From contig CANJEJ010000002.1 in NCBI GenBank assembly GCA_947473325.1, positions 29,359 through 93,358 of the forward strand: a stretch of DNA of 64,000 nucleotides, written 5' to 3'. The notes beneath the pieces were generated by a model. The model was not told the origin of the DNA, made no database searches, and worked only from the letters and a program-made list of their open reading frames with translations. A program made the translations under genes and the position numbers. The DNA comes from Alphaproteobacteria bacterium (GTDB lineage: Bacteria > Pseudomonadota > Alphaproteobacteria > SHVP01). This document shows positions 1-64,000 of the stretch, piece by piece (within the stretch, counting starts at the first letter, position 1; each line of letters opens with the position of its first letter).

Positions 1-1189
1 CGGGCACGATGCCGCCGGTGATAAGCGAATCGATCTCGGCGGCGCTGAAGCCCGCCTCCTGCAACACCTCGCGGCTGTGCTCGCCGAAGCGCGGCGGCGT
101 GCGGCGCAGGCTGGCCGGCGTGCGGCTGAACTTGATCGCCGTGCCGACGCCTTTGTAGTTGCCCTGTTCCAACACCATCTTGCGGTGCTTGGCATGCGGG
201 TGGGTCAGGATGCCCTTCATGTCGAGGATCGGTCCGGCAGGGATGCCTGCGTCGAGGAGCTTGAGGCAGAAGGGTTCGGCATCCTTGTCGGCGAGGTGGC
301 GGACGATTTCGTCGCGTAGCACCTCCTTGTTCTTCAGCCGTTCGGAGTTGGTCAGGAAACGCGGGTCCTTCGCCATCTCCGGCACGCCGAGTTCCTGGCA
401 CAGCTTCAGGAACTGGCCGTCGTTGCCGACCGACAGGTAGACGCCGCCGGTCTTGGTCGGGAAGGCGTCATAGGGCGCGATGTTGGTGTGGGCGTTGCCG
501 ACCAGCACGGGCTTCTTGCCCGACATGAACCAGTTGGCCGCATGCGGGTGCTGCAGCGCGATGCCGGTGTCGAACAGGCTCGCCTCGACCGACTGGCCCT
601 TGCCCGATTTGTGGCGTTCCACCGCGGCCGCGAGAATCGCGTTGACGGCGAACAGGCCGGTGGCGATGTCGACGATGGGAATGCCCAGGCGCACGCCACC
701 CGCGTCCGGCGGACCGTTGACGCTGATCAGGCCGCACATGGCCTGCAGCACGGCGTCATAGCCGGGATAGCCACCCAGCGGCCCGTCGCCGCCGAAGCCA
801 GTGACGCGGCAATGGATGAGGGTGGGAAACTTCTTCGACAGGACCTCGTCATAGCCGAGGCCCCATTTCTCGAGCGAGCCAGTCTTGAAGTTCTCGACCA
901 GCGCATCGGCGCCCTCGAGCAGGCGCAGCAGCACAGCCTTGCCCTCGGGCTTCGCAAGATCGAGCGCCAGGCTTTTCTTGTTGCGGTTCACGCCGACGAA
1001 ATAAGCGGCTTCGCCGTCGGTGTAGGGCGGGCCCCATTCGCGTGTCTCATCGCCCTGCGGCGGTTCGATCTTGATGACCTCGGCGCCAAGGTCGCCAAGC
1101 AGCTGGGTGCAATAGGGGCCGCCCAGCACGCGCGACAGGTCAATGATCTTCCAGCCGGCCAGCGGGCCGACCTTGGCTGCATCCGTCAT
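1..1189 (-). CDS. CoA-transferase family III (CaiB/BaiF-type acyl-CoA transferase); C-terminus runs off window edge
   Basis: Own translation of minus strand from ATG at 1187-1189: MTDAAKVGPLAGWKIIDLSRVLGGPYCTQLLGDLGAEVIKIEPPQGDETREWGPPY..., the typical CaiB N-terminal motif. Frame stays open to position 1, which is why the ORF track does not list it. Confidence 0.8.
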   Translation of the reverse strand, partial: MTDAAKVGPLAGWKIIDLSRVLGGPYCTQLLGDLGAEVIKIEPPQGDETREWGPPYTDGEAAYFVGVNRNKKSLALDLAKPEGKAVLLRLLEGADALVENFKTGSLEKWGLGYDEVLSKKFPTLIHCRVTGFGGDGPLGGYPGYDAVLQAMCGLISVNGPPDAGGVRLGIPIVDIATGLFAVNAILAAAVERHKSGKGQSVEASLFDTGIALQHPHAANWFMSGKKPVLVGNAHTNIAPYDAFPTKTGGVYLSVGNDGQFLKLCQELGVPEMAKDPRFLTNSERLKNKEVLRDEIVRHLADKDAEPFCLKLLDAGIPAGPILDMKGILTHPHAKHRKMVLEQGNYKGVGTAIKFSRTPASLRRTPPRFGEHSREVLQEAGFSAAEIDSLITGGIVP

Positions 1190-1214
1190 CAAAACTCCCT
1201 CTTGGCGGGGCGGG

Positions 1215-1838
1215 TCAGCTCGAGACCGCCATGCCTTTCTGGACGCCAGGCCGGGCGCCCATCGAGGCGACCCAGCGCTGCAAATGGGTAAGCCCGGGGA
1301 TTCCCCCCGGCAGGCGCTGCACCGAGGTGGTTGCGCTCGGATAGGCCACCAGATCGGCAATTGTCATCGACGCGCCGGCCAGATAGGGCACCTCGCCTAG
1401 CCGCTGGTCGAGCACTTTCAGGAAGCGCATGGCGCGCCCCTCGAAGATGTCGATGGCCGACTGTACCTTCTCCTTCGCCGAAATCTTGGTGAAGTACTGC
1501 CCGGCAAAGGCCGGTGCCAGATTGGCGATGACGACCGACAGCCACTTGTAGACCTCAGCGCGGCCGGCGAGATCGGCGGGCATCAGTTTGCCGGTCTTGT
1601 CGGCAAGGTACAGCGCGATCGCGCCGCATTCGAACACGGTCAGCGGCTTCCCGCCCGGTCCGTCGCGATCGACGATCACCGGGCCCATGCCGTTCGGATT
1701 GATCGCCAGGAACTCCGGCTTCAGATGGTCGCCGCCCGGCAGGTTCACCTTGTGCACTGTGTAGGGCAGGCCGAATTCCTCTAGAAGGATCGAGGCTCGC
1801 TGCCCGTTCGATGTCGCCACGGTGTAAAGATCGATCAT
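1215..1838 (-). CDS. glutathione S-transferase
   Basis: ORF 1215..1949 trimmed to internal Met 38 (MIDLYTVATSNG...). GST N-terminal thioredoxin-like fold and C-terminal helical domain signatures. Confidence 0.85.
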   Translation of the reverse strand: MIDLYTVATSNGQRASILLEEFGLPYTVHKVNLPGGDHLKPEFLAINPNGMGPVIVDRDGPGGKPLTVFECGAIALYLADKTGKLMPADLAGRAEVYKWLSVVIANLAPAFAGQYFTKISAKEKVQSAIDIFEGRAMRFLKVLDQRLGEVPYLAGASMTIADLVAYPSATTSVQRLPGGIPGLTHLQRWVASMGARPGVQKGMAVSS

Positions 1839-1845
1839 GGCAGCC

Positions 1846-2481
1846 TCAGCGCATCGGCGGGATGAGCGCCATGCCCTTTTGGATGCCCGGGCGTTCGCCC
1901 ATCTTCGCCATCCAGCCCCGGACGTTGGGATACGGATCAAGCCCGCCATTGGCGAGCCGCGCGCCCGACACTGACATCATCGGATAGAGCAGCACGTCGA
2001 CATAGGAGCACTCGCCGCCCAGCATGTAGGGCATTTCGCCGAGCCGCGCCTCGATGGGACGGATGCAGCGATGTATCTGGCCGACGTAGTATTCCAGCGC
2101 CGTCGGGTTCTCGCCCTTCAGCCGCGACGTGATGTAGAACTGGGCGCTGAAGGCGGGCGCGAGATTTGCCGTGATGTGGGTCGCCCATTCGGCTGCCACG
2201 GTGCGCGCGGCGAGATCCTTCGGCATCAGCTTGCCCGACTTCTCGGCCAGGTATTGCGCGATCACCTGCGTCTCGAACACCGACAGCGGCTTGCCGCCCG
2301 GGCCGTCGTTGTCGACGATGGCCGGGATCTTGCCGATCGGGTTGACCTTCAGGAAGTCGGCCGTCTGGTGCGCGCCCTTCGCCATGTCGACGTAGTGGAA
2401 GCGATAGGGCAGCCCGGTTTCCTCCAGCATCAGCGCAACCTTGTGGCCGTTCGCCGTGCCGTAGCCGTAGAAGTCGATCAT
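1846..2481 (-). CDS. glutathione S-transferase (paralog of 1215..1838)
   Basis: ORF 1846..2496 trimmed to Met 6 (MIDFYGYGTANGHKV...). Clear similarity to the downstream GST. Stop lies 8 nt from the next start. Confidence 0.85.
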   Translation of the reverse strand: MIDFYGYGTANGHKVALMLEETGLPYRFHYVDMAKGAHQTADFLKVNPIGKIPAIVDNDGPGGKPLSVFETQVIAQYLAEKSGKLMPKDLAARTVAAEWATHITANLAPAFSAQFYITSRLKGENPTALEYYVGQIHRCIRPIEARLGEMPYMLGGECSYVDVLLYPMMSVSGARLANGGLDPYPNVRGWMAKMGERPGIQKGMALIPPMR

Positions 2482-2533
2482 TCTGCACTCCCCCAAACGG
2501 ACCGCTGAATGGCGGCCCGTCCTGTTTTTCTTG

Positions 2534-3241
2534 TTATTCGGCGGCCTTGGCGACCGCGCGGGCCGGCAGCGCTGCCAGCTTCTGCATCACCTCGGCCGTC
2601 GTCATCACGTCGGCATACTTCTCCGACATGTCGAACAGGTTCACCGCATGCGAGACCCTGCTGCGGTCATAGACGGCGTCCTGCGGCACGGTGACCCGCC
2701 AGTTGTAGGCAAAGGCGTCGACCACCGATCCGCGCACGCAGCCCGACGTGCTGCAGCCGGTGACGATCAGCGTGTCCGCTTCCGAATCGACAAGGTAGGA
2801 GGCGAGCGGCGTGCCGAAGAAGGCGCTCGGGTGACGCTTCGGCAGCAGGATGTCGGTTTCGCGCGGCGCGATCTGGGGCGGGAACTCATAGCCCTTCGCG
2901 GCCACCGTCATGATGGCCGGCACCTTGGCGGCGAGGCGTCCCTGGTCGTAGGACTGCTTCGGCGCGACATGCGGATAGAGCACCGGCCAGCCCTTTTCGC
3001 GGAACAGCTTGAGCAGGACCTCGATGTTCTTCACCGCGTCCCAGGCAATCTCGCCGCAGCTCGTCGGAAATTCCTTGATCGCCTCGTAGAAGGGCTTTGG
3101 CGTGGTGCCGGTGGTGCGGTACTGCACGTCGATGATCAGCAGGGCGGGGCGCTTGCCCATGCCGGTCGGGCGGCCGAAGCCGGCCGCGCGATAGGCCTTC
3201 TGTTCCTCTTCGCTGATGATTCCGTCCCAGGGCTTGGCCAT
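2534..3241 (-). CDS. isochorismatase-family cysteine hydrolase (N-carbamoylsarcosine amidase-like)
   Basis: 235 aa. LLIIDVQ... and TGCSTSGCVRGS motifs typical of the isochorismatase-like fold. Confidence 0.8.
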   Translation of the reverse strand: MAKPWDGIISEEEQKAYRAAGFGRPTGMGKRPALLIIDVQYRTTGTTPKPFYEAIKEFPTSCGEIAWDAVKNIEVLLKLFREKGWPVLYPHVAPKQSYDQGRLAAKVPAIMTVAAKGYEFPPQIAPRETDILLPKRHPSAFFGTPLASYLVDSEADTLIVTGCSTSGCVRGSVVDAFAYNWRVTVPQDAVYDRSRVSHAVNLFDMSEKYADVMTTAEVMQKLAALPARAVAKAAE

Positions 3242-3270
3242 GGCTGTCTCCTGATGCTGACGCCGTAATC

Positions 3271-4143
3271 CTACTTCGCGGCGTATTTCTTTTCGATGGC
3301 GTCGAAGGCCGCCTTGTTGACGATCTCCTGGCGCTCGCCGAAGCCGATCAGCTGGTCCTCGAAGCCGGTGGTCGAGCCGTGCGTCTTCAGGTGCTGCAGC
3401 GTCTTCTTCAGCGCCAGCATCGCCGCCTGCATCGGCGCGTTGGCGTAAATCACAACGCCATAGCCCATCTTCTCGAGGTCGGCGCGCTCCACAATGGGGG
3501 TCTTCCCGCCATGAACCATATTGATGAGCTGCGGCACCTTCAGCTGCTTCGGAATGGCGCGGATTTCATCCAGCCCCTCCGGCGCCTCTACGAAGGTGAC
3601 GTCGGCGCCCGCCTCGATGAAGGCCTGGGCGCGATCCATGGCGGCGTTGAAGCCGTGGACGGCGCGCGCGTCGGTGCGGGCGACGATGACGAAGTCCTGG
3701 TCGCGGCGCGCATCGACGGCGGCGCGAATCTTCTGCGCCGCCTCTTCCATCGAGATCACGTCCTTGCCGGCAAAGTGGCCGCACTTCTTCGGGAAGACCT
3801 GGTCTTCCAGCTGGATGCCGTTGGCGCCGGCGCGTTCCAGCACCCTGACGGTGCGGGTGACGTTCACGGCGTTGCCGAAGCCGGTGTCGCCGTCAGCGAC
3901 GATGGGCAGGCTAGTGACATCGCGCATGGCCGAAACGTTGTCGGCGAGTTCCGACAGGCTGATGAGCCCCAGGTCTGGAATGCCGAGATAGGTGTTGGTC
4001 ACGCCCGCACCGGTGACATAGATGCCCTCGAAGCCGGCATCCTCGATCATCTTGGCGGTCAGCGCGTTGGGCGCGCCGGGCAGCAGCACGGCCTTGCGGC
4101 GGTTGAAAAGGTTCTTCAGCGTCTTGTTGAGGCTGTCCGCCAT
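3271..4143 (-). CDS. isocitrate lyase/PEP mutase superfamily enzyme (2-methylisocitrate lyase / carboxyvinyl-carboxyphosphonate phosphorylmutase-like)
   Basis: ORF 3271..4185, ATG Met 15 chosen as start. KKCGH catalytic motif, DGDTGFG and EDQ motifs of the ICL/PEPM family. Confidence 0.8.
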   Translation of the reverse strand: MADSLNKTLKNLFNRRKAVLLPGAPNALTAKMIEDAGFEGIYVTGAGVTNTYLGIPDLGLISLSELADNVSAMRDVTSLPIVADGDTGFGNAVNVTRTVRVLERAGANGIQLEDQVFPKKCGHFAGKDVISMEEAAQKIRAAVDARRDQDFVIVARTDARAVHGFNAAMDRAQAFIEAGADVTFVEAPEGLDEIRAIPKQLKVPQLINMVHGGKTPIVERADLEKMGYGVVIYANAPMQAAMLALKKTLQHLKTHGSTTGFEDQLIGFGERQEIVNKAAFDAIEKKYAAK

Positions 4144-4312
4144 CGGGAAGGGCTCCGGCAGGGCTGTCTTTCGGGAAGGCGGCACCTTACCGGGACTCGC
4201 GCAGGCGGAACAAGCGGCTCTGCCCGGGACTGCGAACGGTCCTCATGGGGGTCGCCCTCGGCGGTGCAAACGCCTACATTTCCGCCATACCCGGAAACGA
4301 AGGACCCGCCCC

Positions 4313-4558
4313 ATGGCCGAACCGCAAGGCGCCTGGCCCGTCTGGCACGATCCCGCGGGCAAGCCGCTGTCGTGCCGCGACAAGATCAAGGTGCTCAACG
4401 AGAATCTCGACGAGATCAAGGGCATGGCCCAGGACGCGCTTGAGGACGCCATCCTGATGGGCGCCGACGAGGCGCAGATTCGCGCCACGCTGGCCAGGCT
4501 GGTCGACGGTCTCGTCAATCCCTACCGCGACCGCATGAGGAAGGGGCAGGCCTCGTGA
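4313..4558 (+). CDS. small hypothetical protein (81 aa), translationally coupled to the downstream hydratase
   Basis: Internal Met 98 of ORF 4022..4558 preceded by a GAAGGA-like SD. Its stop overlaps the GTG start of the next gene (GTGA). Confidence 0.4.
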   Translation: MAEPQGAWPVWHDPAGKPLSCRDKIKVLNENLDEIKGMAQDALEDAILMGADEAQIRATLARLVDGLVNPYRDRMRKGQAS

Positions 4559-5322
4559 CCGGCCTCGCCCGTGCCCTGTGGGACGCGCGCGTCGCCGGCC
4601 GCGCGATCGCCCTGACGCCCGCCGAAAAGCCGCAAAGCGAAGCGGACGGCTACCGGTTGCAGGCCGAGATGATCGCACTGGCTTCGGGCGCGCTGCGCGG
4701 CTGGAAGCTCGGTGCGACCAGCGCGGTGGCGCAGGCCAATCTCAAGACCGCCCAGCCCTTCTACGGTCCGCTGATCGACCGCTTCTGTCATGGCAACGCG
4801 GCATCCGTGCCGGCCCCTGCCGCCTTCACGCCAGGCATCGAGGTGGAATTTGCCCTGGAACTGGGCAGCGACATCGCGCCGCGTGCCCGGCCCTATTCGG
4901 GCAAGGAACTTGACGACGCGGTCGCCGCAGCGATTCCGGCGCTGGAATTTGCCGGTTCGCGCGCGGCGGGCGGCATCCCGGCCGCGGGCGTCTGCACGCT
5001 GATCGCCGACTCAGGCGGCAATGTCGCCTTCGTGGCAGGCCCGCGTGTCACCGACTGGCGCCGCTTCGATCTGGCCGTCCAGGCTTGCCGCCTGCGGGTC
5101 AATGGCGAGGAAAAGGCGGCGGGAACCGGCGCCTTGGCGCTTGGTCATCCGCTCGAGGCGCTGGCCTGGTTCGTCAACGCGATGGGCAAGGCGGGCCAGA
5201 CGATGAAAAAGGGCTGGGTCATATCGACCGGCACCTGTACCGGCTTCGTGCCGGTGCAATCCGGTGACCGGCTGGAAGGCGACTTCGGCGATCTCGGACG
5301 CGTCAGCGCAACGGTGGCATGA
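4555..5322 (+). CDS. 2-keto-4-pentenoate / 2-oxohepta-3-ene-1,7-dioate hydratase family (MhpD/HpcG, FAH fold)
   Basis: 255 aa. Pattern GYRLQAE...GWKLG...; typical length and motifs of hydratase-decarboxylase family enzymes. Confidence 0.7.
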   Translation: MTGLARALWDARVAGRAIALTPAEKPQSEADGYRLQAEMIALASGALRGWKLGATSAVAQANLKTAQPFYGPLIDRFCHGNAASVPAPAAFTPGIEVEFALELGSDIAPRARPYSGKELDDAVAAAIPALEFAGSRAAGGIPAAGVCTLIADSGGNVAFVAGPRVTDWRRFDLAVQACRLRVNGEEKAAGTGALALGHPLEALAWFVNAMGKAGQTMKKGWVISTGTCTGFVPVQSGDRLEGDFGDLGRVSATVA

Positions 5323-6053
5323 CCATGGCAAACATGAAACGCAGTGCCTGCATCGTCGGTGCCGGTGGCGGCATCGGCCGCGCCACCGCCGCGGCCTTTC
5401 ACGCCGCGGGCTATGGCCCGTTGCTGCTGATGGATTTGCCGGGCGCGGATCTCGACCGCGCGGCGGCGGAAAGCGGCGCCACGCCGATTGCCATCGATCT
5501 GCGCGATCCCGCGCGCATCAAGGCGGCCTTCGACGCCGGGCGGAAGCTGACGCCGAAACTTGACGCCCTGGTGCTGGTCTCCGGCATTGTCGAGAACCAC
5601 AACGTCGCCAGCATGACGCCCGAACTCTGGGCCAACATCCTCGCCGTCAACCTGACGGGGCCGTTCACCTGCGTGCAGACGGCCGACAGCTGGCTCGCCG
5701 ATGGCGGCCGCGTCGTGCTGCTGGGTTCGCTGGCGGGTCGGCAGGCGGGCGGCGTCACCGGACCGGCCTATGCCGCGTCGAAGGGGGGCATCGAAGGGCT
5801 GACCAAGAATTTCGCGCGTTATTTCGTGCCGCGCCGCATCACCGTGAACACGGTGGCGCCGGGCCCGATCGACACGCCGATGCTCGACGCCCATCCGCCG
5901 GAACGGATGAAAGTGCTGGCCGATTCGATTCCCTTCGGCCGCCTGGGGCGGCCGGAAGAAGTGGCCGCGCTGGTGCAATTTCTCTGCTCGCCCGAAGCGG
6001 GCTATATCACGGGCTGCATCCTGCCGATCAACGGCGGGTTGCGGATGGAATAG
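5319..6053 (+). CDS. SDR-family oxidoreductase
   Basis: 244 aa. N-terminal GAGGGIGRA Rossmann motif, YxxxK (YAASK) catalytic motif. Overlaps the upstream gene by 4 nt. Confidence 0.85.
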   Translation: MTMANMKRSACIVGAGGGIGRATAAAFHAAGYGPLLLMDLPGADLDRAAAESGATPIAIDLRDPARIKAAFDAGRKLTPKLDALVLVSGIVENHNVASMTPELWANILAVNLTGPFTCVQTADSWLADGGRVVLLGSLAGRQAGGVTGPAYAASKGGIEGLTKNFARYFVPRRITVNTVAPGPIDTPMLDAHPPERMKVLADSIPFGRLGRPEEVAALVQFLCSPEAGYITGCILPINGGLRME

Positions 6054-6074
6054 CCTCGAGTTCAAGGACCACAC

Positions 6075-6866
6075 ATGCTTGTCGAGCAAATCTGGACGAA
6101 CAACCAGTACCGCAACTTCAACTATCTCGTGGCCTGCCCGGAAACCGGCGAGGCACTCGCGATCGATCCGCTGGAACACGCGATGTGCCTGAAGATCGCG
6201 AAAGAGAAGGGCTGGCAGATCACCCAGATTCTCAACACGCATGAGCACAGCGACCACACCGGCGGCAACGCAGCGGTGGTGGCGGCGACGGGCGCCAAGG
6301 TGCTGGCGCACAAGGGCGCTCGGGACAAGATCGCCGGAATGGACCGCGGCCTCTCGGCGGGCGACATCATCAAGGTCGGCAAGACGGTGGAGCTCGAGGC
6401 GCTCGACACGCCGGGCCACACGATGAGCCATATCTGCCTGCGTTCGCACACCGACACGCCGTGCCTGTTCTGCGGCGACACGCTGTTCAACGCCGGTGCC
6501 GGCAACTGCAAGGGCGGCGGCGACGCGGTGTCGCTCTATGCCACCTTTACCAGGCAGCTCGCGATGCTGCCGGAAAACACGATCGTCTACCCGGGGCACG
6601 ACTACATCGTGAACAACCTCGGCTTCACGCTCAACCGCGAGCCGGACAACGAGGCGGCGAAGGAGCTGATGGCGCAGGTGAAGGACGAAGACCCCGCCAA
6701 CCGCCGTCCGACCACGATTTCCGAGGAGAAGGAGATCAACACCTTCTTCCGCCTGCACAGCCCGAGCGTGATCGACGAGCTGCGCGTGTCCTTTCCCGAC
6801 CTGCCGAAGGAGCCGGACGCGCAGACGGTGTTCGTGAAGCTGCGCGAGCTGCGCAACAGCTGGTAG
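6075..6866 (+). CDS. MBL-fold metallo-hydrolase (hydroxyacylglutathione hydrolase/GloB-like)
   Basis: 263 aa. HEHSDH metal-binding motif, DTPGHT, GDTLF motifs. Confidence 0.8.
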   Translation: MLVEQIWTNNQYRNFNYLVACPETGEALAIDPLEHAMCLKIAKEKGWQITQILNTHEHSDHTGGNAAVVAATGAKVLAHKGARDKIAGMDRGLSAGDIIKVGKTVELEALDTPGHTMSHICLRSHTDTPCLFCGDTLFNAGAGNCKGGGDAVSLYATFTRQLAMLPENTIVYPGHDYIVNNLGFTLNREPDNEAAKELMAQVKDEDPANRRPTTISEEKEINTFFRLHSPSVIDELRVSFPDLPKEPDAQTVFVKLRELRNSW

Positions 6867-6872
6867 GCAGCG

Positions 6873-7268
6873 CTAGAGGGGACGGTGATCCGTCCCCTCG
6901 CCGAAGGTGACGGCGAGCAGCGTGCCGGGTATGCGGACCTTGCCAGTGTGCCAGGTGTTGCGCGGCACGATGGTGCTTTCGCCCTCGTTCAGCGCCACTT
7001 CGCGCCGCGTCGATCCCTCGTCCAGGATCAGCGTCATCGCGCCCTTCAGCATGATCAGGATTTCCTCGCCCTTGGGATGGCGCTCCCAGTTGGCCCAGTC
7101 TTCGGCCTGGGGAAAGGCCGTCATCAGCCAGCCGCCGATCTCGCGCGTGCCCGCCATCACCTCGGGCCAGAAGGATTCCGTTACCGGAATCGCCGTGGCG
7201 GCATTGCCGTCGATGTTGATGTAGGTGGTCGTGGGATTGTAGGCGGGCGCGGGCTTGGCTTTGGCCAT
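6873..7268 (-). CDS. cupin-domain protein
   Basis: 131 aa, compact beta-barrel cupin-like sequence. Assigned by composition and size only. Confidence 0.6.
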   Translation of the reverse strand: MAKAKPAPAYNPTTTYINIDGNAATAIPVTESFWPEVMAGTREIGGWLMTAFPQAEDWANWERHPKGEEILIMLKGAMTLILDEGSTRREVALNEGESTIVPRNTWHTGKVRIPGTLLAVTFGEGTDHRPL

Positions 7269-7321
7269 ATCGACCTCCGGAATGGGTGTTCCGGTGTGAC
7301 CTAGAGCGGCCGTCTCGTCAA

Positions 7322-7409
7322 TTGGTCGCGCGAAGGCGCGCGTTCAGTTGGCCGCGCGAAGGCGCGCGTTCAGTTGGCCGCGCGAAGGCGCGCGTTCAGT
7401 TGGCCGCGT
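7322..7409. repeat. tandem direct repeat, 3 full + 1 partial copy of a 26-bp unit TTGGCCGCGCGAAGGCGCGCGTTCAG, each unit containing a CGCGCG-GAAG-CGCGCG hairpin
   Basis: Read directly. Copies at ~7322-7347, 7348-7373, 7374-7399, partial 7400-7409. The stop codon of the minus-strand gene 7396..7848 lies inside the third copy. Confidence 0.85.
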
Positions 7410-7848
7410 CGCGCAGACGGCGAAGCGCGTCACGCATCCGGGCCTGGAAGCCGGCGGCTTCCTTCTTGTCGTCGTCGGTGCGGGTGGCGAAGCCGGCCAT
7501 GCCGGCCAGGCGGGTGCCGAGGGTGTCGAACTCGTCGGCCATCTTCTTCAGCTGGATGCGGTCGGTGGCCGAGCCAGCGGCGTCGCTCAGTGTGTCCATC
7601 GCACTGATCGCGCCATTCATCAGGGACTTCACGCCGGTGAAGGTGAGCTGGCCGCGGCCGAGCAGGAGCAGCTTGGATGCAGCCTCGGCCAGGCCGGTCA
7701 GGCGGTCGCGGGCAAAGTTCAGGCCGGCGGCGGCGGCGCTCGCCTTCATGCGGCGGACGTCGGCAATGACGCCGTTCAGCGCGCGGCTCTGATCGCCAGT
7801 CGGCAGGACCGACGGCGGGGCTGTGGAAGCGCTTTGAACGGCAAGCAT
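7396..7848 (-). CDS. hypothetical Ala-rich protein (150 aa)
   Basis: More protein-like composition than the overlapping plus-strand ORFs, which are Arg/Ser-rich and would translate the tandem repeat. No recognisable domain. Confidence 0.4.
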   Translation of the reverse strand: MLAVQSASTAPPSVLPTGDQSRALNGVIADVRRMKASAAAAGLNFARDRLTGLAEAASKLLLLGRGQLTFTGVKSLMNGAISAMDTLSDAAGSATDRIQLKKMADEFDTLGTRLAGMAGFATRTDDDKKEAAGFQARMRDALRRLRDAAN

Positions 7849-7950
7849 GGCGTCAGCCTGGGCCCCGGGTGGTTAACAAAGGATGAATGACCGGCCGGGC
7901 GCGGGCCCTTAGAGTAGCGCCGCCCGAGAACAGACGCTGCCGGAACCGCT

Positions 7951-8625
7951 TTGCCCATGGCCAAGAAATCGCCGACGCCGCGCAAGCGCCTGCCCCAGGC
8001 CGAGCGCGAGGCGCAGATCATCCGCGACGCCATCCCCTTCTTCGCCAGCCGGGGCTTCAACGGCACGACGCGCGAGCTGGCCGACCATCTCGGCATCCAC
8101 CAGTCGCTGCTCTACCAGTATTTTCCCAGCAAGGACGCGCTGATCGACCGCCTGTATCGCGAGATCATCCTGGGCCGCTGGAAACGGGAATGGGAAGACT
8201 GGCTGCGCGACCGCGACACGCCGCTGAAGGACCGGCTGGAACGCTTTCTCCGCGCCTTCACCGACGGCATCTTCAGCTACGACTACATGCGCTTCTTCTT
8301 CCTGGCCTGGATGGACCGGCCCTATGCACGCGACCACTACAACAACCCGACCCAGGCGCGTGTGTTCCGCATCATCAGCAGCGAGTTGCGCCATGTTTCC
8401 GGCCTGCCCGGCCATGAAGCCTGGCCGATGAGTGTCGCCGAGCTGGAGATGCACCACGCCTTCCAGAGCAGCATCTTCTACTACGGCGTCCGCCAGTTCA
8501 TTTTCGGCGTCTCGCCGCGCATACCGCGCGATGAATTCATCACCCAGCAGGTCAAGCTTTTCCTGGCCGGTGCGCCGGAACAGCTGCGGGAAATGGCGAG
8601 GCTGCAGAAAGCGCCGATTGCCTGA
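7951..8625 (+). CDS. TetR/AcrR-family transcriptional regulator
   Basis: 224 aa. N-terminal HTH (TRELADHLGIHQSLLYQYFPSKDAL) matches the TetR signature. Confidence 0.85.
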   Translation: MPMAKKSPTPRKRLPQAEREAQIIRDAIPFFASRGFNGTTRELADHLGIHQSLLYQYFPSKDALIDRLYREIILGRWKREWEDWLRDRDTPLKDRLERFLRAFTDGIFSYDYMRFFFLAWMDRPYARDHYNNPTQARVFRIISSELRHVSGLPGHEAWPMSVAELEMHHAFQSSIFYYGVRQFIFGVSPRIPRDEFITQQVKLFLAGAPEQLREMARLQKAPIA

Positions 8626-8684
8626 GGATTGGCACGCTCTCCGGCGGTGCGCTTGACTCCCCGCGCGATTGCGGTCACCTTCAA

Positions 8685-8700
8685 CTAGTCAATTGACTAG
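8685..8700. promoter_or_regulatory. perfect 16-bp palindrome CTAGTCAATTGACTAG; candidate TetR operator, 17 nt upstream of the monooxygenase start
   Basis: Read directly. Lies between the tetR stop (8625) and the oxygenase ATG (8717). Contains a TTGACT hexamer. Confidence 0.5.
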
Positions 8701-8716
8701 GAAGATTGGGCCGACG

Positions 8717-9937
8717 ATGACGATCACGCTCGTGCAGGCGGAACATCCGACGCAACTGGGCGAGGCCGAACTGTGCGAACGCGCCCAGGCCATGGTCCCC
8801 ACGTTGCGTTCGCGCGCGCTGGCAACCGAACGCAACCGCGCCCTGCTCAACGAAACGGTGGACGATCTCTTTGCCGCCGGCCTGCTCCGCTACTTCCAGC
8901 CCAGGCGCTACGGCGGGCTTGAGCTGGACTGGCCCGTCCAGTTCAAGGTGGGTCGCATCCTCGCCCGGGGTTGCTCGGCGACGGCCTGGATCGTCTGTGT
9001 CGTCGGCGCCCATTCGTCCTACATCGCCCGCTACAACAAGGAACTGCAGGACGAGATCTGGGGCCAGGACCAGGACGTGCTCATCGCCACCGGGTCGGTG
9101 CAGAAGAGCGGCAAGGTTGTGCGCGTGCCCGGCGGCTACCGCTTGAACGGCACCTGGGGCTTTGCCAGCGGCGTCGATCATTCCAAGTGGGGGTCTGTAG
9201 CGGGCCGCGTCGAGGGCGAGAATGAGGCCATCAACTTCGTCTTCCCGCGCAAGGACTACAAGATTGCCGACACCTGGTTTGTCGCCGGCATGCGCGGCAC
9301 CGGCACCAAGGACATCGACGTCCAGGACGCCTTCGTACCGGAATATCGCACGCTGAAGCAGGAAGCCTTTGTCGGCCGCAACCCGCCGGGTTCGGCGGTG
9401 TCGAACCACTATATCCAGAAGGTGGAATTCCGGCCTTACACCGGCTCGGCGCTGCTGGGGCCGATCCTGGGCACGGCGGAAGGCGCGTTCGACGACTATC
9501 TCGCCATCACGCGCGGCCGCCGCGCCGCCATTGCGCGCAACACCATTGCCGACAATCCGCTGGTGCAGATTCGCGTCTCGGAAGCGGCGTCGGAAATCAC
9601 TGCTGCCGCGGCGCTGTGCGAACGGCATGTCGCCTTCCTGCACAAGAAGGGCCAGACGCTGGAGCCCTTCACCGAGGAAGAAAAGGTTTCCACCACGCGC
9701 GACCGCGCCTTCGCCACGAAGTTGTGCCTTGATGCCGTGGAGCGCCTGACGCGCATGATGGGTGCGCAGGGCCTGCATGACGACAACCCCGTCCAGCGCG
9801 CCTTCCGCGACCTGCACGCCATGTCGACGCAGATCGGCGTGGCCTGGGACGTCAACATGCCGGCCTATGGCAAATGGATTCTCGAACAGCCGTCGACGCC
9901 GACCGGATCCGGTGGGATCTCGGCCGCGCAGGCTTAG
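8717..9937 (+). CDS. acyl-CoA-dehydrogenase-fold flavin-dependent monooxygenase, oxygenase component (HsaA / HpaH-C2 / DszC-SfnB group)
   Basis: ORF 8669..9937 trimmed to Met 17 after an AGGAAG SD. ACAD-like fold without CoA-binding residues. Similarity to group D two-component monooxygenases. Confidence 0.8.
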   Translation: MTITLVQAEHPTQLGEAELCERAQAMVPTLRSRALATERNRALLNETVDDLFAAGLLRYFQPRRYGGLELDWPVQFKVGRILARGCSATAWIVCVVGAHSSYIARYNKELQDEIWGQDQDVLIATGSVQKSGKVVRVPGGYRLNGTWGFASGVDHSKWGSVAGRVEGENEAINFVFPRKDYKIADTWFVAGMRGTGTKDIDVQDAFVPEYRTLKQEAFVGRNPPGSAVSNHYIQKVEFRPYTGSALLGPILGTAEGAFDDYLAITRGRRAAIARNTIADNPLVQIRVSEAASEITAAAALCERHVAFLHKKGQTLEPFTEEEKVSTTRDRAFATKLCLDAVERLTRMMGAQGLHDDNPVQRAFRDLHAMSTQIGVAWDVNMPAYGKWILEQPSTPTGSGGISAAQA

Positions 9938-10006
9938 GACGTACGGTGTCCAGGACATCAAGCAGGGAGGCGCCGTACAGGAACTTCTAGACGGGGAGGA
10001 CAATCA

Positions 10007-11536
10007 ATGAGTTTGAACACATCGCGTCTGTCTGCCTACGCCGCGGCTGGCCTCGTGCTTGCCGGGGTGGTTGCCGTTTCCGGCACGGCCACCGCCCAGT
10101 CGGCGGCCAACACGCTGCGCATCGCCAACACCGTGGCCGCCCCCAACCGCGGCGAACCCACGGCTGGCCTCTCCAAGCAGTACCTGGCGACCTGGGAGCT
10201 GATGCACGAAGCCCTGACCAGCGTCGGCGGAACGGGCCAGGCCGAACCGCGCCTTGGCGCCTCGTGGCGCAACAAGGACCCGCAGACCTGGGAATTCAAG
10301 CTCGCGCCCAACCTGAAGTTCCATAGCGGCGAGCCCTTCAACGCCGATTCCGTCGTCTTCATGGTCGGCTACCTGAACTCCGACGAGGGCAAGGGCACGC
10401 CGCTCTACGGCAGCCTGCGGCATGTGGTCGGCGCGACCAAGGTCGATGACATGACGGTGGAGATCAAGACTGCGGGGCCGAGTCCGATCCTGCCGTCGGA
10501 AATCGCCGCCCTGCGCTTCATGGACCCCAAGGTGTGGCGCGACCTCGGCAAGCAGGGCTACGGCAACAAGCCGTCGGGCCTCGGCCCCTGGCGTGTCACC
10601 AACTGGGACGAAACCAAGGTGGAGCTGACACGCTTCGACGGTTCCCTGCGCAAGGCCAAGATCGACAACGTGCTCATGTATTTCATGCCCGAGTCGCCAA
10701 CGCGGGTGCAGGCCTTCCAGTCGAACGCAGCCGACATCGCGCTCTACATGTCGTCGGACGCCCGCGGCCTGATCGAAGGGGCAGGCGGCCGTCTGGCGAA
10801 TAACCCGTCGCCCTCGGTGATCGTGTCGATCTTCAACCAGTCCAAGGGCGGCATCACGCTCGACAAGCGCGTGCGCCAGGCCCTCAACTATGCGGTGGAC
10901 AAGAGCTATACCGAGACCCTGCTAGGCGGCAACACGATCGCCGCCAGCCAGCCGGCGACCCGCTCGGTCAACGGCTATCAGGCCGACATCAAGCCCTATG
11001 CCTACGACCCCGCCAAGGCCAAGGCGCTGCTGACCGAGGCCGGCTTCGGCGGCGGCCTCAAGATACTGGCCGAGGTGCTCAACACTGAGGCGGACAACAA
11101 CAACGTCTACCAGCATGTCGTCAACAACCTGCAGAAGGTGGGTATCGACATGGAGTTGCGCATCATGACCACGCCGGACCTCAACGCCCGCATCACCGGC
11201 GGCAAGGTGCCGGAAGGTCCGATGATGCATTTCAACTATGGCTCGGCCCCGTCGATCGACATGATGCGGCCGGTCAATACCTATCACTCGTGCAAGTTCC
11301 CGCGCGGCTGGACCTGCTTCCAGGAAATCGAACCGACGATCGAGGCCGTCAACTCCGAGTTCGACCCGAAGAAGCGGGCCGAAGGCCTGCGCAAGATCTC
11401 GCAGTATTACCACGAGGCCGCGCCGGCACTCTGGCTCTATGACGCGTTCGAGCTCGACGCCATCGCCAAGCGCGTGAAGAACTACAAGAACGAAAACTGG
11501 CGGCTCAACTGGGCTGACATCGAACTCCAGGGCTAG
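10007..11536 (+). CDS. ABC-transporter substrate-binding protein, family 5 (peptide/nickel/opine type), periplasmic
   Basis: 509 aa, N-terminal signal peptide (AVSGTATAQSA), family 5 SBP architecture. No permease or ATPase genes adjacent. Confidence 0.8.
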   Translation: MSLNTSRLSAYAAAGLVLAGVVAVSGTATAQSAANTLRIANTVAAPNRGEPTAGLSKQYLATWELMHEALTSVGGTGQAEPRLGASWRNKDPQTWEFKLAPNLKFHSGEPFNADSVVFMVGYLNSDEGKGTPLYGSLRHVVGATKVDDMTVEIKTAGPSPILPSEIAALRFMDPKVWRDLGKQGYGNKPSGLGPWRVTNWDETKVELTRFDGSLRKAKIDNVLMYFMPESPTRVQAFQSNAADIALYMSSDARGLIEGAGGRLANNPSPSVIVSIFNQSKGGITLDKRVRQALNYAVDKSYTETLLGGNTIAASQPATRSVNGYQADIKPYAYDPAKAKALLTEAGFGGGLKILAEVLNTEADNNNVYQHVVNNLQKVGIDMELRIMTTPDLNARITGGKVPEGPMMHFNYGSAPSIDMMRPVNTYHSCKFPRGWTCFQEIEPTIEAVNSEFDPKKRAEGLRKISQYYHEAAPALWLYDAFELDAIAKRVKNYKNENWRLNWADIELQG

Positions 11537-11593
11537 CGGCGTTCCGGTCGCGCAGGATCGGAGCCTCCCTCCCGCGTCCAAGGCAGACCGCAC

Positions 11594-11626
11594 CGGCGGG
11601 CCCGCAAGGCCCGCCGGTTTCTTTGT
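11594..11626 (+). terminator. rho-independent terminator after the SBP gene
   Basis: CCGGCGGGCC-CGCAA-GGCCCGCCGG stem-loop followed by TTTCTTTG. Confidence 0.6.
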
Positions 11627-11739
11627 GGGAACAAGGCATGCGTTTGGCGTCGAAGGCGCCGTGAGCCGCCGACACAACGTGTTGCGGCGAGCCAGGCATG
11701 GCCTATTGTTGGGGCCTCGCTGGCGAATGGAATTGGTCC

Positions 11740-12363
11740 ATGTTCTACGAACCTGAAAAGGGGCACGGGTTGCCCCATGATCCGATCAATGCGCTTGTCA
11801 TCCCGCGGCCCGTCGGCTGGATCTCGACCGTTGACGTGGATGGCGTAGTCAATCTGGCGCCGTTCGCGCTCTTCAACATCGTCGCCTATGAGCCGCCCCA
11901 TGTGATGTTCGCGCCCACGGGAAACCGAGGCGCGCCCTTCAAGGACAGCTTCAACAATGTCGCGGCAACCGGTGAATTCGTCGTGAACATGGCGACGTGG
12001 GCATTGAAGGACAAGGTCTGGCTCACCTCGACACCGGCGCCTCCCCATGTCGATGAAATGGAACTCGCAGGGCTGACCCCCGTTCCCTCAAGGCTGGTGC
12101 GGCCGCCACGTGTGAAGGAAAGCCCGGTACATCTTGAGTGCCGCCACGTGCAGACCGTTCGTCTGCCGCATACGGATCCCGGTTCGGCCAATCACATTGT
12201 GATCGGCAAGGTGGTGGGGGTTCATATCGACGATGTCGTCCTGAAGAACGGCATGGTGGACTATGCCTTGCTCACGCCGATGGCCCGGCTGGGCTACACC
12301 GATTACACCCGGATCACGGAAGTGTTCACCAAGCCATTTCCCAAGTGGCCGCCCACGGCCTAG
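11740..12363 (+). CDS. NAD(P)H-flavin reductase (HpaC/HsaB/DszD-type, flavin-reductase-like domain)
   Basis: ORF 11698..12363 trimmed to Met 15. Flavin reductase domain motifs (VVNLAPFALFN, SxxPP). Confidence 0.8.
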   Translation: MFYEPEKGHGLPHDPINALVIPRPVGWISTVDVDGVVNLAPFALFNIVAYEPPHVMFAPTGNRGAPFKDSFNNVAATGEFVVNMATWALKDKVWLTSTPAPPHVDEMELAGLTPVPSRLVRPPRVKESPVHLECRHVQTVRLPHTDPGSANHIVIGKVVGVHIDDVVLKNGMVDYALLTPMARLGYTDYTRITEVFTKPFPKWPPTA

Positions 12364-12402
12364 CCGCAAGACCGCCGCCGCGGGTTCCGCCGATCGCCGC
12401 CG

Positions 12403-14730
12403 CTAATTCTTTCCCTTGGCGCTCCGCAGCCGGTGCACGATCGGCGGCGGCTCGAATGCGCGCACCGGCGGCACGACGCCGTCGAAGCGCTCGATGTCGA
12501 CCAGGCAGCTATGCGCGCTCGGGCCCTGCGCCAGCTTCGACGAGCCGCTGTCGCGCGTCAGCACGTTGGGGTTGCCATGGGTGTCGAGCCCGCCGGGCTC
12601 GACCGGGTCATACCAGGCGCCGGTCGGCAGCTGGACGCAGCCCTGCATGACGCCGTCCGAAATCTGCGCACCGGCGAGCGAGGCGCCGCGGTCGTTGAAC
12701 AGGCGCACGATGTCGCCGTCCTTGATGCCCTTCTTTGCGGCGTCAGCGGGGTGGATCAACACCGGCTCGCGGTCCCTGATCTTGTTGCTGCGGGAATAGC
12801 CGCCATTGTCATACTGGCTGTGCAGCCGCGTCTTCGGCTGGTTGGACACGAGGTGGAAGGGGAACTTCTTCGCCAGCGGCGCACCCAGCCATTCCACCGG
12901 TTCCATCCAGGTTGCCTGCGGCGGGCAGTTGTCATAGCCGAAGCCGGCGATCGTCTCGGAATACAGCTCGAGCTTGCCCGACGGCGTCTTCAAGGGATTG
13001 CCCCTGGGGTCTTCCACGAAGGCCTGCATCAGCACTCGCGGCCGTTCCGGCGTCGGGAAGCGCAACTCGCCCGCGGCACGGAAGGTTTCGTAGTCGGGGA
13101 TTTCGGCGTTCTCACTTGCCGCCATCTGGCGCAGCTGGTTGTACATGTAGCGCAGCCAGCCGTCCTCATCGCGATTCTCAGTGTAATCCTCGCGGATGCC
13201 GAAGCGGTCCGACAGTTCGCTGAAGATGTCGAAGTCGCTCTTCGACTGGCCAAAGGGCTCCATCGCCTTGTGCATCGGGAAGAAATAGTCGTCGTTGAAG
13301 GCGGTGCCGATGTCGTTGCGCTCCAGCGGCGTCGTCACCGGCAGGACGATGTCGGCATGGCGCGCATTCGCGTTCCACCACGGCTCGTGCACGACAATGG
13401 TTTCCGGCTCCTGCCAGGCGCGCACCAGGCGGTTCAGGTCCTGGTGGTGGTGGAACGGATTGCCACCGACCCAATAGACCAGGCGCGTGTCGTTGAAGGT
13501 GATCTTCTGGCCGTTGTAGTCGATCACCTGGCCCGGGTTCAGCAGCATGTCGGCGATGCGTGCGACCGGGATGAAGTCCTTGAAGGTGCTGGTGCCGGAG
13601 CCGAACAGCGGCCCGCCGATGTTGCGCGCCGGATTGCCGATGTTGCTGATCGCGCCATAGCCCATGCCGAAGCCGCCGCCCGGCAGGCCGATCTGGCCGA
13701 CGATCGCGGCGAGCGTGGTCAGCGTCCAGAAGGCCATCTCGCCATGGTCCTGGCGCTGCAGCGACCAGCTGGCGGTGACGATGGTGCGGGTTGCTGCTGC
13801 ATCGCGGGCAAGGCGGCGGATGACGTCGGCGGGCAGGCCGGATTTCTCCGCCGCCCATTCCGCGGTCTTCGGCGTCCCGTCCGTCTCGCCCATCAGATAG
13901 GCGCGGACGCGGTCGAAGCCGACGGTGCAGCGGTCAAGGAAGTCCTGGTTGTGCAGGCCCTCCGACACCAGCGTGTGGGCCATGCCCATCATCACGGCGA
14001 CGTCTGAGTTGGGACGCGGGGTCAGCCACTCGGCGTCAAGGAAGTCGGCGGCGTCTTCGCGCACCGGGCCGAGATAGATGAAGCGGGCACCGTTCTCCTT
14101 CGCCTTACGCAACCAGTCCTTGACGATGTGGCGGCCGGCGCCGCCGCCATCCACCTGCGCGTTCTTCAGCGGGATGCCGCCGAACATGATGAAGAGCTTG
14201 GTGTTGTCCGCCAGGACCGGCCAGGAGGTGAAGCCGTTATAGAGCTCGGTCCACGAGCCGGCGACGTGCTGCATCACCACATCGCCCGCCGCCAGGCTGT
14301 AGCTGTTGACCGACTTCACATTGCCGCCCAGCAGGTTCAGGAACTTCCTCAAATGGGGCTGCGCCAGGTGGAACTTGCCTGCACTGGCCCAGCCATAGGA
14401 CCCGGCATAGATCGCGCCGGGGCCGAAGCCGTCGCGCACGCGCCGCACTTCTCCGGCCACGAGATCGAGCGCGCGCTCCCACGACACCGGAACGAAGGGT
14501 TCGGCGCCCCGGCGGTTGTCATGCTTGCGCGGGCCGTTTTCCAGCCAGCCCAGCCGCACCATCGGCTGGGCGATCCGCACCTGATCCTTCAGCGCCTGCG
14601 GCATGCCGGCGCCGATCGACGAGGGATCGGCATCGGCCTTGATGGGTGTCATCTTCACCACGTCGCCGTCGCGCACTTCGGCGTCATAGGCACCCCAATG
14701 GGTGTGCGTGCGCAGGGTCTTGGTGGTCAT
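12403..14730 (-). CDS. molybdopterin (bis-MGD) oxidoreductase, cytoplasmic biotin-sulfoxide/TMAO/DMSO reductase family (BisC-like)
   Basis: 775 aa. No Tat signal and no N-terminal Cys cluster. N-terminal HWGAY...GSYGW motifs very similar to E. coli BisC. Confidence 0.85.
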   Translation of the reverse strand: MTTKTLRTHTHWGAYDAEVRDGDVVKMTPIKADADPSSIGAGMPQALKDQVRIAQPMVRLGWLENGPRKHDNRRGAEPFVPVSWERALDLVAGEVRRVRDGFGPGAIYAGSYGWASAGKFHLAQPHLRKFLNLLGGNVKSVNSYSLAAGDVVMQHVAGSWTELYNGFTSWPVLADNTKLFIMFGGIPLKNAQVDGGGAGRHIVKDWLRKAKENGARFIYLGPVREDAADFLDAEWLTPRPNSDVAVMMGMAHTLVSEGLHNQDFLDRCTVGFDRVRAYLMGETDGTPKTAEWAAEKSGLPADVIRRLARDAAATRTIVTASWSLQRQDHGEMAFWTLTTLAAIVGQIGLPGGGFGMGYGAISNIGNPARNIGGPLFGSGTSTFKDFIPVARIADMLLNPGQVIDYNGQKITFNDTRLVYWVGGNPFHHHQDLNRLVRAWQEPETIVVHEPWWNANARHADIVLPVTTPLERNDIGTAFNDDYFFPMHKAMEPFGQSKSDFDIFSELSDRFGIREDYTENRDEDGWLRYMYNQLRQMAASENAEIPDYETFRAAGELRFPTPERPRVLMQAFVEDPRGNPLKTPSGKLELYSETIAGFGYDNCPPQATWMEPVEWLGAPLAKKFPFHLVSNQPKTRLHSQYDNGGYSRSNKIRDREPVLIHPADAAKKGIKDGDIVRLFNDRGASLAGAQISDGVMQGCVQLPTGAWYDPVEPGGLDTHGNPNVLTRDSGSSKLAQGPSAHSCLVDIERFDGVVPPVRAFEPPPIVHRLRSAKGKN

Positions 14731-14808
14731 GGCGGATATCCCGGGGAGAAGAAGGGCACAATCACAGCTGTATAATGCCCTTCCCAGGTGACCCGGGGGA
14801 AGGGCCGG

Positions 14809-15987
14809 TCAGCGATATGGGCTCGGCAAGTCGATCCCGAAGGCATGCCGGCCGAAGGGGAGCGCATTCTGGTCCCAGGCCATCACGCCATGCGAGGCCA
14901 GCGCGTTCAGGTCGCGGAACTTGAGCTGGATCGGGTTGTCTTCCCTCTGTCCCGTCACGCCCATGGCCATCACCAGCCGGTCCGTCGCGCGCCGGCACAG
15001 CAGCGCGGCATAGGCGACGTTGCGCTTGTAGCGAAGCTGAACATCCTGCGGGATGGGCTCGTCCGCGCGGGCCCGGCGATTCACGTCGGCAAGGTCGGCG
15101 CGCAGCAGCAGGTTGGCGCATTCGATCTCGGCGCCCGATTCCGCCACGCGGAGCTGCAGGTTGGCATGTTCGCCCAGTTGCTTGTCGGACAGGATGCCAA
15201 GCCGGCCGCCGGTCTGGCGCACATAAAGGTCAAGCGCGCTCTCCGCCACGCCGGTGACCGGACCGACGACGGTGAAAGGCCCCACGCCCATCATCGGCAG
15301 GCGATAGATCGGGTTTGTGTTCGCGGTGGTCCCGGGTGCCTTGCCGCTGTTGGCGGCAGGAAAGTCGAGCTCGCGCCAGCCCGGCACGAAGGCATCGCGC
15401 ACGATGACGTCGTTGGTCCCCGTGCCGCGCAGGCCGGTTGAGCGCCAGGTGTCGACGATTTCGAAATCGGCGCGCGGCACCAGCACCGTGGTGCGGCGGG
15501 GCGGCCCGTTGTCCTGCGCGACCAGCGCCAGCAGGATCACCCAGTCGGCCGAATCGATGCCGCTGGCGAAATGCCAGTGGCCCGACAGGCGATAGCCGTT
15601 GCGCTCTGGTACCGCCCGCGCCGACTCATGGGCATAGGCGGAGCAGACGATGGCGTCGGGGTCCTTCGCCCAGATGTCGTCCTGCGCCTCGGCCGGGAAC
15701 AGGCCGCAGACCCAGTGATGGCTGGCGACCACCGTGGCGATCCAGGCCGACGACGCACAGGCGCGGCCAATCTCGCCCGCGACGAAGACCTGAGCGCCAT
15801 AGTCGAGCTCATAGCCGCCATGGCGCTTCGGCTGGTTGACCTTGAACACGCCGGCCTTCTGGAAGTCGCGGATCGTCGCGGCCGGAATGCGGCGGCTCTC
15901 CTGCGTCTCGGCTATGCGTTGGGTAAGCGCGGGCAGCAGCGCGCGGGTGCGGTCGAGGACGGTGTCGAGGGTCGGCAGGGCGGTCAT
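14809..15987 (-). CDS. acyl-CoA-dehydrogenase-fold flavin-dependent monooxygenase, oxygenase component (paralog of 8717..9937)
   Basis: ORF 14809..16752 trimmed to Met 256 (MTALPTLDTVLDRT...). The 255-aa N-terminal extension is Arg-rich shadow sequence overlapping the divergent gene. Confidence 0.8.
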   Translation of the reverse strand: MTALPTLDTVLDRTRALLPALTQRIAETQESRRIPAATIRDFQKAGVFKVNQPKRHGGYELDYGAQVFVAGEIGRACASSAWIATVVASHHWVCGLFPAEAQDDIWAKDPDAIVCSAYAHESARAVPERNGYRLSGHWHFASGIDSADWVILLALVAQDNGPPRRTTVLVPRADFEIVDTWRSTGLRGTGTNDVIVRDAFVPGWRELDFPAANSGKAPGTTANTNPIYRLPMMGVGPFTVVGPVTGVAESALDLYVRQTGGRLGILSDKQLGEHANLQLRVAESGAEIECANLLLRADLADVNRRARADEPIPQDVQLRYKRNVAYAALLCRRATDRLVMAMGVTGQREDNPIQLKFRDLNALASHGVMAWDQNALPFGRHAFGIDLPSPYR

Positions 15988-16047
15988 ATCGCAAGGCTGG
16001 ACAGTTGGGCCTCGTCGCGCAAGGATTTTCCGGCAACGGAGGAACCC

Positions 16048-16866
16048 ATGACCGGACTCGTCAGCGTGCTCGACACTGCCGCCATGCCCTGGGCGCCGGA
16101 ACCGGCGATCCGCGGCATGCTGGTGAAAAAGCTGCATGTCGACGAGGCGACGGGCGGCACCGTGCAGATCCATTTCGCGCCGCCGGATTACGGCATCCAT
16201 GTGATGTTCCGGCGCCCGAACCGGCACTATCACCGCACCGCCTGGGAACGCTCGCTTTGCCTCTATGGCGACTTTCCCCACTGGGAATGGCGCGACGGCG
16301 CCGACCTGGAAGGCGAGATGATCGTTTTCCGGCGAGGCACCTTCATGGACCGTCCGCCACTGACCCTGCATGGGCTGAAGGCCGAACCTCGCAGCACCGT
16401 CGGCGCGCAGTTGCTGGAATGGAGCACCGGCGGCGGCACGGGCCTCGACGACCCCGCTGCGAAGCAGGAAACCTTCGACGTCCCCTTTGACGACAGCGCC
16501 CGTGGCATCAATCTGCCCTTTACCAGCCCGCGCATCTTCCCGGCGGATACTCTCCCCTGGCAGGCGGCGCGGCCCGGCTGGAAATGGAAGCCGCTGGCGG
16601 ATGATGCGCCGCGCGCGCCGGCCTGCGGGTTCCTGCATGTCGCGGCTGACACAGCGGGGGCAGGTGAGATCCTGACAACCCGCGGACCCTTCGCCTGGTT
16701 TTTCGTCTTTGCCGGTGACTTGCGCCTGCAGGTGGACGGCCGCCCGCTTCATTTGCGCGAAGGTGGCTTCGTGCGCTGGGAAGCCCCGGCCGATCTCCGG
16801 CTGGCCCAGGGTTTGCTGTCGGACACGGGCGCGACGCTGCTCTGCGTCGGCACGCAGCTCATCTAG
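16048..16866 (+). CDS. bicupin-domain protein of unknown function (paralog of 33766..34593)
   Basis: Internal Met 160 of ORF 15571..16866, preceded by a GGAGGA SD. Shares DTAAMPW, LEWSTGGGTGL and LLCVG motifs with 33766..34593. Confidence 0.6.
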   Translation: MTGLVSVLDTAAMPWAPEPAIRGMLVKKLHVDEATGGTVQIHFAPPDYGIHVMFRRPNRHYHRTAWERSLCLYGDFPHWEWRDGADLEGEMIVFRRGTFMDRPPLTLHGLKAEPRSTVGAQLLEWSTGGGTGLDDPAAKQETFDVPFDDSARGINLPFTSPRIFPADTLPWQAARPGWKWKPLADDAPRAPACGFLHVAADTAGAGEILTTRGPFAWFFVFAGDLRLQVDGRPLHLREGGFVRWEAPADLRLAQGLLSDTGATLLCVGTQLI

Positions 16867-17494
16867 TCAGCGCGGCATCCGCCATCAGGCGCAGGCCCAG
16901 CAGTGCCATCACGCTGCCGGCGCCGCGGTCGATCCATCGCTTCGCGCGGCCATAGGCGGCGCGCAGATGTGGACGGGAAAAGCCGAGCGCCAGCAGCGTG
17001 TACCAGCCAAGTTCCAACAGGAACAACGCAGCGGGCAGGGCGACGGCGAGTTCCAGCGGCACGGTCGCGGGCAGCAGCGCGACGAAGACGCTGGCATAGA
17101 CCACGGCTGTCTTCGGATTGCTCATCTGGACGGCGAAGGCCAGGGTAAAGGCGCGCAGTGTGGATGCACTGCGCGGCTCGCTCTCCGGCACCGCCACCAT
17201 CGGCTCTTGTGCCCCGCGCCACAGGCGCCAGCCGAGATAGAGAAGATAGGCGCCGCCGCCGATCTTAAAGGCGAGATACGCCCAGGGCGCCTGGGCCAGC
17301 AGTGCCGTCAGGCCCGCCATGGCCAACACGGCGAACAGGAAGCCGCCGAGGCCCATGCCGAGCGCGGCGGCAAGGCCCGCGCGCGCGCCAGCTTCGGCGG
17401 ACAGGCGCGCGACGAACAACACGCTCGGCCCCGGGCTCACCATCCCCACGGCAATGGCGCCCAGGATGCTGAAGAAGGCGAGCGTTGCGTCCAT
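16859..17494 (-). CDS. LysE/RhtB-family amino-acid exporter
   Basis: 211 aa, six predicted TM helices, LysE-type N-terminal motif (SPGPS). Confidence 0.85.
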   Translation of the reverse strand: MDATLAFFSILGAIAVGMVSPGPSVLFVARLSAEAGARAGLAAALGMGLGGFLFAVLAMAGLTALLAQAPWAYLAFKIGGGAYLLYLGWRLWRGAQEPMVAVPESEPRSASTLRAFTLAFAVQMSNPKTAVVYASVFVALLPATVPLELAVALPAALFLLELGWYTLLALGFSRPHLRAAYGRAKRWIDRGAGSVMALLGLRLMADAALTR

Positions 17495-17498
17495 CGCG

Positions 17499-18473
17499 TC
17501 AGGGAATCGTCACCACGACACGGCCGACGGCCCGCCGTTCGCGCAGTTCCAGCATGGCATCCTTGAACTGCGCCAGCGGGTAACGCGCCGAGACATGCGG
17601 CTTCAGTTTGCCGGCAGCAAGCCAGCCCAGCAGCTCCTGCACGCTCGCATCCAGCTTGTCGCGCGCGTGGTCGCGGAAATAGCGCAGGGACGAGCCCATG
17701 GCCGAGCGGTGCTTCACCAGAAGCCGATTGGCGGGGATCTGCGGGATGCCGCCGACAAAGCCGAAGACGAGATAGCGGCCGCCCCAGCCGAGCGACGAGA
17801 GTGCCGGGTCGAACAGGTCGCCGCCAATTGGATCGAAGACCACGTCGGCGCCCTTGCCGGCGGTGATCTCCTGCACCTTGTCCTTCCAGGCGGGATCGCT
17901 GTAGTTCACCAGCGCATCGGCGCCATGGGCTTTGGCGACGGCAAGCTTGTCGTCACTGCTCGCGCCGGCAATGACACGCGCGCCCATTGCCTTGCCGATC
18001 TCGACCGATGTCAGCCCGGTGCCGCCCGAGGCGCCGAGCACCAGCAGTGTCTCGCCCGGTTCCAGCCGCCCCTGCCAGCGGATCGCGACATGCGATGAGA
18101 CGTAGCCGACATAGAAAGAGCCGGCGATGTCGAAGGGCATGCTGTCGGGAATGACATGGGTGTCGAGCGCGGGCGCCAGCGCATGCTCGGCGAAGCCACC
18201 CCAGTCGAGCTTGGCCATCACGCGCTGGCCAGGCTTCACGCGGGTGACGCCGGAACCCACCGCAGCCACCACGCCCGCGCCTTCCAGCCCCGGTGCGAAG
18301 GGGAAGGGGGGCTTCGTCTGGTATTCGCCGCGCGTCATGACGATGTCGGCGAAATTCACCGACGCCGCCTTCATGTCGATCAGCACCTGGCCCGGCCCCG
18401 GGGTGGGCGCGGGCAGATCGCCCAGGGTGAGGCTTTCAACCTCACCCCAGGCGCGTGCGATCGCCGATCGCAC
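17499..18473 (-). CDS. NADPH:quinone oxidoreductase (MDR/zinc-ADH superfamily)
   Basis: 324 aa. GASGGTG nucleotide-binding motif. GTG start per ORF track. Confidence 0.85.
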   Translation of the reverse strand: MRSAIARAWGEVESLTLGDLPAPTPGPGQVLIDMKAASVNFADIVMTRGEYQTKPPFPFAPGLEGAGVVAAVGSGVTRVKPGQRVMAKLDWGGFAEHALAPALDTHVIPDSMPFDIAGSFYVGYVSSHVAIRWQGRLEPGETLLVLGASGGTGLTSVEIGKAMGARVIAGASSDDKLAVAKAHGADALVNYSDPAWKDKVQEITAGKGADVVFDPIGGDLFDPALSSLGWGGRYLVFGFVGGIPQIPANRLLVKHRSAMGSSLRYFRDHARDKLDASVQELLGWLAAGKLKPHVSARYPLAQFKDAMLELRERRAVGRVVVTIP

Positions 18474-18476
18474 GGA

Positions 18477-20081
18477 TCAGCGCAGGCCGAGCGAACCGGG
18501 GTTCACGAGGCGCTGCGGATCGACCAGATCCTTGACCTGCTGCAGCAGCTCGCGCGTTTCCGGCTCGCGGCCCTCGAGATACGGATACATCTTGCCGATC
18601 TGCAGGTGCACGCAGCCCTGTTCCATGAACAGCCGGGCCAGGCCCTTGCGGATCTCCAGCATGGCGTTGCGCGCTTTCAGGTTTTCCGGGAACTGCTTCA
18701 GCTTGGCGTAGTGCGCCTTTTCGATCATCCGGGTGTGCAGCGAATAGTGTGAATCCGGCCAGAAGAAGGTCGGCTCGAACAGGATCGCGTTGGTGCTGAT
18801 GACGGTCATCAGGTAACCCCACTCGATCTTGTTCTCCTCGACGAGCTGCTTGCGCTCGTTGAAGAAGGCATCGATGGCGCGCAGCAGCGTCTTTGCCCGC
18901 GAATGCGGCATGATGACGTGGATCGGCACCCAGCGCTCACCCTCGGGCCCGAGCAGCCGGTTGACCGGCGCGAAGGGCATGGCGCGGACAAGCTTCGGCA
19001 TCGACGGCTCGATCTCGGTGCCGTTGAACTGCGCGACGATGGCCTTCACACGCTTGAGCGCGCTGTCGGCCACTGCCTGGTCGCGGCCCTCGACGATGAC
19101 GTGCATCGCCCAGTTGACGTCATCGGCGAAACGGCGCCCGGCAACGGCGATCTTCGCCGCGTCCTTCAGGCCGCCGAGCAGCGTCTTGCCCGACTTCACC
19201 ACGCTGCCCAGCGCCTTGAAGTCCTTGGCCAGGCCTTCGAACTTCATGCGCATCGACAGGAGATAGGGGTCGAAGCCGAAGCACTCCGAAGCAAGACCCT
19301 CACGGCTGATCTGCGACATGGCCGAGGTCATGCTCACATCGTCGGGGAAGTCGTAGGAGCCGAACAAGGCAACCTCCGGCGTCTTCACCAGGCGCAAGGA
19401 CGCCCGCACCTTGAAGCCCATGGCGCCGGTGTCGCCGAGGAAGATGCCGGCAAGGTCGGGGCCATAGGTGCGGAAGAAGGGCGACGGGTTGTGCGGCGTC
19501 GCCCACGAGCCGGTCTTGACGAGGCGCCCGTCGGCGAGCGCGATCTCAAGGCTCAGCACCGATTCGACCGCGGTGCCATGGGTAGAGGAGCCGAAGAAAA
19601 TGCTGTTCTGGCTCAGCACGCCGCCGACCGTGGCATACATGCCCGAGAAGGGTCCGAAATAGGGTGTGCGGACGCCCTTTTCCTTCAGCGCTTCGTAGAG
19701 CTGCTTCCACGTTACGCCGCATTCGACGACGACATACATGTCCTCGGTGTTGATCTCGAGGATCCTGTTCAGCCGGCGCGTGTCGACCATCACCGTGTCG
19801 GTGCGCTCGGGCGCATAACCGGCGGTATAGGACATGCCGCCGCCGCGCGCGACCACGGCCATGCCGGCGCGCGTCGCCTCGCGCACCACGGCGGCCACTT
19901 CCTCGGGCGTGCCGGGTGCTACCACCAGTTCGGCGGGTTCGGGCTTGTAGAACACGTCGGTCGAGAAGAAGGCACGTTCCTCGGCGTCGGTGATGACGTG
20001 GTCCTTGCCGACGATGCCTTCGAGAGCCTGGATCAGGGGGCGGCGATTGTCGCCCGCAGCGGGTGCGGCCGTGGGGGTCAT
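18477..20081 (-). CDS. FAD-linked oxidase (PCMH-type FAD-binding, GlcD/vanillyl-alcohol-oxidase family)
   Basis: 534 aa. N-terminal FAD-binding domain (GGGMSYTAG) and C-terminal oxidase domain. Confidence 0.85.
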   Translation of the reverse strand: MTPTAAPAAGDNRRPLIQALEGIVGKDHVITDAEERAFFSTDVFYKPEPAELVVAPGTPEEVAAVVREATRAGMAVVARGGGMSYTAGYAPERTDTVMVDTRRLNRILEINTEDMYVVVECGVTWKQLYEALKEKGVRTPYFGPFSGMYATVGGVLSQNSIFFGSSTHGTAVESVLSLEIALADGRLVKTGSWATPHNPSPFFRTYGPDLAGIFLGDTGAMGFKVRASLRLVKTPEVALFGSYDFPDDVSMTSAMSQISREGLASECFGFDPYLLSMRMKFEGLAKDFKALGSVVKSGKTLLGGLKDAAKIAVAGRRFADDVNWAMHVIVEGRDQAVADSALKRVKAIVAQFNGTEIEPSMPKLVRAMPFAPVNRLLGPEGERWVPIHVIMPHSRAKTLLRAIDAFFNERKQLVEENKIEWGYLMTVISTNAILFEPTFFWPDSHYSLHTRMIEKAHYAKLKQFPENLKARNAMLEIRKGLARLFMEQGCVHLQIGKMYPYLEGREPETRELLQQVKDLVDPQRLVNPGSLGLR

Positions 20082-20118
20082 GGGGTCCTCCGGTTGTTGG
20101 TTGGGGTCAGCTTAGGGA

Positions 20119-21267
20119 TCAGCCGATGGAGTCGTAAAGTGCGCGCACGAGCGCGACGCCGCGGGGGCCAAGGCCCGGCGTCACGCCGAACAGGCCGCCC
20201 ACATAGCCAAAGGACAGGCCGCTCTTCGGGTCGGTGAAGCCGATGCGGTGCCCGGCGCCCATATGGCCAAAGGCCTCCATGCTGGTGCCCATCGGGTGCT
20301 CGCCCGGTGTGTTGAGCTGGTAGCCGAGGGCAAAGCGGTTGTGGATGGCGAAGACCGGGTCGTCGCTTTCGATCTGGAAGCTGGTGGCCTTCTTCACCGT
20401 GTCCGCCTTCAGGATGCGCGTGCCGTCCAGCTCGCCGCCGTTGCCGAGCGCGGCGAAGAAGCGCGCGATGCCGCGTGCCGTGCCATGGCCAGAGCCCGCA
20501 CCCATCTGCGCCTTGCGGAAGGCTTCGGAATTGATGCGGTCACCGGATGCGCCGCCGCGGCTGGTCAGCGCCACGATCTCCGGCTGGCCGCGCGCCGGCG
20601 GCGGCGGATTGGGCATTGGCGCCATGACGAGATGCGCGCAGCGCGCGATCTGCGCGTCGGTCAGCGCGAAGTGGAAATCGGCATCCAGCGGGCCCGTCAC
20701 CCATTCGCGCACCAGCGGTGCGATCGTCTTGCCGGTGACGCGGCGCAGCACCTCGCCGATCAGGTAGCCGAAGGTCATGCTGTGGTAGACCGGCGTTTCG
20801 CCCACCGGGCCCACGGGCTTCTGTGCGGCGAGCGCGCGGGTGACCAGTTCCCAGTCATAGGCGTCGCCCGGCTTCAGGTCCGCGTCGATGTAGTAAAGCC
20901 CGGCCTGATGCGTGAAGAGCTGGCGGACAAGGATCTTGTCCTTGCCGTTCGCGCCGAATTCCGGCCAGTAGCGTGCAACGGGCGCGTCGAGGTCGAGCAG
21001 CCCGCGTTCCACCGCCATATGGCCGGCGGTCGCGGTGAAGGCCTTGGAGATCGAGAAGGCCGCCGCCATCGTGTCGCGCTGCCACGGCGCGCCGCTGCGC
21101 GGGTCGGCCACGCCGCCCCACAGGTCGATGATGGGCTTGCCATGCCGATAGACGGCGACCGCGGCGCCGTGCTCGTCCTGCTCCGTGAAGTTGCGGGCGA
21201 AGGCGTCCTTTACCTTGCCGAAGGCAGGATCGCAGCTGCCCTGAATCGTGATCGCAGGCGTTTCCAT
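20119..21267 (-). CDS. serine hydrolase, beta-lactamase/class-C esterase family
   Basis: ORF 20119..21345 trimmed to Met 27. SxSK (SISK) active-site motif, YxN-like and later HxG motifs. Confidence 0.8.
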   Translation of the reverse strand: METPAITIQGSCDPAFGKVKDAFARNFTEQDEHGAAVAVYRHGKPIIDLWGGVADPRSGAPWQRDTMAAAFSISKAFTATAGHMAVERGLLDLDAPVARYWPEFGANGKDKILVRQLFTHQAGLYYIDADLKPGDAYDWELVTRALAAQKPVGPVGETPVYHSMTFGYLIGEVLRRVTGKTIAPLVREWVTGPLDADFHFALTDAQIARCAHLVMAPMPNPPPPARGQPEIVALTSRGGASGDRINSEAFRKAQMGAGSGHGTARGIARFFAALGNGGELDGTRILKADTVKKATSFQIESDDPVFAIHNRFALGYQLNTPGEHPMGTSMEAFGHMGAGHRIGFTDPKSGLSFGYVGGLFGVTPGLGPRGVALVRALYDSIG

Positions 21268-21325
21268 GCCCTGTTGCTCCCTATCGCCTTTTGACGGAAC
21301 CTGACTCGCCTGAAAGGAGAAGTCC

Positions 21326-21748
21326 ATGCCGCTTGGTACCATCAATCATATCGGCCTTTCCGTGACCGATCTCGACCGGTCGGAACGGTTCTACGACCCG
21401 TTGATGGCCTTCATGGGATATTCCCGCATGCCCGCCACCCCGGGCCAGCGCAAATGGAAGAAGCGCGGCGTTGGCATCTTCCTGATCTACGAGGCGCGGC
21501 CAGAATCGCGGACCAAGGTCCATGACCGCTACGCGCCCGGCCTGCATCACCTGTGCTTCGACGCCGAAACGCGGGAGGAGGTGGACCGCCTGCATCGCGT
21601 GATGGTTGCGGCGGGAGCCCGCATTCTCGATCCACCGGCCGAATACGCCTATACACCGGGTTACTACGCCGTGTTCTTCGCCGACCCGGACGGATTGAAG
21701 CTGGAACTCTGCCACGCGCCGGCGGCCTATCTGGGCGTGCCGGGCTGA
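21326..21748 (+). CDS. VOC-family (glyoxalase/bleomycin-resistance/dioxygenase) protein
   Basis: 140 aa. HIGLSVTDLDRSERFY VOC signature. AAAGGAGA SD. Confidence 0.8.
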   Translation: MPLGTINHIGLSVTDLDRSERFYDPLMAFMGYSRMPATPGQRKWKKRGVGIFLIYEARPESRTKVHDRYAPGLHHLCFDAETREEVDRLHRVMVAAGARILDPPAEYAYTPGYYAVFFADPDGLKLELCHAPAAYLGVPG

Positions 21749-21763
21749 CGCCGGACGGACGAC

Positions 21764-22213
21764 TCAACCGGCCGTCAGGGCGCCGCTGTCGTGAAGCTGT
21801 TGCAGCTTGGCGGCATCGCCGCGCGCAGCCTGGACCATGAATTTCAGGCAGTCGCCGACGCTGATGATGCCGACGACGCGGCCTTCGTGGATGACCGGCA
21901 TGTGGCGGAAGCCGCGCGTCTGCATGGTGCGCAGCACCTCGTCGACCTGGGTTTGCGGCCGGCAGGCCACCACCTTGGTGGTCACCACCGATTCCACCCG
22001 CATGCCGTGGATCAGGTCGGCCTGGTTGGCGATCGCCTTGACGATGTCGCGTTCCGACAGAACGCCGATGAACTTGCCCTTGCCGTCGACCACCATCAGC
22101 AGGCCGATGCGGTTCTGGTAGAGCAGCTTGGCCGCCGCGACCATCGTGTCCATCGGGTCGATGGTGATGACCGGTCGGTTCTTGAGGCGGAGGATCTGGT
22201 CGATCGTGCTCAT
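21764..22213 (-). CDS. CBS-domain pair protein
   Basis: C-terminal 149 aa of ORF 21764..23344 (MSTIDQILRLKNRPV...). Two CBS motifs. The upstream part of the ORF is a shadow of the plus-strand methyltransferase. Confidence 0.8.
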   Translation of the reverse strand: MSTIDQILRLKNRPVITIDPMDTMVAAAKLLYQNRIGLLMVVDGKGKFIGVLSERDIVKAIANQADLIHGMRVESVVTTKVVACRPQTQVDEVLRTMQTRGFRHMPVIHEGRVVGIISVGDCLKFMVQAARGDAAKLQQLHDSGALTAG

Positions 22214-22393
22214 GGCTCTGCTCGTGTGACGGCGTGCCGCAGGGGGGCTGGCCGGGCAGTATAGCGAAACTGATGGCCGATGGGCCGGAATACCGGACCG
22301 GAGCCCGCGACTTGTGCCGCAGGCCTTGCCATCGGGGCAAGCGGCGATGCACCCTTTCTCCACGTTTTCCCCGGTATCAGCGAGGACCCGACC

Positions 22394-23515
22394 ATGTCCG
22401 GCCAGACCCAGCACGCCATGTTGCCCGATGCGAGCCATGATGAAGGAGCGCGGCAGGAGTTTTCCGTCACGCTGGCCGGCCATGTCGCCCGCAATGTCCA
22501 GGGCGGCACCCGCAAGATTTATGACACCAAGGTGGAGCCCGCCTTCCGCCGCAAGCAGAACCGCAAGCCCAACCGGCTCGAGGTGCGCCGCGCCCTGCTG
22601 GAGGAGCCCTACTACCAGATGTGGTCGTCGCTGAAGCGCACCACGCAGGAAATCCTCTTCGATTCGGTGGGCGAAAGCGTGGAACGGCAGCTGCCGGCGC
22701 TGATCAAGCGGGCCAAGCCATCGGGCCGGCGCAAGGGGTCGCTCACGCTCGATCCCGCGGTGAAGGTGCCGACCTATCTGTCCGCCGTCGATATCCACTG
22801 CATGCCCGGCAACTATCACGGCGAGATCGCCGCCGATGACGTCTATGCGGGCGCGCTGTTCGACCGGGGCATCTATCTCTATGGCCTCGGTGGCCTCGGC
22901 CCCGACAATGACGACATGGGGCGCAGCATCTCGCACTGGCTGAAGCGCAACCATCCCGGGTTCAAGCCGAAGCGCATCCTCGACATGGGCTGCTCGGCCG
23001 GCACCAACACGGTGGCCTGGACGCGGACCTATCCGGGCGCTGCGGTGCATGCGATCGACGTGGCGGCGCCGATGTTGCGCTATGCCCATGCGCGCGCCGA
23101 GGCCTATGGCGCGCCGATCCATTTCAGCCAGCAGAATGCCGAGAAGACGAACTTCCCGTCCGGGCATTTCGATCTCGTCTATTCGCACATCCTGACGCAT
23201 GAGACGGCGACGACCGCCTATCACAACATCATCAGGGAATGCTTCCGCCTGCTGAAGCCGGGCGGGCTGATGATCCACCAGGAAACGCAGTGGGCGACGA
23301 AGGACGAACCCTTCAACCAGGCGACGCTCGACTGGGAAACCCACTACAACGCCGAGCCCTTCAAGACGAAGCTCGACACCCTCAACCTGCAGGCCATTGC
23401 CGAGCAGGCAGGATTCAAAGCGAAGAACGTGTTCTTCCAGACGGTGCCGAGCGAACAGGCCGGCACGAAATACTATCGCGGCCAGTGGAACCTGTTCGGG
23501 GCGTGGAAGAAGTAG
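22394..23515 (+). CDS. class I SAM-dependent methyltransferase with ~170-aa N-terminal extension (paralog 1 of 3)
   Basis: ORF 22280..23515 trimmed to Met 39. ILDMGCSAGTNT motif I. Shares VDIHCMPGNYH and IHFSQQNAEKT motifs with 23560..24702 and 35483..36625. Confidence 0.75.
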   Translation: MSGQTQHAMLPDASHDEGARQEFSVTLAGHVARNVQGGTRKIYDTKVEPAFRRKQNRKPNRLEVRRALLEEPYYQMWSSLKRTTQEILFDSVGESVERQLPALIKRAKPSGRRKGSLTLDPAVKVPTYLSAVDIHCMPGNYHGEIAADDVYAGALFDRGIYLYGLGGLGPDNDDMGRSISHWLKRNHPGFKPKRILDMGCSAGTNTVAWTRTYPGAAVHAIDVAAPMLRYAHARAEAYGAPIHFSQQNAEKTNFPSGHFDLVYSHILTHETATTAYHNIIRECFRLLKPGGLMIHQETQWATKDEPFNQATLDWETHYNAEPFKTKLDTLNLQAIAEQAGFKAKNVFFQTVPSEQAGTKYYRGQWNLFGAWKK

Positions 23516-23533
23516 CCGGTTCCTCCGGGCTCT

Positions 23534-23551
23534 CTCTCCCCTAGGGGAGAG
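23534..23551. terminator. palindrome TCTCTCCCCTAGGGGAGAG between convergent methyltransferase genes; possible bidirectional terminator
   Basis: Read directly. 9-bp arms centred on CTAG. No clear T-tract, so weak. Confidence 0.35.
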
Positions 23552-23559
23552 GGAGCTGC

Positions 23560-24702
23560 TTACTTCACCGCACCATTCACATAGAGCGAATCGGCATAGG
23601 TCTTCGGCGCCGGGCCGTTGTCAGAGATCGTCAGGTCCGCATTCATCGTCGCCAACATCGGCGTCTGCGGGAAGGACTTCGCCTTGGCGAAGCCGCTTTC
23701 CACCGCCACCGACTGCAGCTCCAGCTCATGCATCGTCGTCATGAAGGGTTCGGCGTTGAACTTGGTGCCCCAGCGGTGCCAGGCCGCGTCGAACTCGTCT
23801 TTCGCGTAATACTGGCGCGATTCACAATGCGCCATCACACCGCCGGGACGCAGCAGGCGCTTCGCCTCGCGGAATATGTTGCGCAGGGCCTTGCCTGACG
23901 TCTCGTGCAGGATGATCACCGACAGCACGAGGTCGAAATGCCCGTCAGGGAAGTCGGTCTTCTCGGCATTCTGCTGGCTGAAATGGATCGGCACCCCAGC
24001 TTCCTCGGCGCGCACATGGCCCCAGCGCAGGCAGGGGGCGGCGACGTCGATGGCATGCACCTCGGCATCCGGGAAGACCTGGGCGATGCCGAAGGTGGAA
24101 TGGCCCACGGTGCAGCCCATGTCGAGAATGCGCTTCGGCTTCAGGTCAGGGAAGTTGCGCCTGACGAATTCGGCGAGGCAGGTGCCGACCTCGTCGTTGT
24201 TCCTGCCCTTGTAGGCGTGGCTTGTGATTGTGCGGTCATAGAGCGCGCCGGCATAGACGTCGTCGTCCGTCAGCTCGGTGTGGTAGTTGCCCGGCATGCA
24301 GTGGATATCGACCGCCGTCAGGTAGGCTGGCGCAGCGACCGCCGGGTTCAGGCGCAGCGATCCCGTGGTCTTGCCACGCGCCGTCCGGCGCGCCGTCTCG
24401 ATCAGGTCGGGCAACTGGCGTTCGATGACGCCGCCGGCCACCTCATACATGTCTTCCTGGGCAATGCGGCGCAGCGCGCTGCGCATGGCATAGGGCGCTG
24501 TGCTTTCCCACAGCGTCTGCAGCTCCCAGCGATCCGGCGCGCGGCCGTACTTCTTCTCGAAGGCCGGTTTCGTCGTCCGGTCATAGACCTGCCGGTGCTG
24601 CACCATCAGCGGCCCGCTGACAAACTTGCGCAGCATGGCAGAGGCACTTTCGCGCGCCCTTTCATCATGGGTGGCTGAAAACAGCGGGGTAATGGCGGCC
24701 AT
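23560..24702 (-). CDS. class I SAM-dependent methyltransferase (paralog 2 of 3)
   Basis: ORF 23560..24831 trimmed to Met 44 (MAAITPLFSATHDE...). ILDMGCTVGHST motif and other conserved blocks shared with paralogs 1 and 3. Confidence 0.75.
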   Translation of the reverse strand: MAAITPLFSATHDERARESASAMLRKFVSGPLMVQHRQVYDRTTKPAFEKKYGRAPDRWELQTLWESTAPYAMRSALRRIAQEDMYEVAGGVIERQLPDLIETARRTARGKTTGSLRLNPAVAAPAYLTAVDIHCMPGNYHTELTDDDVYAGALYDRTITSHAYKGRNNDEVGTCLAEFVRRNFPDLKPKRILDMGCTVGHSTFGIAQVFPDAEVHAIDVAAPCLRWGHVRAEEAGVPIHFSQQNAEKTDFPDGHFDLVLSVIILHETSGKALRNIFREAKRLLRPGGVMAHCESRQYYAKDEFDAAWHRWGTKFNAEPFMTTMHELELQSVAVESGFAKAKSFPQTPMLATMNADLTISDNGPAPKTYADSLYVNGAVK

Positions 24703-24842
24703 GGCAAAACACCAGAATGATGTGGGGTATTGGTTCCCAGTATGGAACAAACGGGCGGCGGATTGAACCGCCTCGCAATCCTTTGCGCACGCGCCGCCGG
24801 TCGCTACCATGCCGGTCCATTCCCGCCGCACAAGGTTCTGCC

Positions 24843-25895
24843 ATGGCCGACGTTCACAAGCGCTACATTCTCGCCGCCTATCCCGACGGCATGCCCAAGG
24901 AAAGCGACTGGAAACTGGAAACCGGGCCCGTGCCCGTACCCGGCCCGGGCGAATTCCTGGTCCGCACGGTGTTCCTTGCGCCGGAACCGCGCCTGCGCCT
25001 GATGATGAACCCGACCAATGACAGCAACCGCGCCATGCGCCCCAATGGCGGCATGACCGACATCGGCAAGATCATGCCCTGCACCATCCTGGGCGAGGTC
25101 GTGCAATCCAACGACCCGGATTACAAGCCGGGCGACGTGGTCGAGGGCTTCCTCGGCTGGCAGAACTATGCCATCGCGACGCGAAAGGGCTTCAGCGCCA
25201 AGAACAACCCGAGCGGCATCGCCAAGATGGACCTGTCGCTTGGAACCCTGTCCTCCTTCGTCAGCGTGCTCGGCATTCCCGGCCTGACAGCCCACCTGGC
25301 GCTGCGCCATGAAGGCAAGGTGAAGCCCGGCGAGACGGTGGTGGTGACCAGCGCGGCCGGCACCGTCGGCTCGGTGGCGGCGCAGCTTGCCAAGCTGGCG
25401 GGCGCGCATGTCGTCGGCCTCACCTCGACGGATGAGAAATGCGAGCACCTGATCCAGGATCTCGGCCTCGACGTCGCGATCAACTACCGCAAGGAAAAGG
25501 ACCTCGCCGCCGCCATTCGCAAGGCCTGCCCGAAAGGCGTCGACTATTACTTCGACAATGTTGGCGGCGAGATGGCGGATGTGATCAAGGCGCAGCTCAA
25601 CCCGGGTGGCCGCGTCACCCGCTGCGGCATCGTCGCCAAATACAACAAGGACACCAGCCAGTGGCGGCAGTCCGACGAGTTCGCCGGCCAGTTCACCATC
25701 CATGACCATGTCGCGGAATATGACGGCGCGCGCAAGGAACTGTCGCAGCTCGTCAAGGCCGGCAAGCTGAAATATGCCGAGGAGATCTTCGACGGCTTCG
25801 AGAAGATTCCCAGGGTCTTCATCGACCTGCTCAACGGCAAGAACACCGGCAAGTTCCTCGTGCGCTGCGCGCCGGATCCCAAAGGCACGCGGTGA
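24843..25895 (+). CDS. NADP-dependent oxidoreductase, MDR family (alkenal/enone reductase, prostaglandin-reductase/CurA-like)
   Basis: ORF 24717..25895 trimmed to Met 43. AAGTVGS nucleotide-binding motif. Confidence 0.85.
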   Translation: MADVHKRYILAAYPDGMPKESDWKLETGPVPVPGPGEFLVRTVFLAPEPRLRLMMNPTNDSNRAMRPNGGMTDIGKIMPCTILGEVVQSNDPDYKPGDVVEGFLGWQNYAIATRKGFSAKNNPSGIAKMDLSLGTLSSFVSVLGIPGLTAHLALRHEGKVKPGETVVVTSAAGTVGSVAAQLAKLAGAHVVGLTSTDEKCEHLIQDLGLDVAINYRKEKDLAAAIRKACPKGVDYYFDNVGGEMADVIKAQLNPGGRVTRCGIVAKYNKDTSQWRQSDEFAGQFTIHDHVAEYDGARKELSQLVKAGKLKYAEEIFDGFEKIPRVFIDLLNGKNTGKFLVRCAPDPKGTR

Positions 25896-27958
25896 CCGAC
25901 GCACCGAAGCCCCCGCGCGCCGAAGCGCGGGCGGGGGAGGATCCCTATGCCTGGCTGCGCGATGAACAATGGCAGGCGGTGATCGCCGACCCGGCGAAGC
26001 TGTCGCCGGCGATCCGCGCCTATCTCGAAGCCGAGAATGCCTATACCGACCTGGTGCTGGCTCCGCTTGCCAGCCTGCGCACGGCGCTCGTCGCCGAGAT
26101 GCGGGCGCGCATCAAGGAAGACGATTCGACGGTGCCGGTGCCGGACGGGCCCTTTGCCTATTATTCGCGCCATGTGCCGGGCGGGCAGCATCCGATCTTC
26201 TGCCGCAGCCCGCGCAACGGCGGCGCGGAAACGGTGCTGCTGGACGGCAATGCCGCCGCCGCGGGCCTCGCCTATTTCCGCGTCGGTTCGCTGCAGCACA
26301 GCCCGGATCATCGCCGGCTCGCCTGGACGGTCGACACGGCGGGCTCGGAAATCTTCACGCTCTATGTGCGCGATCTCGACGGCGGGGCCCTGATCGGCAC
26401 GCCGGTGACGGGCGTGCATGGCGGCAGCGTTGCCTGGGCGAATGACAATGCCACGCTGTTCTACACCCGGCTTGATGCGCAGCACCGGCCGACCAAGGTG
26501 TTCCGCCACACGGCCGGCGCGCCGGACGCCGACGTTCTCGTCTACGAGGAAAAGGACGCCGCCTTTTATCTTGGCCTGGGCAAGACCGAGAGCGAAAAGT
26601 TCATCGTCATCGGCGCGTCGAGCCACGCCAACACGTCGGAATCCTGGCTGATCGATGCCGATGCGCCGCTGGCGCCGCCGCTGCTGGTGGAGCCTCGTGC
26701 CGACGGCATCGACTATGACGTCAGCCATCGCGACGACACGCTCTATATCCGGACCAACGCGGACGGGGCGGAGGACTACAAGATCGTGACCGCCCCCGTC
26801 GCCACGCCGGGCCGGGCACAATGGCGCAACCTTGTCGCCCATCGCGAGGGCGTTCTGATCCGCGGCCTCGAGCTTTATCGCGACTGGCTGGTGCGGTCGG
26901 AGCGGGCGGACGCGCTGCCGCGCATCGTCGTGCGCCAGCTTGAGACCGGTGCCGAGCACACGATTGCCTTCGACGAGGAGGCCTATGACCTGTCGTTACA
27001 CGGCGGCATGGAATTCGCGGGCGACACGCTGCGCTTCTCCTATTCCTCGATGGCGACGCCGTCCTCGGTCTTCGACTATGCGATGGCCAGCCGGACGCGC
27101 ACCCTGCGCAAGCGCCTGGAGGTGCCAAGCGGCCACAATCCGGATGACTATGTCGTTCGCCGCATCCAGGCGCCGGCGCGCGACGGCGAAGCCGTGCCGG
27201 TCAGCATCCTCTATCGCAAGGGAACGCCGCTCGACGGCTCGGCGCCGCTCCTGCTCTATGGCTATGGCTCCTACGGCATCAGCATCCCGCCGTCATTCTC
27301 GACCAACCGGCTCTCGCTGGTCGATCGCGGCATCGTCTATGCCATCGCCCATATCCGCGGCGGCATGGACAAGGGCTTCCGCTGGTATCGCGAAGGCAAG
27401 CTGACGAAGAAGCTCAACACCTTCCACGACTTCATCGACGCGGGCGAGGCGTTGGTGGCGCAGGGCTTCACCGCGCGCGGACGCATTGCCATCCATGGCG
27501 GCAGTGCGGGCGGGCTTCTCGTGGGCGCCAGCATCAACATGCGGCCCGACCTGTTCCGCGCCGCCGTCGCCGAGGTGCCCTTCGTCGACGTGCTCGCCAC
27601 CATCTCCGATGCGACACTGCCGCTGACGCCGCCGGAATGGTCGGAATGGGGCAATCCGCTGGAAGACGCGGCGGCGCGGGCGCTGATGGCCTCCTATTCG
27701 CCCTATGACAATGTGAAGGCGCAGGCCTATCCAGACCTGCTGGCGACGGCGGGCATTTCGGATCCGCGCGTGACCTATTGGGAGCCGGCGAAGTGGATCG
27801 CCAGGCTGCGCGCCCATGACACCGGCAATGCCACCATCCTGCTCAAGACCAACATGGGCGCGGGCCATGGCGGTGCCGCCGGCCGCTTCGACCGGCTGGA
27901 AGAGGTGGCGCTCACCTATGCCTTCATCCTGCGCGCATTCGAAAAGGCCATCGCATGA
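25892..27958 (+). CDS. S9-family serine peptidase (oligopeptidase B / prolyl oligopeptidase type)
   Basis: 688 aa. N-terminal beta-propeller, C-terminal GGSAGG nucleophile motif. GTG start overlapping the previous stop (GTGA). Confidence 0.85.
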   Translation: MTDAPKPPRAEARAGEDPYAWLRDEQWQAVIADPAKLSPAIRAYLEAENAYTDLVLAPLASLRTALVAEMRARIKEDDSTVPVPDGPFAYYSRHVPGGQHPIFCRSPRNGGAETVLLDGNAAAAGLAYFRVGSLQHSPDHRRLAWTVDTAGSEIFTLYVRDLDGGALIGTPVTGVHGGSVAWANDNATLFYTRLDAQHRPTKVFRHTAGAPDADVLVYEEKDAAFYLGLGKTESEKFIVIGASSHANTSESWLIDADAPLAPPLLVEPRADGIDYDVSHRDDTLYIRTNADGAEDYKIVTAPVATPGRAQWRNLVAHREGVLIRGLELYRDWLVRSERADALPRIVVRQLETGAEHTIAFDEEAYDLSLHGGMEFAGDTLRFSYSSMATPSSVFDYAMASRTRTLRKRLEVPSGHNPDDYVVRRIQAPARDGEAVPVSILYRKGTPLDGSAPLLLYGYGSYGISIPPSFSTNRLSLVDRGIVYAIAHIRGGMDKGFRWYREGKLTKKLNTFHDFIDAGEALVAQGFTARGRIAIHGGSAGGLLVGASINMRPDLFRAAVAEVPFVDVLATISDATLPLTPPEWSEWGNPLEDAAARALMASYSPYDNVKAQAYPDLLATAGISDPRVTYWEPAKWIARLRAHDTGNATILLKTNMGAGHGGAAGRFDRLEEVALTYAFILRAFEKAIA

Positions 27959-29289
27959 GCATCACGCAGACGCTTGCCGAAGAAGTGGTGGCGACTGCCT
28001 ATGACGGCGTGCCGGAAGCAGCGCGGCTGCAGGTCCGCCGCCTGATCGCCGACCAGGTGGGCGTCGCCTTCCTCGGCGCCCGGCTGACGGGTGCTGCCTA
28101 TGAGGGCTACGCCCGGGCGCTCGGCGGCACGCCGAATGCCGTGCTCATGGGCTCGGGCGTGCGCGTGCCGGCCGAGCTCGCTGCCGGCATCAACGCCCAG
28201 GTCTGCCGCAACACGGACTACGAGGAAACAGGACCCGGCCTTCACGCCGGTCCGGTCGTTGCCATGACGGCGCTGGCGGTGGGCGAGCGGGTCGGCGCCA
28301 GCGGGCGCGACATCGTTGCCGCGGCGGCCCTGGGCTATGAGCTCAACGCGCGCTTCTTCTTCGCGCGCCGCGACGGCGATATCCGCCATCTCGGTGTCAC
28401 GGCCGCCGCCATCTCGGCGCGCCTTCTCGGCCTCGACGCATCGGCAACCAACCGGGTGCTCGGTCTTGCCTGGGAGCTGCCGTCGAAGTCGGTTGTCTAC
28501 CAGGTGCCGAAGACGCCGAAGCGGGTCAGCCGTCTCGGCATGGCCAATGTTGTTTCGGCGCGTCAGGGAGTTCAGGCGGCGATGCTGGTGCAGCAGGGCT
28601 TCGATGCGCTGCCTGACGAGCTTGATACGTTGGCAGACCAGTACGACCTTGCCGCGCTGACTCATTCGCCCGCGCCATACCAGCACACGGCAACGCAACT
28701 GATGCTGAAGCCCTGGCCGGCCAGCCGGCTGTGCCATGGCGCTATCCAGTTGGGCCAGCGGATGATGGCGGAACACGCGCTGAAACCCGAGCAGATTGAA
28801 CGGGTGGTGCTCGGCCTTGCGGACATTTACCTGATGCCGCACCAGAACGACCCGGCGCCGGAGGACTACTGGCAGGCGATCTATTCCGTGCAATGGAACC
28901 TGGCCATGGCGCTGCTCGGCGTGCCGCCCGGCCCGGCCTGGTCCGATGCAACGCGGTTGCGCGATCCCGCGGCCCGCGCGCTCGCCGCCCGCGTCGAGCT
29001 CATGGAAGACCCGGAAGCCACGCGGGTGATGCGCACGCTGCGCTGGCTCGACCTGCCCAACAGCATCGAACTGCATGCCGCTGGCCGTGTCTTCCGCGAC
29101 CGGATTCTGTTTCACGATGTCTTGGGCAGCCCGGATACGCCAATGCCGCCGGCAATGTTCGACGGCAAGTTTCTCGGACTGGTCACACCCGCGCTGGGGG
29201 CCGGACGGGCGGCACAACTGCTCGCGGCGCTGCATGCGATCGAGGAAGTCGAGGATATCCGCACCATCACCCAGCTGATGGTTGAGTAG
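27955..29289 (+). CDS. MmgE/PrpD-family protein (2-methylcitrate dehydratase superfamily)
   Basis: 444 aa with MmgE/PrpD fold signatures. ATGA overlap with the upstream peptidase. Confidence 0.8.
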   Translation: MSITQTLAEEVVATAYDGVPEAARLQVRRLIADQVGVAFLGARLTGAAYEGYARALGGTPNAVLMGSGVRVPAELAAGINAQVCRNTDYEETGPGLHAGPVVAMTALAVGERVGASGRDIVAAAALGYELNARFFFARRDGDIRHLGVTAAAISARLLGLDASATNRVLGLAWELPSKSVVYQVPKTPKRVSRLGMANVVSARQGVQAAMLVQQGFDALPDELDTLADQYDLAALTHSPAPYQHTATQLMLKPWPASRLCHGAIQLGQRMMAEHALKPEQIERVVLGLADIYLMPHQNDPAPEDYWQAIYSVQWNLAMALLGVPPGPAWSDATRLRDPAARALAARVELMEDPEATRVMRTLRWLDLPNSIELHAAGRVFRDRILFHDVLGSPDTPMPPAMFDGKFLGLVTPALGAGRAAQLLAALHAIEEVEDIRTITQLMVE

Positions 29290-29302
29290 CCGGGGAAGCA
29301 GC

Positions 29303-29686
29303 GTGACGAAGAATTTCGCCTATTGGAGCGACGATCCGCCGATGGTGCGGAAACTCGTCGGCTTGACGCGGGAAGGGCGCAAGCTCGCAACCGTGCGGCC
29401 AGCGTCGTCCTGGCTGGCGCCGATCACGCAATGGGATGACGTTCCCTACACGGAGGGCGAGGAGGCGGTGCTGCGCGACCTCGACGGCACGGCGCATCTA
29501 CGCGTCCGCTTCACCGACATCTACGGGACGACGCTTAACACCATCCCCGAGAAGCTGTGGCGCGACGAGTTCGAGCCAAGCGCGGAGGAGTTCCGCCGCG
29601 TCCACCACGTCGCCTGGGATCCGCTCGGCATCACCGGAGATACCCCGCTGATGGCGATCCACTTCGAGGTTCTCGGGCCCGCCTGA
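29303..29686 (+). CDS. hypothetical small protein (possible ASCH-like domain), GTG start
   Basis: ORF 29282..29686 with GTG at 29303 after a GGGGAAG SD, immediately downstream of the PrpD stop. Domain assignment is weak. Confidence 0.4.
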   Translation: MTKNFAYWSDDPPMVRKLVGLTREGRKLATVRPASSWLAPITQWDDVPYTEGEEAVLRDLDGTAHLRVRFTDIYGTTLNTIPEKLWRDEFEPSAEEFRRVHHVAWDPLGITGDTPLMAIHFEVLGPA

Positions 29687-29687
29687 G

Positions 29688-30152
29688 CTATTCCGACACC
29701 GGAACGGCGCGGCTGGTGAAGGCGATGGACTGGCTGCCGCGCACCGACACATTGACCGATTCGACCAGCGGCGGGCTGACCGGCTGGTCGGATTCCCAGC
29801 CGACCAGGAAATTGGCGCCCGAGCCGCCCCTGGTGTCGCGCACTTCGACGAAATATTCGACCGTCGCCATGGGCGGGATCATGCGCGCGGCTGGTTGGTG
29901 GTTGCGCAGCAGCTTGCCGTCGGTGTCGTAGTAGCGCGCGAAGAGCAGGCGCAGGGGATAGGCGGGGTCGGTGTTGCGCACGCTCACCACCGCCGACAGC
30001 AGAACCTGGTCTGGTGTGCCATTGCCCGACAGGTTGCCGTGCGGCAGGTGCGAATAGACCGGGACATAGAGCGTCTCGCCGCTCTTGCGCTCCTGCGCCA
30101 GCGCCGCGATGGCGGCGAGGATGAGCGCGATGGCGAGCAGGCCGCGCTTCAT
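29688..30152 (-). CDS. secreted protein of unknown function (DUF3124-like)
   Basis: 154 aa. Signal peptide (MKRGLLAIALILAAIAALA). YVPVYSH motif. Confidence 0.55.
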   Translation of the reverse strand: MKRGLLAIALILAAIAALAQERKSGETLYVPVYSHLPHGNLSGNGTPDQVLLSAVVSVRNTDPAYPLRLLFARYYDTDGKLLRNHQPAARMIPPMATVEYFVEVRDTRGGSGANFLVGWESDQPVSPPLVESVNVSVRGSQSIAFTSRAVPVSE

Positions 30153-30979
30153 TGCGCTTTCCCGTCGAGCCAGGCGGCGATGGCGCGGCCCTTGGCTTCC
30201 TGCGAATCGTCGCCATGCGGCAGCGCCAGCAGTGTCGCGCCGGGAATCACCGCCGCCGTCGGCGCCATGTCGGCGAACACCTCGAGGTCGGGCTGGTACA
30301 GCACGGCGGTTGGCACCTTCAGCTGTGCAACGCGCTCTTCGCGCGGCCAGGACATGGCCGCGCCGTAGGAGCGGTTGAAGGTGGCGGCCGAGGTCAGGAG
30401 TTCGACCGTCATGTCATGCATGCGTTCCGGCGAAGGCTGGCTGAACTTTCGCCGATGCGCCGCGTCGCGCGACCACCAGGGATAGAAGATGAAATGGTCG
30501 TGCATGACCTGCCAGGCCCAGCGGAACTGGCTGCCGATCGCATCGGGCTTGGGTGGCGGCTCGCCGCTGCTGCCGGTGGCGCGTGCCGGGCCTGGCACCG
30601 CGAGCTCGTCAATGATCAGGTGCCGGACGCGGTCGGGTGCGGTGAGTGCCAGCTCCGTGGCAATCATTGAGCCGGTGCGCACGCCATACAGGTCGCAGTC
30701 GGCAATGCCCATCGTGTCGAGCAGGCGGCGCAGCGCGTCGGCGAAATAGGCGATGCCGGGGTTCTCGATGCCCGGCGCGCAGGATGATCCGTTGCCCAGC
30801 GTGTCGGGCGCGATGACAGGCCGCGTCTTGCCCAGTTCCTCGACCAGTGGCAGCAGGAAGCCACTTGCCACGGGCGACATGTGGATGGCGATCAGCGGGC
30901 GCCGGGCGGGCGAACCCACGGTGCGGCGCAGGTGGACCTGGCCCTCGGCGATGCGGACAAATTCGCGGTCGATATGCAT
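30149..30979 (-). CDS. alpha/beta-hydrolase-fold protein with non-canonical nucleophile motif (G-V-R-T-G-S), family member 1
   Basis: 276 aa. HxxP oxyanion region (IAIHMSP), GQVHLRR N-terminal motif. Arg at the nucleophile-elbow position. Confidence 0.65.
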   Translation of the reverse strand: MHIDREFVRIAEGQVHLRRTVGSPARRPLIAIHMSPVASGFLLPLVEELGKTRPVIAPDTLGNGSSCAPGIENPGIAYFADALRRLLDTMGIADCDLYGVRTGSMIATELALTAPDRVRHLIIDELAVPGPARATGSSGEPPPKPDAIGSQFRWAWQVMHDHFIFYPWWSRDAAHRRKFSQPSPERMHDMTVELLTSAATFNRSYGAAMSWPREERVAQLKVPTAVLYQPDLEVFADMAPTAAVIPGATLLALPHGDDSQEAKGRAIAAWLDGKAQ

Positions 30980-31061
30980 GGCCCAAGTTTCGCACGGCCG
31001 GGTGGACGCCGTCGCGTCCTTTAGGTCATGGTTGCAGCCATAGTTTCAAAAGGGGTCGTTG

Positions 31062-32468
31062 ATGGACTGGGACGTAATCGTGGTCGGCGCCGGTACGGCG
31101 GGCATGCCGCTCGCCATCTTTGCGGCGAAGCGGGGCGCCCGCGTGCTGGTGCTGGAACAGGCCGCCACCATCGGCGGCACGCTGCCGGTCTCGGCCGGGC
31201 AGGTCAGCGCCGCCGGAACGCGGCTGCAGGCCGAACGCGGCATCGTCGATTCGCCCGACATCCACTATGCCGACGTGGTCCGCATCTCCAATGGCAACAC
31301 CACGCATGCCTTCGCGCGCCTTGCCGCCGACAATTCTGCCGACACACTGCACTGGCTGCTCGATCTCGGCTGGACGCCAATGGCGGAACATCCCGTCAAG
31401 TTCGGACACAACCCCTATTCCGTGCCGCGCACCTATTGGGGCGTGAATGCGGGTCATGACCTGATGGCGGCGGTGGAGCCCGAATTCCGGCGCGCCATCG
31501 CAACCGGCCATGTGACCTTGCGCGTCAGCACCCCGGTGATCGACCTCATCCAGAACGAAGACGGCACAGTCACCGGCGTGGTGGCGCGCGAAGCCGGCAA
31601 GGCCGAAGAACGCATCACCGCGCCCAATGTCGTGCTCGCCACCGGCGGCTATGGCGCCAGCAAGGCGCTGTTCCCGCTGTTTACCAACGGCCTGCCCGGC
31701 TTTGGCTGGGCCAACCCCACCTCCAACGGCAGCGGCCATGTGCTGGCGCTGAAGGCCGGCGGCCAGGTGAAGCGGCAGGACTTCTTCCTGCCGCGCTGGG
31801 CCGGTGTGGAAAACCCGCACGATCCCGCCCGTGCCGAACGCTACACGGAAATGGCGCCGGCACGCCGCCTGCCCTGGGAAATCTGCGTCGATCGCAGGGG
31901 CCGCCGCTTCGTCGCGGAAGACCGTATCAGCCCGGACGAACGCGAGCGTGCGCTCCTCACCGTGCCGGACCTGACCTTCTGGGTGGTCTATGACGCGCGC
32001 ATCCGGCGCGAAGCGCCGCCGCTGTTCGACAGGCCGCCGGAACCCGGCCTCGACCACTGGCTTGGCCGGCATCCCGCCTATTGCGTGGGCGATACGCTCG
32101 ACGCCGTGGCGAGGGCTGCGGGCATCGATCCAGCCGGTCTCGCGCAGACGGTGGCCGACTACAACGGCTCGGTGAAAACCGGCAAGGACGCATTTGGGCG
32201 GACGCACATGCCGCTGCCGATCGCTGAAGGCCCGTTCTACGCCATCAAGCACCATGGCGCGGGCGCGACGACGATTCCCGGCATCGAGGTGGACACGGAC
32301 ATGCGCGTGCTGCGCGCCGATGGCTCGGCTGTTCCCGGGCTCTATGCCGCCGGCGAGATCCTCGGCATGGGCCTGCACTCGGGCGACGCCTTTGTCGGCG
32401 GCATGGGGTTGATGCCGGCGCTCACCTATGGCCGGCTGCTCGGAGAACGCCTGTTGAACTGGCGCTAA
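31062..32468 (+). CDS. FAD-dependent oxidoreductase (fumarate-reductase / 3-ketosteroid-dehydrogenase-like flavoprotein)
   Basis: N-terminal DVIVVGAGTAG dinucleotide-binding motif. C-terminal motif typical of the FRD/SDH flavoprotein family. ATG at 31062 chosen over TTG at 31059. Confidence 0.8.
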   Translation: MDWDVIVVGAGTAGMPLAIFAAKRGARVLVLEQAATIGGTLPVSAGQVSAAGTRLQAERGIVDSPDIHYADVVRISNGNTTHAFARLAADNSADTLHWLLDLGWTPMAEHPVKFGHNPYSVPRTYWGVNAGHDLMAAVEPEFRRAIATGHVTLRVSTPVIDLIQNEDGTVTGVVAREAGKAEERITAPNVVLATGGYGASKALFPLFTNGLPGFGWANPTSNGSGHVLALKAGGQVKRQDFFLPRWAGVENPHDPARAERYTEMAPARRLPWEICVDRRGRRFVAEDRISPDERERALLTVPDLTFWVVYDARIRREAPPLFDRPPEPGLDHWLGRHPAYCVGDTLDAVARAAGIDPAGLAQTVADYNGSVKTGKDAFGRTHMPLPIAEGPFYAIKHHGAGATTIPGIEVDTDMRVLRADGSAVPGLYAAGEILGMGLHSGDAFVGGMGLMPALTYGRLLGERLLNWR

Positions 32469-33706
32469 GCCGCCGCCCGCTTCCGCATTTCGGCGCGCAG
32501 CGGGATCAGCAGAAGGAACAGGAAGGCCGCGACGCCGACCAGGAAACTGAGCGCAGCGTCGAAACCGCCGGTCACGTCCGCCAGCCAGCCGATGGACAGC
32601 GGGCCCAGCACGCCGCCGATCTCGGCCGCCGAGAAGAAGAGCCCGCCGGCAGCACCCATGTGGCGCGGATCGACGCCACGGGTTTCCATCAGGATCAGCA
32701 TGGCGATGGTCATCATGGTCTGGCGCGTGGCGCCCTGCAGGAACAGGCCGCCGAACAGCGCCGGCTCTGCCGAGCTGTGCAGCAGGAAGGCCGAGAAGCC
32801 GGCCGCGATATAGAGCACCGCCAGGATCCAGAGCCGGCGGGACGGGATAGCCAGCCGCGGAATCGTCAGCGCGGAAGCAATGCCGACAAGCACCGGCACG
32901 GACGCCCAGAAGCCGGCACGCGCCGCGCTCATGCCGTGGTCCTGCAGGATCGCGGGCAGCCAGTTGTTCAGGCCATGGCTGAAGAAAAAGGAACCCAGCC
33001 CGGTGAGGAGCAGAATCTGTACCGCGCGCATCTTCAGCAGGGCGAGAAAGACGCTGAGCTGTGGCGTCTTGGGTGCGGCGGCTTCGTGCCTTTCGCGCGC
33101 GCGGACTTCCTGGTGCGAAGCAATGACCCACCACAGCCCGCCCGCGGCGAAGATGACCAGCGCATAGGTCAGCATCACCAGATGCCAGTCATTGTCGAAC
33201 AGCGGCATGAGCACGGCGTAGGTCAGCGACAGGGACAGCATGCCGCCGACCGAAGGTCCGCTCATGTAGATGCCCATGGCAAAGCCGCGTTCCTTGCCGC
33301 CGAACCACTGGGCGATCAGCTTGGGGGCGCCGATCGACACTAGCGGCGCGCCGAAGCCGAACACCGCCACCGCGAAGAACAGCATCGCATAGTCATAGGA
33401 TACGGCGCGCAGCAGCCCCGACACGCCCATCACGGCGGCGCAGAGCAGCAGGCCCCGGCGCAGGCCGATACGGTCAAGAAGAGCGCCGAGCGGGATCGCG
33501 GTGACGACATAGACGAGTGGCCAGGCGCCCAGGATGCTGCCCATCGCCGCCTGGCTGAGCCCCAGTTCGGCGATGATCAGCTTGACGAGCGGGGCCATCG
33601 CCGAAGACAGCAGGCCGAAGGAGCCGTAGATGACCCACACGCCCGCCAGCATCGCCCAGCGATGCGGATGGAGCAGGGCGGGCGCGGCCGGTGCGGCGCT
33701 GGTCAT
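32465..33706 (-). CDS. MFS transporter
   Basis: 413 aa, 12 predicted TM helices, MFS signature between TM2 and TM3. Confidence 0.85.
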   Translation of the reverse strand: MTSAAPAAPALLHPHRWAMLAGVWVIYGSFGLLSSAMAPLVKLIIAELGLSQAAMGSILGAWPLVYVVTAIPLGALLDRIGLRRGLLLCAAVMGVSGLLRAVSYDYAMLFFAVAVFGFGAPLVSIGAPKLIAQWFGGKERGFAMGIYMSGPSVGGMLSLSLTYAVLMPLFDNDWHLVMLTYALVIFAAGGLWWVIASHQEVRARERHEAAAPKTPQLSVFLALLKMRAVQILLLTGLGSFFFSHGLNNWLPAILQDHGMSAARAGFWASVPVLVGIASALTIPRLAIPSRRLWILAVLYIAAGFSAFLLHSSAEPALFGGLFLQGATRQTMMTIAMLILMETRGVDPRHMGAAGGLFFSAAEIGGVLGPLSIGWLADVTGGFDAALSFLVGVAAFLFLLLIPLRAEMRKRAAA

Positions 33707-33765
33707 GAGCTCACGGGGAAAATCGGCCCGGCGTGCGCCGGGCCGTCAGGAAACGGAAAATTCGA

Positions 33766-34593
33766 TCAGGCGAGTTCGTGCCCGACGCAGAGCAGTTCGG
33801 CACCGATCTCCGACGCCGCGCCAGCTTCGAAGCCCAGGGCGGCAGGGCCGGTCCACTCCACCCAGCCCCCTTCCTTCAGGTCAAAGCGCGTGCCGGATTT
33901 GGCATCGGCCGTCGGGTAAACCCAGACCGGCGCGTCGCCATGCAGCCCATAGATCCAGCGCCGCACCGGCTGAACATCGCCCCGCTTCATGCCGGCTTCC
34001 GGCTGCCAGCCGGGCGGAATATGCACGATGACGACGGGGTGATAGCCGGGCACGGGCGACTTGCCGCCGATAGACAGGCGCTTGATCTTCCAGCCCTTGA
34101 CGCGCGGATGCGGCTCCCAGGGCAGCTTTTCCGTGTCACCAACATGGGCAGGATTGTAGTCGGTGCCCAATGCGGCGAGGTCGCCTTCGAAGGGGATGTA
34201 GTTGAAGGACAAGGGCCCGGTGCCCCATTCCAGCAGGAAGCAGCCCAGCGTGGTGACCGGGTCGATCGACATGCCATGGATGCTGCGTGGCGGCCGGTCG
34301 AGCAGCTGGCCTTCCTTGAAGTTGATCGGCCTGCCCTTGGTCATCGTCGGGCCGTCATATTCCACATAAGGCACGTTGCCGAACATGATGTAGACGAACT
34401 CGCGCGTCGGGCCGTGATGGTGCCGCGTGTGCTTCGGCATCTTGAAGCCGGTCGGCACGAAGGCAACCTTCAGGTTCTCGCCGGTCTCCTTGTTCTCGAT
34501 CAGTGTCTTGGCATAGGTGCCGGGATATTGCGGGTGCCACGGCTCCCACGGCATGGCCTTGGTATCAACGAAACGAAACGGCTCGGCGCCCAT
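33766..34593 (-). CDS. bicupin-domain protein of unknown function (paralog of 16048..16866)
   Basis: 275 aa. Shares MPW, LEWGTGP and LLCVGHELA motifs with 16048..16866. Confidence 0.6.
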   Translation of the reverse strand: MGAEPFRFVDTKAMPWEPWHPQYPGTYAKTLIENKETGENLKVAFVPTGFKMPKHTRHHHGPTREFVYIMFGNVPYVEYDGPTMTKGRPINFKEGQLLDRPPRSIHGMSIDPVTTLGCFLLEWGTGPLSFNYIPFEGDLAALGTDYNPAHVGDTEKLPWEPHPRVKGWKIKRLSIGGKSPVPGYHPVVIVHIPPGWQPEAGMKRGDVQPVRRWIYGLHGDAPVWVYPTADAKSGTRFDLKEGGWVEWTGPAALGFEAGAASEIGAELLCVGHELA

Positions 34594-34668
34594 CTGTCAC
34601 TCCCCGTGCTTTTCTTACTCTGTGTATACATGGACTGTAGGGAGCGGCCGGGGCGGGGGTCAACTGCT

Positions 34669-35412
34669 TCAACTGCCGCTGGCGGGCTGGGTCATGCCAT
34701 AGGGCTTGGCCGCCGTCTGCTGGGTGACAATCGGGAGCGTGCTGCCGTCGGGTTCGAAGAACTTGCCGGTGTCGGCGAGCGTCAGGCGGTCGATCACGCC
34801 CCACAGCAGGCCGGCGCTTTCGTCGGCGGTCAGGGCACCGGTGTTGCCGGTCGCCCGCGTCGCCACCCAGCCGGGATGGGCGCAGGCGCAGATGATGCCG
34901 CGCGGGCGCAGCGCCAGCGCGCATTGATAGACGACCTGCGTCTGCGCCGACTTGCTCGAGCGCGATTCGATATGGCCGAAGGCGGGCGTCGGGCCGACGC
35001 GGCTGGCGATGAAAAACATGGTCTTCCGTTGGCTTGCAGCGACATGGTCGGCGAAGCGTTCGGCCAGGCGCATGGGCGCCATCGAGTTGACGCGGAAATG
35101 CTCGGCCCAGCTTTCGTAGTCGGTTTCACCGAACGGGTTGGCCCTGGCCCAGGTGACGGCGCCATTGCTCAGCAGCACGTCGATCGGTGTGCCGGCGAGG
35201 CTCGCGGCGATGCCGTCGATGGCGGCGAAGTCACCCAGGTCGAGGCGGTGCAGGCTCAGCTTTCCCGCCGATGATCCCGCCAGGGCCTGCAAATCCGAGG
35301 CCTTGTCCGGGTCGCGGGCCGTGGCCAGCACGCGATGGCCCAGCGCCAGCGCCTTTCTGGTCAGGCCAAGCCCCAGGCCGCGATTGGCCCCTGTAATCAA
35401 CACGGTGGACAT
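34669..35412 (-). CDS. SDR-family oxidoreductase (C-signal/CsgA-like subgroup)
   Basis: 247 aa. TGANRGLG Rossmann motif. Confidence 0.8.
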   Translation of the reverse strand: MSTVLITGANRGLGLGLTRKALALGHRVLATARDPDKASDLQALAGSSAGKLSLHRLDLGDFAAIDGIAASLAGTPIDVLLSNGAVTWARANPFGETDYESWAEHFRVNSMAPMRLAERFADHVAASQRKTMFFIASRVGPTPAFGHIESRSSKSAQTQVVYQCALALRPRGIICACAHPGWVATRATGNTGALTADESAGLLWGVIDRLTLADTGKFFEPDGSTLPIVTQQTAAKPYGMTQPASGS

Positions 35413-35482
35413 TGGCTCTCCCTTGGTTCGCGTTAGCCAGTCAGACTAGACTGGCGCTCCTCCCCTTGCGCCCGAGGTTGCC

Positions 35483-36625
35483 ATGCCTGTCCATGCCACG
35501 CATCCCATGTTTCCCGACGCCAACCATGACGAGCAGGCGCGGCAGGATTTCATCCGCCTCTTCAAGCTGTCGGTGCAGCGCGACATCGGCACCGGCAACA
35601 AGCGGCTCTACGAGGCCAAGGTGAAGCCCGACTTCGCCCGCCGCACCGGCCGCGCGCCGAAGTCGCGGCGCGAGGTGCGCCAGGCGATGCAGGCGGAACC
35701 CTATACCCAGATGTGGAGCGCGCTGCTGCGCACCTCGCAGGAAATGCTCTACGACACGGTCGGGCCGTCGATCGAACGCCAGTTGCCCGACCTCATCAGC
35801 AAGGCGAAAGCCTATGGCGACCGCCACGGCACGCTGTCGCTCGATCCGTCGGTGGCCGTGCCGCCCTACCACGCCGCGGTCAACATTCACTGCAAGCCAG
35901 GCGGCTACCACACCGAGCTGACGCAGGACGACCTGTTCGCCGGCGCCGAATATGACCGCACCGTGCACATGTACCTGATGGGCGCGATGGGACCGAACAA
36001 CGACGACCTCGGCCGTTCCGCCGCGCTATGGGTGAAGCAGCAGTATCCGCACCTGAAGGTACGCAAGGTCCTCGACATGGGTTGCACCATCGGCCATTCG
36101 ACGCTGGCCTGGTGCGACGTGTTCCCGGACGCCGAGATTCACGCCATCGACGTCGCCGCGCCCTGTCTGCGCTATGCCCATGCCCGGGCCGAGGCGATGG
36201 GCAAGCCCGCGCATTTCCACCAGATGAACGCCGAGAAGACGGCATTCGAAGCGGGCAGCTTCGATGTCGTCGTCTCGCACCTGATGATGCACGAAACCTC
36301 GTCCCAGGCGCTGCCGCGAATCTTCAAGGAGTGCCACCGCCTGCTGAAGCCGGGCGGCGTGATGCTGCATGTCGATGCGCGCAACGTGACGGGCGAGCCT
36401 TTCGACCAGTATCAGCAGGAATGGGACGCGCATTACAACAACGAGCCCTTCTTCGGCACGCTGCATGACACCGACCTGCAAAAGCTGTCGCGCGACGCGG
36501 GCTTCGCCAGGGAGAAGGTCTTCGAGCTCTGGATCCCGTCGCATTACAAGCCGCGATCCGGGACCGAACATCACATCAACGCGGCGATGAAGGGCGATTA
36601 CTTCATGTCGGGCGCGCAGAAGTAA
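35483..36625 (+). CDS. class I SAM-dependent methyltransferase (paralog 3 of 3)
   Basis: 380 aa. VLDMGCTIGHST motif. Same conserved blocks as 22394..23515 and 23560..24702. Confidence 0.75.
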   Translation: MPVHATHPMFPDANHDEQARQDFIRLFKLSVQRDIGTGNKRLYEAKVKPDFARRTGRAPKSRREVRQAMQAEPYTQMWSALLRTSQEMLYDTVGPSIERQLPDLISKAKAYGDRHGTLSLDPSVAVPPYHAAVNIHCKPGGYHTELTQDDLFAGAEYDRTVHMYLMGAMGPNNDDLGRSAALWVKQQYPHLKVRKVLDMGCTIGHSTLAWCDVFPDAEIHAIDVAAPCLRYAHARAEAMGKPAHFHQMNAEKTAFEAGSFDVVVSHLMMHETSSQALPRIFKECHRLLKPGGVMLHVDARNVTGEPFDQYQQEWDAHYNNEPFFGTLHDTDLQKLSRDAGFAREKVFELWIPSHYKPRSGTEHHINAAMKGDYFMSGAQK

Positions 36626-36642
36626 GTCCAGCGCCCGTTCGC

Positions 36643-36676
36643 GGAAAGGCCCGCCTGTCGCGGGCCTTTCGTTTCC
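36643..36676 (+). terminator. rho-independent terminator
   Basis: GAAAGGCCCGC-CTGTC-GCGGGCCTTTC stem-loop followed by GTTTCCC. Confidence 0.55.
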
Positions 36677-36687
36677 CGGGGTCTTTC

Positions 36688-37515
36688 ATGCATGACGTCC
36701 TCGCGCACGGCGCGCGCATTCCCGCCATCGGCCTTGGCACCTTCCGGCTCAAGGACGATCACGCGCGCCAGATGGTGGAACACGCCCTCCGCCACGGCTA
36801 TCGCCATGTCGACACCGCGCAGATGTATGGCAATGAAGCGGAGGTCGGCGACGGCATCGCCGCCGCGGGCGTACCGCGCGATTCGTTCTTCGTCACGACC
36901 AAGGTGTGGCCGGACAATTTTGCCGAGGGCACGCTGCAGAATTCGGTCGAGGAGAGTCTGAGGAAGCTGCGCCTGTCTGCCGTCGATCTCGTGCTGCTGC
37001 ACTGGCCGCGCTTCGACCGGCCGATGAAGGAAACGCTGAAGGCGCTCAACCAGGTCAAGCAGCGCGGCCTTGCCCGCCACATCGGCGTCAGCAACTTCAA
37101 CGTCGCGCTGCTGCGCGAGGCCTGGTCGCTGACGGATGAGCCGCTCGTCTGCAACCAGGTCGAGTATCATCCCTACCTCGACCAGGCACCGGTGCTGAAA
37201 GAGGTGCGGGCGCGCGGCATGGCGCTCACCGCCTATCAGCCGCTGTCGCTCGGCAAGGTGTTCGAGGATGATGTGCTGGTCGGGATCGCGAAGAAACATG
37301 GCAAGACAGCGGGGCAGGTGACGTTGCGCTGGCTGATCGACCAGCCCTCGGTTGCCGCCATTCCCAAGACCGGCACGCCGGCCCGGGCGGAGGAAAACCT
37401 CGCCCTCGACTTCACTCTCTCGCCGCAGGAGCAGCAGGCCATCACGGCCCTGCATCGCCCCAACGGACGCAACCTCAACCCCGCCCGCCTGGCGCCCGCA
37501 TGGGACAAGGCCTGA
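36688..37515 (+). CDS. aldo/keto reductase (2,5-diketo-D-gluconate-reductase-like)
   Basis: 275 aa. AKR catalytic tetrad context (D-Y-K-H), IGVSNF motif. Confidence 0.85.
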   Translation: MHDVLAHGARIPAIGLGTFRLKDDHARQMVEHALRHGYRHVDTAQMYGNEAEVGDGIAAAGVPRDSFFVTTKVWPDNFAEGTLQNSVEESLRKLRLSAVDLVLLHWPRFDRPMKETLKALNQVKQRGLARHIGVSNFNVALLREAWSLTDEPLVCNQVEYHPYLDQAPVLKEVRARGMALTAYQPLSLGKVFEDDVLVGIAKKHGKTAGQVTLRWLIDQPSVAAIPKTGTPARAEENLALDFTLSPQEQQAITALHRPNGRNLNPARLAPAWDKA

Positions 37516-37523
37516 AGGATGCC

Positions 37524-39206
37524 ATGACGAATGATCCGATGAAATGGTGGCGCACGCCCAAGGGCGTGCAGCGCGCCTATGCCGACAGCCGCTTCGGCCA
37601 GTTGCATTACGCCATCGCGCGGCCGGCCAAGGCGACGGCGCTGCCGCTCGTCTGCCTGCATGCCAGTCCGTCGTCCTGGCGCAGCTGGTTCAGCGTGATT
37701 CCGGAAATGGCGAGTGATCGCATCGTCGTGGCGCCGGACACGCCGGGCCATGGCGATTCCGACCTGCCGCCGTCGCAACCCGGCATCGAGGACTACGCCG
37801 CTGCGATCGGCGAGGCGCTCGACCAGATCGGCATCCGGCGCTTTGATGCCATCGGCAACCACACCGGGTCGAAGGTCGCGGTCGAACTCGCGCGCCAGCG
37901 CCCCGACCAGGTGCGCCGCCTCGTCCTGCTCTCGGCGCCGGTCTATTCCGACGAGGAATTGAAGGCGATCAAGGCGAAATATATGGAAGTGCCGCTGCAG
38001 GAAGACGGCGGTCACATGATCAAGCGCTGGTCATCGCTGATGAACGCGATGGGCAAGGTGCTGCCCATCGACATCGTGCAGCGCTCCTACAGCGAATCCC
38101 TCCGCGGCGGCATGGAATACGAATGGGGCCATCATGCGGCCTTCGCCTACCACCACGCCGACAACCTGCCGCACCTGCCCCACCGCATCACCGTGCTGAA
38201 TCCGAAAGACGAGATTCACGAGGCGACGAAGCGGGCGAAGAAATACCTGAAGAACGGCGAGGTGATGACGCTCGATGCGGGCCACGAGCTCCTCTATCTC
38301 GAGCCGGTGCGCTTTGGCCGCATGCTGCGCCAGCACCTCGACGGACCGGCACAGGATGTCGAGCCCGGCACGGTCACGCCGAAGCCGGCGCCACCGGCGC
38401 CGAAGATCACGCCGAAACTCGCCCGCAGGCACTATATCGACGGTGAACACGGCCAGATTCACTACCGGCGCACATCGCCGCTCAGCCCGACGCAAGTCCC
38501 GCTGCTCTGCCTGCATGCAAGCCCGCAGTCGAGCCTCAATTACGCCCAGCTGATGGAGGCCATCGGCACCGACCGCATCGTCGTCGCGCCCGACACGCCG
38601 GGCTATGGCAATTCGGAATGGCCAAAGACGGCACCGGCGATCGACGACTTCGCCCGCGCCATGATCCGCCTGGTGGCTGATCTCGGCCTAAAGACTGTCG
38701 ATGTCATGGGCTTCCACACCGGCTCGCTTACGGCGACCGAGATCGCGCGGCAGAAGCCGGGTCTCGTGCGCAAGATTGTCATGTATTCGGCACCGCTTTT
38801 CGCGGAAGAAGAACTTGCGTCTTTCCGTGCTGCCTATGCGCCGCTCGTGCTGCAGCCGGACGGGTCGCACACCGTCTACCGCTGGCGCCGCATGTGGAAA
38901 TGGAAGGACCCGAAGTTCCCGATCGAGGGCTATCACGTCATCAACGCGGAGCCCTTCCGCGCCGGGCCGAATTCCTGGTGGGGGCACAACGCGGCCTTCA
39001 ACTATCCCTTCCGCGAACGCCTGCCGCTCGTCGACAAGCCGATCCTCGTCCTCAACCCGAACGACGACCTCGTCGATCATTCGCGCAATGCCATGCCGCT
39101 GATGAAGCAGGGCCGCATCCACGAGCTGCCCGACTATGGCCATGGCATGATGGACGTGCACACGCCGGAAATCGCCAAAGTCATGCGGGGTTTCCTCGAT
39201 GGCTGA
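37524..39206 (+). CDS. tandem-duplicated alpha/beta-hydrolase-fold protein with non-canonical nucleophile motifs (G-N-H-T-G-S and G-F-H-T-G-S), family members 2 and 3 fused
   Basis: ORF 37500..39206 trimmed to Met 9 after an AAGGA SD. Two homologous ~280-aa halves, each with GQ[LI]HY...LCLHASP...APDTPG[HY]G. Confidence 0.7.
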   Translation: MTNDPMKWWRTPKGVQRAYADSRFGQLHYAIARPAKATALPLVCLHASPSSWRSWFSVIPEMASDRIVVAPDTPGHGDSDLPPSQPGIEDYAAAIGEALDQIGIRRFDAIGNHTGSKVAVELARQRPDQVRRLVLLSAPVYSDEELKAIKAKYMEVPLQEDGGHMIKRWSSLMNAMGKVLPIDIVQRSYSESLRGGMEYEWGHHAAFAYHHADNLPHLPHRITVLNPKDEIHEATKRAKKYLKNGEVMTLDAGHELLYLEPVRFGRMLRQHLDGPAQDVEPGTVTPKPAPPAPKITPKLARRHYIDGEHGQIHYRRTSPLSPTQVPLLCLHASPQSSLNYAQLMEAIGTDRIVVAPDTPGYGNSEWPKTAPAIDDFARAMIRLVADLGLKTVDVMGFHTGSLTATEIARQKPGLVRKIVMYSAPLFAEEELASFRAAYAPLVLQPDGSHTVYRWRRMWKWKDPKFPIEGYHVINAEPFRAGPNSWWGHNAAFNYPFRERLPLVDKPILVLNPNDDLVDHSRNAMPLMKQGRIHELPDYGHGMMDVHTPEIAKVMRGFLDG

Positions 39207-40263
39207 GATGCAGTACCGCCCGCTCGGCAGAAGCGGCCTGCGCGTGTCGCCGATCTGCCTTGGCGTGCTGCAGTTCGGCGCCGCCGCCACGCCGGCCGAC
39301 GCGGCGGCGATGATCGACAGCGCCCGCGCTGCCGGCGTCAACTTCCTCGACGTCGCCAATGTCTATGCGCTGGGCGAGGCGGAGCGCGCGCTCGGGCCGC
39401 TGATCGCGCGCGACCGCGATAGCTGGGTGCTGGCGACCAAGGCGGGCATCGCGATGGGGCCGGGGCCGCATCGCGGCGGCCTGTCGCGCAAGCATTTGTT
39501 CGACGCACTTGACGATTCGCTGCGCCGCCTCGGCACCGACTATGTCGATATCTTCTACCTGCATGTGCCGGACGAAGAGACACCGCTCGCGGAAACGCTG
39601 CGCGCGGTCGACGACATCATCCGCTCCGGCAAGGCGCGCTATTTCGGCATCAGCAACTACCGCGCCTTCGAGATTGCCGACATCGCGCTGACCTGCGACC
39701 GCATGGGCATCGCGCGGCCCGTCGTGTGCCAGATGCTCTACAACCTTGTCGACCGCGAGGCGGAGCGCGAGATCATTCCCGCCTGCCACCAGTTCGGCAT
39801 CGCGGTCGCGCCTTACAGCCCGCTGGCGCGTGGCGTGCTCACCGGCAAATACACGGTCAACGCGCCGCTGCCCGAAGGCTCGCGCGCGGCCCGCAAGGAC
39901 CGCCGCCTGATCGAGGCGGAGCTGCGCGACGAATCGATCCTGTTCGCCGCGCAGATGGCGGAACGGGCAAAGGCGCGCGGCCTCACCCCGTCGCAATTCG
40001 CCATCGCCTGGATGCTGCGCAACCGGTTGCTCACCAGCGTCGTCACCGGGCCGCGCACGCTCGCCCAGTGGGAAGACAATCTGTCGGCCGCGACCGTCAC
40101 GCTCACGGCCGAGGACGAAGCCTTTGTGAACGCCATCGTGCCGCCAGGCTGGGGCTCCACCCCCCAGTTCAACGATCCCCTGTGGCCGCCGCTCGGCCGC
40201 GAAGCCGCGGCGGGGGAGCGAATCCGCCCGGCCAAGGCACTGCCGCCGGGTCCCAAGGCCTGA
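39199..40263 (+). CDS. aldo/keto reductase (Tas/YajO-like AKR)
   Basis: 354 aa. AKR motifs. Start overlaps the upstream stop by 8 nt. Confidence 0.85.
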   Translation: MAEMQYRPLGRSGLRVSPICLGVLQFGAAATPADAAAMIDSARAAGVNFLDVANVYALGEAERALGPLIARDRDSWVLATKAGIAMGPGPHRGGLSRKHLFDALDDSLRRLGTDYVDIFYLHVPDEETPLAETLRAVDDIIRSGKARYFGISNYRAFEIADIALTCDRMGIARPVVCQMLYNLVDREAEREIIPACHQFGIAVAPYSPLARGVLTGKYTVNAPLPEGSRAARKDRRLIEAELRDESILFAAQMAERAKARGLTPSQFAIAWMLRNRLLTSVVTGPRTLAQWEDNLSAATVTLTAEDEAFVNAIVPPGWGSTPQFNDPLWPPLGREAAAGERIRPAKALPPGPKA

Positions 40264-40391
40264 CTTTTCGCCCTCGGGCTGTCCCAGGTCTGCACAAAAA
40301 CGCACCGCTGGACTGCGCGACAGCCCCGTGGAGGGGCGGATTTGACCCAGTTTGCTGCACGTGCGAAGAAAAAATTGACGGGTCTATAAGT

Positions 40392-40405
40392 CGCAGATTT
40401 CTGCG
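40392..40405. promoter_or_regulatory. lux/tra-box-like inverted repeat CGCAGA-TT-TCTGCG, ~155 nt upstream of luxR-family gene
   Basis: Read directly. Resembles the core of the tra-box (TGCAGATCTGCA). Further TCTGCG repeats lie at ~40455-40490. Confidence 0.3.
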
Positions 40406-40559
40406 GTTTTCCACAGGCTGAGCCATGCATTCGGCTCCGATCAGGGCCTCTGTTCTGCGAATCTGCATATCACTTCTGCGACCTTTCCGAATTCGCCGTG
40501 GCGGCCCCCCTCCCTAGACTGCAGGCGTTGCAAAGGATGCACGGCCTGGGGAGCCAAGC

Positions 40560-41288
40560 ATGTTCACGGAAGCAGCGGAATTCATGGAAGTGGCGCAGCG
40601 CCCGGGCAAGCCCGACGCGGTGCGGGATCGCTTCGCCAAGGCGGTCCGGGCGCTCGGCTTCGACGCCTTCGGCTATTTCGGCATGTACGCGCCGTTCGGG
40701 GCCGAAACCTCGCCCTTCATGGTGTCGACCTTCCCGCAGTCCTGGCAGGCCCGCTACGTCGAGCACCAGTACCACCGCCATGATCCGGTGGTGGCGGAGG
40801 CGATCCGCAGCGTGATCCCGCTGCGCTGGGATGAGCTTTCCCAGCGCCGCCCGCTCCGCCCCGAAGAGGTCGCGGTCCTGGTCGAGGCGCGCGAGCATGG
40901 CCTCGTTCACGGCTTCACCGTGCCTGTGCATGGCCTCGGCGGCGAACTGGGTGTCACCAGCGTCGTCGCTGGCCCCGGCACCCGCGACTTCGACCGCTTG
41001 GTCGAGGCACACCGCCACACAATCCACCTGATGGCCGTCTACCTGCACAACGCGTTGCGCGAGCAGGCCGCGGCAATGCCAACGCGCGAGGCGCGCCTGT
41101 CGCCGCGCGAGATCGAATGCATTGCATGGACGGCACAGGGCAAGACGACCTGGGAAGTGTCGCAGATCCTGCGCCTGTCAGAAGCGACGGTAAATTTCTA
41201 CCTGCGCAACGCCATGCGGAAGCTCGGCGTGCACAGCAAGGCGCACGCGGTCGCCAAGACCCTTGTACTCGGGCTGATCCACGCATGA
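40560..41288 (+). CDS. LuxR-family transcriptional regulator with N-terminal autoinducer (AHL)-binding domain; orphan, no luxI in the window
   Basis: 242 aa. Autoinducer-binding domain residues conserved (W in QSWQARY, Y in HQYH, D-P in HRHDPVV, W in PLRWDE, G). C-terminal LuxR HTH (LSPREIECIAWTAQGKTTWEVSQIL). Confidence 0.85.
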   Translation: MFTEAAEFMEVAQRPGKPDAVRDRFAKAVRALGFDAFGYFGMYAPFGAETSPFMVSTFPQSWQARYVEHQYHRHDPVVAEAIRSVIPLRWDELSQRRPLRPEEVAVLVEAREHGLVHGFTVPVHGLGGELGVTSVVAGPGTRDFDRLVEAHRHTIHLMAVYLHNALREQAAAMPTREARLSPREIECIAWTAQGKTTWEVSQILRLSEATVNFYLRNAMRKLGVHSKAHAVAKTLVLGLIHA

Positions 41289-41485
41289 CGCCCGTTCACT
41301 CCACTTCACCGATTGAGGGCCGGGGTGATCGCTTCGGCGATCTCGCCCCAGCTGCGTTCCGTGCCGCACCCGGAACGCAGATGTCGAAGGCTGCCGGCGC
41401 CCATCGCCGTCAGCCGGTCCCTACCTCCTCAGGGACTCCTCGGCGACCTGCCTGGCGGGAACTCCGTGCCCTCAACCCCGCATAT

Positions 41486-41521
41486 CCCGTCACGATCGCG
41501 CAGTCACACAGCTGTGACGGG
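41486..41521. promoter_or_regulatory. nested inverted repeat CCCGTCAC...GTGACGGG enclosing palindrome CACAGCTGTG, ~45 nt upstream of a small ORF
   Basis: Read directly. Candidate operator, function unknown. Confidence 0.3.
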
Positions 41522-41565
41522 AATAGCTTTCCGCAACCCCGCGTTTTCAATGGGAGATGACTGAC

Positions 41566-41739
41566 ATGGCGACGATGACGTCTCAAGGGCCAAACCCCTG
41601 GCTTCTCCTGAAGCGCGCCTTCGGCCTTGCGCCCAAGCCCGCGCCGGCCACACGGGCCGCGCCGCGCCAGGCGGCCTACGACGACTACTGGGCGCTGCAG
41701 AATCGCAAAGCCTCGCGTCCGGCACCGATCAAGAAGTAG
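41566..41739 (+). CDS. small basic Pro/Ala-rich peptide ORF (57 aa), hypothetical
   Basis: GGGAGA SD 8 nt upstream of the ATG. Sits directly upstream of the pentapeptide-repeat gene. No homology recognised. Confidence 0.3.
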   Translation: MATMTSQGPNPWLLLKRAFGLAPKPAPATRAAPRQAAYDDYWALQNRKASRPAPIKK

Positions 41740-41778
41740 CCGCGCGGCACCGAAACCCTCGCCCCTCGGGAGGAGGCG

Positions 41779-42900
41779 ATGACCATGACAGTGGGCCTAA
41801 ACAGCGGGACGAATGCCATGACCCCGCACCAGCTGATCGACCTGCTGCACAGCCACTCGCGCTATGTTGCGCGGCGGGATGGCGGCAAGCGCGCCGAGCT
41901 GGTGCGCCAGGATCTCTCCGGCCTGCGACTCAAGGGCGTGGTGCTGGAAGGGGCGCGGCTTGCCGGCGCCAACCTGTCCGGCTGCGACCTGACCGGGGCG
42001 AACCTGCGCGGCGCCGACCTGTTCGGGGCGCGCCTCGATGGTGCGACGCTAGCGGGCGCCGACATGGAGCGTGCCGACCTGCGCGGCGCCTCGCTGCAGG
42101 AAGCCAGCCTGCGTTACGCCAACCTGAAGGAAGTCGACCTGCGCTCGGGCATGCTGCTGCACCATGGCGGCGATGCGGCGATGACACGCGCGATGGCGCA
42201 GCGGCCGACCCACGCCGACTTGCGCGGCACCGACCTGCAGCGCGCCAACCTGACCGCGGCGCGGCTGAAAGACGCCAACCTGACTGGCAGCAACCTGCGA
42301 GGCGCCACCGTCACGCATGCCCGTTTCGAAGGCGCCAACCTGCGCGGCGCGGTGCTGGCGGATGTGAACCTGCCGTCGGCCAACTTCACCGGCGCACGCT
42401 ACAGCGCCGCTTCGGCCGAGCTGCCCTTTGACCTGCAGGTCATCCTGCGCGACCACGCGCTGTGGGCGGACTCAGCGGGGAGCCGCGGCGTGCGCGCCCT
42501 GCTGCGCGGCGTCGACCTGCGCGGCCTCAACCTCGCCTTCGCCTATCTCAACGGCGCCGACCTGCTGGGCGCCGACCTGCGCAACTGCAACCTGGCGGAC
42601 AGCGAGTTCGTACTCGCCAACCTGATGGAAGCGCGGCTCGACAAGGCGAACCTGCGCAAGGCCGACCTCTCGGGCGCCTGCCTGCGGGCGGCGACGCTGA
42701 CGGGCGCCTGCCTGGAACGCGCACGCTTCGCCACGGTCGACGTCAAGGACGCCAGGGGCCAGCCCACGGGGCGCAACCGCGCCACCGACCTGCGCGGCGC
42801 CGACCTGACCGATGCCGACCTGTCGCAGACCGACCTGTCGGCGGCCATCCCGGTCCATGGCGCCCCCGAACCGGAAACCGACGACGTGCCGCGCAACTAG
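41779..42900 (+). CDS. pentapeptide-repeat protein (two repeat domains)
   Basis: 373 aa. Long runs of A(D/N)LxG pentapeptides (ANLSGCDLTGANLRGADLFGARLDGATLAGADM...). Paralog of 56750..58021. Confidence 0.8.
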   Translation: MTMTVGLNSGTNAMTPHQLIDLLHSHSRYVARRDGGKRAELVRQDLSGLRLKGVVLEGARLAGANLSGCDLTGANLRGADLFGARLDGATLAGADMERADLRGASLQEASLRYANLKEVDLRSGMLLHHGGDAAMTRAMAQRPTHADLRGTDLQRANLTAARLKDANLTGSNLRGATVTHARFEGANLRGAVLADVNLPSANFTGARYSAASAELPFDLQVILRDHALWADSAGSRGVRALLRGVDLRGLNLAFAYLNGADLLGADLRNCNLADSEFVLANLMEARLDKANLRKADLSGACLRAATLTGACLERARFATVDVKDARGQPTGRNRATDLRGADLTDADLSQTDLSAAIPVHGAPEPETDDVPRN

Positions 42901-42985
42901 TCATCCAGCCCTTGCCCGCGCGTCCCGTCCTGTCACAATGACCTCGGCCCCGTTTCGGGGCCGTTGTCATTCAGGCGGGGCGGAC

Positions 42986-43417
42986 ATGGCAGGGTATTTC
43001 GAAACCCAGCGCGGCGTCGTGCAGGCGTGGGAATGTGACCACATGGGTCACCTCAACACGACCTTCTACATGCAGAAATTCAGCGAGGCGGGGGCGCAGC
43101 TCACCGCCCGCATCGGGCTGACGCGCCTCTACATGGACGAAAGCGGCGGCGGCATGGCCGCGCTCGAACACATCATCAAGTACCGCCGCGAGCTGCGCGC
43201 GGGCGATGTTACGCTGGTCGAAAGCGGCATGCTCGAGGTTGGCAACAAGACGATCCGCTTCCTCCACCGCCTGCTCAACGCGACGACGCTGGAGCTGGCG
43301 GCGACCATGGAAGGCGTCGCCTGCTATTTCGATCGCAACACGCGAAAATCCGAACCGCTGCCCGACTTCATGCGCGCGAAGTCGCTGGCCCTCATTGTCG
43401 AACGCAAGGATGACTGA
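42986..43417 (+). CDS. hotdog-fold acyl-CoA thioesterase (4HBT/YbgC-like)
   Basis: ORF 42812..43417 trimmed to Met 59 (MAGYFETQRGVVQAWECDHMGHLNTTFYM...), the typical 4HBT motif. Confidence 0.75.
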   Translation: MAGYFETQRGVVQAWECDHMGHLNTTFYMQKFSEAGAQLTARIGLTRLYMDESGGGMAALEHIIKYRRELRAGDVTLVESGMLEVGNKTIRFLHRLLNATTLELAATMEGVACYFDRNTRKSEPLPDFMRAKSLALIVERKDD

Positions 43418-43418
43418 C

Positions 43419-44201
43419 ATGCGTTGTGGTTACGTCGATCTTCCCGCCGGCCAGGTGCATTACCGCCGCGCCGGTGATTCCGGCCCCTGGGTGTTCCTGT
43501 TCCACCAGACTCCGCTGTCGTCGCGCATGTATGAACCGACGCTGCCCGAACTGGGCAAGACCTGTCGCGCGGTCGCCTTCGACACGCCGGGCTATGGCGG
43601 TTCGGCGCCGCCCGCCGGGCCGACCACGGTGAACGATTATGCGACGCGCCTGCTTGCGGCGATCGACACTTTCACCACCGGAAACTTCGTGTTGGTCGGC
43701 GTCGCCACCGGTTGCGCCGTGTCGCTGGAAATCGCCCGCCTCGCCGGCAAGCGGGTAACCCATGCCGTCTTCAGCGGCGCGCCGCTGCTCACCCCCGCAC
43801 GCATGGCGCATTTCCGCGCCCAGCTCGGCGAGCCCGCCGTCAAGGAAGACGGCAGCCACCTGCTGCAGGTGTGGAAAAGCCGCCGCGGCAACTGGGGTGA
43901 CGAAGCCCCCATGGACCAGATGATGATGGCGGCGTCGGAAACCATCCGGGTCTACGACCGGCTGAACTGGGGCCTGCTCGCTGTGACGCGCTATGACGTG
44001 CGCGCGGCGCTTGAGGCCCTGACCTGTCCGGTCCTGTTCATCTCGGCGGGCTTCGACAAGCTCGCGCCCGAGAATGAGGCGGCGGCCAGCGTCGTGCGCC
44101 ACAGCGTGCAGAAAGTCATCCCCGGTGTGCCGCCGCAGCTCTGCTGGACCGCGCCACAAGCTTACGCGCGGGAAATCAGCTCTTTCATTGGCGCTGGTTG
44201 A
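43419..44201 (+). CDS. alpha/beta-hydrolase-fold protein with non-canonical nucleophile motif (G-V-A-T-G-C), family member 4
   Basis: ORF 43206..44201 trimmed to Met 72 (an alternative ATG at 43410 overlaps the thioesterase stop). GQVHYRR and FLFHQTP motifs as in the other family members. Confidence 0.65.
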   Translation: MRCGYVDLPAGQVHYRRAGDSGPWVFLFHQTPLSSRMYEPTLPELGKTCRAVAFDTPGYGGSAPPAGPTTVNDYATRLLAAIDTFTTGNFVLVGVATGCAVSLEIARLAGKRVTHAVFSGAPLLTPARMAHFRAQLGEPAVKEDGSHLLQVWKSRRGNWGDEAPMDQMMMAASETIRVYDRLNWGLLAVTRYDVRAALEALTCPVLFISAGFDKLAPENEAAASVVRHSVQKVIPGVPPQLCWTAPQAYAREISSFIGAG

Positions 44202-44296
44202 CAGGTCGCAGCTCGCTCCCGATGTAACCCGGAACGAGGCGTTCGCCGCTGTAAGCCTTATGTAACAATGGCACAGGGGCTTTGGTGGGGCACCGC

Positions 44297-46567
44297 ATGG
44301 CAATCCGGTTGACGCGTTGGGTGGGGGCGGCGGTCGCTGCCCTGGGCTTGTCGGCCTGTGGGGTGCTCGCCCCATTGCCGCGTTCGACCACGGTCGAGGA
44401 ACGCCTGGCCATGCTGCCCACCACCGGCCTGCCGCTCAAGGGCAGGGTGACGGTGCGCTGGAACGACCAGATGGTCCCCTTCGTCGAAGCCGAGCATGAC
44501 GAGGACCTGGCGGTCGCGCTGGGCGTCATTCACGCGCATCTCCGGCTTGGCCAGATGGAAGTGGGCCGCCGCGCCGCGCGCGGGCGCATCGCCGAGATGG
44601 GTGGGCCGCTCGCCACCGACATCGACCACGCGTTGCGCATCATCGACTTCGGCAAGGCGACGCCGCAGGTTGTGGCGGCCATGCCGGCCGACAGCCGCGC
44701 CTGGCTCGACGGCTTCGTGCGCGGCCTCAACCACTACGTCGCCACGACCAGGGAGCTGCCGCACGAATTCGCCGTGCTCGGGCTGGAACGCGAGCCGTGG
44801 ACGGCGGAAGACGTGCTGACGGTGGGGCGCCTCGCATCGAGCGACGTCAACTGGTTCGTCTGGTTCGCCCTGCTGAAGCAGCGCAACCGTCCCGACTGGC
44901 CGCAGGTGTGGGAACGCCTGGTGGGCGAGGGGACGATGTCTGTGCCAAGTCACGCCGCCGGCCAGACGCGCGACTTCGCGGCGCTGCAGGACCTGCTGGT
45001 TGGCATGAGCCGGTCGGGCAGCAACTCGGTCGCCGTCACGGCACAGAAGAGCACGTCGGGCGGCGCGCTGATCGCCAGCGATCCGCATCTCGGCGTCACG
45101 CTGCCGAACCTGTGGCTGGTCGCGGGATACAAATCGCCGTCCTATCACGCGGTCGGGCTGATGCCCGCCGGCCTGCCGTTTCTCGCGATTGGCCGCAATG
45201 AACGCATCGCCTGGGGCGGCACCAATTTGCGCGCCGCATCGAGCGACCTGTTCGACGTCAGCAGCCTGCCCGCCGACCAGTTCCGCCTGCGCGCGGAGAA
45301 GATCAGGGTGCGCTTCTGGTTCGACCGCACGGTGCAGGTGCGCGAGACGAAGCTGGGCCCGGTCATTTCCGACGCGCCGATGATCGACATGGGCGGCGCC
45401 GGGCCGCTCGCCATCCGCTGGATCGGCCACAGCCCGACGGACGAGTTGAACGCCATGCTGCGCCTCAACCGTGCCGGCAACTGGGACGAGTTCCGTGCCG
45501 CACTGGACGGCTTCGCCATCTCGGCGCAGAACATGATCTACGCGGATATCGACGGCAACATCGGCCATGTCATGGCGGCGCATCTGCCGAAGCGGCCTAA
45601 CGCAGCGCCGGCCGATCTCGTCACGCCCTTTGCGGATGCCGGCCCGTGGGACGAAATCGTCACGGGCGCCAGCCTGCCGGTCACCTTCAATCCTCCGGGC
45701 GGTGTCATCGCCTCGGCGAACAACCGCGGCGCGGAAGCGGATGTGCCGATCGGCTATTTCTTCTCGCCCAACGATCGCGTGCTGCGGCTTGCCAGCGTGC
45801 TGGAGAAGCGCGAACGCGTCAGCGCAGCCGAACTAAGCGCCATCCAGCGCGACACGTTCCAGATTTCATCGCTCGACCTGCGCGATGTGCTGGTCGCGCG
45901 GGCCCGCCGCGAGATGCTTGCCGATGCCCTGCCCGCTGACCAGCGCACGCTGTTCGATCGCATGGCCGGCTGGGATGGGTACTACAGCGTGGCGTCGCCC
46001 GGCGCCCCGGCGTTTGAAATCTTCCTGTTCCATTTCGTGGCCGCCTTCTTCGACGCGCAACAGAAGTCGGTCTATGGCTCTACGGGGCGTCCCTTCAGCT
46101 TCTACCAGGCGGATATCGAAGCCGCGCCGGCGGATCGCTTCGCCGCCGCTTTCCGGGCGGCGCTGGCAGCGGCTGCGCCGCGCGCCACCGAGGTGCAGGC
46201 CTGGGGCGACATGCACCGCCTGTCGCTCGGCCACCCGCTCGGCTTCATCCCGGTTCTGGGCCGGCGCTACCAGATCGGTGGCGATATCCCGACAGGCGGC
46301 AGCTCCAACACCGTGATGAAGACGGCGCATGACCTGACCGACCAGCGCCACTTCACGCGCTATGGCTCCAACGCGCGCCATGTCTCCGACATGGCCGATC
46401 CGGACGCCAATTTCTTCACCCTGCTCGGCGGGCAGGACGGCTGGTTCAACAGCGCCGCCTTCAACGACCAGTCGGTGCTGTGGCGCGACGGCGCCCATGT
46501 CCAGGTGCCGATGCGACCCGAATCGGTACGCGCCAGCTTCCGCCACGTCACCGTGCTGTCGCCGTAG
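44297..46567 (+). CDS. penicillin-amidase/acylase family Ntn-hydrolase lipoprotein (AHL-acylase-like, PvdQ/QuiP/AiiD group)
   Basis: ORF 44282..46567 trimmed to Met 6. Lipobox LSAC signal. Conserved G-S-N-S-V-A-V autoproteolytic site with the Ser nucleophile of the beta subunit. ~756 aa, typical of the family. Confidence 0.85.
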   Translation: MAIRLTRWVGAAVAALGLSACGVLAPLPRSTTVEERLAMLPTTGLPLKGRVTVRWNDQMVPFVEAEHDEDLAVALGVIHAHLRLGQMEVGRRAARGRIAEMGGPLATDIDHALRIIDFGKATPQVVAAMPADSRAWLDGFVRGLNHYVATTRELPHEFAVLGLEREPWTAEDVLTVGRLASSDVNWFVWFALLKQRNRPDWPQVWERLVGEGTMSVPSHAAGQTRDFAALQDLLVGMSRSGSNSVAVTAQKSTSGGALIASDPHLGVTLPNLWLVAGYKSPSYHAVGLMPAGLPFLAIGRNERIAWGGTNLRAASSDLFDVSSLPADQFRLRAEKIRVRFWFDRTVQVRETKLGPVISDAPMIDMGGAGPLAIRWIGHSPTDELNAMLRLNRAGNWDEFRAALDGFAISAQNMIYADIDGNIGHVMAAHLPKRPNAAPADLVTPFADAGPWDEIVTGASLPVTFNPPGGVIASANNRGAEADVPIGYFFSPNDRVLRLASVLEKRERVSAAELSAIQRDTFQISSLDLRDVLVARARREMLADALPADQRTLFDRMAGWDGYYSVASPGAPAFEIFLFHFVAAFFDAQQKSVYGSTGRPFSFYQADIEAAPADRFAAAFRAALAAAAPRATEVQAWGDMHRLSLGHPLGFIPVLGRRYQIGGDIPTGGSSNTVMKTAHDLTDQRHFTRYGSNARHVSDMADPDANFFTLLGGQDGWFNSAAFNDQSVLWRDGAHVQVPMRPESVRASFRHVTVLSP

Positions 46568-46573
46568 CGCCGG

Positions 46574-48112
46574 ATGCTCGACGCCACGCCGCTCTTCCGC
46601 CTTTACGCGAAGTGGCGGCTCGCCCGGATCGACCGTCTTGATCCCATCGCGGCGCAGGAACGCACGCTGTCCCATCTGCTCCGCCTCGCGGCGAACACAG
46701 CCTTCGGCCAGGCCCATGACTTTGCGCATCTGCGCACGGTCGGCGAATACCAGCGCGCAGTGCCGCTGCGGCGCTATGACGACTTCTGGCGGGACTGGTG
46801 GCAACCGCGCTTCCCTCAGCTTACGGACTGCACCTGGCCGGGCACGATTCCCTATTTTGCGCTGTCCTCCGGCACCAGCACCGGCATCACCAAATACATC
46901 CCGCTGTCGCGTGCGATGATGCGCAGCAACCAGCGCGCCGGCATCGACCTGCTCGCGCATTTCATGCGCGACCAGCCCGACAGCGGTCTGTTCGCCGGGC
47001 GCAGCTTCATGCTGGGCGGCAGCACCGACGTGGTGCCGCTGGCGCCCGGCATCTTCAGCGGCGATCTCAGCGGCATCGCGGTGAAGGAAATGCCCCGCTG
47101 GGCCCGCTCGCGCAGCTTTCCGCCGGCCGATCTCGCCCTGATCGCCGACTGGGAGGAAAAGGTGGCGAAGCTCGCGCCCGCCGCGCTCAAGGCCGACCTG
47201 CGCCTCATCGGCGGCACACCGAGCTGGCTGCTGATCTTCTTCGACCGCCTCGCCGCGCTTCGGCCGGACAGCCAGGGCCAGCTCGGCGCGTTGTTTCCCG
47301 ACCTCGAACTGCTCATTCATGGCGGCGTCAACTTCGCGCCCTACCGCCAGCGCTTTGCCGAACTGCTCGCCGGCAGCCAGGCAGAGACGCGCGAGGTCTA
47401 TCCCGCCAGCGAAGGCTTCATCGCCTTTGCCGACCGGCCGGGCGAGACGGGCCTGCGCCTGACCCTCGACACCGGCCTGTTCTACGAATTCGTGCCGCTC
47501 GCCGAACTCGACAGCCCCAACCCGACCCGCCACTGGCTGGCGACGGTGGAAACGGGCATCGACTACGCCATCGTCGTCACCACCTGCGCCGGGCTGTGGT
47601 CCTATGTCGTCGGCGACACGGTGCGCTTCGTCGAGACGCGGCCGCCGCGCCTGATCGTTACCGGCCGCACCTCCTACATGCTGTCGGCCTTTGGCGAGCA
47701 TGTGATCGACCTCGAGGTCGAGCAGGCGGTGGCGGTGGCGGCCAGCGCGATTGGCGCGGCAGTGACCGATTTCTCGGTCGGCGCGCTGTTCCCCGCCAAG
47801 GCAGGCGAACTCGGCGGCCATCTATATGTGGTGGAGTTTGCCGGTGGGGTACCGGATGACGTGGCGCAGGCCCGTTTCACCGCCGCGCTGGATGCCAGCC
47901 TGCAAGCCGCCAACGACGACTATCGCGCCCACCGCAGTGGCGGTTTCGGGCTGCGCGCGCCGACGTTGCTGCCGATGCTGCCGGGCGGCTTCGCCGCCTG
48001 GATGAAGCAGCGGGGCAAGCTTGGCGGCCAGAACAAGGTGCCGCGCATCGTCGCCGGCGCGGCGCTGTTTGCCGACTTGCGCGCCTTCGCCGCGCGCTTC
48101 CAGCAAGGCTGA
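46574..48112 (+). CDS. GH3-family acyl-acid amido synthetase (adenylate-forming, auxin-responsive GH3-like)
   Basis: 512 aa. SSGTSTGITKYIP adenylation motif and YxSSE-type motifs characteristic of GH3 proteins. Begins 7 nt after the acylase stop. Confidence 0.8.
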   Translation: MLDATPLFRLYAKWRLARIDRLDPIAAQERTLSHLLRLAANTAFGQAHDFAHLRTVGEYQRAVPLRRYDDFWRDWWQPRFPQLTDCTWPGTIPYFALSSGTSTGITKYIPLSRAMMRSNQRAGIDLLAHFMRDQPDSGLFAGRSFMLGGSTDVVPLAPGIFSGDLSGIAVKEMPRWARSRSFPPADLALIADWEEKVAKLAPAALKADLRLIGGTPSWLLIFFDRLAALRPDSQGQLGALFPDLELLIHGGVNFAPYRQRFAELLAGSQAETREVYPASEGFIAFADRPGETGLRLTLDTGLFYEFVPLAELDSPNPTRHWLATVETGIDYAIVVTTCAGLWSYVVGDTVRFVETRPPRLIVTGRTSYMLSAFGEHVIDLEVEQAVAVAASAIGAAVTDFSVGALFPAKAGELGGHLYVVEFAGGVPDDVAQARFTAALDASLQAANDDYRAHRSGGFGLRAPTLLPMLPGGFAAWMKQRGKLGGQNKVPRIVAGAALFADLRAFAARFQQG

Positions 48113-48384
48113 CTCCGACGTCCAGGATGTGCGTCAGATCACGCGGCGGAAATTTTTATCCCCGTGGGGTCACTTTTCTATTGCATGGGGGGGCAACAGG
48201 TCTTATTTCGCGAACCTGTCGGACGTCACGGATCGTGGCTTCCGGCGTCGGCGGGTGAAGAGCCCGCTCCTAGGACCCGGCCCATCCTTCGATTTGGGAC
48301 CGGCACACTTGAAAACGGTGGTCACTCCGTTCAGTGGCCAGTTTTGGTGCGTCGTGTCCCGGCGCGTATCTGGAGGATGAAGGA

Positions 48385-48780
48385 ATGCTGTCTTTGGCAC
48401 AGTCGCCGGAGCCGTTGGTCGCTGACATCGGTCTGCACGTCATTGGTGACTTCCAGGACGTCGACCCAAGGGTCCTCGCGGACGAGAAATTCCTCATGAA
48501 GGCCCTGGACGAGGCGCTGCGCGACGCACGCTTCACCATCCTGGGCGAGAAGAGCATCAAGTTCCCGGGCGAAGAGTCGGGCGTGACCGGCATCATCATC
48601 CTGTCGGAATCGCACGCCGCCTTCCACAGCTACCCGGAATACGGCTACATCGCCGTCGATGTCTTTTCCTGCGGCGACACCAGCCCGGAAGCGGTGGTCG
48701 ACGGGTTCGCCCGCCGGCTGCGTGCCGGCACGGTGAACAAGCGAATCATGGAGCGCGGCAAGGACGTCCGCCGCTTCTGA
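48385..48780 (+). CDS. speD: S-adenosylmethionine decarboxylase proenzyme, pyruvoyl-dependent class 1b
   Basis: ORF 48334..48780 trimmed to Met 18 after a GGAGGA SD. GVTGIIILSESHAAFHSYPEYGYIAVDVFSCGD closely matches the B. subtilis SpeD self-cleavage/active-site region (ISESH...HSFPEHGY...DVYTCGD). Confidence 0.85.
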   Translation: MLSLAQSPEPLVADIGLHVIGDFQDVDPRVLADEKFLMKALDEALRDARFTILGEKSIKFPGEESGVTGIIILSESHAAFHSYPEYGYIAVDVFSCGDTSPEAVVDGFARRLRAGTVNKRIMERGKDVRRF

Positions 48781-48787
48781 TGTTTCA

Positions 48788-48820
48788 AGGGCCCGGCCGA
48801 AAGGCCGGGCCTTTCTGCAA
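48788..48820 (+). terminator. rho-independent terminator after speD
   Basis: GGCCCGGCC-GAAA-GGCCGGGCC stem-loop followed by TTTCTGC. Confidence 0.6.
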
Positions 48821-48913
48821 CCGCGGGTCGCTTTCCCGGGTTGAAGGACCTGAACCGGACAGGTGTTGCGCCGCTCCTTGTGACGGTGCCCGAAATCCCG
48901 GCCGTACAACCGC

Positions 48914-50269
48914 ATGACCGATGTGACCGACGCCCAAGCCCCCGCTCTGCCCGCCGGCCAGCGTATTGCCGTGATCGGCGCGGGCGTGGCTGGCCTGGCC
49001 GCCGCCTGGCTGCTGTCGAAGCGCCACCAGGTCACGTTGTTCGAGGCGAATGGCTATGCCGGCGGTCACAGCAACACGGTCGAGGCCGAGGTCAGGGGCC
49101 GCCGCGTCGTCGTCGACACCGGCTTCATCGTCTTCAACGACATCAACTACCCGAACCTGCTGCACCTGTTCGACCGGCTGCAGGTGCCGAGCGAGCCGTC
49201 GAACATGTCCTTCGCACTGTCGCTCGACGAAGGCCGCTTTGAATATGCGAGCAGCCTGCCCTTCGCGCCCTTCGCGCAAGCCTCCAATCTGCTGCGCCCG
49301 CACTTCCTGCGCATGCTGTGGGAAATCCCGCGCTTCTACCGCGAGGCGCTGGCCCTGCAGCGCCGCGGCGTACCCGGCGACCTCACCATCGGCGACCTGC
49401 TGACGCGCAGCGGCTATTCCGACACCTATCGCCTGTATCACCTGCTGCCGATGGCGGCGGCGATCTGGTCGACGCCGGTCGACCGCATCGGCGAATTTCC
49501 CGCCGACGAGTTCATCCGCTTCTATGACGAGCACGGCCTGCTGCGCTTCACCCGGCGGCCGCGCTGGCGCACCGTCACCGGCGGCAGCCGCGAATATGTC
49601 CGCCGCGTGCTGGCCGATTTCGGCGGCACGCTGATGCTGAATGCGCCGGTGGCGAAGATCGTCCGTGCCGCCAATGTCGTCACCCTGCACCTCAGGAATG
49701 GCGCGCAGGCGCAGTTCGACCAGGTGGTCTGCGCCAGCCATGCCGATCAGACGCTGCGCATGCTCGAAGCGCCCAGCGCGGGGGAGCGCGAGGCACTGGG
49801 GTCCTTCGCCTATGCGTCCAGCCACGCCATCCTCCACAGCGACACGCGCCTGATGCCGAAGCGCCACGCGGCGTGGTCGAGCTGGAATTTTGAAGCGCGG
49901 CGCGACCAACCGGCCGGGCGCGGCGTCGCGCTCACCTACTGGATGAACCAGCTGCAGAACCTCGATCCGGCGCATCCGCTGTTCGTCTCGCTCAACCCGT
50001 GGCACGACCCCGCCCCCGAAAGTGTGATCGCTGCCTTCGACTACGAGCATCCCGTGTATACATTGGCCGCGCCGCGGGCCCAGAAGGCGCTGCCGGCGCT
50101 GCAGGGCGTCAACCGCACATGGTTCTGCGGCAGCTATTGCGGGTATGGTTTCCATGAAGACGCCTTCAAGTCGGGTCTCGCCGTGGCGGAAAAATTGGGT
50201 GCAAGCGTGCCGTGGGGCGGCGTGCTGAACGTGACGGGGAAACCCGTCGTGGTTCGGCCGGCGGCTTGA
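48914..50269 (+). CDS. NAD/FAD-binding oxidoreductase (amine-oxidase/phytoene-desaturase-like flavoprotein of the cfa-like cluster)
   Basis: 451 aa. N-terminal IAVIGAGVAGLAAA dinucleotide-binding motif. Conserved neighbourhood with DUF1365 and CFA-synthase-like genes. Confidence 0.8.
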   Translation: MTDVTDAQAPALPAGQRIAVIGAGVAGLAAAWLLSKRHQVTLFEANGYAGGHSNTVEAEVRGRRVVVDTGFIVFNDINYPNLLHLFDRLQVPSEPSNMSFALSLDEGRFEYASSLPFAPFAQASNLLRPHFLRMLWEIPRFYREALALQRRGVPGDLTIGDLLTRSGYSDTYRLYHLLPMAAAIWSTPVDRIGEFPADEFIRFYDEHGLLRFTRRPRWRTVTGGSREYVRRVLADFGGTLMLNAPVAKIVRAANVVTLHLRNGAQAQFDQVVCASHADQTLRMLEAPSAGEREALGSFAYASSHAILHSDTRLMPKRHAAWSSWNFEARRDQPAGRGVALTYWMNQLQNLDPAHPLFVSLNPWHDPAPESVIAAFDYEHPVYTLAAPRAQKALPALQGVNRTWFCGSYCGYGFHEDAFKSGLAVAEKLGASVPWGGVLNVTGKPVVVRPAA

Positions 50270-51102
50270 TGCGCTCCGCGCTCTACACCGGGCGGGTCAT
50301 GCACTTGCGTCTGCGGCCGGTGCGGCACCAGTTCCACTACCGCATCTTCACGCTGCTGCTCGATCTCGACGAACTGCCGGTGCTCGACAAGAAGCTGCGC
50401 CTGTTCGGCCACAACCGCAGCAGCCTGTTCAGCTTCCATGACCGCGACCATGGGCCGGGTGACGGCTCCAACCTGAAGGCCTGGGCGCAGGCGCAGGTAC
50501 GGGCAGCGGGCCTCGCCGGCGACGGTGCGGTGCTGCTGCAATGCCTGCCGCGCATGCTCGGCTATGTCTTCAACCCGCTCAGCGTCTATTACTGCTACGA
50601 CCGCCATGGCCGGCTCGAGGCGCTGCTGCACCAGGTCAGCAACACCTTCGGCGAACGCCACAGCTACCTTCTGCCGGTCACGGCCCGCGATGATCGCGGC
50701 GTGGTTGCCCAGTCGGTCGACAAGGCGCTCTTCGTCTCGCCCTTCAACGGCATGGATCACCGCTATCACTTCCAGGTGCGCGACCCCGACGATCGCCTGT
50801 CGGTTGTCATCCGGCAGACTGACGCGCAGGGAAACCTGTTGTTTGCCACCGTCACCGGCAACCGCCAGGTGTTGTCCGACCGGGTGCTTTTCGCTCGTTT
50901 TCTGGCCTTTCCGGCCATGACCCTGACGGTTCTGGCGGCCATTCACTGGCATGCGCTGCGCCTTTGGATCAAAGGCGTGCCGCTGGCGAAAAAGCCCCCC
51001 GCGCCACAGGAAGCTGTTTCGATTCAAGGTCTTGTTGCCCAGAAGCCCGGTTTTGACGACACTGCGCCCGCCCGGCCGGTCATCCAGTCGGCCCGCGTCT
51101 GA
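50269..51102 (+). CDS. DUF1365-family protein
   Basis: ORF 50212..51102 trimmed to Met 20 (MRSALYTGRVMHLRLRP...), the typical DUF1365 N-terminus. ATGA overlap with the upstream gene. Confidence 0.75.
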   Translation: MRSALYTGRVMHLRLRPVRHQFHYRIFTLLLDLDELPVLDKKLRLFGHNRSSLFSFHDRDHGPGDGSNLKAWAQAQVRAAGLAGDGAVLLQCLPRMLGYVFNPLSVYYCYDRHGRLEALLHQVSNTFGERHSYLLPVTARDDRGVVAQSVDKALFVSPFNGMDHRYHFQVRDPDDRLSVVIRQTDAQGNLLFATVTGNRQVLSDRVLFARFLAFPAMTLTVLAAIHWHALRLWIKGVPLAKKPPAPQEAVSIQGLVAQKPGFDDTAPARPVIQSARV

Positions 51103-51142
51103 GTATCTGAACAAAGCCCACTGCGAGACAAAATAGCCCGCC

Positions 51143-52390
51143 ATGGTTGACCTCCGATCGCGCTCCGAGACTGCGGACCCGCTTGCCCTGCTCGACCACG
51201 CAGCCAAGGGCGACAGCGGCATTCCGCTGCTCTTGCGGCCCTTCGTGCGCAGTTTCCGCCGCCGCTTCCGCGTCGGACGCCTCGTCTACCAGCTGCCCGG
51301 CGGCTACAGCGGCGCCATCCAGGGCGACATGCCGGGCCCGGAGGCGGGCCTTGTGCTGCACAGCTGGCGCGCCATCCGCCGCCTCATTACCGGCAGCGGC
51401 CTCGGTTTCGCCGAAGCCTATCTCGACGGTGAATGGGACACGCCCGACCTCGCCACCTTCATCGAGCTGATGAGCCTCAACCGCGTCGCCTCGGAACAGG
51501 TGACGGGTCATGCCTGGAAGCGCTGGCTCGGCCGGCTGCGCCATGGCCGGCGCCGCAACACGGTGGACGGCAGCCGCCGCAACATCGCCGCGCATTACGA
51601 CCTCGGCAACGAATTCTATGCCACCTGGCTCGATCCCAGCATGACCTACTCCTCGGCGGTCTATGCGCCGGGCATGGCAAGGCTGGAAGATGCGCAGCGC
51701 GTCAAGTATGCCCGCCTGCTCGGCTTGCTCGGCGCCAGGCCGGGCGACCACATCCTGGAAATCGGCTGCGGCTGGGGCGGTTTCGCCCAATACGCCGCCG
51801 AACAGGGTATGCACGTCACCGGCATCACCATCTCGCAGGCCCAGCACGACTACGCGGTGCAGCGCATCCGCAACGCCGGGCTCAGCGACAAGGTGGAAAT
51901 CCGTCTCTGCGACTATCGCAAGGTCGAGGGCCAGTTCGACCATGTCGTCTCGATCGAAATGATCGAGGCGGTGGGCGAGGCCTTCTGGCCGACCTATTTC
52001 CACAAGATCGCCGAATGCGTGCGCTCGGGCGGCCGCATCGCCATCCAGGCGATCACCGTCAGCGACGAAGCCTTCGAAAGCTATCGCCGCCGCGCCGATT
52101 TCATCCAGACATACATCTTCCCGGGCGGCATGCTGCCGTGTCGCGCCGCGCTGCGGCGGGAAACGGAAAAGTTCGGCCTGCGCTGGCTGGGCGACGACGG
52201 CTTCGCGCTCGACTATGCGAAGACGCTGGAAGAATGGCGCCAGTCGTTCCTGGCCAACTGGGCGCGCATCGCGCCACTCGGCTTCGACGAACGCTTCCGC
52301 CGCATCTGGACGTTCTATCTCGCCGGCTGCGAAGGCTCATTCCGCGCCCGCAGCATCGACGTGCTGCAGATCACATTGCAGCGCGCCTAG
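51143..52390 (+). CDS. cyclopropane-fatty-acyl-phospholipid-synthase-family SAM-dependent methyltransferase
   Basis: 415 aa. ILEIGCGWGGFA SAM-binding motif and CFA-synthase-family C-terminal motifs (YLAGCEGSF). Confidence 0.85.
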   Translation: MVDLRSRSETADPLALLDHAAKGDSGIPLLLRPFVRSFRRRFRVGRLVYQLPGGYSGAIQGDMPGPEAGLVLHSWRAIRRLITGSGLGFAEAYLDGEWDTPDLATFIELMSLNRVASEQVTGHAWKRWLGRLRHGRRRNTVDGSRRNIAAHYDLGNEFYATWLDPSMTYSSAVYAPGMARLEDAQRVKYARLLGLLGARPGDHILEIGCGWGGFAQYAAEQGMHVTGITISQAQHDYAVQRIRNAGLSDKVEIRLCDYRKVEGQFDHVVSIEMIEAVGEAFWPTYFHKIAECVRSGGRIAIQAITVSDEAFESYRRRADFIQTYIFPGGMLPCRAALRRETEKFGLRWLGDDGFALDYAKTLEEWRQSFLANWARIAPLGFDERFRRIWTFYLAGCEGSFRARSIDVLQITLQRA

Positions 52391-52518
52391 CGCGCTGCAT
52401 CAGCCAAGACACAGCACACCTAGCGCGCTGGACCGGCCAGGACACAGCGCGCCTAGCGCGCTGCATCAGCCAAGACACAGCACACCTAGCGCGCTGGACC
52501 GGCCAGGACGCAGCGCGC
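52387..52518. repeat. tandem array of four 33-bp units (two alternating variants: CTAGCGCGCTGCATCAGCCAAGACACAGCACAC / CTAGCGCGCTGGACCGGCCAGGACACAGCGCGC) with GC-rich hairpins at unit junctions
   Basis: Read directly. The array begins inside the TAG stop codon of the CFA-synthase-like gene and fills the convergent intergenic region up to the SDR gene stop (52523). Junctions CAGCGCGC-CTA-GCGCGCTG form perfect 8-bp stems. Confidence 0.85.
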
Positions 52519-52522
52519 GTGG

Positions 52523-53299
52523 TCACCGCTGCCCGCGCGTGATGCGCTCGGTGATCGGAAGGTAGAGCGCGTAAGGCAACAGCCGCATCAGCTTCATGAG
52601 CCAGGTGAACCGCTTCGGGAAGGTGATCTCGAAGCGATCCGTCAGCAGGCCCTCGTAGAGCTGCCGTCCCGCCTTTTCCACCGGCATCAGGAAGGGCATG
52701 GGGAAAGTGTTCTTGTCGGTCAGCGGCGTGCGCACGAAGCCGGGATTGACCAGCTGCAGCTTGACCCCGTGGCGCTTCAACTCGATGTGCAGCGCCTCGC
52801 TCATGTTGATCAGCGCCGCCTTGCTGGCGCCATAGGCCGACGCCGTCGGCAGGCCGCGGTATCCAGCGACCGATGACACGACGACGACATGGCCGCGCCT
52901 CTGCGCGATGAAGCGCGGAACCACCGCCTCCAGCGCATGCACCGTGCCCATCACGTTTGTGTCCAGCAGCTTGCGGAACGGTGAGGACGAGAAGGTCTCC
53001 GCCTTCATCGGCACATGCGTGCCGGCGCAGGCGACCATCAGGTCGAGATCGCCCAGGAGGCGCATGGCTTCCTCGCCGACGCGCAGCGTGGCATCCCGGT
53101 CGGCGACGTCGAGCGGCAGGGAGATGACCTTGCCGGGCAGGTCCTTTGCCTCGGCCTCCAGCGATTGCAGGGAGTCGATCGCGCGCCCGCTCACCGCCAC
53201 ATGGGCGCCGCGGCGTACGAGCTCGAGCACCAGCGCCCGGCCGATGCCGGTGCTGCCGCCGGTGATCCAGGCGGTGCGAAAAGGGGTGGAATTTGACAT
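52523..53299 (-). CDS. SDR-family NAD(P)-dependent oxidoreductase
   Basis: 258 aa. TGGSTGIGRA motif. YxxxK (YGASK). Confidence 0.85.
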   Translation of the reverse strand: MSNSTPFRTAWITGGSTGIGRALVLELVRRGAHVAVSGRAIDSLQSLEAEAKDLPGKVISLPLDVADRDATLRVGEEAMRLLGDLDLMVACAGTHVPMKAETFSSSPFRKLLDTNVMGTVHALEAVVPRFIAQRRGHVVVVSSVAGYRGLPTASAYGASKAALINMSEALHIELKRHGVKLQLVNPGFVRTPLTDKNTFPMPFLMPVEKAGRQLYEGLLTDRFEITFPKRFTWLMKLMRLLPYALYLPITERITRGQR

Positions 53300-53418
53300 G
53301 AGGGGGGTACGGTCTGGGCGGTGAAAGGCGATAGCCTAAAGGTGATGGAACAGCTTGAACAGCCAGCCGTTTTTACCTCTGTTCGACCCCTCCCCAGTTG
53401 ACGTGGTAGACTGCCGCC

Positions 53419-54126
53419 ATGACCAAGCCGTTTGTTTCTGCCGCCCTTCGCGCCCGCCGCTGGGCGGTTCCGCTGGTGATGGCGCTGTTTGTGGCGACGG
53501 CCGGGCTTCCGGCGCAGGCGCAGTCCACGCTGCCGTATGGCGGGCTCCTGTCCTTTTCGGTCTTCCGCGGCGCCAGCCCGATCGGGGAACACCGCTTCGC
53601 CTTCGAACAGGTCGGCAATCAGCTGCATGTCCGCATCAATGTCGAACTGCAGGTGAAACTCGGCTTCATCACCGTCTTCCGCTACAGCCACGAAAATCAC
53701 GAGGTCTGGGAAGACGGCAAGCTGGTCGCCATCGACACGAAGACGAATGACGACGGCAAGCCGTTCGAGGTCAGCGCCCGCCGTGTCGGCACCGCACTGG
53801 AAGTGCAGACCCTCGCGGGCCGCGCCACGCTGCCGGGCGACCTGATGCCGTCCAGTTACTGGCATCCCGACACGCCGAAGCACACCCGCTTCCTCGACAC
53901 CCAGCGCGGCGTCCTGCTCAACCTGGACTTCGCGCCCGGCGGCACCGAGGTTGTCGCCATCAGCGATGGCCAGCGCATTCCCGCGCGGCGCTACGACGTG
54001 ACGGGCGATCTCAAGGTCACCGCCTGGTACGCCCAGAACGGTGGCGCCTGGGGCAAGCTGTCCTTCCCGGCGCGCGGCAGCGAGATCGAATATGTGATGG
54101 CGGCCGGCGAGCCCCGGGTGCCGTAG
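53419..54126 (+). CDS. secreted protein of unknown function (signal peptide)
   Basis: 235 aa. N-terminal signal (AVPLVMALFVATAGLPAQAQS). No recognised catalytic motif. Confidence 0.5.
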   Translation: MTKPFVSAALRARRWAVPLVMALFVATAGLPAQAQSTLPYGGLLSFSVFRGASPIGEHRFAFEQVGNQLHVRINVELQVKLGFITVFRYSHENHEVWEDGKLVAIDTKTNDDGKPFEVSARRVGTALEVQTLAGRATLPGDLMPSSYWHPDTPKHTRFLDTQRGVLLNLDFAPGGTEVVAISDGQRIPARRYDVTGDLKVTAWYAQNGGAWGKLSFPARGSEIEYVMAAGEPRVP

Positions 54127-54133
54127 CGCCGGC

Positions 54134-54667
54134 CTATTTCGCTGCGGGGCGCTGAATGAACAGCGTGATCTCGCCCACGCCGACCCCGAACTTGCTCAGC
54201 GCCGCGCGGTTGATGGCGACACCGCCCGGCTGCAGGAACAGCCAGTCATCCACATCGACCGTCAGGGTGCCCTCGCCGCGCGGAATCTCCAGCGGATAGC
54301 GCAGGTTGAACGTGTTGCCGGCGATCGTGCCGATGGCAACGCCCGGCACGTCGGCGGCGCGGCCCTCATAGGTGGCGGGGCCGGTCTTCACCAGGCTCCA
54401 CTGGCGCTTCTGCGTGCGGCCGGAGTCATAGACGAAGTCCTCGTCCAGGATCAGCGCCTGGCCGTCCCAGCGGCCGTTCAGCTCAACCGTGAACTGGCTG
54501 AGCACGCCGCCGAAGCGATCCTCGATCATGCCCCAGCCGCGCGTCGGCCCGGCGAAGAACTGCTCCGGCAGCAGGCGCGGTTCCTTGCCGGCAAAGTCGG
54601 CGGGTTCCCGGCCGGCGCAGGCGACGGCAAAGGGAATCAGGGCGAGCAGCAGAAGGTGTCGGATCAT
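54134..54667 (-). CDS. lipoprotein of unknown function (DUF3833-like)
   Basis: 177 aa. Lipobox AVAC. This family commonly neighbours cfa-like clusters (recollection, not verified). Confidence 0.5.
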   Translation of the reverse strand: MIRHLLLLALIPFAVACAGREPADFAGKEPRLLPEQFFAGPTRGWGMIEDRFGGVLSQFTVELNGRWDGQALILDEDFVYDSGRTQKRQWSLVKTGPATYEGRAADVPGVAIGTIAGNTFNLRYPLEIPRGEGTLTVDVDDWLFLQPGGVAINRAALSKFGVGVGEITLFIQRPAAK

Positions 54668-54704
54668 CTTCGATTAACCTCTGGATACCGGGCCGCGTTC
54701 CCGC

Positions 54705-56108
54705 TCAGGCGGGCCGGGCGGCCATGGAGTGCTTGTGATCGTCGCGCCGCACGATGAGATTGCGAATGCGGGCCTGCATCGGCGCGTCGATCGGGAAGCG
54801 CCACATCAGCGCGATGGCGCCCAGCTTCAGCAGTACCGGCAGCGTGCTGTAGAGGATCGCCAGCGTGATCAGCGCCAAGGGTGTCTGCACCACGGCGATA
54901 CCGGTCTCCGCGATGACATGCTCGCTCGCGCCCTGGAAACCGGCGAGGTCGAGGATGGGGAAGGAAATGCCGACGGCAAGCGCAAGCGCCACCTTGGTGA
55001 TGACGCTCCACATCGCGAAATAGACACCGGCGCGCTGCTGGCGCGTACGCAACTCGTCGAAATCGACGACGTCGGCCTGCATGGCGGGCGGCAGCACGAG
55101 GTCGCCGCCCAGGCACAACCCGTTGATCACCGACATCGCAAGCAGCCAGTATGCGTCGCCCTCACCCAGGAACGGCGCCCAGATGAAAACGGCGCTGACG
55201 ATCAGCATCGACAGGCACCACATGCGGTGCTTGCCGAACCTGTACGAAAGCCGCAGCCACAGCGGCACGCTCAGGATCGCGGTGGCGAAATAGACACCCA
55301 GGATGACATAGGTCAGCCCGCCCGCCTTCAGCACATGCTGCGCGAACAGGAAGTAGAGCGTGATCGGCAACCCGTTCGCCGTGCTGTTGAGCAGGAAGGC
55401 GCTCAGCAGGCGCAGGAAGGGCTTGTTCTGCCACACCACGCGGAGCGCGCGCCCCAGCCGGATATGCGGCCGCGGCGTGGCCCGGTCGGGCACCATCAGC
55501 ACCGCGATCAGCACCGCCGTCGGCAGCACGATGGTGGCGAGCCAGGCGATGAAGGCGAGCGAGTCGGCGGTGGTCAGCGGCGTACCGCGGATACCGCCCA
55601 GGATCTGTGCGCCACCCACCGCAACAACCGTGCCGGACACGACGAACAGCTCGCGAAAGGCGGTGATGCGCGTGCGCTCGTGATAGTTGGTCGAAATCTC
55701 GGCGCCCCAGGCGTTGTAGACCAGGTGCAGCATCGTGCCGCCGAAATAGAGCAGGAAGGACCAGACCAGCAGGTGGACTGCGCCGACGCCGGGCGGCGGG
55801 CTGAACAGGAACCACATGCTGACGATGACGATCGGCGTGCCGATCACCATCCACGGACGGCGGCGGCCCCAGCGCAGGTTGGTGTGGTCGCTGACCATGC
55901 CGATGAAAGGATCGGTGATCGCGTCGAGGATGCGGGCGGCGAGCAGGACGCCGCCAACCACGCCGAAGCCGAGCCCGAGATCCTGCGCGTAGTAGGTCGG
56001 CAGGAACAGGAACAGCGGGAACAGCAGGAAGGCGATCGGCATTCCCGGGAAGCCATAGGCAAGCAGAATGGACGTCGGCAGGCGCGCGGCGCGGTTAACA
56101 ACGGACAT
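54705..56108 (-). CDS. MFS transporter, glycoside-pentoside-hexuronide:cation symporter-like
   Basis: 467 aa, 12 predicted TM helices. GPH-family-like N-terminal motif (DxxTDPxxG). Confidence 0.75.
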   Translation of the reverse strand: MSVVNRAARLPTSILLAYGFPGMPIAFLLFPLFLFLPTYYAQDLGLGFGVVGGVLLAARILDAITDPFIGMVSDHTNLRWGRRRPWMVIGTPIVIVSMWFLFSPPPGVGAVHLLVWSFLLYFGGTMLHLVYNAWGAEISTNYHERTRITAFRELFVVSGTVVAVGGAQILGGIRGTPLTTADSLAFIAWLATIVLPTAVLIAVLMVPDRATPRPHIRLGRALRVVWQNKPFLRLLSAFLLNSTANGLPITLYFLFAQHVLKAGGLTYVILGVYFATAILSVPLWLRLSYRFGKHRMWCLSMLIVSAVFIWAPFLGEGDAYWLLAMSVINGLCLGGDLVLPPAMQADVVDFDELRTRQQRAGVYFAMWSVITKVALALAVGISFPILDLAGFQGASEHVIAETGIAVVQTPLALITLAILYSTLPVLLKLGAIALMWRFPIDAPMQARIRNLIVRRDDHKHSMAARPA

Positions 56109-56212
56109 GACCGGGAAGGCTCCCTTGAGGCGCCCGCCGCCGTTCTCAGGGGCGGTGCCAATGCGGTCACGGTAGCCCGGTGCAGGCCCGGTTGAACAGG
56201 GCCTCCCCTGCG

Positions 56213-56692
56213 TCAGAGCGCCTCAAAGACTTCAAGGAAATGGCCGTCGGGGTCGCTCGCGAACATAACCTGCGCGGGAATGAAATTGCCCGCGGCATCG
56301 CCGAGATTGCGCCCTGCCTTCGGCGCCATCAGCATCCGCCCGCCAAGCCGGGGGATCGCCGCCGCGACATGGCCGATATCGTGGGTTTCCAGCACTAGGG
56401 CGGGCTGGTTGAAGCCAAGTCGCGTGGGTGGCCCATGCGGGTCCTCGAGCGGCGGGTCGCGCGGTTCCATGAAGCCGATCATGCCGATCAGCGGATCCCA
56501 GCCCTTGAGAATGACAAAGCGCATCGACCCGCCCCGGCCGGGCTGGCCAAGCGGCAGGTCAGGCAGGATGGCGAGGTCGATGATGCGGTCGATATAGGGC
56601 GTCAGGCCGAAGGTCTCGCCATAGAAGGAAAGCGTGCGCTCCATGTCGCGCACGAACAGCGAGGCGCGGCGCAGGACAGATTGAGTCGGCAT
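56213..56692 (-). CDS. VOC-family (glyoxalase-like) protein
   Basis: ORF 56213..56728 trimmed to Met 13. Tandem VOC modules. Confidence 0.65.
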
Positions 56693-56749
56693 GGGGATCT
56701 CCGGCGGCTGGGCCGGAAAGTGTGCCACCGCAACCGGCGGCTGGCGATG

Positions 56750-58021
56750 CTACTTTGCGAGTGTGGTACCGGTGGTGTCGGCGCCGGTCAGTGTCGCGTT
56801 GGCGAAATCTGCCCCGGCGATCTGGGCAAAGCGCAGGTTGGCATATTGCAGGTTGGCGCCGCCCATCCGGGCGCCCTCGAGCCTGGCCTCGCTGAGGTCG
56901 GATTGCAGCAGGCGGGCGCCTTCGAAATTGGCGCCCTGTAGGTCGGCGCCGTGCAGCACCGCCCGCTCGATGATGGCGCGGGCAAAGCTGCTCTCGCGCA
57001 TCTGCGCCTGGCTGAAATTGGCTTCGCTCAGCAGCGCATCGTCGAACACGGCCTTGTCGGCGGTGCTGACGCGGCTTTGGCCTGTCTTGCGTCCATCCGG
57101 GCCCATGATGTCGATCGGCGCAAGCCGCGCCGCGCCCAGCCGTGTCTTGCGCAGCGTCGCGCCGTTCAGGTTGGCGCCGGCCAGGTCGGACTGGCGCAGG
57201 TCGGCGCCATCCAGGTTGGCTTCCTTGAGGTCAACCAGCACAAGCATGGCGCGGGCGAGATTCGCGCCGGCCAGGTTGCAGCCGCGCAGGTCGGCGCCGC
57301 TGAGATAGGTGCCCGACAGGTCGATGCCGCGCAGATCGAACTGGCGCAGCGAGGCGCGCGTTCCTTCGGCGCCAAACGTATCGACCCACAAGGCATGTTC
57401 GCGCAGCACCACCTGCAGGTTGGCGGGCAGGCGGCTCGCCGCCAGGCTGACCAGCGCCTCGTGCAGGTCGACCTGGGCCAGGTTGACATCGGCCAGCACC
57501 GCGCCGCGCAGGTTGGTGCCGCGGGTGCGGGCGCGCGCCAGGTTGGCAGCGGTCAGGTTGCTGGCGCTGATATTGGCGTCGCGCAGGTCGGCGCCTTCGA
57601 AATCGGCGCGCGACAGGTCGGCGCCCTGCAGCGTGGCGGGCGATTCCTTGCCGCTTTCCGACCAGGCCCGGCTGACCCGCCGTCCGCCGGGCCGCAGGTC
57701 GGCGCCACGGAAATTGGTGTCGCGCAGCTTGGCGCCGCGCATCGACACGCCGCGCAGGTCGGCGCGCTCGAAGGTGGCCCCGGCCGCGTCGATCCGGTCG
57801 AGATTGGCGCCGAACAGGTCGGCGAAGCTGAAATCGGTGCCCGTCAGGGTGCAGCCGCTGAAATCGGTGCCGCTCAGCACCGCGTTGCTCAGGTTTATGC
57901 CGGGCAGCCGCAGGCCGGACAGGTTCTCGTTGCGCAGTTCGGCGCGCACGCCGTCCGCCTGGCCCAGCGCGAAGCGCTCATGGCCGCGGAGAATTTCCAC
58001 GAAGCGTTGGGCGGTCAGCAT
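56750..58021 (-). CDS. pentapeptide-repeat protein (paralog of 41779..42900)
   Basis: 423 aa. Two pentapeptide-repeat domains. Shares the linker [13 protein letters not shown] with 41779..42900 (LQVILRDHALWAD). Confidence 0.8.
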
Positions 58022-58107
58022 CGACCCTGGGCCCGTCTGAAGCGGCGTTGTGCCATGTAATTATTGGAGGCGCTGTCTCTTGGTGGAACAGGCGCCCCGG
58101 TTCGGCC

Positions 58108-59244
58108 TTATCGAGCAGTGTCCCGGAAACGCCGGGGTGACAATATGTCGGCGGTCACACCCTTTTGTGCCAGATCGGCCGGCATGTCCGCCCCGGATGC
58201 CAGGGCGGCAGTGACCCGGCTGAGCGCGGGCGACGTCATGATGCCATAGCCCCCCTGGCCCGCGAGCCAGAAAAACCCTTCCAGATCAGGATCAAAGCCG
58301 ACAACCGGGGTGCGATCGGGGGCGAAGGTGCGCAGGCCGGCCCAGCGTCTGACAATGCGTTGCACCCGCAGTGTCGTTGCCTGTTCGAAACGATCGATGG
58401 CGAGCGCGAGGTCGAGTTCCTCGGGCTGGGCGTCGGCCGGGTCCTGGGGTGTCTCGTCTGCCGGGGTCAGGAGGATGCGGCCGGATTCCGGCTTGAAATA
58501 GTATTGCTCGTCGATGTCGATGACGTGCGGCCAGCGCGCGATGTCGAAGCCCGCCGGAGGGTCGAAGGTCAGCACCGAGCGTCGCTTGGGCACCAGTCCC
58601 ACCGGTTGCCCGCCAGCCAACACCGCGATCTGGTCGGCCCAGGCGCCGGCGGCGTTGACCACAACCTCGGCCTCGAACGCGCCGGCGGCCGTTGCGGCGT
58701 GCCAGACGCCGCCCTTGCGGGCAAGCGCACTGACGCCGGCATTGGTGACCACGCTGCCACCGCGCTGGCGCAACAGCCGCAGCCAGCCCTGGTGGATCGC
58801 GTTGACGTCCATGTCCATCGCGTCCGGCTCGACGAAGGCGCCGGCGAGGTAGTCGGGCCGCATCATCGGCAGGCGGGCCAGCGCCGCCGCGCGATCGAGC
58901 CACACCAGGTTGCCCACCAGCTTGCGCGCCGCTGCAAACTCCGCGGCGAGCCGCTCCATCTGGTCGGCGCGCGCCACCGTCACCGTCTGGCGATCGGCGA
59001 GCAGGGGCGTTTCGGCGGCGCCGGCGGGTGGCTGGTCGAACCAGGGGCGGCTCGCGATGGTCAGCGCGCGGATGGTGGCGTTGCCATAGGCCTCGGAATA
59101 GACGGCCGCTGATCGCCCCGTGGTGTGATAGCCGGGAAATTCCTCGCGCTCGACGACGCGCGTGCTGCCCAGCTCGGCGAGCATCGCGCCGGCGGACGCA
59201 CCGGCAACGCCGGCGCCGATGACAAGGAAACGGGTGCGTGACAT
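58108..59244 (-). CDS. FAD-dependent oxidoreductase, D-amino-acid-oxidase/glycine-oxidase (DAO) family
   Basis: 378 aa. FLVIGAGVAGASAG dinucleotide-binding motif. Confidence 0.8.
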   Translation of the reverse strand: MSRTRFLVIGAGVAGASAGAMLAELGSTRVVEREEFPGYHTTGRSAAVYSEAYGNATIRALTIASRPWFDQPPAGAAETPLLADRQTVTVARADQMERLAAEFAAARKLVGNLVWLDRAAALARLPMMRPDYLAGAFVEPDAMDMDVNAIHQGWLRLLRQRGGSVVTNAGVSALARKGGVWHAATAAGAFEAEVVVNAAGAWADQIAVLAGGQPVGLVPKRRSVLTFDPPAGFDIARWPHVIDIDEQYYFKPESGRILLTPADETPQDPADAQPEELDLALAIDRFEQATTLRVQRIVRRWAGLRTFAPDRTPVVGFDPDLEGFFWLAGQGGYGIMTSPALSRVTAALASGADMPADLAQKGVTADILSPRRFRDTAR

Positions 59245-59355
59245 GGAAAGCCCCTTCTAAAGGAACGCATCGGCAGGGCCAAGGTCGGCGGCATCCCTTG
59301 CGACAAAAGGGGGATTCTGCCGCTACGATGGCGCCAACCGGACAGGGAGACCCTC

Positions 59356-60777
59356 GTGCCCACACACAAGCAGCCACCGCAGGATCACTACATCGTCGAG
59401 GCCAGCTGGATCCTCGGCTACCAGAAGGGTCAGCTCGTCCTGCTGCCCGACGCGTCCATGCGCGTGCAGGGCGACCGCATCGCCGCGGTACAGCCGGGCA
59501 AGATCGAAGGCGACCTGCCGCGGCTGAAGCTGAAGGGGCATCTCGTCGTGCCGGGCTTCATCAACGGCCACACCCATGTCGCGAGCGGCACGGCGACACG
59601 CGGCATCATCGAGGGCGGCCGGTCCTATTCGCGCCCGCTCAAGATCATGGAAACGCTGAGCGACGAGGAGCTCGACGACCTGACGGCGTTCAACCTCGCC
59701 GAAATCCTCAAGTCCGGCTGCACGACACAGATCGAGATGAGCCTGTCGCTGCGCCAGGCCGAAGCCTATGTGCGTGTGGCGGAGAAATGGGGCGTGCGCG
59801 GCTATCCCGGCGGCATGATCCCGGGCACGGGCCGGCTCGACAAGGTGTGGTTCCGCAAGGATGACAAGGCGCTGTTCGACAGCGTGCCCGACACGCTGGC
59901 GGAGATCGCCGCCAACCTGGAATTCGGCCGCCGCGCCATGAACGCCGGCAATGGCCGCATCCGGCCGATGATCGCGCCGCACGCGACCGACACGCACACC
60001 GAGGAGACGATGAAGGCGCTGGTCGCCGCGTCGCGCGAGCTTGGCACCGGCATCCACATCCACCTGTCGCAGGGCGCGATGGAGACGGCGGCGGTGCGCC
60101 GGCTGTGGGGCGGCCTTTCGCCGACACAGTGGCTGGAGAAGATGGGCGCCTTCGAAGGGCCGCTGTTCGGCGCGCATATGTCGGCGCTCGACTGGTCGAC
60201 CGATCCGCAAATTCTTGTCCGTCATGGTGCCGTCTATGCTCATTGCCCGTCGGCGGGCGGCGCCGGCGGCCACACGCAGCCTTACCCGGAAGCGCTTGGC
60301 GCCGGCATGCAGGTGAATGTCGCCATCGACACCCACTCCAACGACTATCTCGAGAACATGAAGCTCGCCGTCATCGGCGGCCGCGCGCGGGCCAGGCTGA
60401 TGGCGGACCGCGGCCTGCCGGTGAAGATCCCGACCATGTGGACGGCGATGGGAGGCGCGACGCTGGTGCCGGCCAAGGCGCTCGGCCGCGACGACATCGG
60501 CCGCATCGCGCCGGGTGCGAAGGCGGATTTCGCCAGCATCGACGTGTCGGGCTTCCTGGTCGGGGCCGGCGCGCCGCCGCCCGAGCCGCTCAACAACCTG
60601 CTCTACGCAACCGGTGCGGCGGTGCGCCATGTCGCCACCGACGGGCGCTTCCAGGTGTTCGACGGCACGCTCATGGTGGACGATGAAAAGGCCGTCTACC
60701 GCCGCGGCGGCGTCGTGGTGAAGAAGATCTGGAAGCAGCTGCAGAAGGAAGGCTGGTTCACGCCCACGCCGCACTGA
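59356..60777 (+). CDS. metal-dependent amidohydrolase (chlorohydrolase/aminohydrolase superfamily; deaminase-like)
   Basis: 473 aa. GHTHVASG HxH metal-binding motif. GTG start after a GGGAGA SD. Confidence 0.8.
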   Translation: MPTHKQPPQDHYIVEASWILGYQKGQLVLLPDASMRVQGDRIAAVQPGKIEGDLPRLKLKGHLVVPGFINGHTHVASGTATRGIIEGGRSYSRPLKIMETLSDEELDDLTAFNLAEILKSGCTTQIEMSLSLRQAEAYVRVAEKWGVRGYPGGMIPGTGRLDKVWFRKDDKALFDSVPDTLAEIAANLEFGRRAMNAGNGRIRPMIAPHATDTHTEETMKALVAASRELGTGIHIHLSQGAMETAAVRRLWGGLSPTQWLEKMGAFEGPLFGAHMSALDWSTDPQILVRHGAVYAHCPSAGGAGGHTQPYPEALGAGMQVNVAIDTHSNDYLENMKLAVIGGRARARLMADRGLPVKIPTMWTAMGGATLVPAKALGRDDIGRIAPGAKADFASIDVSGFLVGAGAPPPEPLNNLLYATGAAVRHVATDGRFQVFDGTLMVDDEKAVYRRGGVVVKKIWKQLQKEGWFTPTPH

Positions 60778-60814
60778 GCCATGTGGTCTTGCGCAACGCA
60801 TTGGCTCGAGCCAC

Positions 60815-61888
60815 ATGGCCAGCATGACCCGGCCCGTTCCCGTCAACATCGTCACCGGCTTCCTTGGCGCCGGCAAGACGACCGCGATCCGCTTCCTGCT
60901 CGCCCACCGGCCGGCGGACGAACGCTGGGCGCTGATCGTCAATGAATTCGGCGCCATCGGCATCGACGGCGTGGATATCGCGGGCGAGGGACCCGTGCGC
61001 ACGATCGCCGGCGGCTGCCTATGCTGCGTCGCCAGCCCGGGCATGGCGCTGGCGTTGCGCGACATCCTGCGCCAGAAGCCCGACCGCATCCTGATCGAGC
61101 CTTCGGGCCTTGGCCACCCCGCCGGCCTGTTCGACCTGCTGCGCGAGGCGGAGAAGGCCGGAACCATCGACCTGCGCGCCACCCTGTGCCTGGTCGATGC
61201 GCGCAAGCTTGCCGATTCGCGCTATGCCGAGAACGAAACCTTCCACGACCAGGCGCAGATGGCCGACGTGCTGCTGGCAAGCAAGGGCGATCTCGCGACC
61301 GGCGATGATCTCGCGCGGTTTCAGTCCCTTGCCGCGTCCTTCTTTCCGGCGAAGCGCCATGCCGGCTTCATCGTCGACGGCGCGATCGACCCGGCGCTGC
61401 TCGACCTCGATGCCGGCGACGACCGCGCGCCGCTGTTTCCCGATCTTCATCGCGAGGCGCGCGCGGCGCCGGGTAGCGGCGTCCTTCCGTTGCCGCCACG
61501 GCCGGCTGCGCCGCTGTTCCAGACCTCCGTCGCGCTCGGCCACCGCTATGGCGGCTGGCTGTTCCATGCCGACGACCAGTTCGACCGCGGCCAGGTGCTC
61601 GCGCTGCTGCGCCGCCTCGATCTCGCGGCGCTGCTCAAGGTCTCCGGTCCGCTGCGCGTCAAGGCCGTGCTGCGCACCGGGCGCACCGCGCTGCTGATCG
61701 ACCGCGTCGGCGACGAGACGACGCAACGCGCGGTGGCTTACCGGCGTGATAGCCGCCTTGAATGCATTGTTCCCGACGATGGCGGCGAACCCGACTGGCC
61801 CGCCCTGCAGGCCGCGCTATTGGCCAGCCTGCAATTGCCGGGCGAAAAGATCAGCGCTCCGTCAGGGCCCGTTCCCGCGCGCGGATGA
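60815..61888 (+). CDS. CobW/COG0523-family G3E GTPase (putative metallochaperone)
   Basis: 357 aa. GFLGAGKTT P-loop, GCLCC metal-binding motif, ExSG Walker B region. Confidence 0.85.
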   Translation: MASMTRPVPVNIVTGFLGAGKTTAIRFLLAHRPADERWALIVNEFGAIGIDGVDIAGEGPVRTIAGGCLCCVASPGMALALRDILRQKPDRILIEPSGLGHPAGLFDLLREAEKAGTIDLRATLCLVDARKLADSRYAENETFHDQAQMADVLLASKGDLATGDDLARFQSLAASFFPAKRHAGFIVDGAIDPALLDLDAGDDRAPLFPDLHREARAAPGSGVLPLPPRPAAPLFQTSVALGHRYGGWLFHADDQFDRGQVLALLRRLDLAALLKVSGPLRVKAVLRTGRTALLIDRVGDETTQRAVAYRRDSRLECIVPDDGGEPDWPALQAALLASLQLPGEKISAPSGPVPARG

Positions 61889-63173
61889 CCGGCTTGAGGA
61901 AATAGTCGAGCACGGTGCGTTTGCCGGTCAGGATGTCGACCTCGGCCATCATGCCGGGAATGATCGGCAGCGGCTTCTCCGGGCTGCCGAGCGAGCTGCG
62001 CGCGGTGCGCACGCGAATCTGGAAGAAGCTCTGGCCCTGCTGCTGGGGATCGGCGATGGCGTCGGCGCTGATATGCTCGAGCTTGCCGTCGAGCATGCCG
62101 TAGAGCGCGAAGTCATAGGCCGTGACCTTCACCTTGGCGTCCTGGCCGGGCCGCAGGAAGGCGATGTCCTGCGGCCGGATGCTCGCCTCGACCAGCAGGG
62201 ATTCCTCCAGCGGCACAATCTCGACGAGGTCCATGCCGGGCTGGATGACGCCGCCCACGGTGTTGACCTTGATCTGCTTCACCGTACCGCGCACCGGCGC
62301 GCGCACTTCCGTGCGGCGCACGCGGTCGGCGACCGCGCCGATCGATTCGTTCAGTGCGTTGAGGCGCATGCGCGCATCCGTCAGCTCGTTCTGCGCGGCG
62401 CTCTGGAAGGTCGCCTGCCGCTCCTCGATCCGCCGCCGCGTTTCCGCCAGCGTCGATTGCACGCGTGGCATGGCAAGGCGTGCGGCCTCCTGGTCGCGCT
62501 CCAGGTCGGTCACCTGGCGCTGCACGCGCAGCAGCTCGACGCGGGACGACACGCCGCGCTCGACCATCGGGCGCAGGATGCCAAGCTCCTCGCGCGCCAG
62601 TGTCAGGCTTTCCTGCAGCTTGGCGGTGCGGTTGGTGAGTTCGAGAATCTCCTGCTGCCGCTGCTCCATCTGGCGGCGCAGGACGTCGATGGTCGATTGC
62701 AGCTCGGTGCGCCGCGCCCGGTACAGGTCGATCTCGGGCGCGACAGCGGGATGCGTGACCGGCAGGTCGGCGGGATAGACCGGGTCCTTGCCGTCCGCCT
62801 CGCCCTGCAGGCGGGCGATGCGGGCGATCAGCGAATCGCGACGGACGACATTCTCGCGGAAGGTGGAGGCGAAATTGGTGTCGTCGATGCGCACCAGCAC
62901 ATCGCCCGGTTCCACGATCTGGCCGACGCGCACCAGGATCTCACCGACGATGCCGCCCTCCAGGTTCTGCACGATCTGCACCTGGCCGGACGGGATGATG
63001 CGGCCCTGGCCGCGCGTCACTTCGTCCACCTGCGAGAAGGCCGCCCAGATCAGGGCCGTCGCCACCAGCAGGGCCAGCGCCACCAGCATCAGGTTGGCGG
63101 CCAGGCGCGGCCTCTGGGTTGTCAGGGCCCGCAGGTCCGATGAGAAGAGGGAATCGTCGCTGCGCGCCGTCAT
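61851..63173 (-). CDS. HlyD-family type I secretion periplasmic adaptor (membrane fusion protein)
   Basis: 440 aa. N-terminal TM helix, long coiled coil, C-terminal lipoyl/beta-barrel region. ATGA overlap with the upstream ABC gene. Confidence 0.85.
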   Translation of the reverse strand: MTARSDDSLFSSDLRALTTQRPRLAANLMLVALALLVATALIWAAFSQVDEVTRGQGRIIPSGQVQIVQNLEGGIVGEILVRVGQIVEPGDVLVRIDDTNFASTFRENVVRRDSLIARIARLQGEADGKDPVYPADLPVTHPAVAPEIDLYRARRTELQSTIDVLRRQMEQRQQEILELTNRTAKLQESLTLAREELGILRPMVERGVSSRVELLRVQRQVTDLERDQEAARLAMPRVQSTLAETRRRIEERQATFQSAAQNELTDARMRLNALNESIGAVADRVRRTEVRAPVRGTVKQIKVNTVGGVIQPGMDLVEIVPLEESLLVEASIRPQDIAFLRPGQDAKVKVTAYDFALYGMLDGKLEHISADAIADPQQQGQSFFQIRVRTARSSLGSPEKPLPIIPGMMAEVDILTGKRTVLDYFLKPVIRARERALTER

Positions 63174-64000
63174 GCGCCGGCCCCCATCGCGGCGACGCCG
63201 CCGGCGGCGATGGCTTCCAGCACCTTCTGCTTCGGCCCGTCGGCGGCCACCGCGCCATGGTCGAGCACGATCAGGCGATCGACGAGCGACAGCAGCGACG
63301 CCCGATGCGTCACCAGCACCAGCGTGCGGCCCGGCAGCATGGCTGTCAGGTTCGCCTTGATCTGGGATTCCGAGGCGTTGTCCATGCTGCTCGACGGCTC
63401 GTCCATCAGCAGGATGCCGGGCGTGCCCAGCAGCGCGCGCGCCACCGCAATCGCCTGGCGCTGACCGCCCGACAGGGTCTCGCCGCGCTCGCCCACCGGC
63501 ATGTCATAGCCCATGGGATGACGGCTCGCGAACTCATCGACGCCGGCGAGCCTCGCCGCCGTCAGCACCGCGTCATCGCCGGCGAAGCGGTTGCCGGCGG
63601 TAATGTTGTCGCGCAGCGTGCCGCGGAACAGGAAGCTTTCCTGCGGCACCGCGCCGATGTTGCGGCGCAGGTCGATGGGATCGATCTGGCGGATGTCGGT
63701 GCCGTCCACCAGCACCGCGCCCTCCTGCGCCTGATAGAGGCCAAGGATCAGCTTCTGCACGGTCGACTTGCCGGAGCCGACGCGGCCGATCAGGCCGACG
63801 CGCTCGCCGGGCTGAATGGTGAACGATGCGCCCTTAAGCGCCGGGCCGCTCTGGCCGGGATAGGCGAAGGTGACGTCGCGAAACTCGATCTTGCCGTCGA
63901 GCAGCGGGCGATGGAGGAACTGGCGCGACGCGGGGCGTTCCACCGGCAGTTGCATGATGCGGTCGAGTGAACGGAACGCGGTGCGTGCCTGGTTGAGCCG
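63170..64000 (-). CDS. type I secretion ABC transporter ATPase/permease (C-terminal NBD in window; gene continues beyond window end)
   Basis: Walker A GRVGSGKST, signature LSGGQRQ, Walker B LLMDE. The transmembrane N-terminus must lie beyond 64000. Confidence 0.8.
   Translation of the reverse strand, partial: RLNQARTAFRSLDRIMQLPVERPASRQFLHRPLLDGKIEFRDVTFAYPGQSGPALKGASFTIQPGERVGLIGRVGSGKSTVQKLILGLYQAQEGAVLVDGTDIRQIDPIDLRRNIGAVPQESFLFRGTLRDNITAGNRFAGDDAVLTAARLAGVDEFASRHPMGYDMPVGERGETLSGGQRQAIAVARALLGTPGILLMDEPSSSMDNASESQIKANLTAMLPGRTLVLVTHRASLLSLVDRLIVLDHGAVAADGPKQKVLEAIAAGGVAAMGAGA

Follow-up and report, generated by a model that had tools for sequence, protein, structure and literature searches.

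Within the window, the whole 64-kb stretch of DNA that was analysed, a luxR-type gene is preceded by a conserved upstream block containing an imperfect dyad and followed on the same strand by the remnant of a luxI gene, which overlaps a second conserved block predicted to be a structured RNA. A small conserved gene, orf57, comes next, and behind it lies a run of same-strand genes (41785 to 48112) that includes an acylase and a GH3-type synthetase. The genes of this run are treated here as neighbours by position, not as established targets. The coordinates of all features are collected in Table 1.

Table 1. Genes and sequence features at the luxR locus, in window coordinates.
Feature	Position	Strand	Remarks
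Conserved luxR upstream block	40373-40559	+	Presumed promoter and leader; p-distance 0.05-0.21 to related loci L020, L007 and L018
Imperfect dyad/hairpin, TAAGTCGCAGA-TT-TCTGCGGTTTT	40387-40410	.	8/11 positions matched per arm
Right dyad arm and T-rich flank, TCTGCGGTTTTCCACAGGC	40400-40418	+	Identical in 5/6 orthologous loci
Two further TTCTGCG heptamers	40453-40459, 40474-40480	+	First kept in most relatives, second in close ones and L025
luxR-type gene, 242 aa	40560-41288	+	Autoind_bind domain at residues ~19-166, GerE/LuxR helix-turn-helix at 179-231
Conserved block overlapping the relic	41313-41475	+	Predicted multi-branched structured RNA
luxI relic, pseudogene fragment	41338-41511	+	Translation corresponds to LuxI residues ~51-108 of ~202
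orf57, conserved small protein gene	41566-41739	+	First intact gene after luxR
Pentapeptide-repeat protein	41785-42900	+	Downstream neighbour
4HBT thioesterase	42986-43417	+	Downstream neighbour
Alpha/beta hydrolase	43419-44201	+	Downstream neighbour
Ntn 'penicillin amidase' acylase	44411-46567	+	PF01804, 478 bits
GH3/OlsH-like amido synthetase	46574-48112	+	Downstream neighbour

The LuxR receptor and its upstream region

The luxR open reading frame, which has a GGAG ribosome-binding site at 40550-40553, exhibits the domain arrangement of quorum-sensing LuxR regulators. An N-terminal Autoind_bind domain (PF03472; E = 9.7e-36, 123 bits against a cutoff of 23) is joined to a C-terminal GerE domain (PF00196; E = 8.7e-20, 70.6 bits against a cutoff of 23.5), and the nearest solved structure is LasR (4e-29). 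The six conserved ABD residues that serve as a criterion for the LuxR family, namely W57, Y61, D70, P71, W85 and G113 of TraR (PMC4338825), correspond in the LasR alignment to W62, Y66, D75, P76, W90 and G118, of which the first five are invariant and the last nearly so among the 16 members of a family alignment. In the helix-turn-helix (HTH), E178 and G188 of TraR are kept as E184 and G194; the position of L182 is occupied by I188, where relatives carry Leu, and this conservative change was counted as retaining the trio. F58 aligns with Y56 of LasR and is Phe in almost all subfamily members, including every LuxI-paired one, so it represents a family trait and not a sign of decay. Judged by its domains and pocket residues, the gene is a genuine LuxR-type AHL receptor gene, and the sequence-only reading, which had described a LuxR protein with intact AHL-binding residues, is borne out by the Pfam domains and by all six positions of the pocket.

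Among four orthologues, and in every lineage that shares the luxI relic described below, the dN/dS of luxR is 0.06-0.16, with the ligand domain constrained too (omega 0.10-0.14); the value for the luxI-paired luxR genes of loci L016 and L017 is 0.069. Purifying selection on luxR is as strong in the solo clade as in the luxI-bearing relatives, and this constraint makes a signal-sensing solo a reasonable reading. The subfamily is small, comprising 17 database proteins at E<=1e-10. A metagenome scan with the LuxR protein returned zero relatives, and in a plasmid collection luxR was matched only by its HTH-coding part, in Burkholderia and Shinella.

Upstream of luxR, positions 40265-40354 are not alignable with the relatives, no sigma-70 consensus promoter was found by a scan of 39900-42000, and the RNA fold of the region is nothing unusual (z = +0.5). 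The 6-2-6 core of the dyad, CGCAGATTTCTGCG, occurs once in the window, at 40392-40405, and is the CGCAGA-TT-TCTGCG inverted repeat pointed out previously; the further TCTGCG iterations reported with it are also present, at 40454 and 40475. The heptamer TTCTGCG has eight copies in the window, three of them upstream of luxR (40399-40405 and the two listed in Table 1). Perfect 6+6 inverted repeats with spacers of 0-4 nt number 176 in the window, equivalent to 0.81 per 296 nt, and such repeats appear in 30% of shuffles of the luxR upstream region. Consequently, the repeat as first described is no better than chance, and only the comparison with relatives makes the dyad non-random. In the sister clade it forms a perfect 11-2-11 dyad, AAAACCGCAGA-AA-TCTGCGGTTTT, while the clade to which the window belongs has a left arm that has drifted to 7-8 matches out of 11 and an invariant right arm. 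The L025 version of the right-arm element ends in ...CACAGGG, a single change at the last base. The hairpin formed by the dyad has an energy of -7.6 kcal/mol here versus -14.3 in L018, L025 and L028, and is followed by UUUUCC; a terminator consensus scan, which needs five or more U, did not call it. The dyad is a conserved hairpin-forming element that is degenerate in the window's lineage and strongly constrained in its right half.

The tra box of TraR, ATGTGCAGATCTGCACAT, is a dyad of 18 bp whose half-sites abut and whose outer bases are ATGT/ACAT. The dyad upstream of luxR shares its symmetry and its inner pentamers, GCAGA/TCTGC, and to this extent the resemblance noted earlier stands. In contrast, the half-sites of AAGTCGCAGA-TT-TCTGCGGTTT lie 2 bp further apart owing to a central insertion, the outer bases are AAGTC/GGTTT instead of ATGT/ACAT, the distance from the element down to the luxR start codon is ~160 nt, and the clade has not conserved the left arm. 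LuxR-family regulators recognise lux boxes, dyads of 18-20 bp at the promoters of their targets. Moreover, the nearest relatives with an intact luxI carry lux boxes of the form ACCT-N12-AGGT between luxR and luxI, a form that the dyad does not match, and no intergenic box of this type was found near luxR or its neighbour genes. With relatives using a different box, a drifted left arm and a hairpin trailed by UUUUCC, the proposal of a tra-box-like LuxR site is not supported; for the dyad, a role as terminator or insulator, or within the promoter-operator of luxR, is more likely than one as a LuxR box of the tra type.

The luxI relic and the conserved block that overlaps it

The translated relic matches the synthases located after luxR in relatives of ~50% identity. 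It is the sole significant match in the window (tblastn E = 1.5e-8 to 3e-7; Smith-Waterman z = 15-18 versus shuffles) and contains a decayed GCWRLLPTTGPYLLKD motif. The fragment lacks both ends of the gene, carries a 2-nt frameshift when compared with L018, and is common to all close relatives (L007, L018 and L020-22). A Pfam scan of the translated relic gave no match, its peptides going undetected by the Autoind_synth profile, and only LuxI proteins of the subfamily recognise it. Same-strand luxI genes follow luxR in L015, L016 and L017 (48-50% LuxR identity) and in L008 (38%). The first three tandems belong to the same LuxR subfamily, have a near-identical recognition-helix region and the same luxR orientation, and hold luxI where the relic lies here. 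They differ in possessing an intact LuxI of 202-263 aa and an ACCT-N12-AGGT box ~40 nt past the luxR stop codon, whereas at the present locus most of luxI has been deleted together with the site at which the relatives hold the box.

Among all called genes of the 64-kb window, Pfam revealed neither an Autoind_synth (PF00765) nor an LPAAT/HdtS-type (PF01553) domain. The search for an intact synthase covered the window plus ~1 kb of a scaffold that extends a further ~92 kb upstream, and found none. The previous statement that the window lacks a LuxI- or HdtS-type synthase thus applies to intact genes but missed the relic directly after the luxR stop codon; a luxI partner just outside the window, which had been named as an argument against solo status, is absent from the ~1 kb left on the scaffold. 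The only adjacent luxI sequence is a truncated and frameshifted remnant of ~58 of ~202 codons. Its presence beside luxR explains the solo state of the receptor, and the strong constraint on luxR wherever the relic occurs argues for a functional solo created by synthase decay. No relic was found beside the luxR gene of another solo relative, L019.

The conserved block that overlaps the relic is predicted to fold into five hairpins enclosed by a 12-bp closing helix, TTGAGGGCCGGG...CCGTGCCCTCAA, with a minimum free energy of -92 kcal/mol. Against dinucleotide shuffles, the fold has z = -4.99 on the + strand and -1.97 on the - strand, the L018 version reaches z = -6.09, and the values for homologous segments taken from intact luxI genes are +1.2 and +1.5. 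The p-distances of the block are 0.012, 0.067 and 0.151 versus 0.17, 0.41 and 0.57 in the flanking spacer, so that substitution is 3-14 times slower than in the flanks and at luxR synonymous sites. Paired columns are less variable than unpaired ones (16/120 versus 14/46, p = 0.014), and 10 of 13 variable pairs still pair on the + strand versus 3 on the - strand. Compensatory changes affect three pairs in an alignment of five sequences, all of them close, and the covariation of the block did not beat the column-shuffle control (99/500 shuffles).

A scan of 40000-42000 with the Rfam 15 covariance models (E<=1) found no match for the block. Searched against the window and 14 loci, a covariance model built from the block yielded no second copy, and gave a weak match (E = 0.54) at the homologous place within the intact L016 luxI. 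The block is thus single-copy, and a MITE- or REP-type repeat was rejected; a terminal-repeat search likewise found no further copies. A metagenome scan with a 20-mer from the relic returned two chance matches only, unrelated to the locus. A coding sequence was also rejected, given the 2-nt indel between lineages and the distribution of variable sites over the codon phases (10/11/5), which lacks clear periodicity. Synthase decay is an ordinary route to a solo; what is unusual here is that the relic is well conserved and has a stable predicted RNA fold. The surviving ~165 nt of luxI are under strong constraint and most likely persist as RNA with a defined structure, either in the 3' region of luxR or in the luxR-orf57 spacer, where they may serve as a stabiliser or as a processing or regulatory element.

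The downstream genes

The product of orf57 has no match in Pfam, and the gene is called in all related contigs, with indels in frame and omega of 0.17-0.40 for diverged pairs. The order luxR, orf, pentapeptide-repeat gene and onwards to the acylase is kept in L025, and gene content varies between orf57 and the thioesterase gene in related loci. The acylase scores 18.4 bits on the PvdQ model, whose cutoff is 950, which places it outside the AHL-acylase equivalog (PvdQ/QuiP type); it is closest to D-succinylase, its best solved relative, and to penicillin G acylase, and PvdQ is absent from its matches. The GH3 protein obtained 598.9 bits on the OlsH model (NCBIfam NF052613), below the cutoff of 620, and is a close relative of this lyso-ornithine-lipid synthetase whose substrate may differ (PMC12493201). 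The OlsH-like character of the GH3 protein and its translational coupling to the acylase suggest a role in the metabolism of N-acyl amino acid lipids (PMC12493201). The suggestion that LuxR controls the acylase and GH3 genes is not upheld: several genes and 3-5 kb separate the two from luxR, with a 209-nt gap ahead of them, the acylase is not PvdQ-like, and the GH3 protein is OlsH-like. The sole link between LuxR and the two genes is the conserved gene order in close relatives.

Rival readings, proposed history and significance

The sequence-only reading proposed an eavesdropping regulator of the acylase and GH3 genes. Spelled out as a model, the solo LuxR would bind CGCAGA-TT-TCTGCG as a tra-box-like site and control these genes in response to foreign AHLs, as an eavesdropping and quorum-quenching module. 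The ancestral dyad, perfect in the sister clade, its tra-box inner core, the clustering of three of the eight heptamers upstream of luxR, the gene order of L025 and the membership of the acylase in an Ntn family that includes AHL acylases are in its favour. Nevertheless, the half-site spacing and outer positions, the drifting left arm, the use of ACCT-N12-AGGT boxes (none nearby) by relatives with a very similar HTH, the absence of the motif upstream of orf57, the thioesterase gene and the acylase gene, the affinities of the acylase and its coupling to an OlsH-like partner render such a module improbable. A possibility that deserves more weight, though we do not favour it, is that the receptor is no true solo and responds to the AHL of an unlinked luxI in the same genome, as QscR does to the LasI signal, within an endogenous network. 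Selection equal to that on paired receptors, the limited portion of the genome inspected (64 kb plus ~1 kb) and the many proteobacteria that have solos beside complete circuits (PMC4338825) are compatible with this; the inspected 65 kb, however, contain no synthase and nothing positive in its favour. A shift to a non-AHL ligand or to ligand-free action, like that of plant-associated or other re-purposed solos, is highly doubtful. F58 does replace a Tyr that, in LasR and TraR, forms a hydrogen bond with the acyl carbonyl, and the 'L182' position of the HTH is Ile, but the Phe is common to LuxI-paired relatives, the ligand domain is still constrained, and none of the six canonical ABD residues is altered, in contrast to plant-associated solos with their W57/Y61 changes (PMC4338825). 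We consider it probable that luxR codes for a working AHL-type receptor and that the decay of its own synthase gene left this receptor a solo.

For the block, the competing explanation is that it acts at the DNA level, as a regulatory region for orf57 and later genes, or that its conservation reflects recent exchange between lineages. Its position upstream of orf57, the lack of an Rfam family, covariation that is not significant with 4-5 sequences and the readiness with which GC-rich DNA folds in silico would agree with this explanation. On the other hand, the limits of conservation coincide with those of the closing helix, the z-scores of -5 to -6 against dinucleotide shuffles are confined to the + strand, wobble-type changes preserve pairing on that strand only, and the promoter scan found no sigma-70 consensus. 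Furthermore, divergence of the block scales with lineage distance, as expected from vertical descent under constraint and not from recent transfer. A DNA-level or exchange-based origin of the conservation thus appears unlikely, albeit not remotely so. According to a tentative proposal, to which we assign slightly less than an even chance, the ~165 nt left of the dead luxI gene have taken on a new function as a conserved structured RNA between luxR and the next gene, more constrained than luxR itself and possibly controlling the fate of the luxR mRNA or downstream expression.

We propose that luxR and luxI originally stood in tandem, separated by a spacer that held a lux box, an arrangement still present in the nearest relatives. 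In the common ancestor of the freshwater alphaproteobacterial clade, deletions took the lux-box spacer together with the first ~50 and the last ~95 luxI codons; a later 2-nt indel then broke the remaining frame, and luxR stayed under purifying selection. LuxR probably still binds an acyl-homoserine lactone, from neighbouring bacteria or from an unlinked synthase, and the bound receptor would act as a transcription factor.

In its Autoind_bind and HTH domains, its six ABD residues and the lack of an adjacent functional synthase, the receptor resembles AHL-pocket solos of the SdiA, QscR, PpoR and BlxR type, and it presumably responds to AHLs produced elsewhere (PMC4338825, PMC10134790). It differs from them in belonging to an uncharacterised small subfamily and in that a remnant of its lost synthase gene can still be seen next to luxR; in the case of SdiA, phylogeny alone indicates the loss of a synthase, according to Sabag-Daigle & Ahmer 2012 as cited in PMC10134790. 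Another retained luxI fragment is tslI of Methylobacterium extorquens AM1, a truncated homologue with a function in controlling AHL production and exopolysaccharide (Nieto Penalver et al. 2006, as described in PMC2680597 and PMC12502750). tslI is annotated as a gene, lies on a plasmid and occurs in a strain that also has two intact luxI genes. Unlike tslI, the relic has no reading frame that could be used in all lineages, and what is conserved is its predicted RNA fold. Large stem-loops in intercistronic regions or 3'-UTRs can stabilise transcripts, examples being REP elements and the hairpins of the Rhodobacter puf operon. The block resembles these in its large, stable predicted structure between same-strand genes and in the absence of a U-tract, and differs from them in being single-copy, in the conservation of its loops and in its origin from coding sequence.

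LuxR solos are common, but their origin can seldom be observed and mostly has to be inferred. At this locus, what remains of the synthase gene still adjoins a receptor gene under selection, so that the route from pair to solo is directly readable. The lineage is one of uncultured freshwater Alphaproteobacteria, and its LuxR subfamily has barely been sampled. The quorum-quenching link through the acylase is unsupported and should not be propagated. If the fold of the relic is confirmed, the locus would provide a clear example of a gene remnant re-used as RNA, within a quorum-sensing locus, and a caution against calling such "intergenic" DNA neutral.

Receptor and lost synthase

The luxR gene lies on a 156.7-kb metagenome scaffold (ENA ERZ28612979, scaffold_678), and its product belongs to a small subfamily of 17 database proteins (E<=1e-10). 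Its own sequence aside, identities to database clusters and the closest genome, an uncultured Alphaproteobacteria MAG (L007, 91%), run 96%, 91% and 85%, followed by a gap to ~53%. LuxR reached no NCBIfam equivalog threshold, the SdiA, PA1136-type and TraR models scoring far under cutoff; among solved structures LasR is nearest (4e-29), ahead of QscR, RhlR, CviR, TraR and SdiA.

Residues were assigned from a LuxR-LasR alignment and a 16-sequence family alignment. As the sequence-only reading had claimed, the AHL-binding set is intact: all six canonical ligand-domain residues (list from PMC4338825) are present as W62, Y66, D75, P76, W90 and G118, equivalent by alignment to TraR W57, Y61, D70, P71, W85 and G113. 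In the HTH domain, E184 and G194 are kept and Ile occupies the 'L182' position. Where LasR has a Tyr (Y56) in contact with the acyl carbonyl, LuxR has Phe58. Since nearly the whole subfamily, including every LuxI-partnered member of the family alignment, carries the same Phe, this residue is a family trait rather than a sign of decay.

Searches of all called genes of the window against Pfam (precomputed contig hits and direct scans) found no Autoind_synth (PF00765) or LPAAT/HdtS-type acyltransferase domain, in agreement with the earlier statement that no synthase is present; that statement, however, missed a luxI relic. In three ~50%-identical relatives (L015, L016 and L017), an intact luxI gene lies 3' of luxR on the same strand, separated from it by a spacer of 115-130 nt, and a 38%-identical relative (L008) likewise has luxI 3' of luxR on the same strand. 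When the LuxI proteins of L015, L016 and L017 were used as tblastn queries, the window gave a single significant match, just past the luxR stop codon (E 1.5e-8 to 3e-7; 39-45% identity to LuxI residues ~51-108). The match contains a decayed form of the hallmark LuxI motif GCWRLLPTTGPYLLKD, and its local alignment scores lie 15-18 standard deviations over those of shuffled relic peptides. The relic sits at the equivalent position in every close relative (L007, L018, L020-22). It is missing ~50 codons from the start of luxI and ~95 from the end, and its frame is broken by a 2-nt indel between lineages. Because only 49 nt separate it from the luxR stop codon, the ancestral luxR-luxI spacer, which in the relatives holds the lux boxes ACCTCTCAATGTTGAGAGGT, ACCTAACAATACTATGAGGT and ACCTAACAAAACTAAGAGGT, is gone.

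Among four luxR orthologues, all relic-bearing, Nei-Gojobori estimates gave dS of 0.28-0.80 and dN/dS of 0.06-0.16 (ligand domain 0.10-0.14; HTH 0.015-0.065). With these values low and the luxI-paired luxR genes of L016 and L017 at 0.069, constraint on luxR was not relaxed after luxI loss. Such substitution patterns indicate that selection maintains the LuxR protein, including its ligand domain, and support a signal-sensing solo, so that the earlier solo proposal was reasonable; the signal would be made by other species or by an unlinked synthase encoded elsewhere in the genome. The receptor most probably became a solo when its own synthase decayed, and this decay, with luxR still held under selection, explains the solo state better. 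Another solo is a LuxR relative of 47% identity (L019), flanked by IS21-, IS1595- and DDE_Tnp_1-type transposases; no LuxI remnant was detectable beside its luxR, which suggests that it reached the same outcome by a different route.

Coordinates of features in the window and in related loci
Feature	Locus	Coordinates	Strand	Description
luxR ORF	window	40560-41288	+	242 aa; Pfam autoinducer-binding domain (9.7e-36) and GerE/LuxR HTH (8.7e-20)
luxI relic	window	41338-41511	+	decayed luxI fragment
Conserved block	window	41313-41475		overlaps the relic
orf57	window	41566-41739	+	conserved 57-aa ORF, no family match
orf57-thioesterase interval	window	41785-42900		pentapeptide protein only
orf57-thioesterase interval	L025	1978-3997		pentapeptide protein and 266-aa protein
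orf57-thioesterase interval	L020	2407-4434		three genes, none with Pfam hits
Acylase-GH3 pair	window	44411-48112		Ntn acylase translationally coupled to GH3; thioesterase and alpha/beta hydrolase upstream of the pair
Palindrome	window	40392-40405		CGCAGATTTCTGCG
Second conserved upstream segment	window	40506-40540		CCCCCTCCCTAGACTGCAGGCGTTGCAAAGGATGC
Lux-box-like sequence	window	6937-6956		ACCTTGCCAGTGTGCCAGGT
Methyltransferase paralogues	window	22280-23515; 23560-24831; 35483-36625	+; -; +	three class-I enzymes, 380-423 aa; common long N-terminal extension (~190-230 aa) without Pfam match
Tandem hydrolase	window	37500-39206		568-aa protein of two tandem alpha/beta-hydrolase domains
L019 luxR locus	L019	1925-8831		solo luxR and transposases

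Downstream genes

Downstream of luxR, all on the + strand, lie orf57, a pentapeptide-repeat protein, a 4HBT thioesterase, an alpha/beta hydrolase, an Ntn-type acylase (preceded by a 209-nt gap) and a GH3 enzyme whose gene begins 6 nt after the acylase. The first intact gene past luxR in all relatives of the clade is orf57, with a conserved AAYDDYWAL motif, and the interval between it and the thioesterase gene varies in gene content among close relatives.

The acylase and GH3 genes had been proposed as targets of LuxR. The sister clade (L025) retains the order of genes between luxR and the acylase, and at that divergence genes upstream of luxR are retained as well; no motif common to luxR and the downstream genes was found, and LuxR control of the pair may exist but is not supported. 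The best solved relative of the acylase is D-succinylase (2.8e-39), with penicillin G acylases also close; on the PvdQ model its score is 18 bits against a cutoff of 950. On the OlsH (lyso-ornithine-lipid synthetase) model the GH3 enzyme reaches 598.9 bits, slightly below the 620 cutoff; OlsH-like enzymes outside planctomycetes are thought to produce other N-acyl amino acids and to use an alpha/beta-hydrolase-type partner (PMC12493201). These best matches and enzyme roles point to a module for amino-lipid metabolism, not for AHL turnover. With its neighbours, the coupled pair may be an alphaproteobacterial module for N-acyl amino acids or amino-lipids.

Elements upstream of luxR

About 190 nt 5' of the luxR start codon are conserved, and DNA farther upstream is unalignable. 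The inverted repeat reported there, 128 nt 3' of an aldo-keto reductase gene, is present and occurs once in the window, but perfect 6+6 repeats with 0-4 nt spacers number 176 across the window, a density of 0.81 per 296 nt, and arise in 30% of upstream-region shuffles, so that the palindrome alone is evidence of nothing. Its right arm and flank, TCTGCGGTTTTCCACAGGC, are identical in five of six orthologous loci, L025 differing at the last base only. The sister clade (L018, L025 and L028) has a perfect 11-2-11 palindrome, AAAACCGCAGA-AA-TCTGCGGTTTT, and the left arm in the window's clade has drifted in three different ways, to 8/11, 8/11 and 7/11 matches.

The palindrome is not a tra box, and the tra-box-like site once proposed is not supported: the inner GCAGA/TCTGC is common to both, but the half-sites are 2 bp farther apart and the outer bases differ. 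The palindrome is also unlike the ACCT-N12-AGGT boxes of relatives with nearly the same HTH, and no such box was found near luxR or neighbouring genes. As RNA it is predicted to fold into a hairpin that has a 4-nt loop and precedes UUUUCC; the folding energy is -14.3 kcal/mol (z about -6) for the sister clade and ranges from -7.5 to -9.8 kcal/mol within the window's clade. On this prediction the element is built like a small A/T-flanked intrinsic terminator; a terminator consensus scan did not call it. The extra constraint on its right half suggests a second role, e.g. as promoter or operator.

The further TCTGCG iterations stand in part: three of the eight TTCTGCG copies in the window cluster within 82 nt upstream of luxR, but wide conservation is limited to the first two, and both downstream copies are lost in L028. 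A second strongly conserved segment, 20-50 nt before the luxR start, contains an imperfect dyad around TTGCAA and is altered in L028. The window's only near-perfect lux-box-like sequence is probably a chance occurrence, as it falls within a cupin gene.

Conservation and predicted fold of the relic block

The block overlapping the relic is more conserved than luxR itself. It differs at 1.2% (L020), 6.7% (L007) and 15.1% (L018) of sites, against 17%, 41% and 57% in the spacer immediately 3' and 24%, 39% and 49% at luxR synonymous sites. Coding function was rejected on the 2-nt indel between lineages and on variable sites without clear codon periodicity (our own tally from the alignment), and a dispersed repeat on its single copy. 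No Rfam match to the block was found.

On the + strand the block is predicted to adopt a very stable multi-branched fold (MFE -92 kcal/mol, z = -4.99; 0/200 shuffles as good) whose 12-bp closing helix coincides with the limits of conservation; the L018 version reaches -101 kcal/mol (z = -6.09). The - strand gave z = -1.97, and no comparable fold was predicted for the corresponding parts of intact luxI genes (z = +1.2 and +1.5). Variable columns are fewer at paired (16/120) than at unpaired positions (14/46; Fisher p = 0.014), and of the 13 variable pairs, 10 can still pair on the + strand against only 3 on the - strand. Compensatory changes occur at three pairs among five sequences, although in these few, closely related sequences the covariation control was not significant (99/500 shuffles).

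From this modelled fold and its conservation, it is about an even call that the luxR 3' region, or the luxR-orf57 spacer, retains part of the dead luxI as a structured RNA. Retention of a functional luxI fragment has a loose precedent in tslI of Methylobacterium extorquens AM1, as described in PMC2680597 and PMC12502750. As a LuxR solo the receptor is of a well-known kind, and the value for follow-up lies in the conserved, strongly folding luxI relic.
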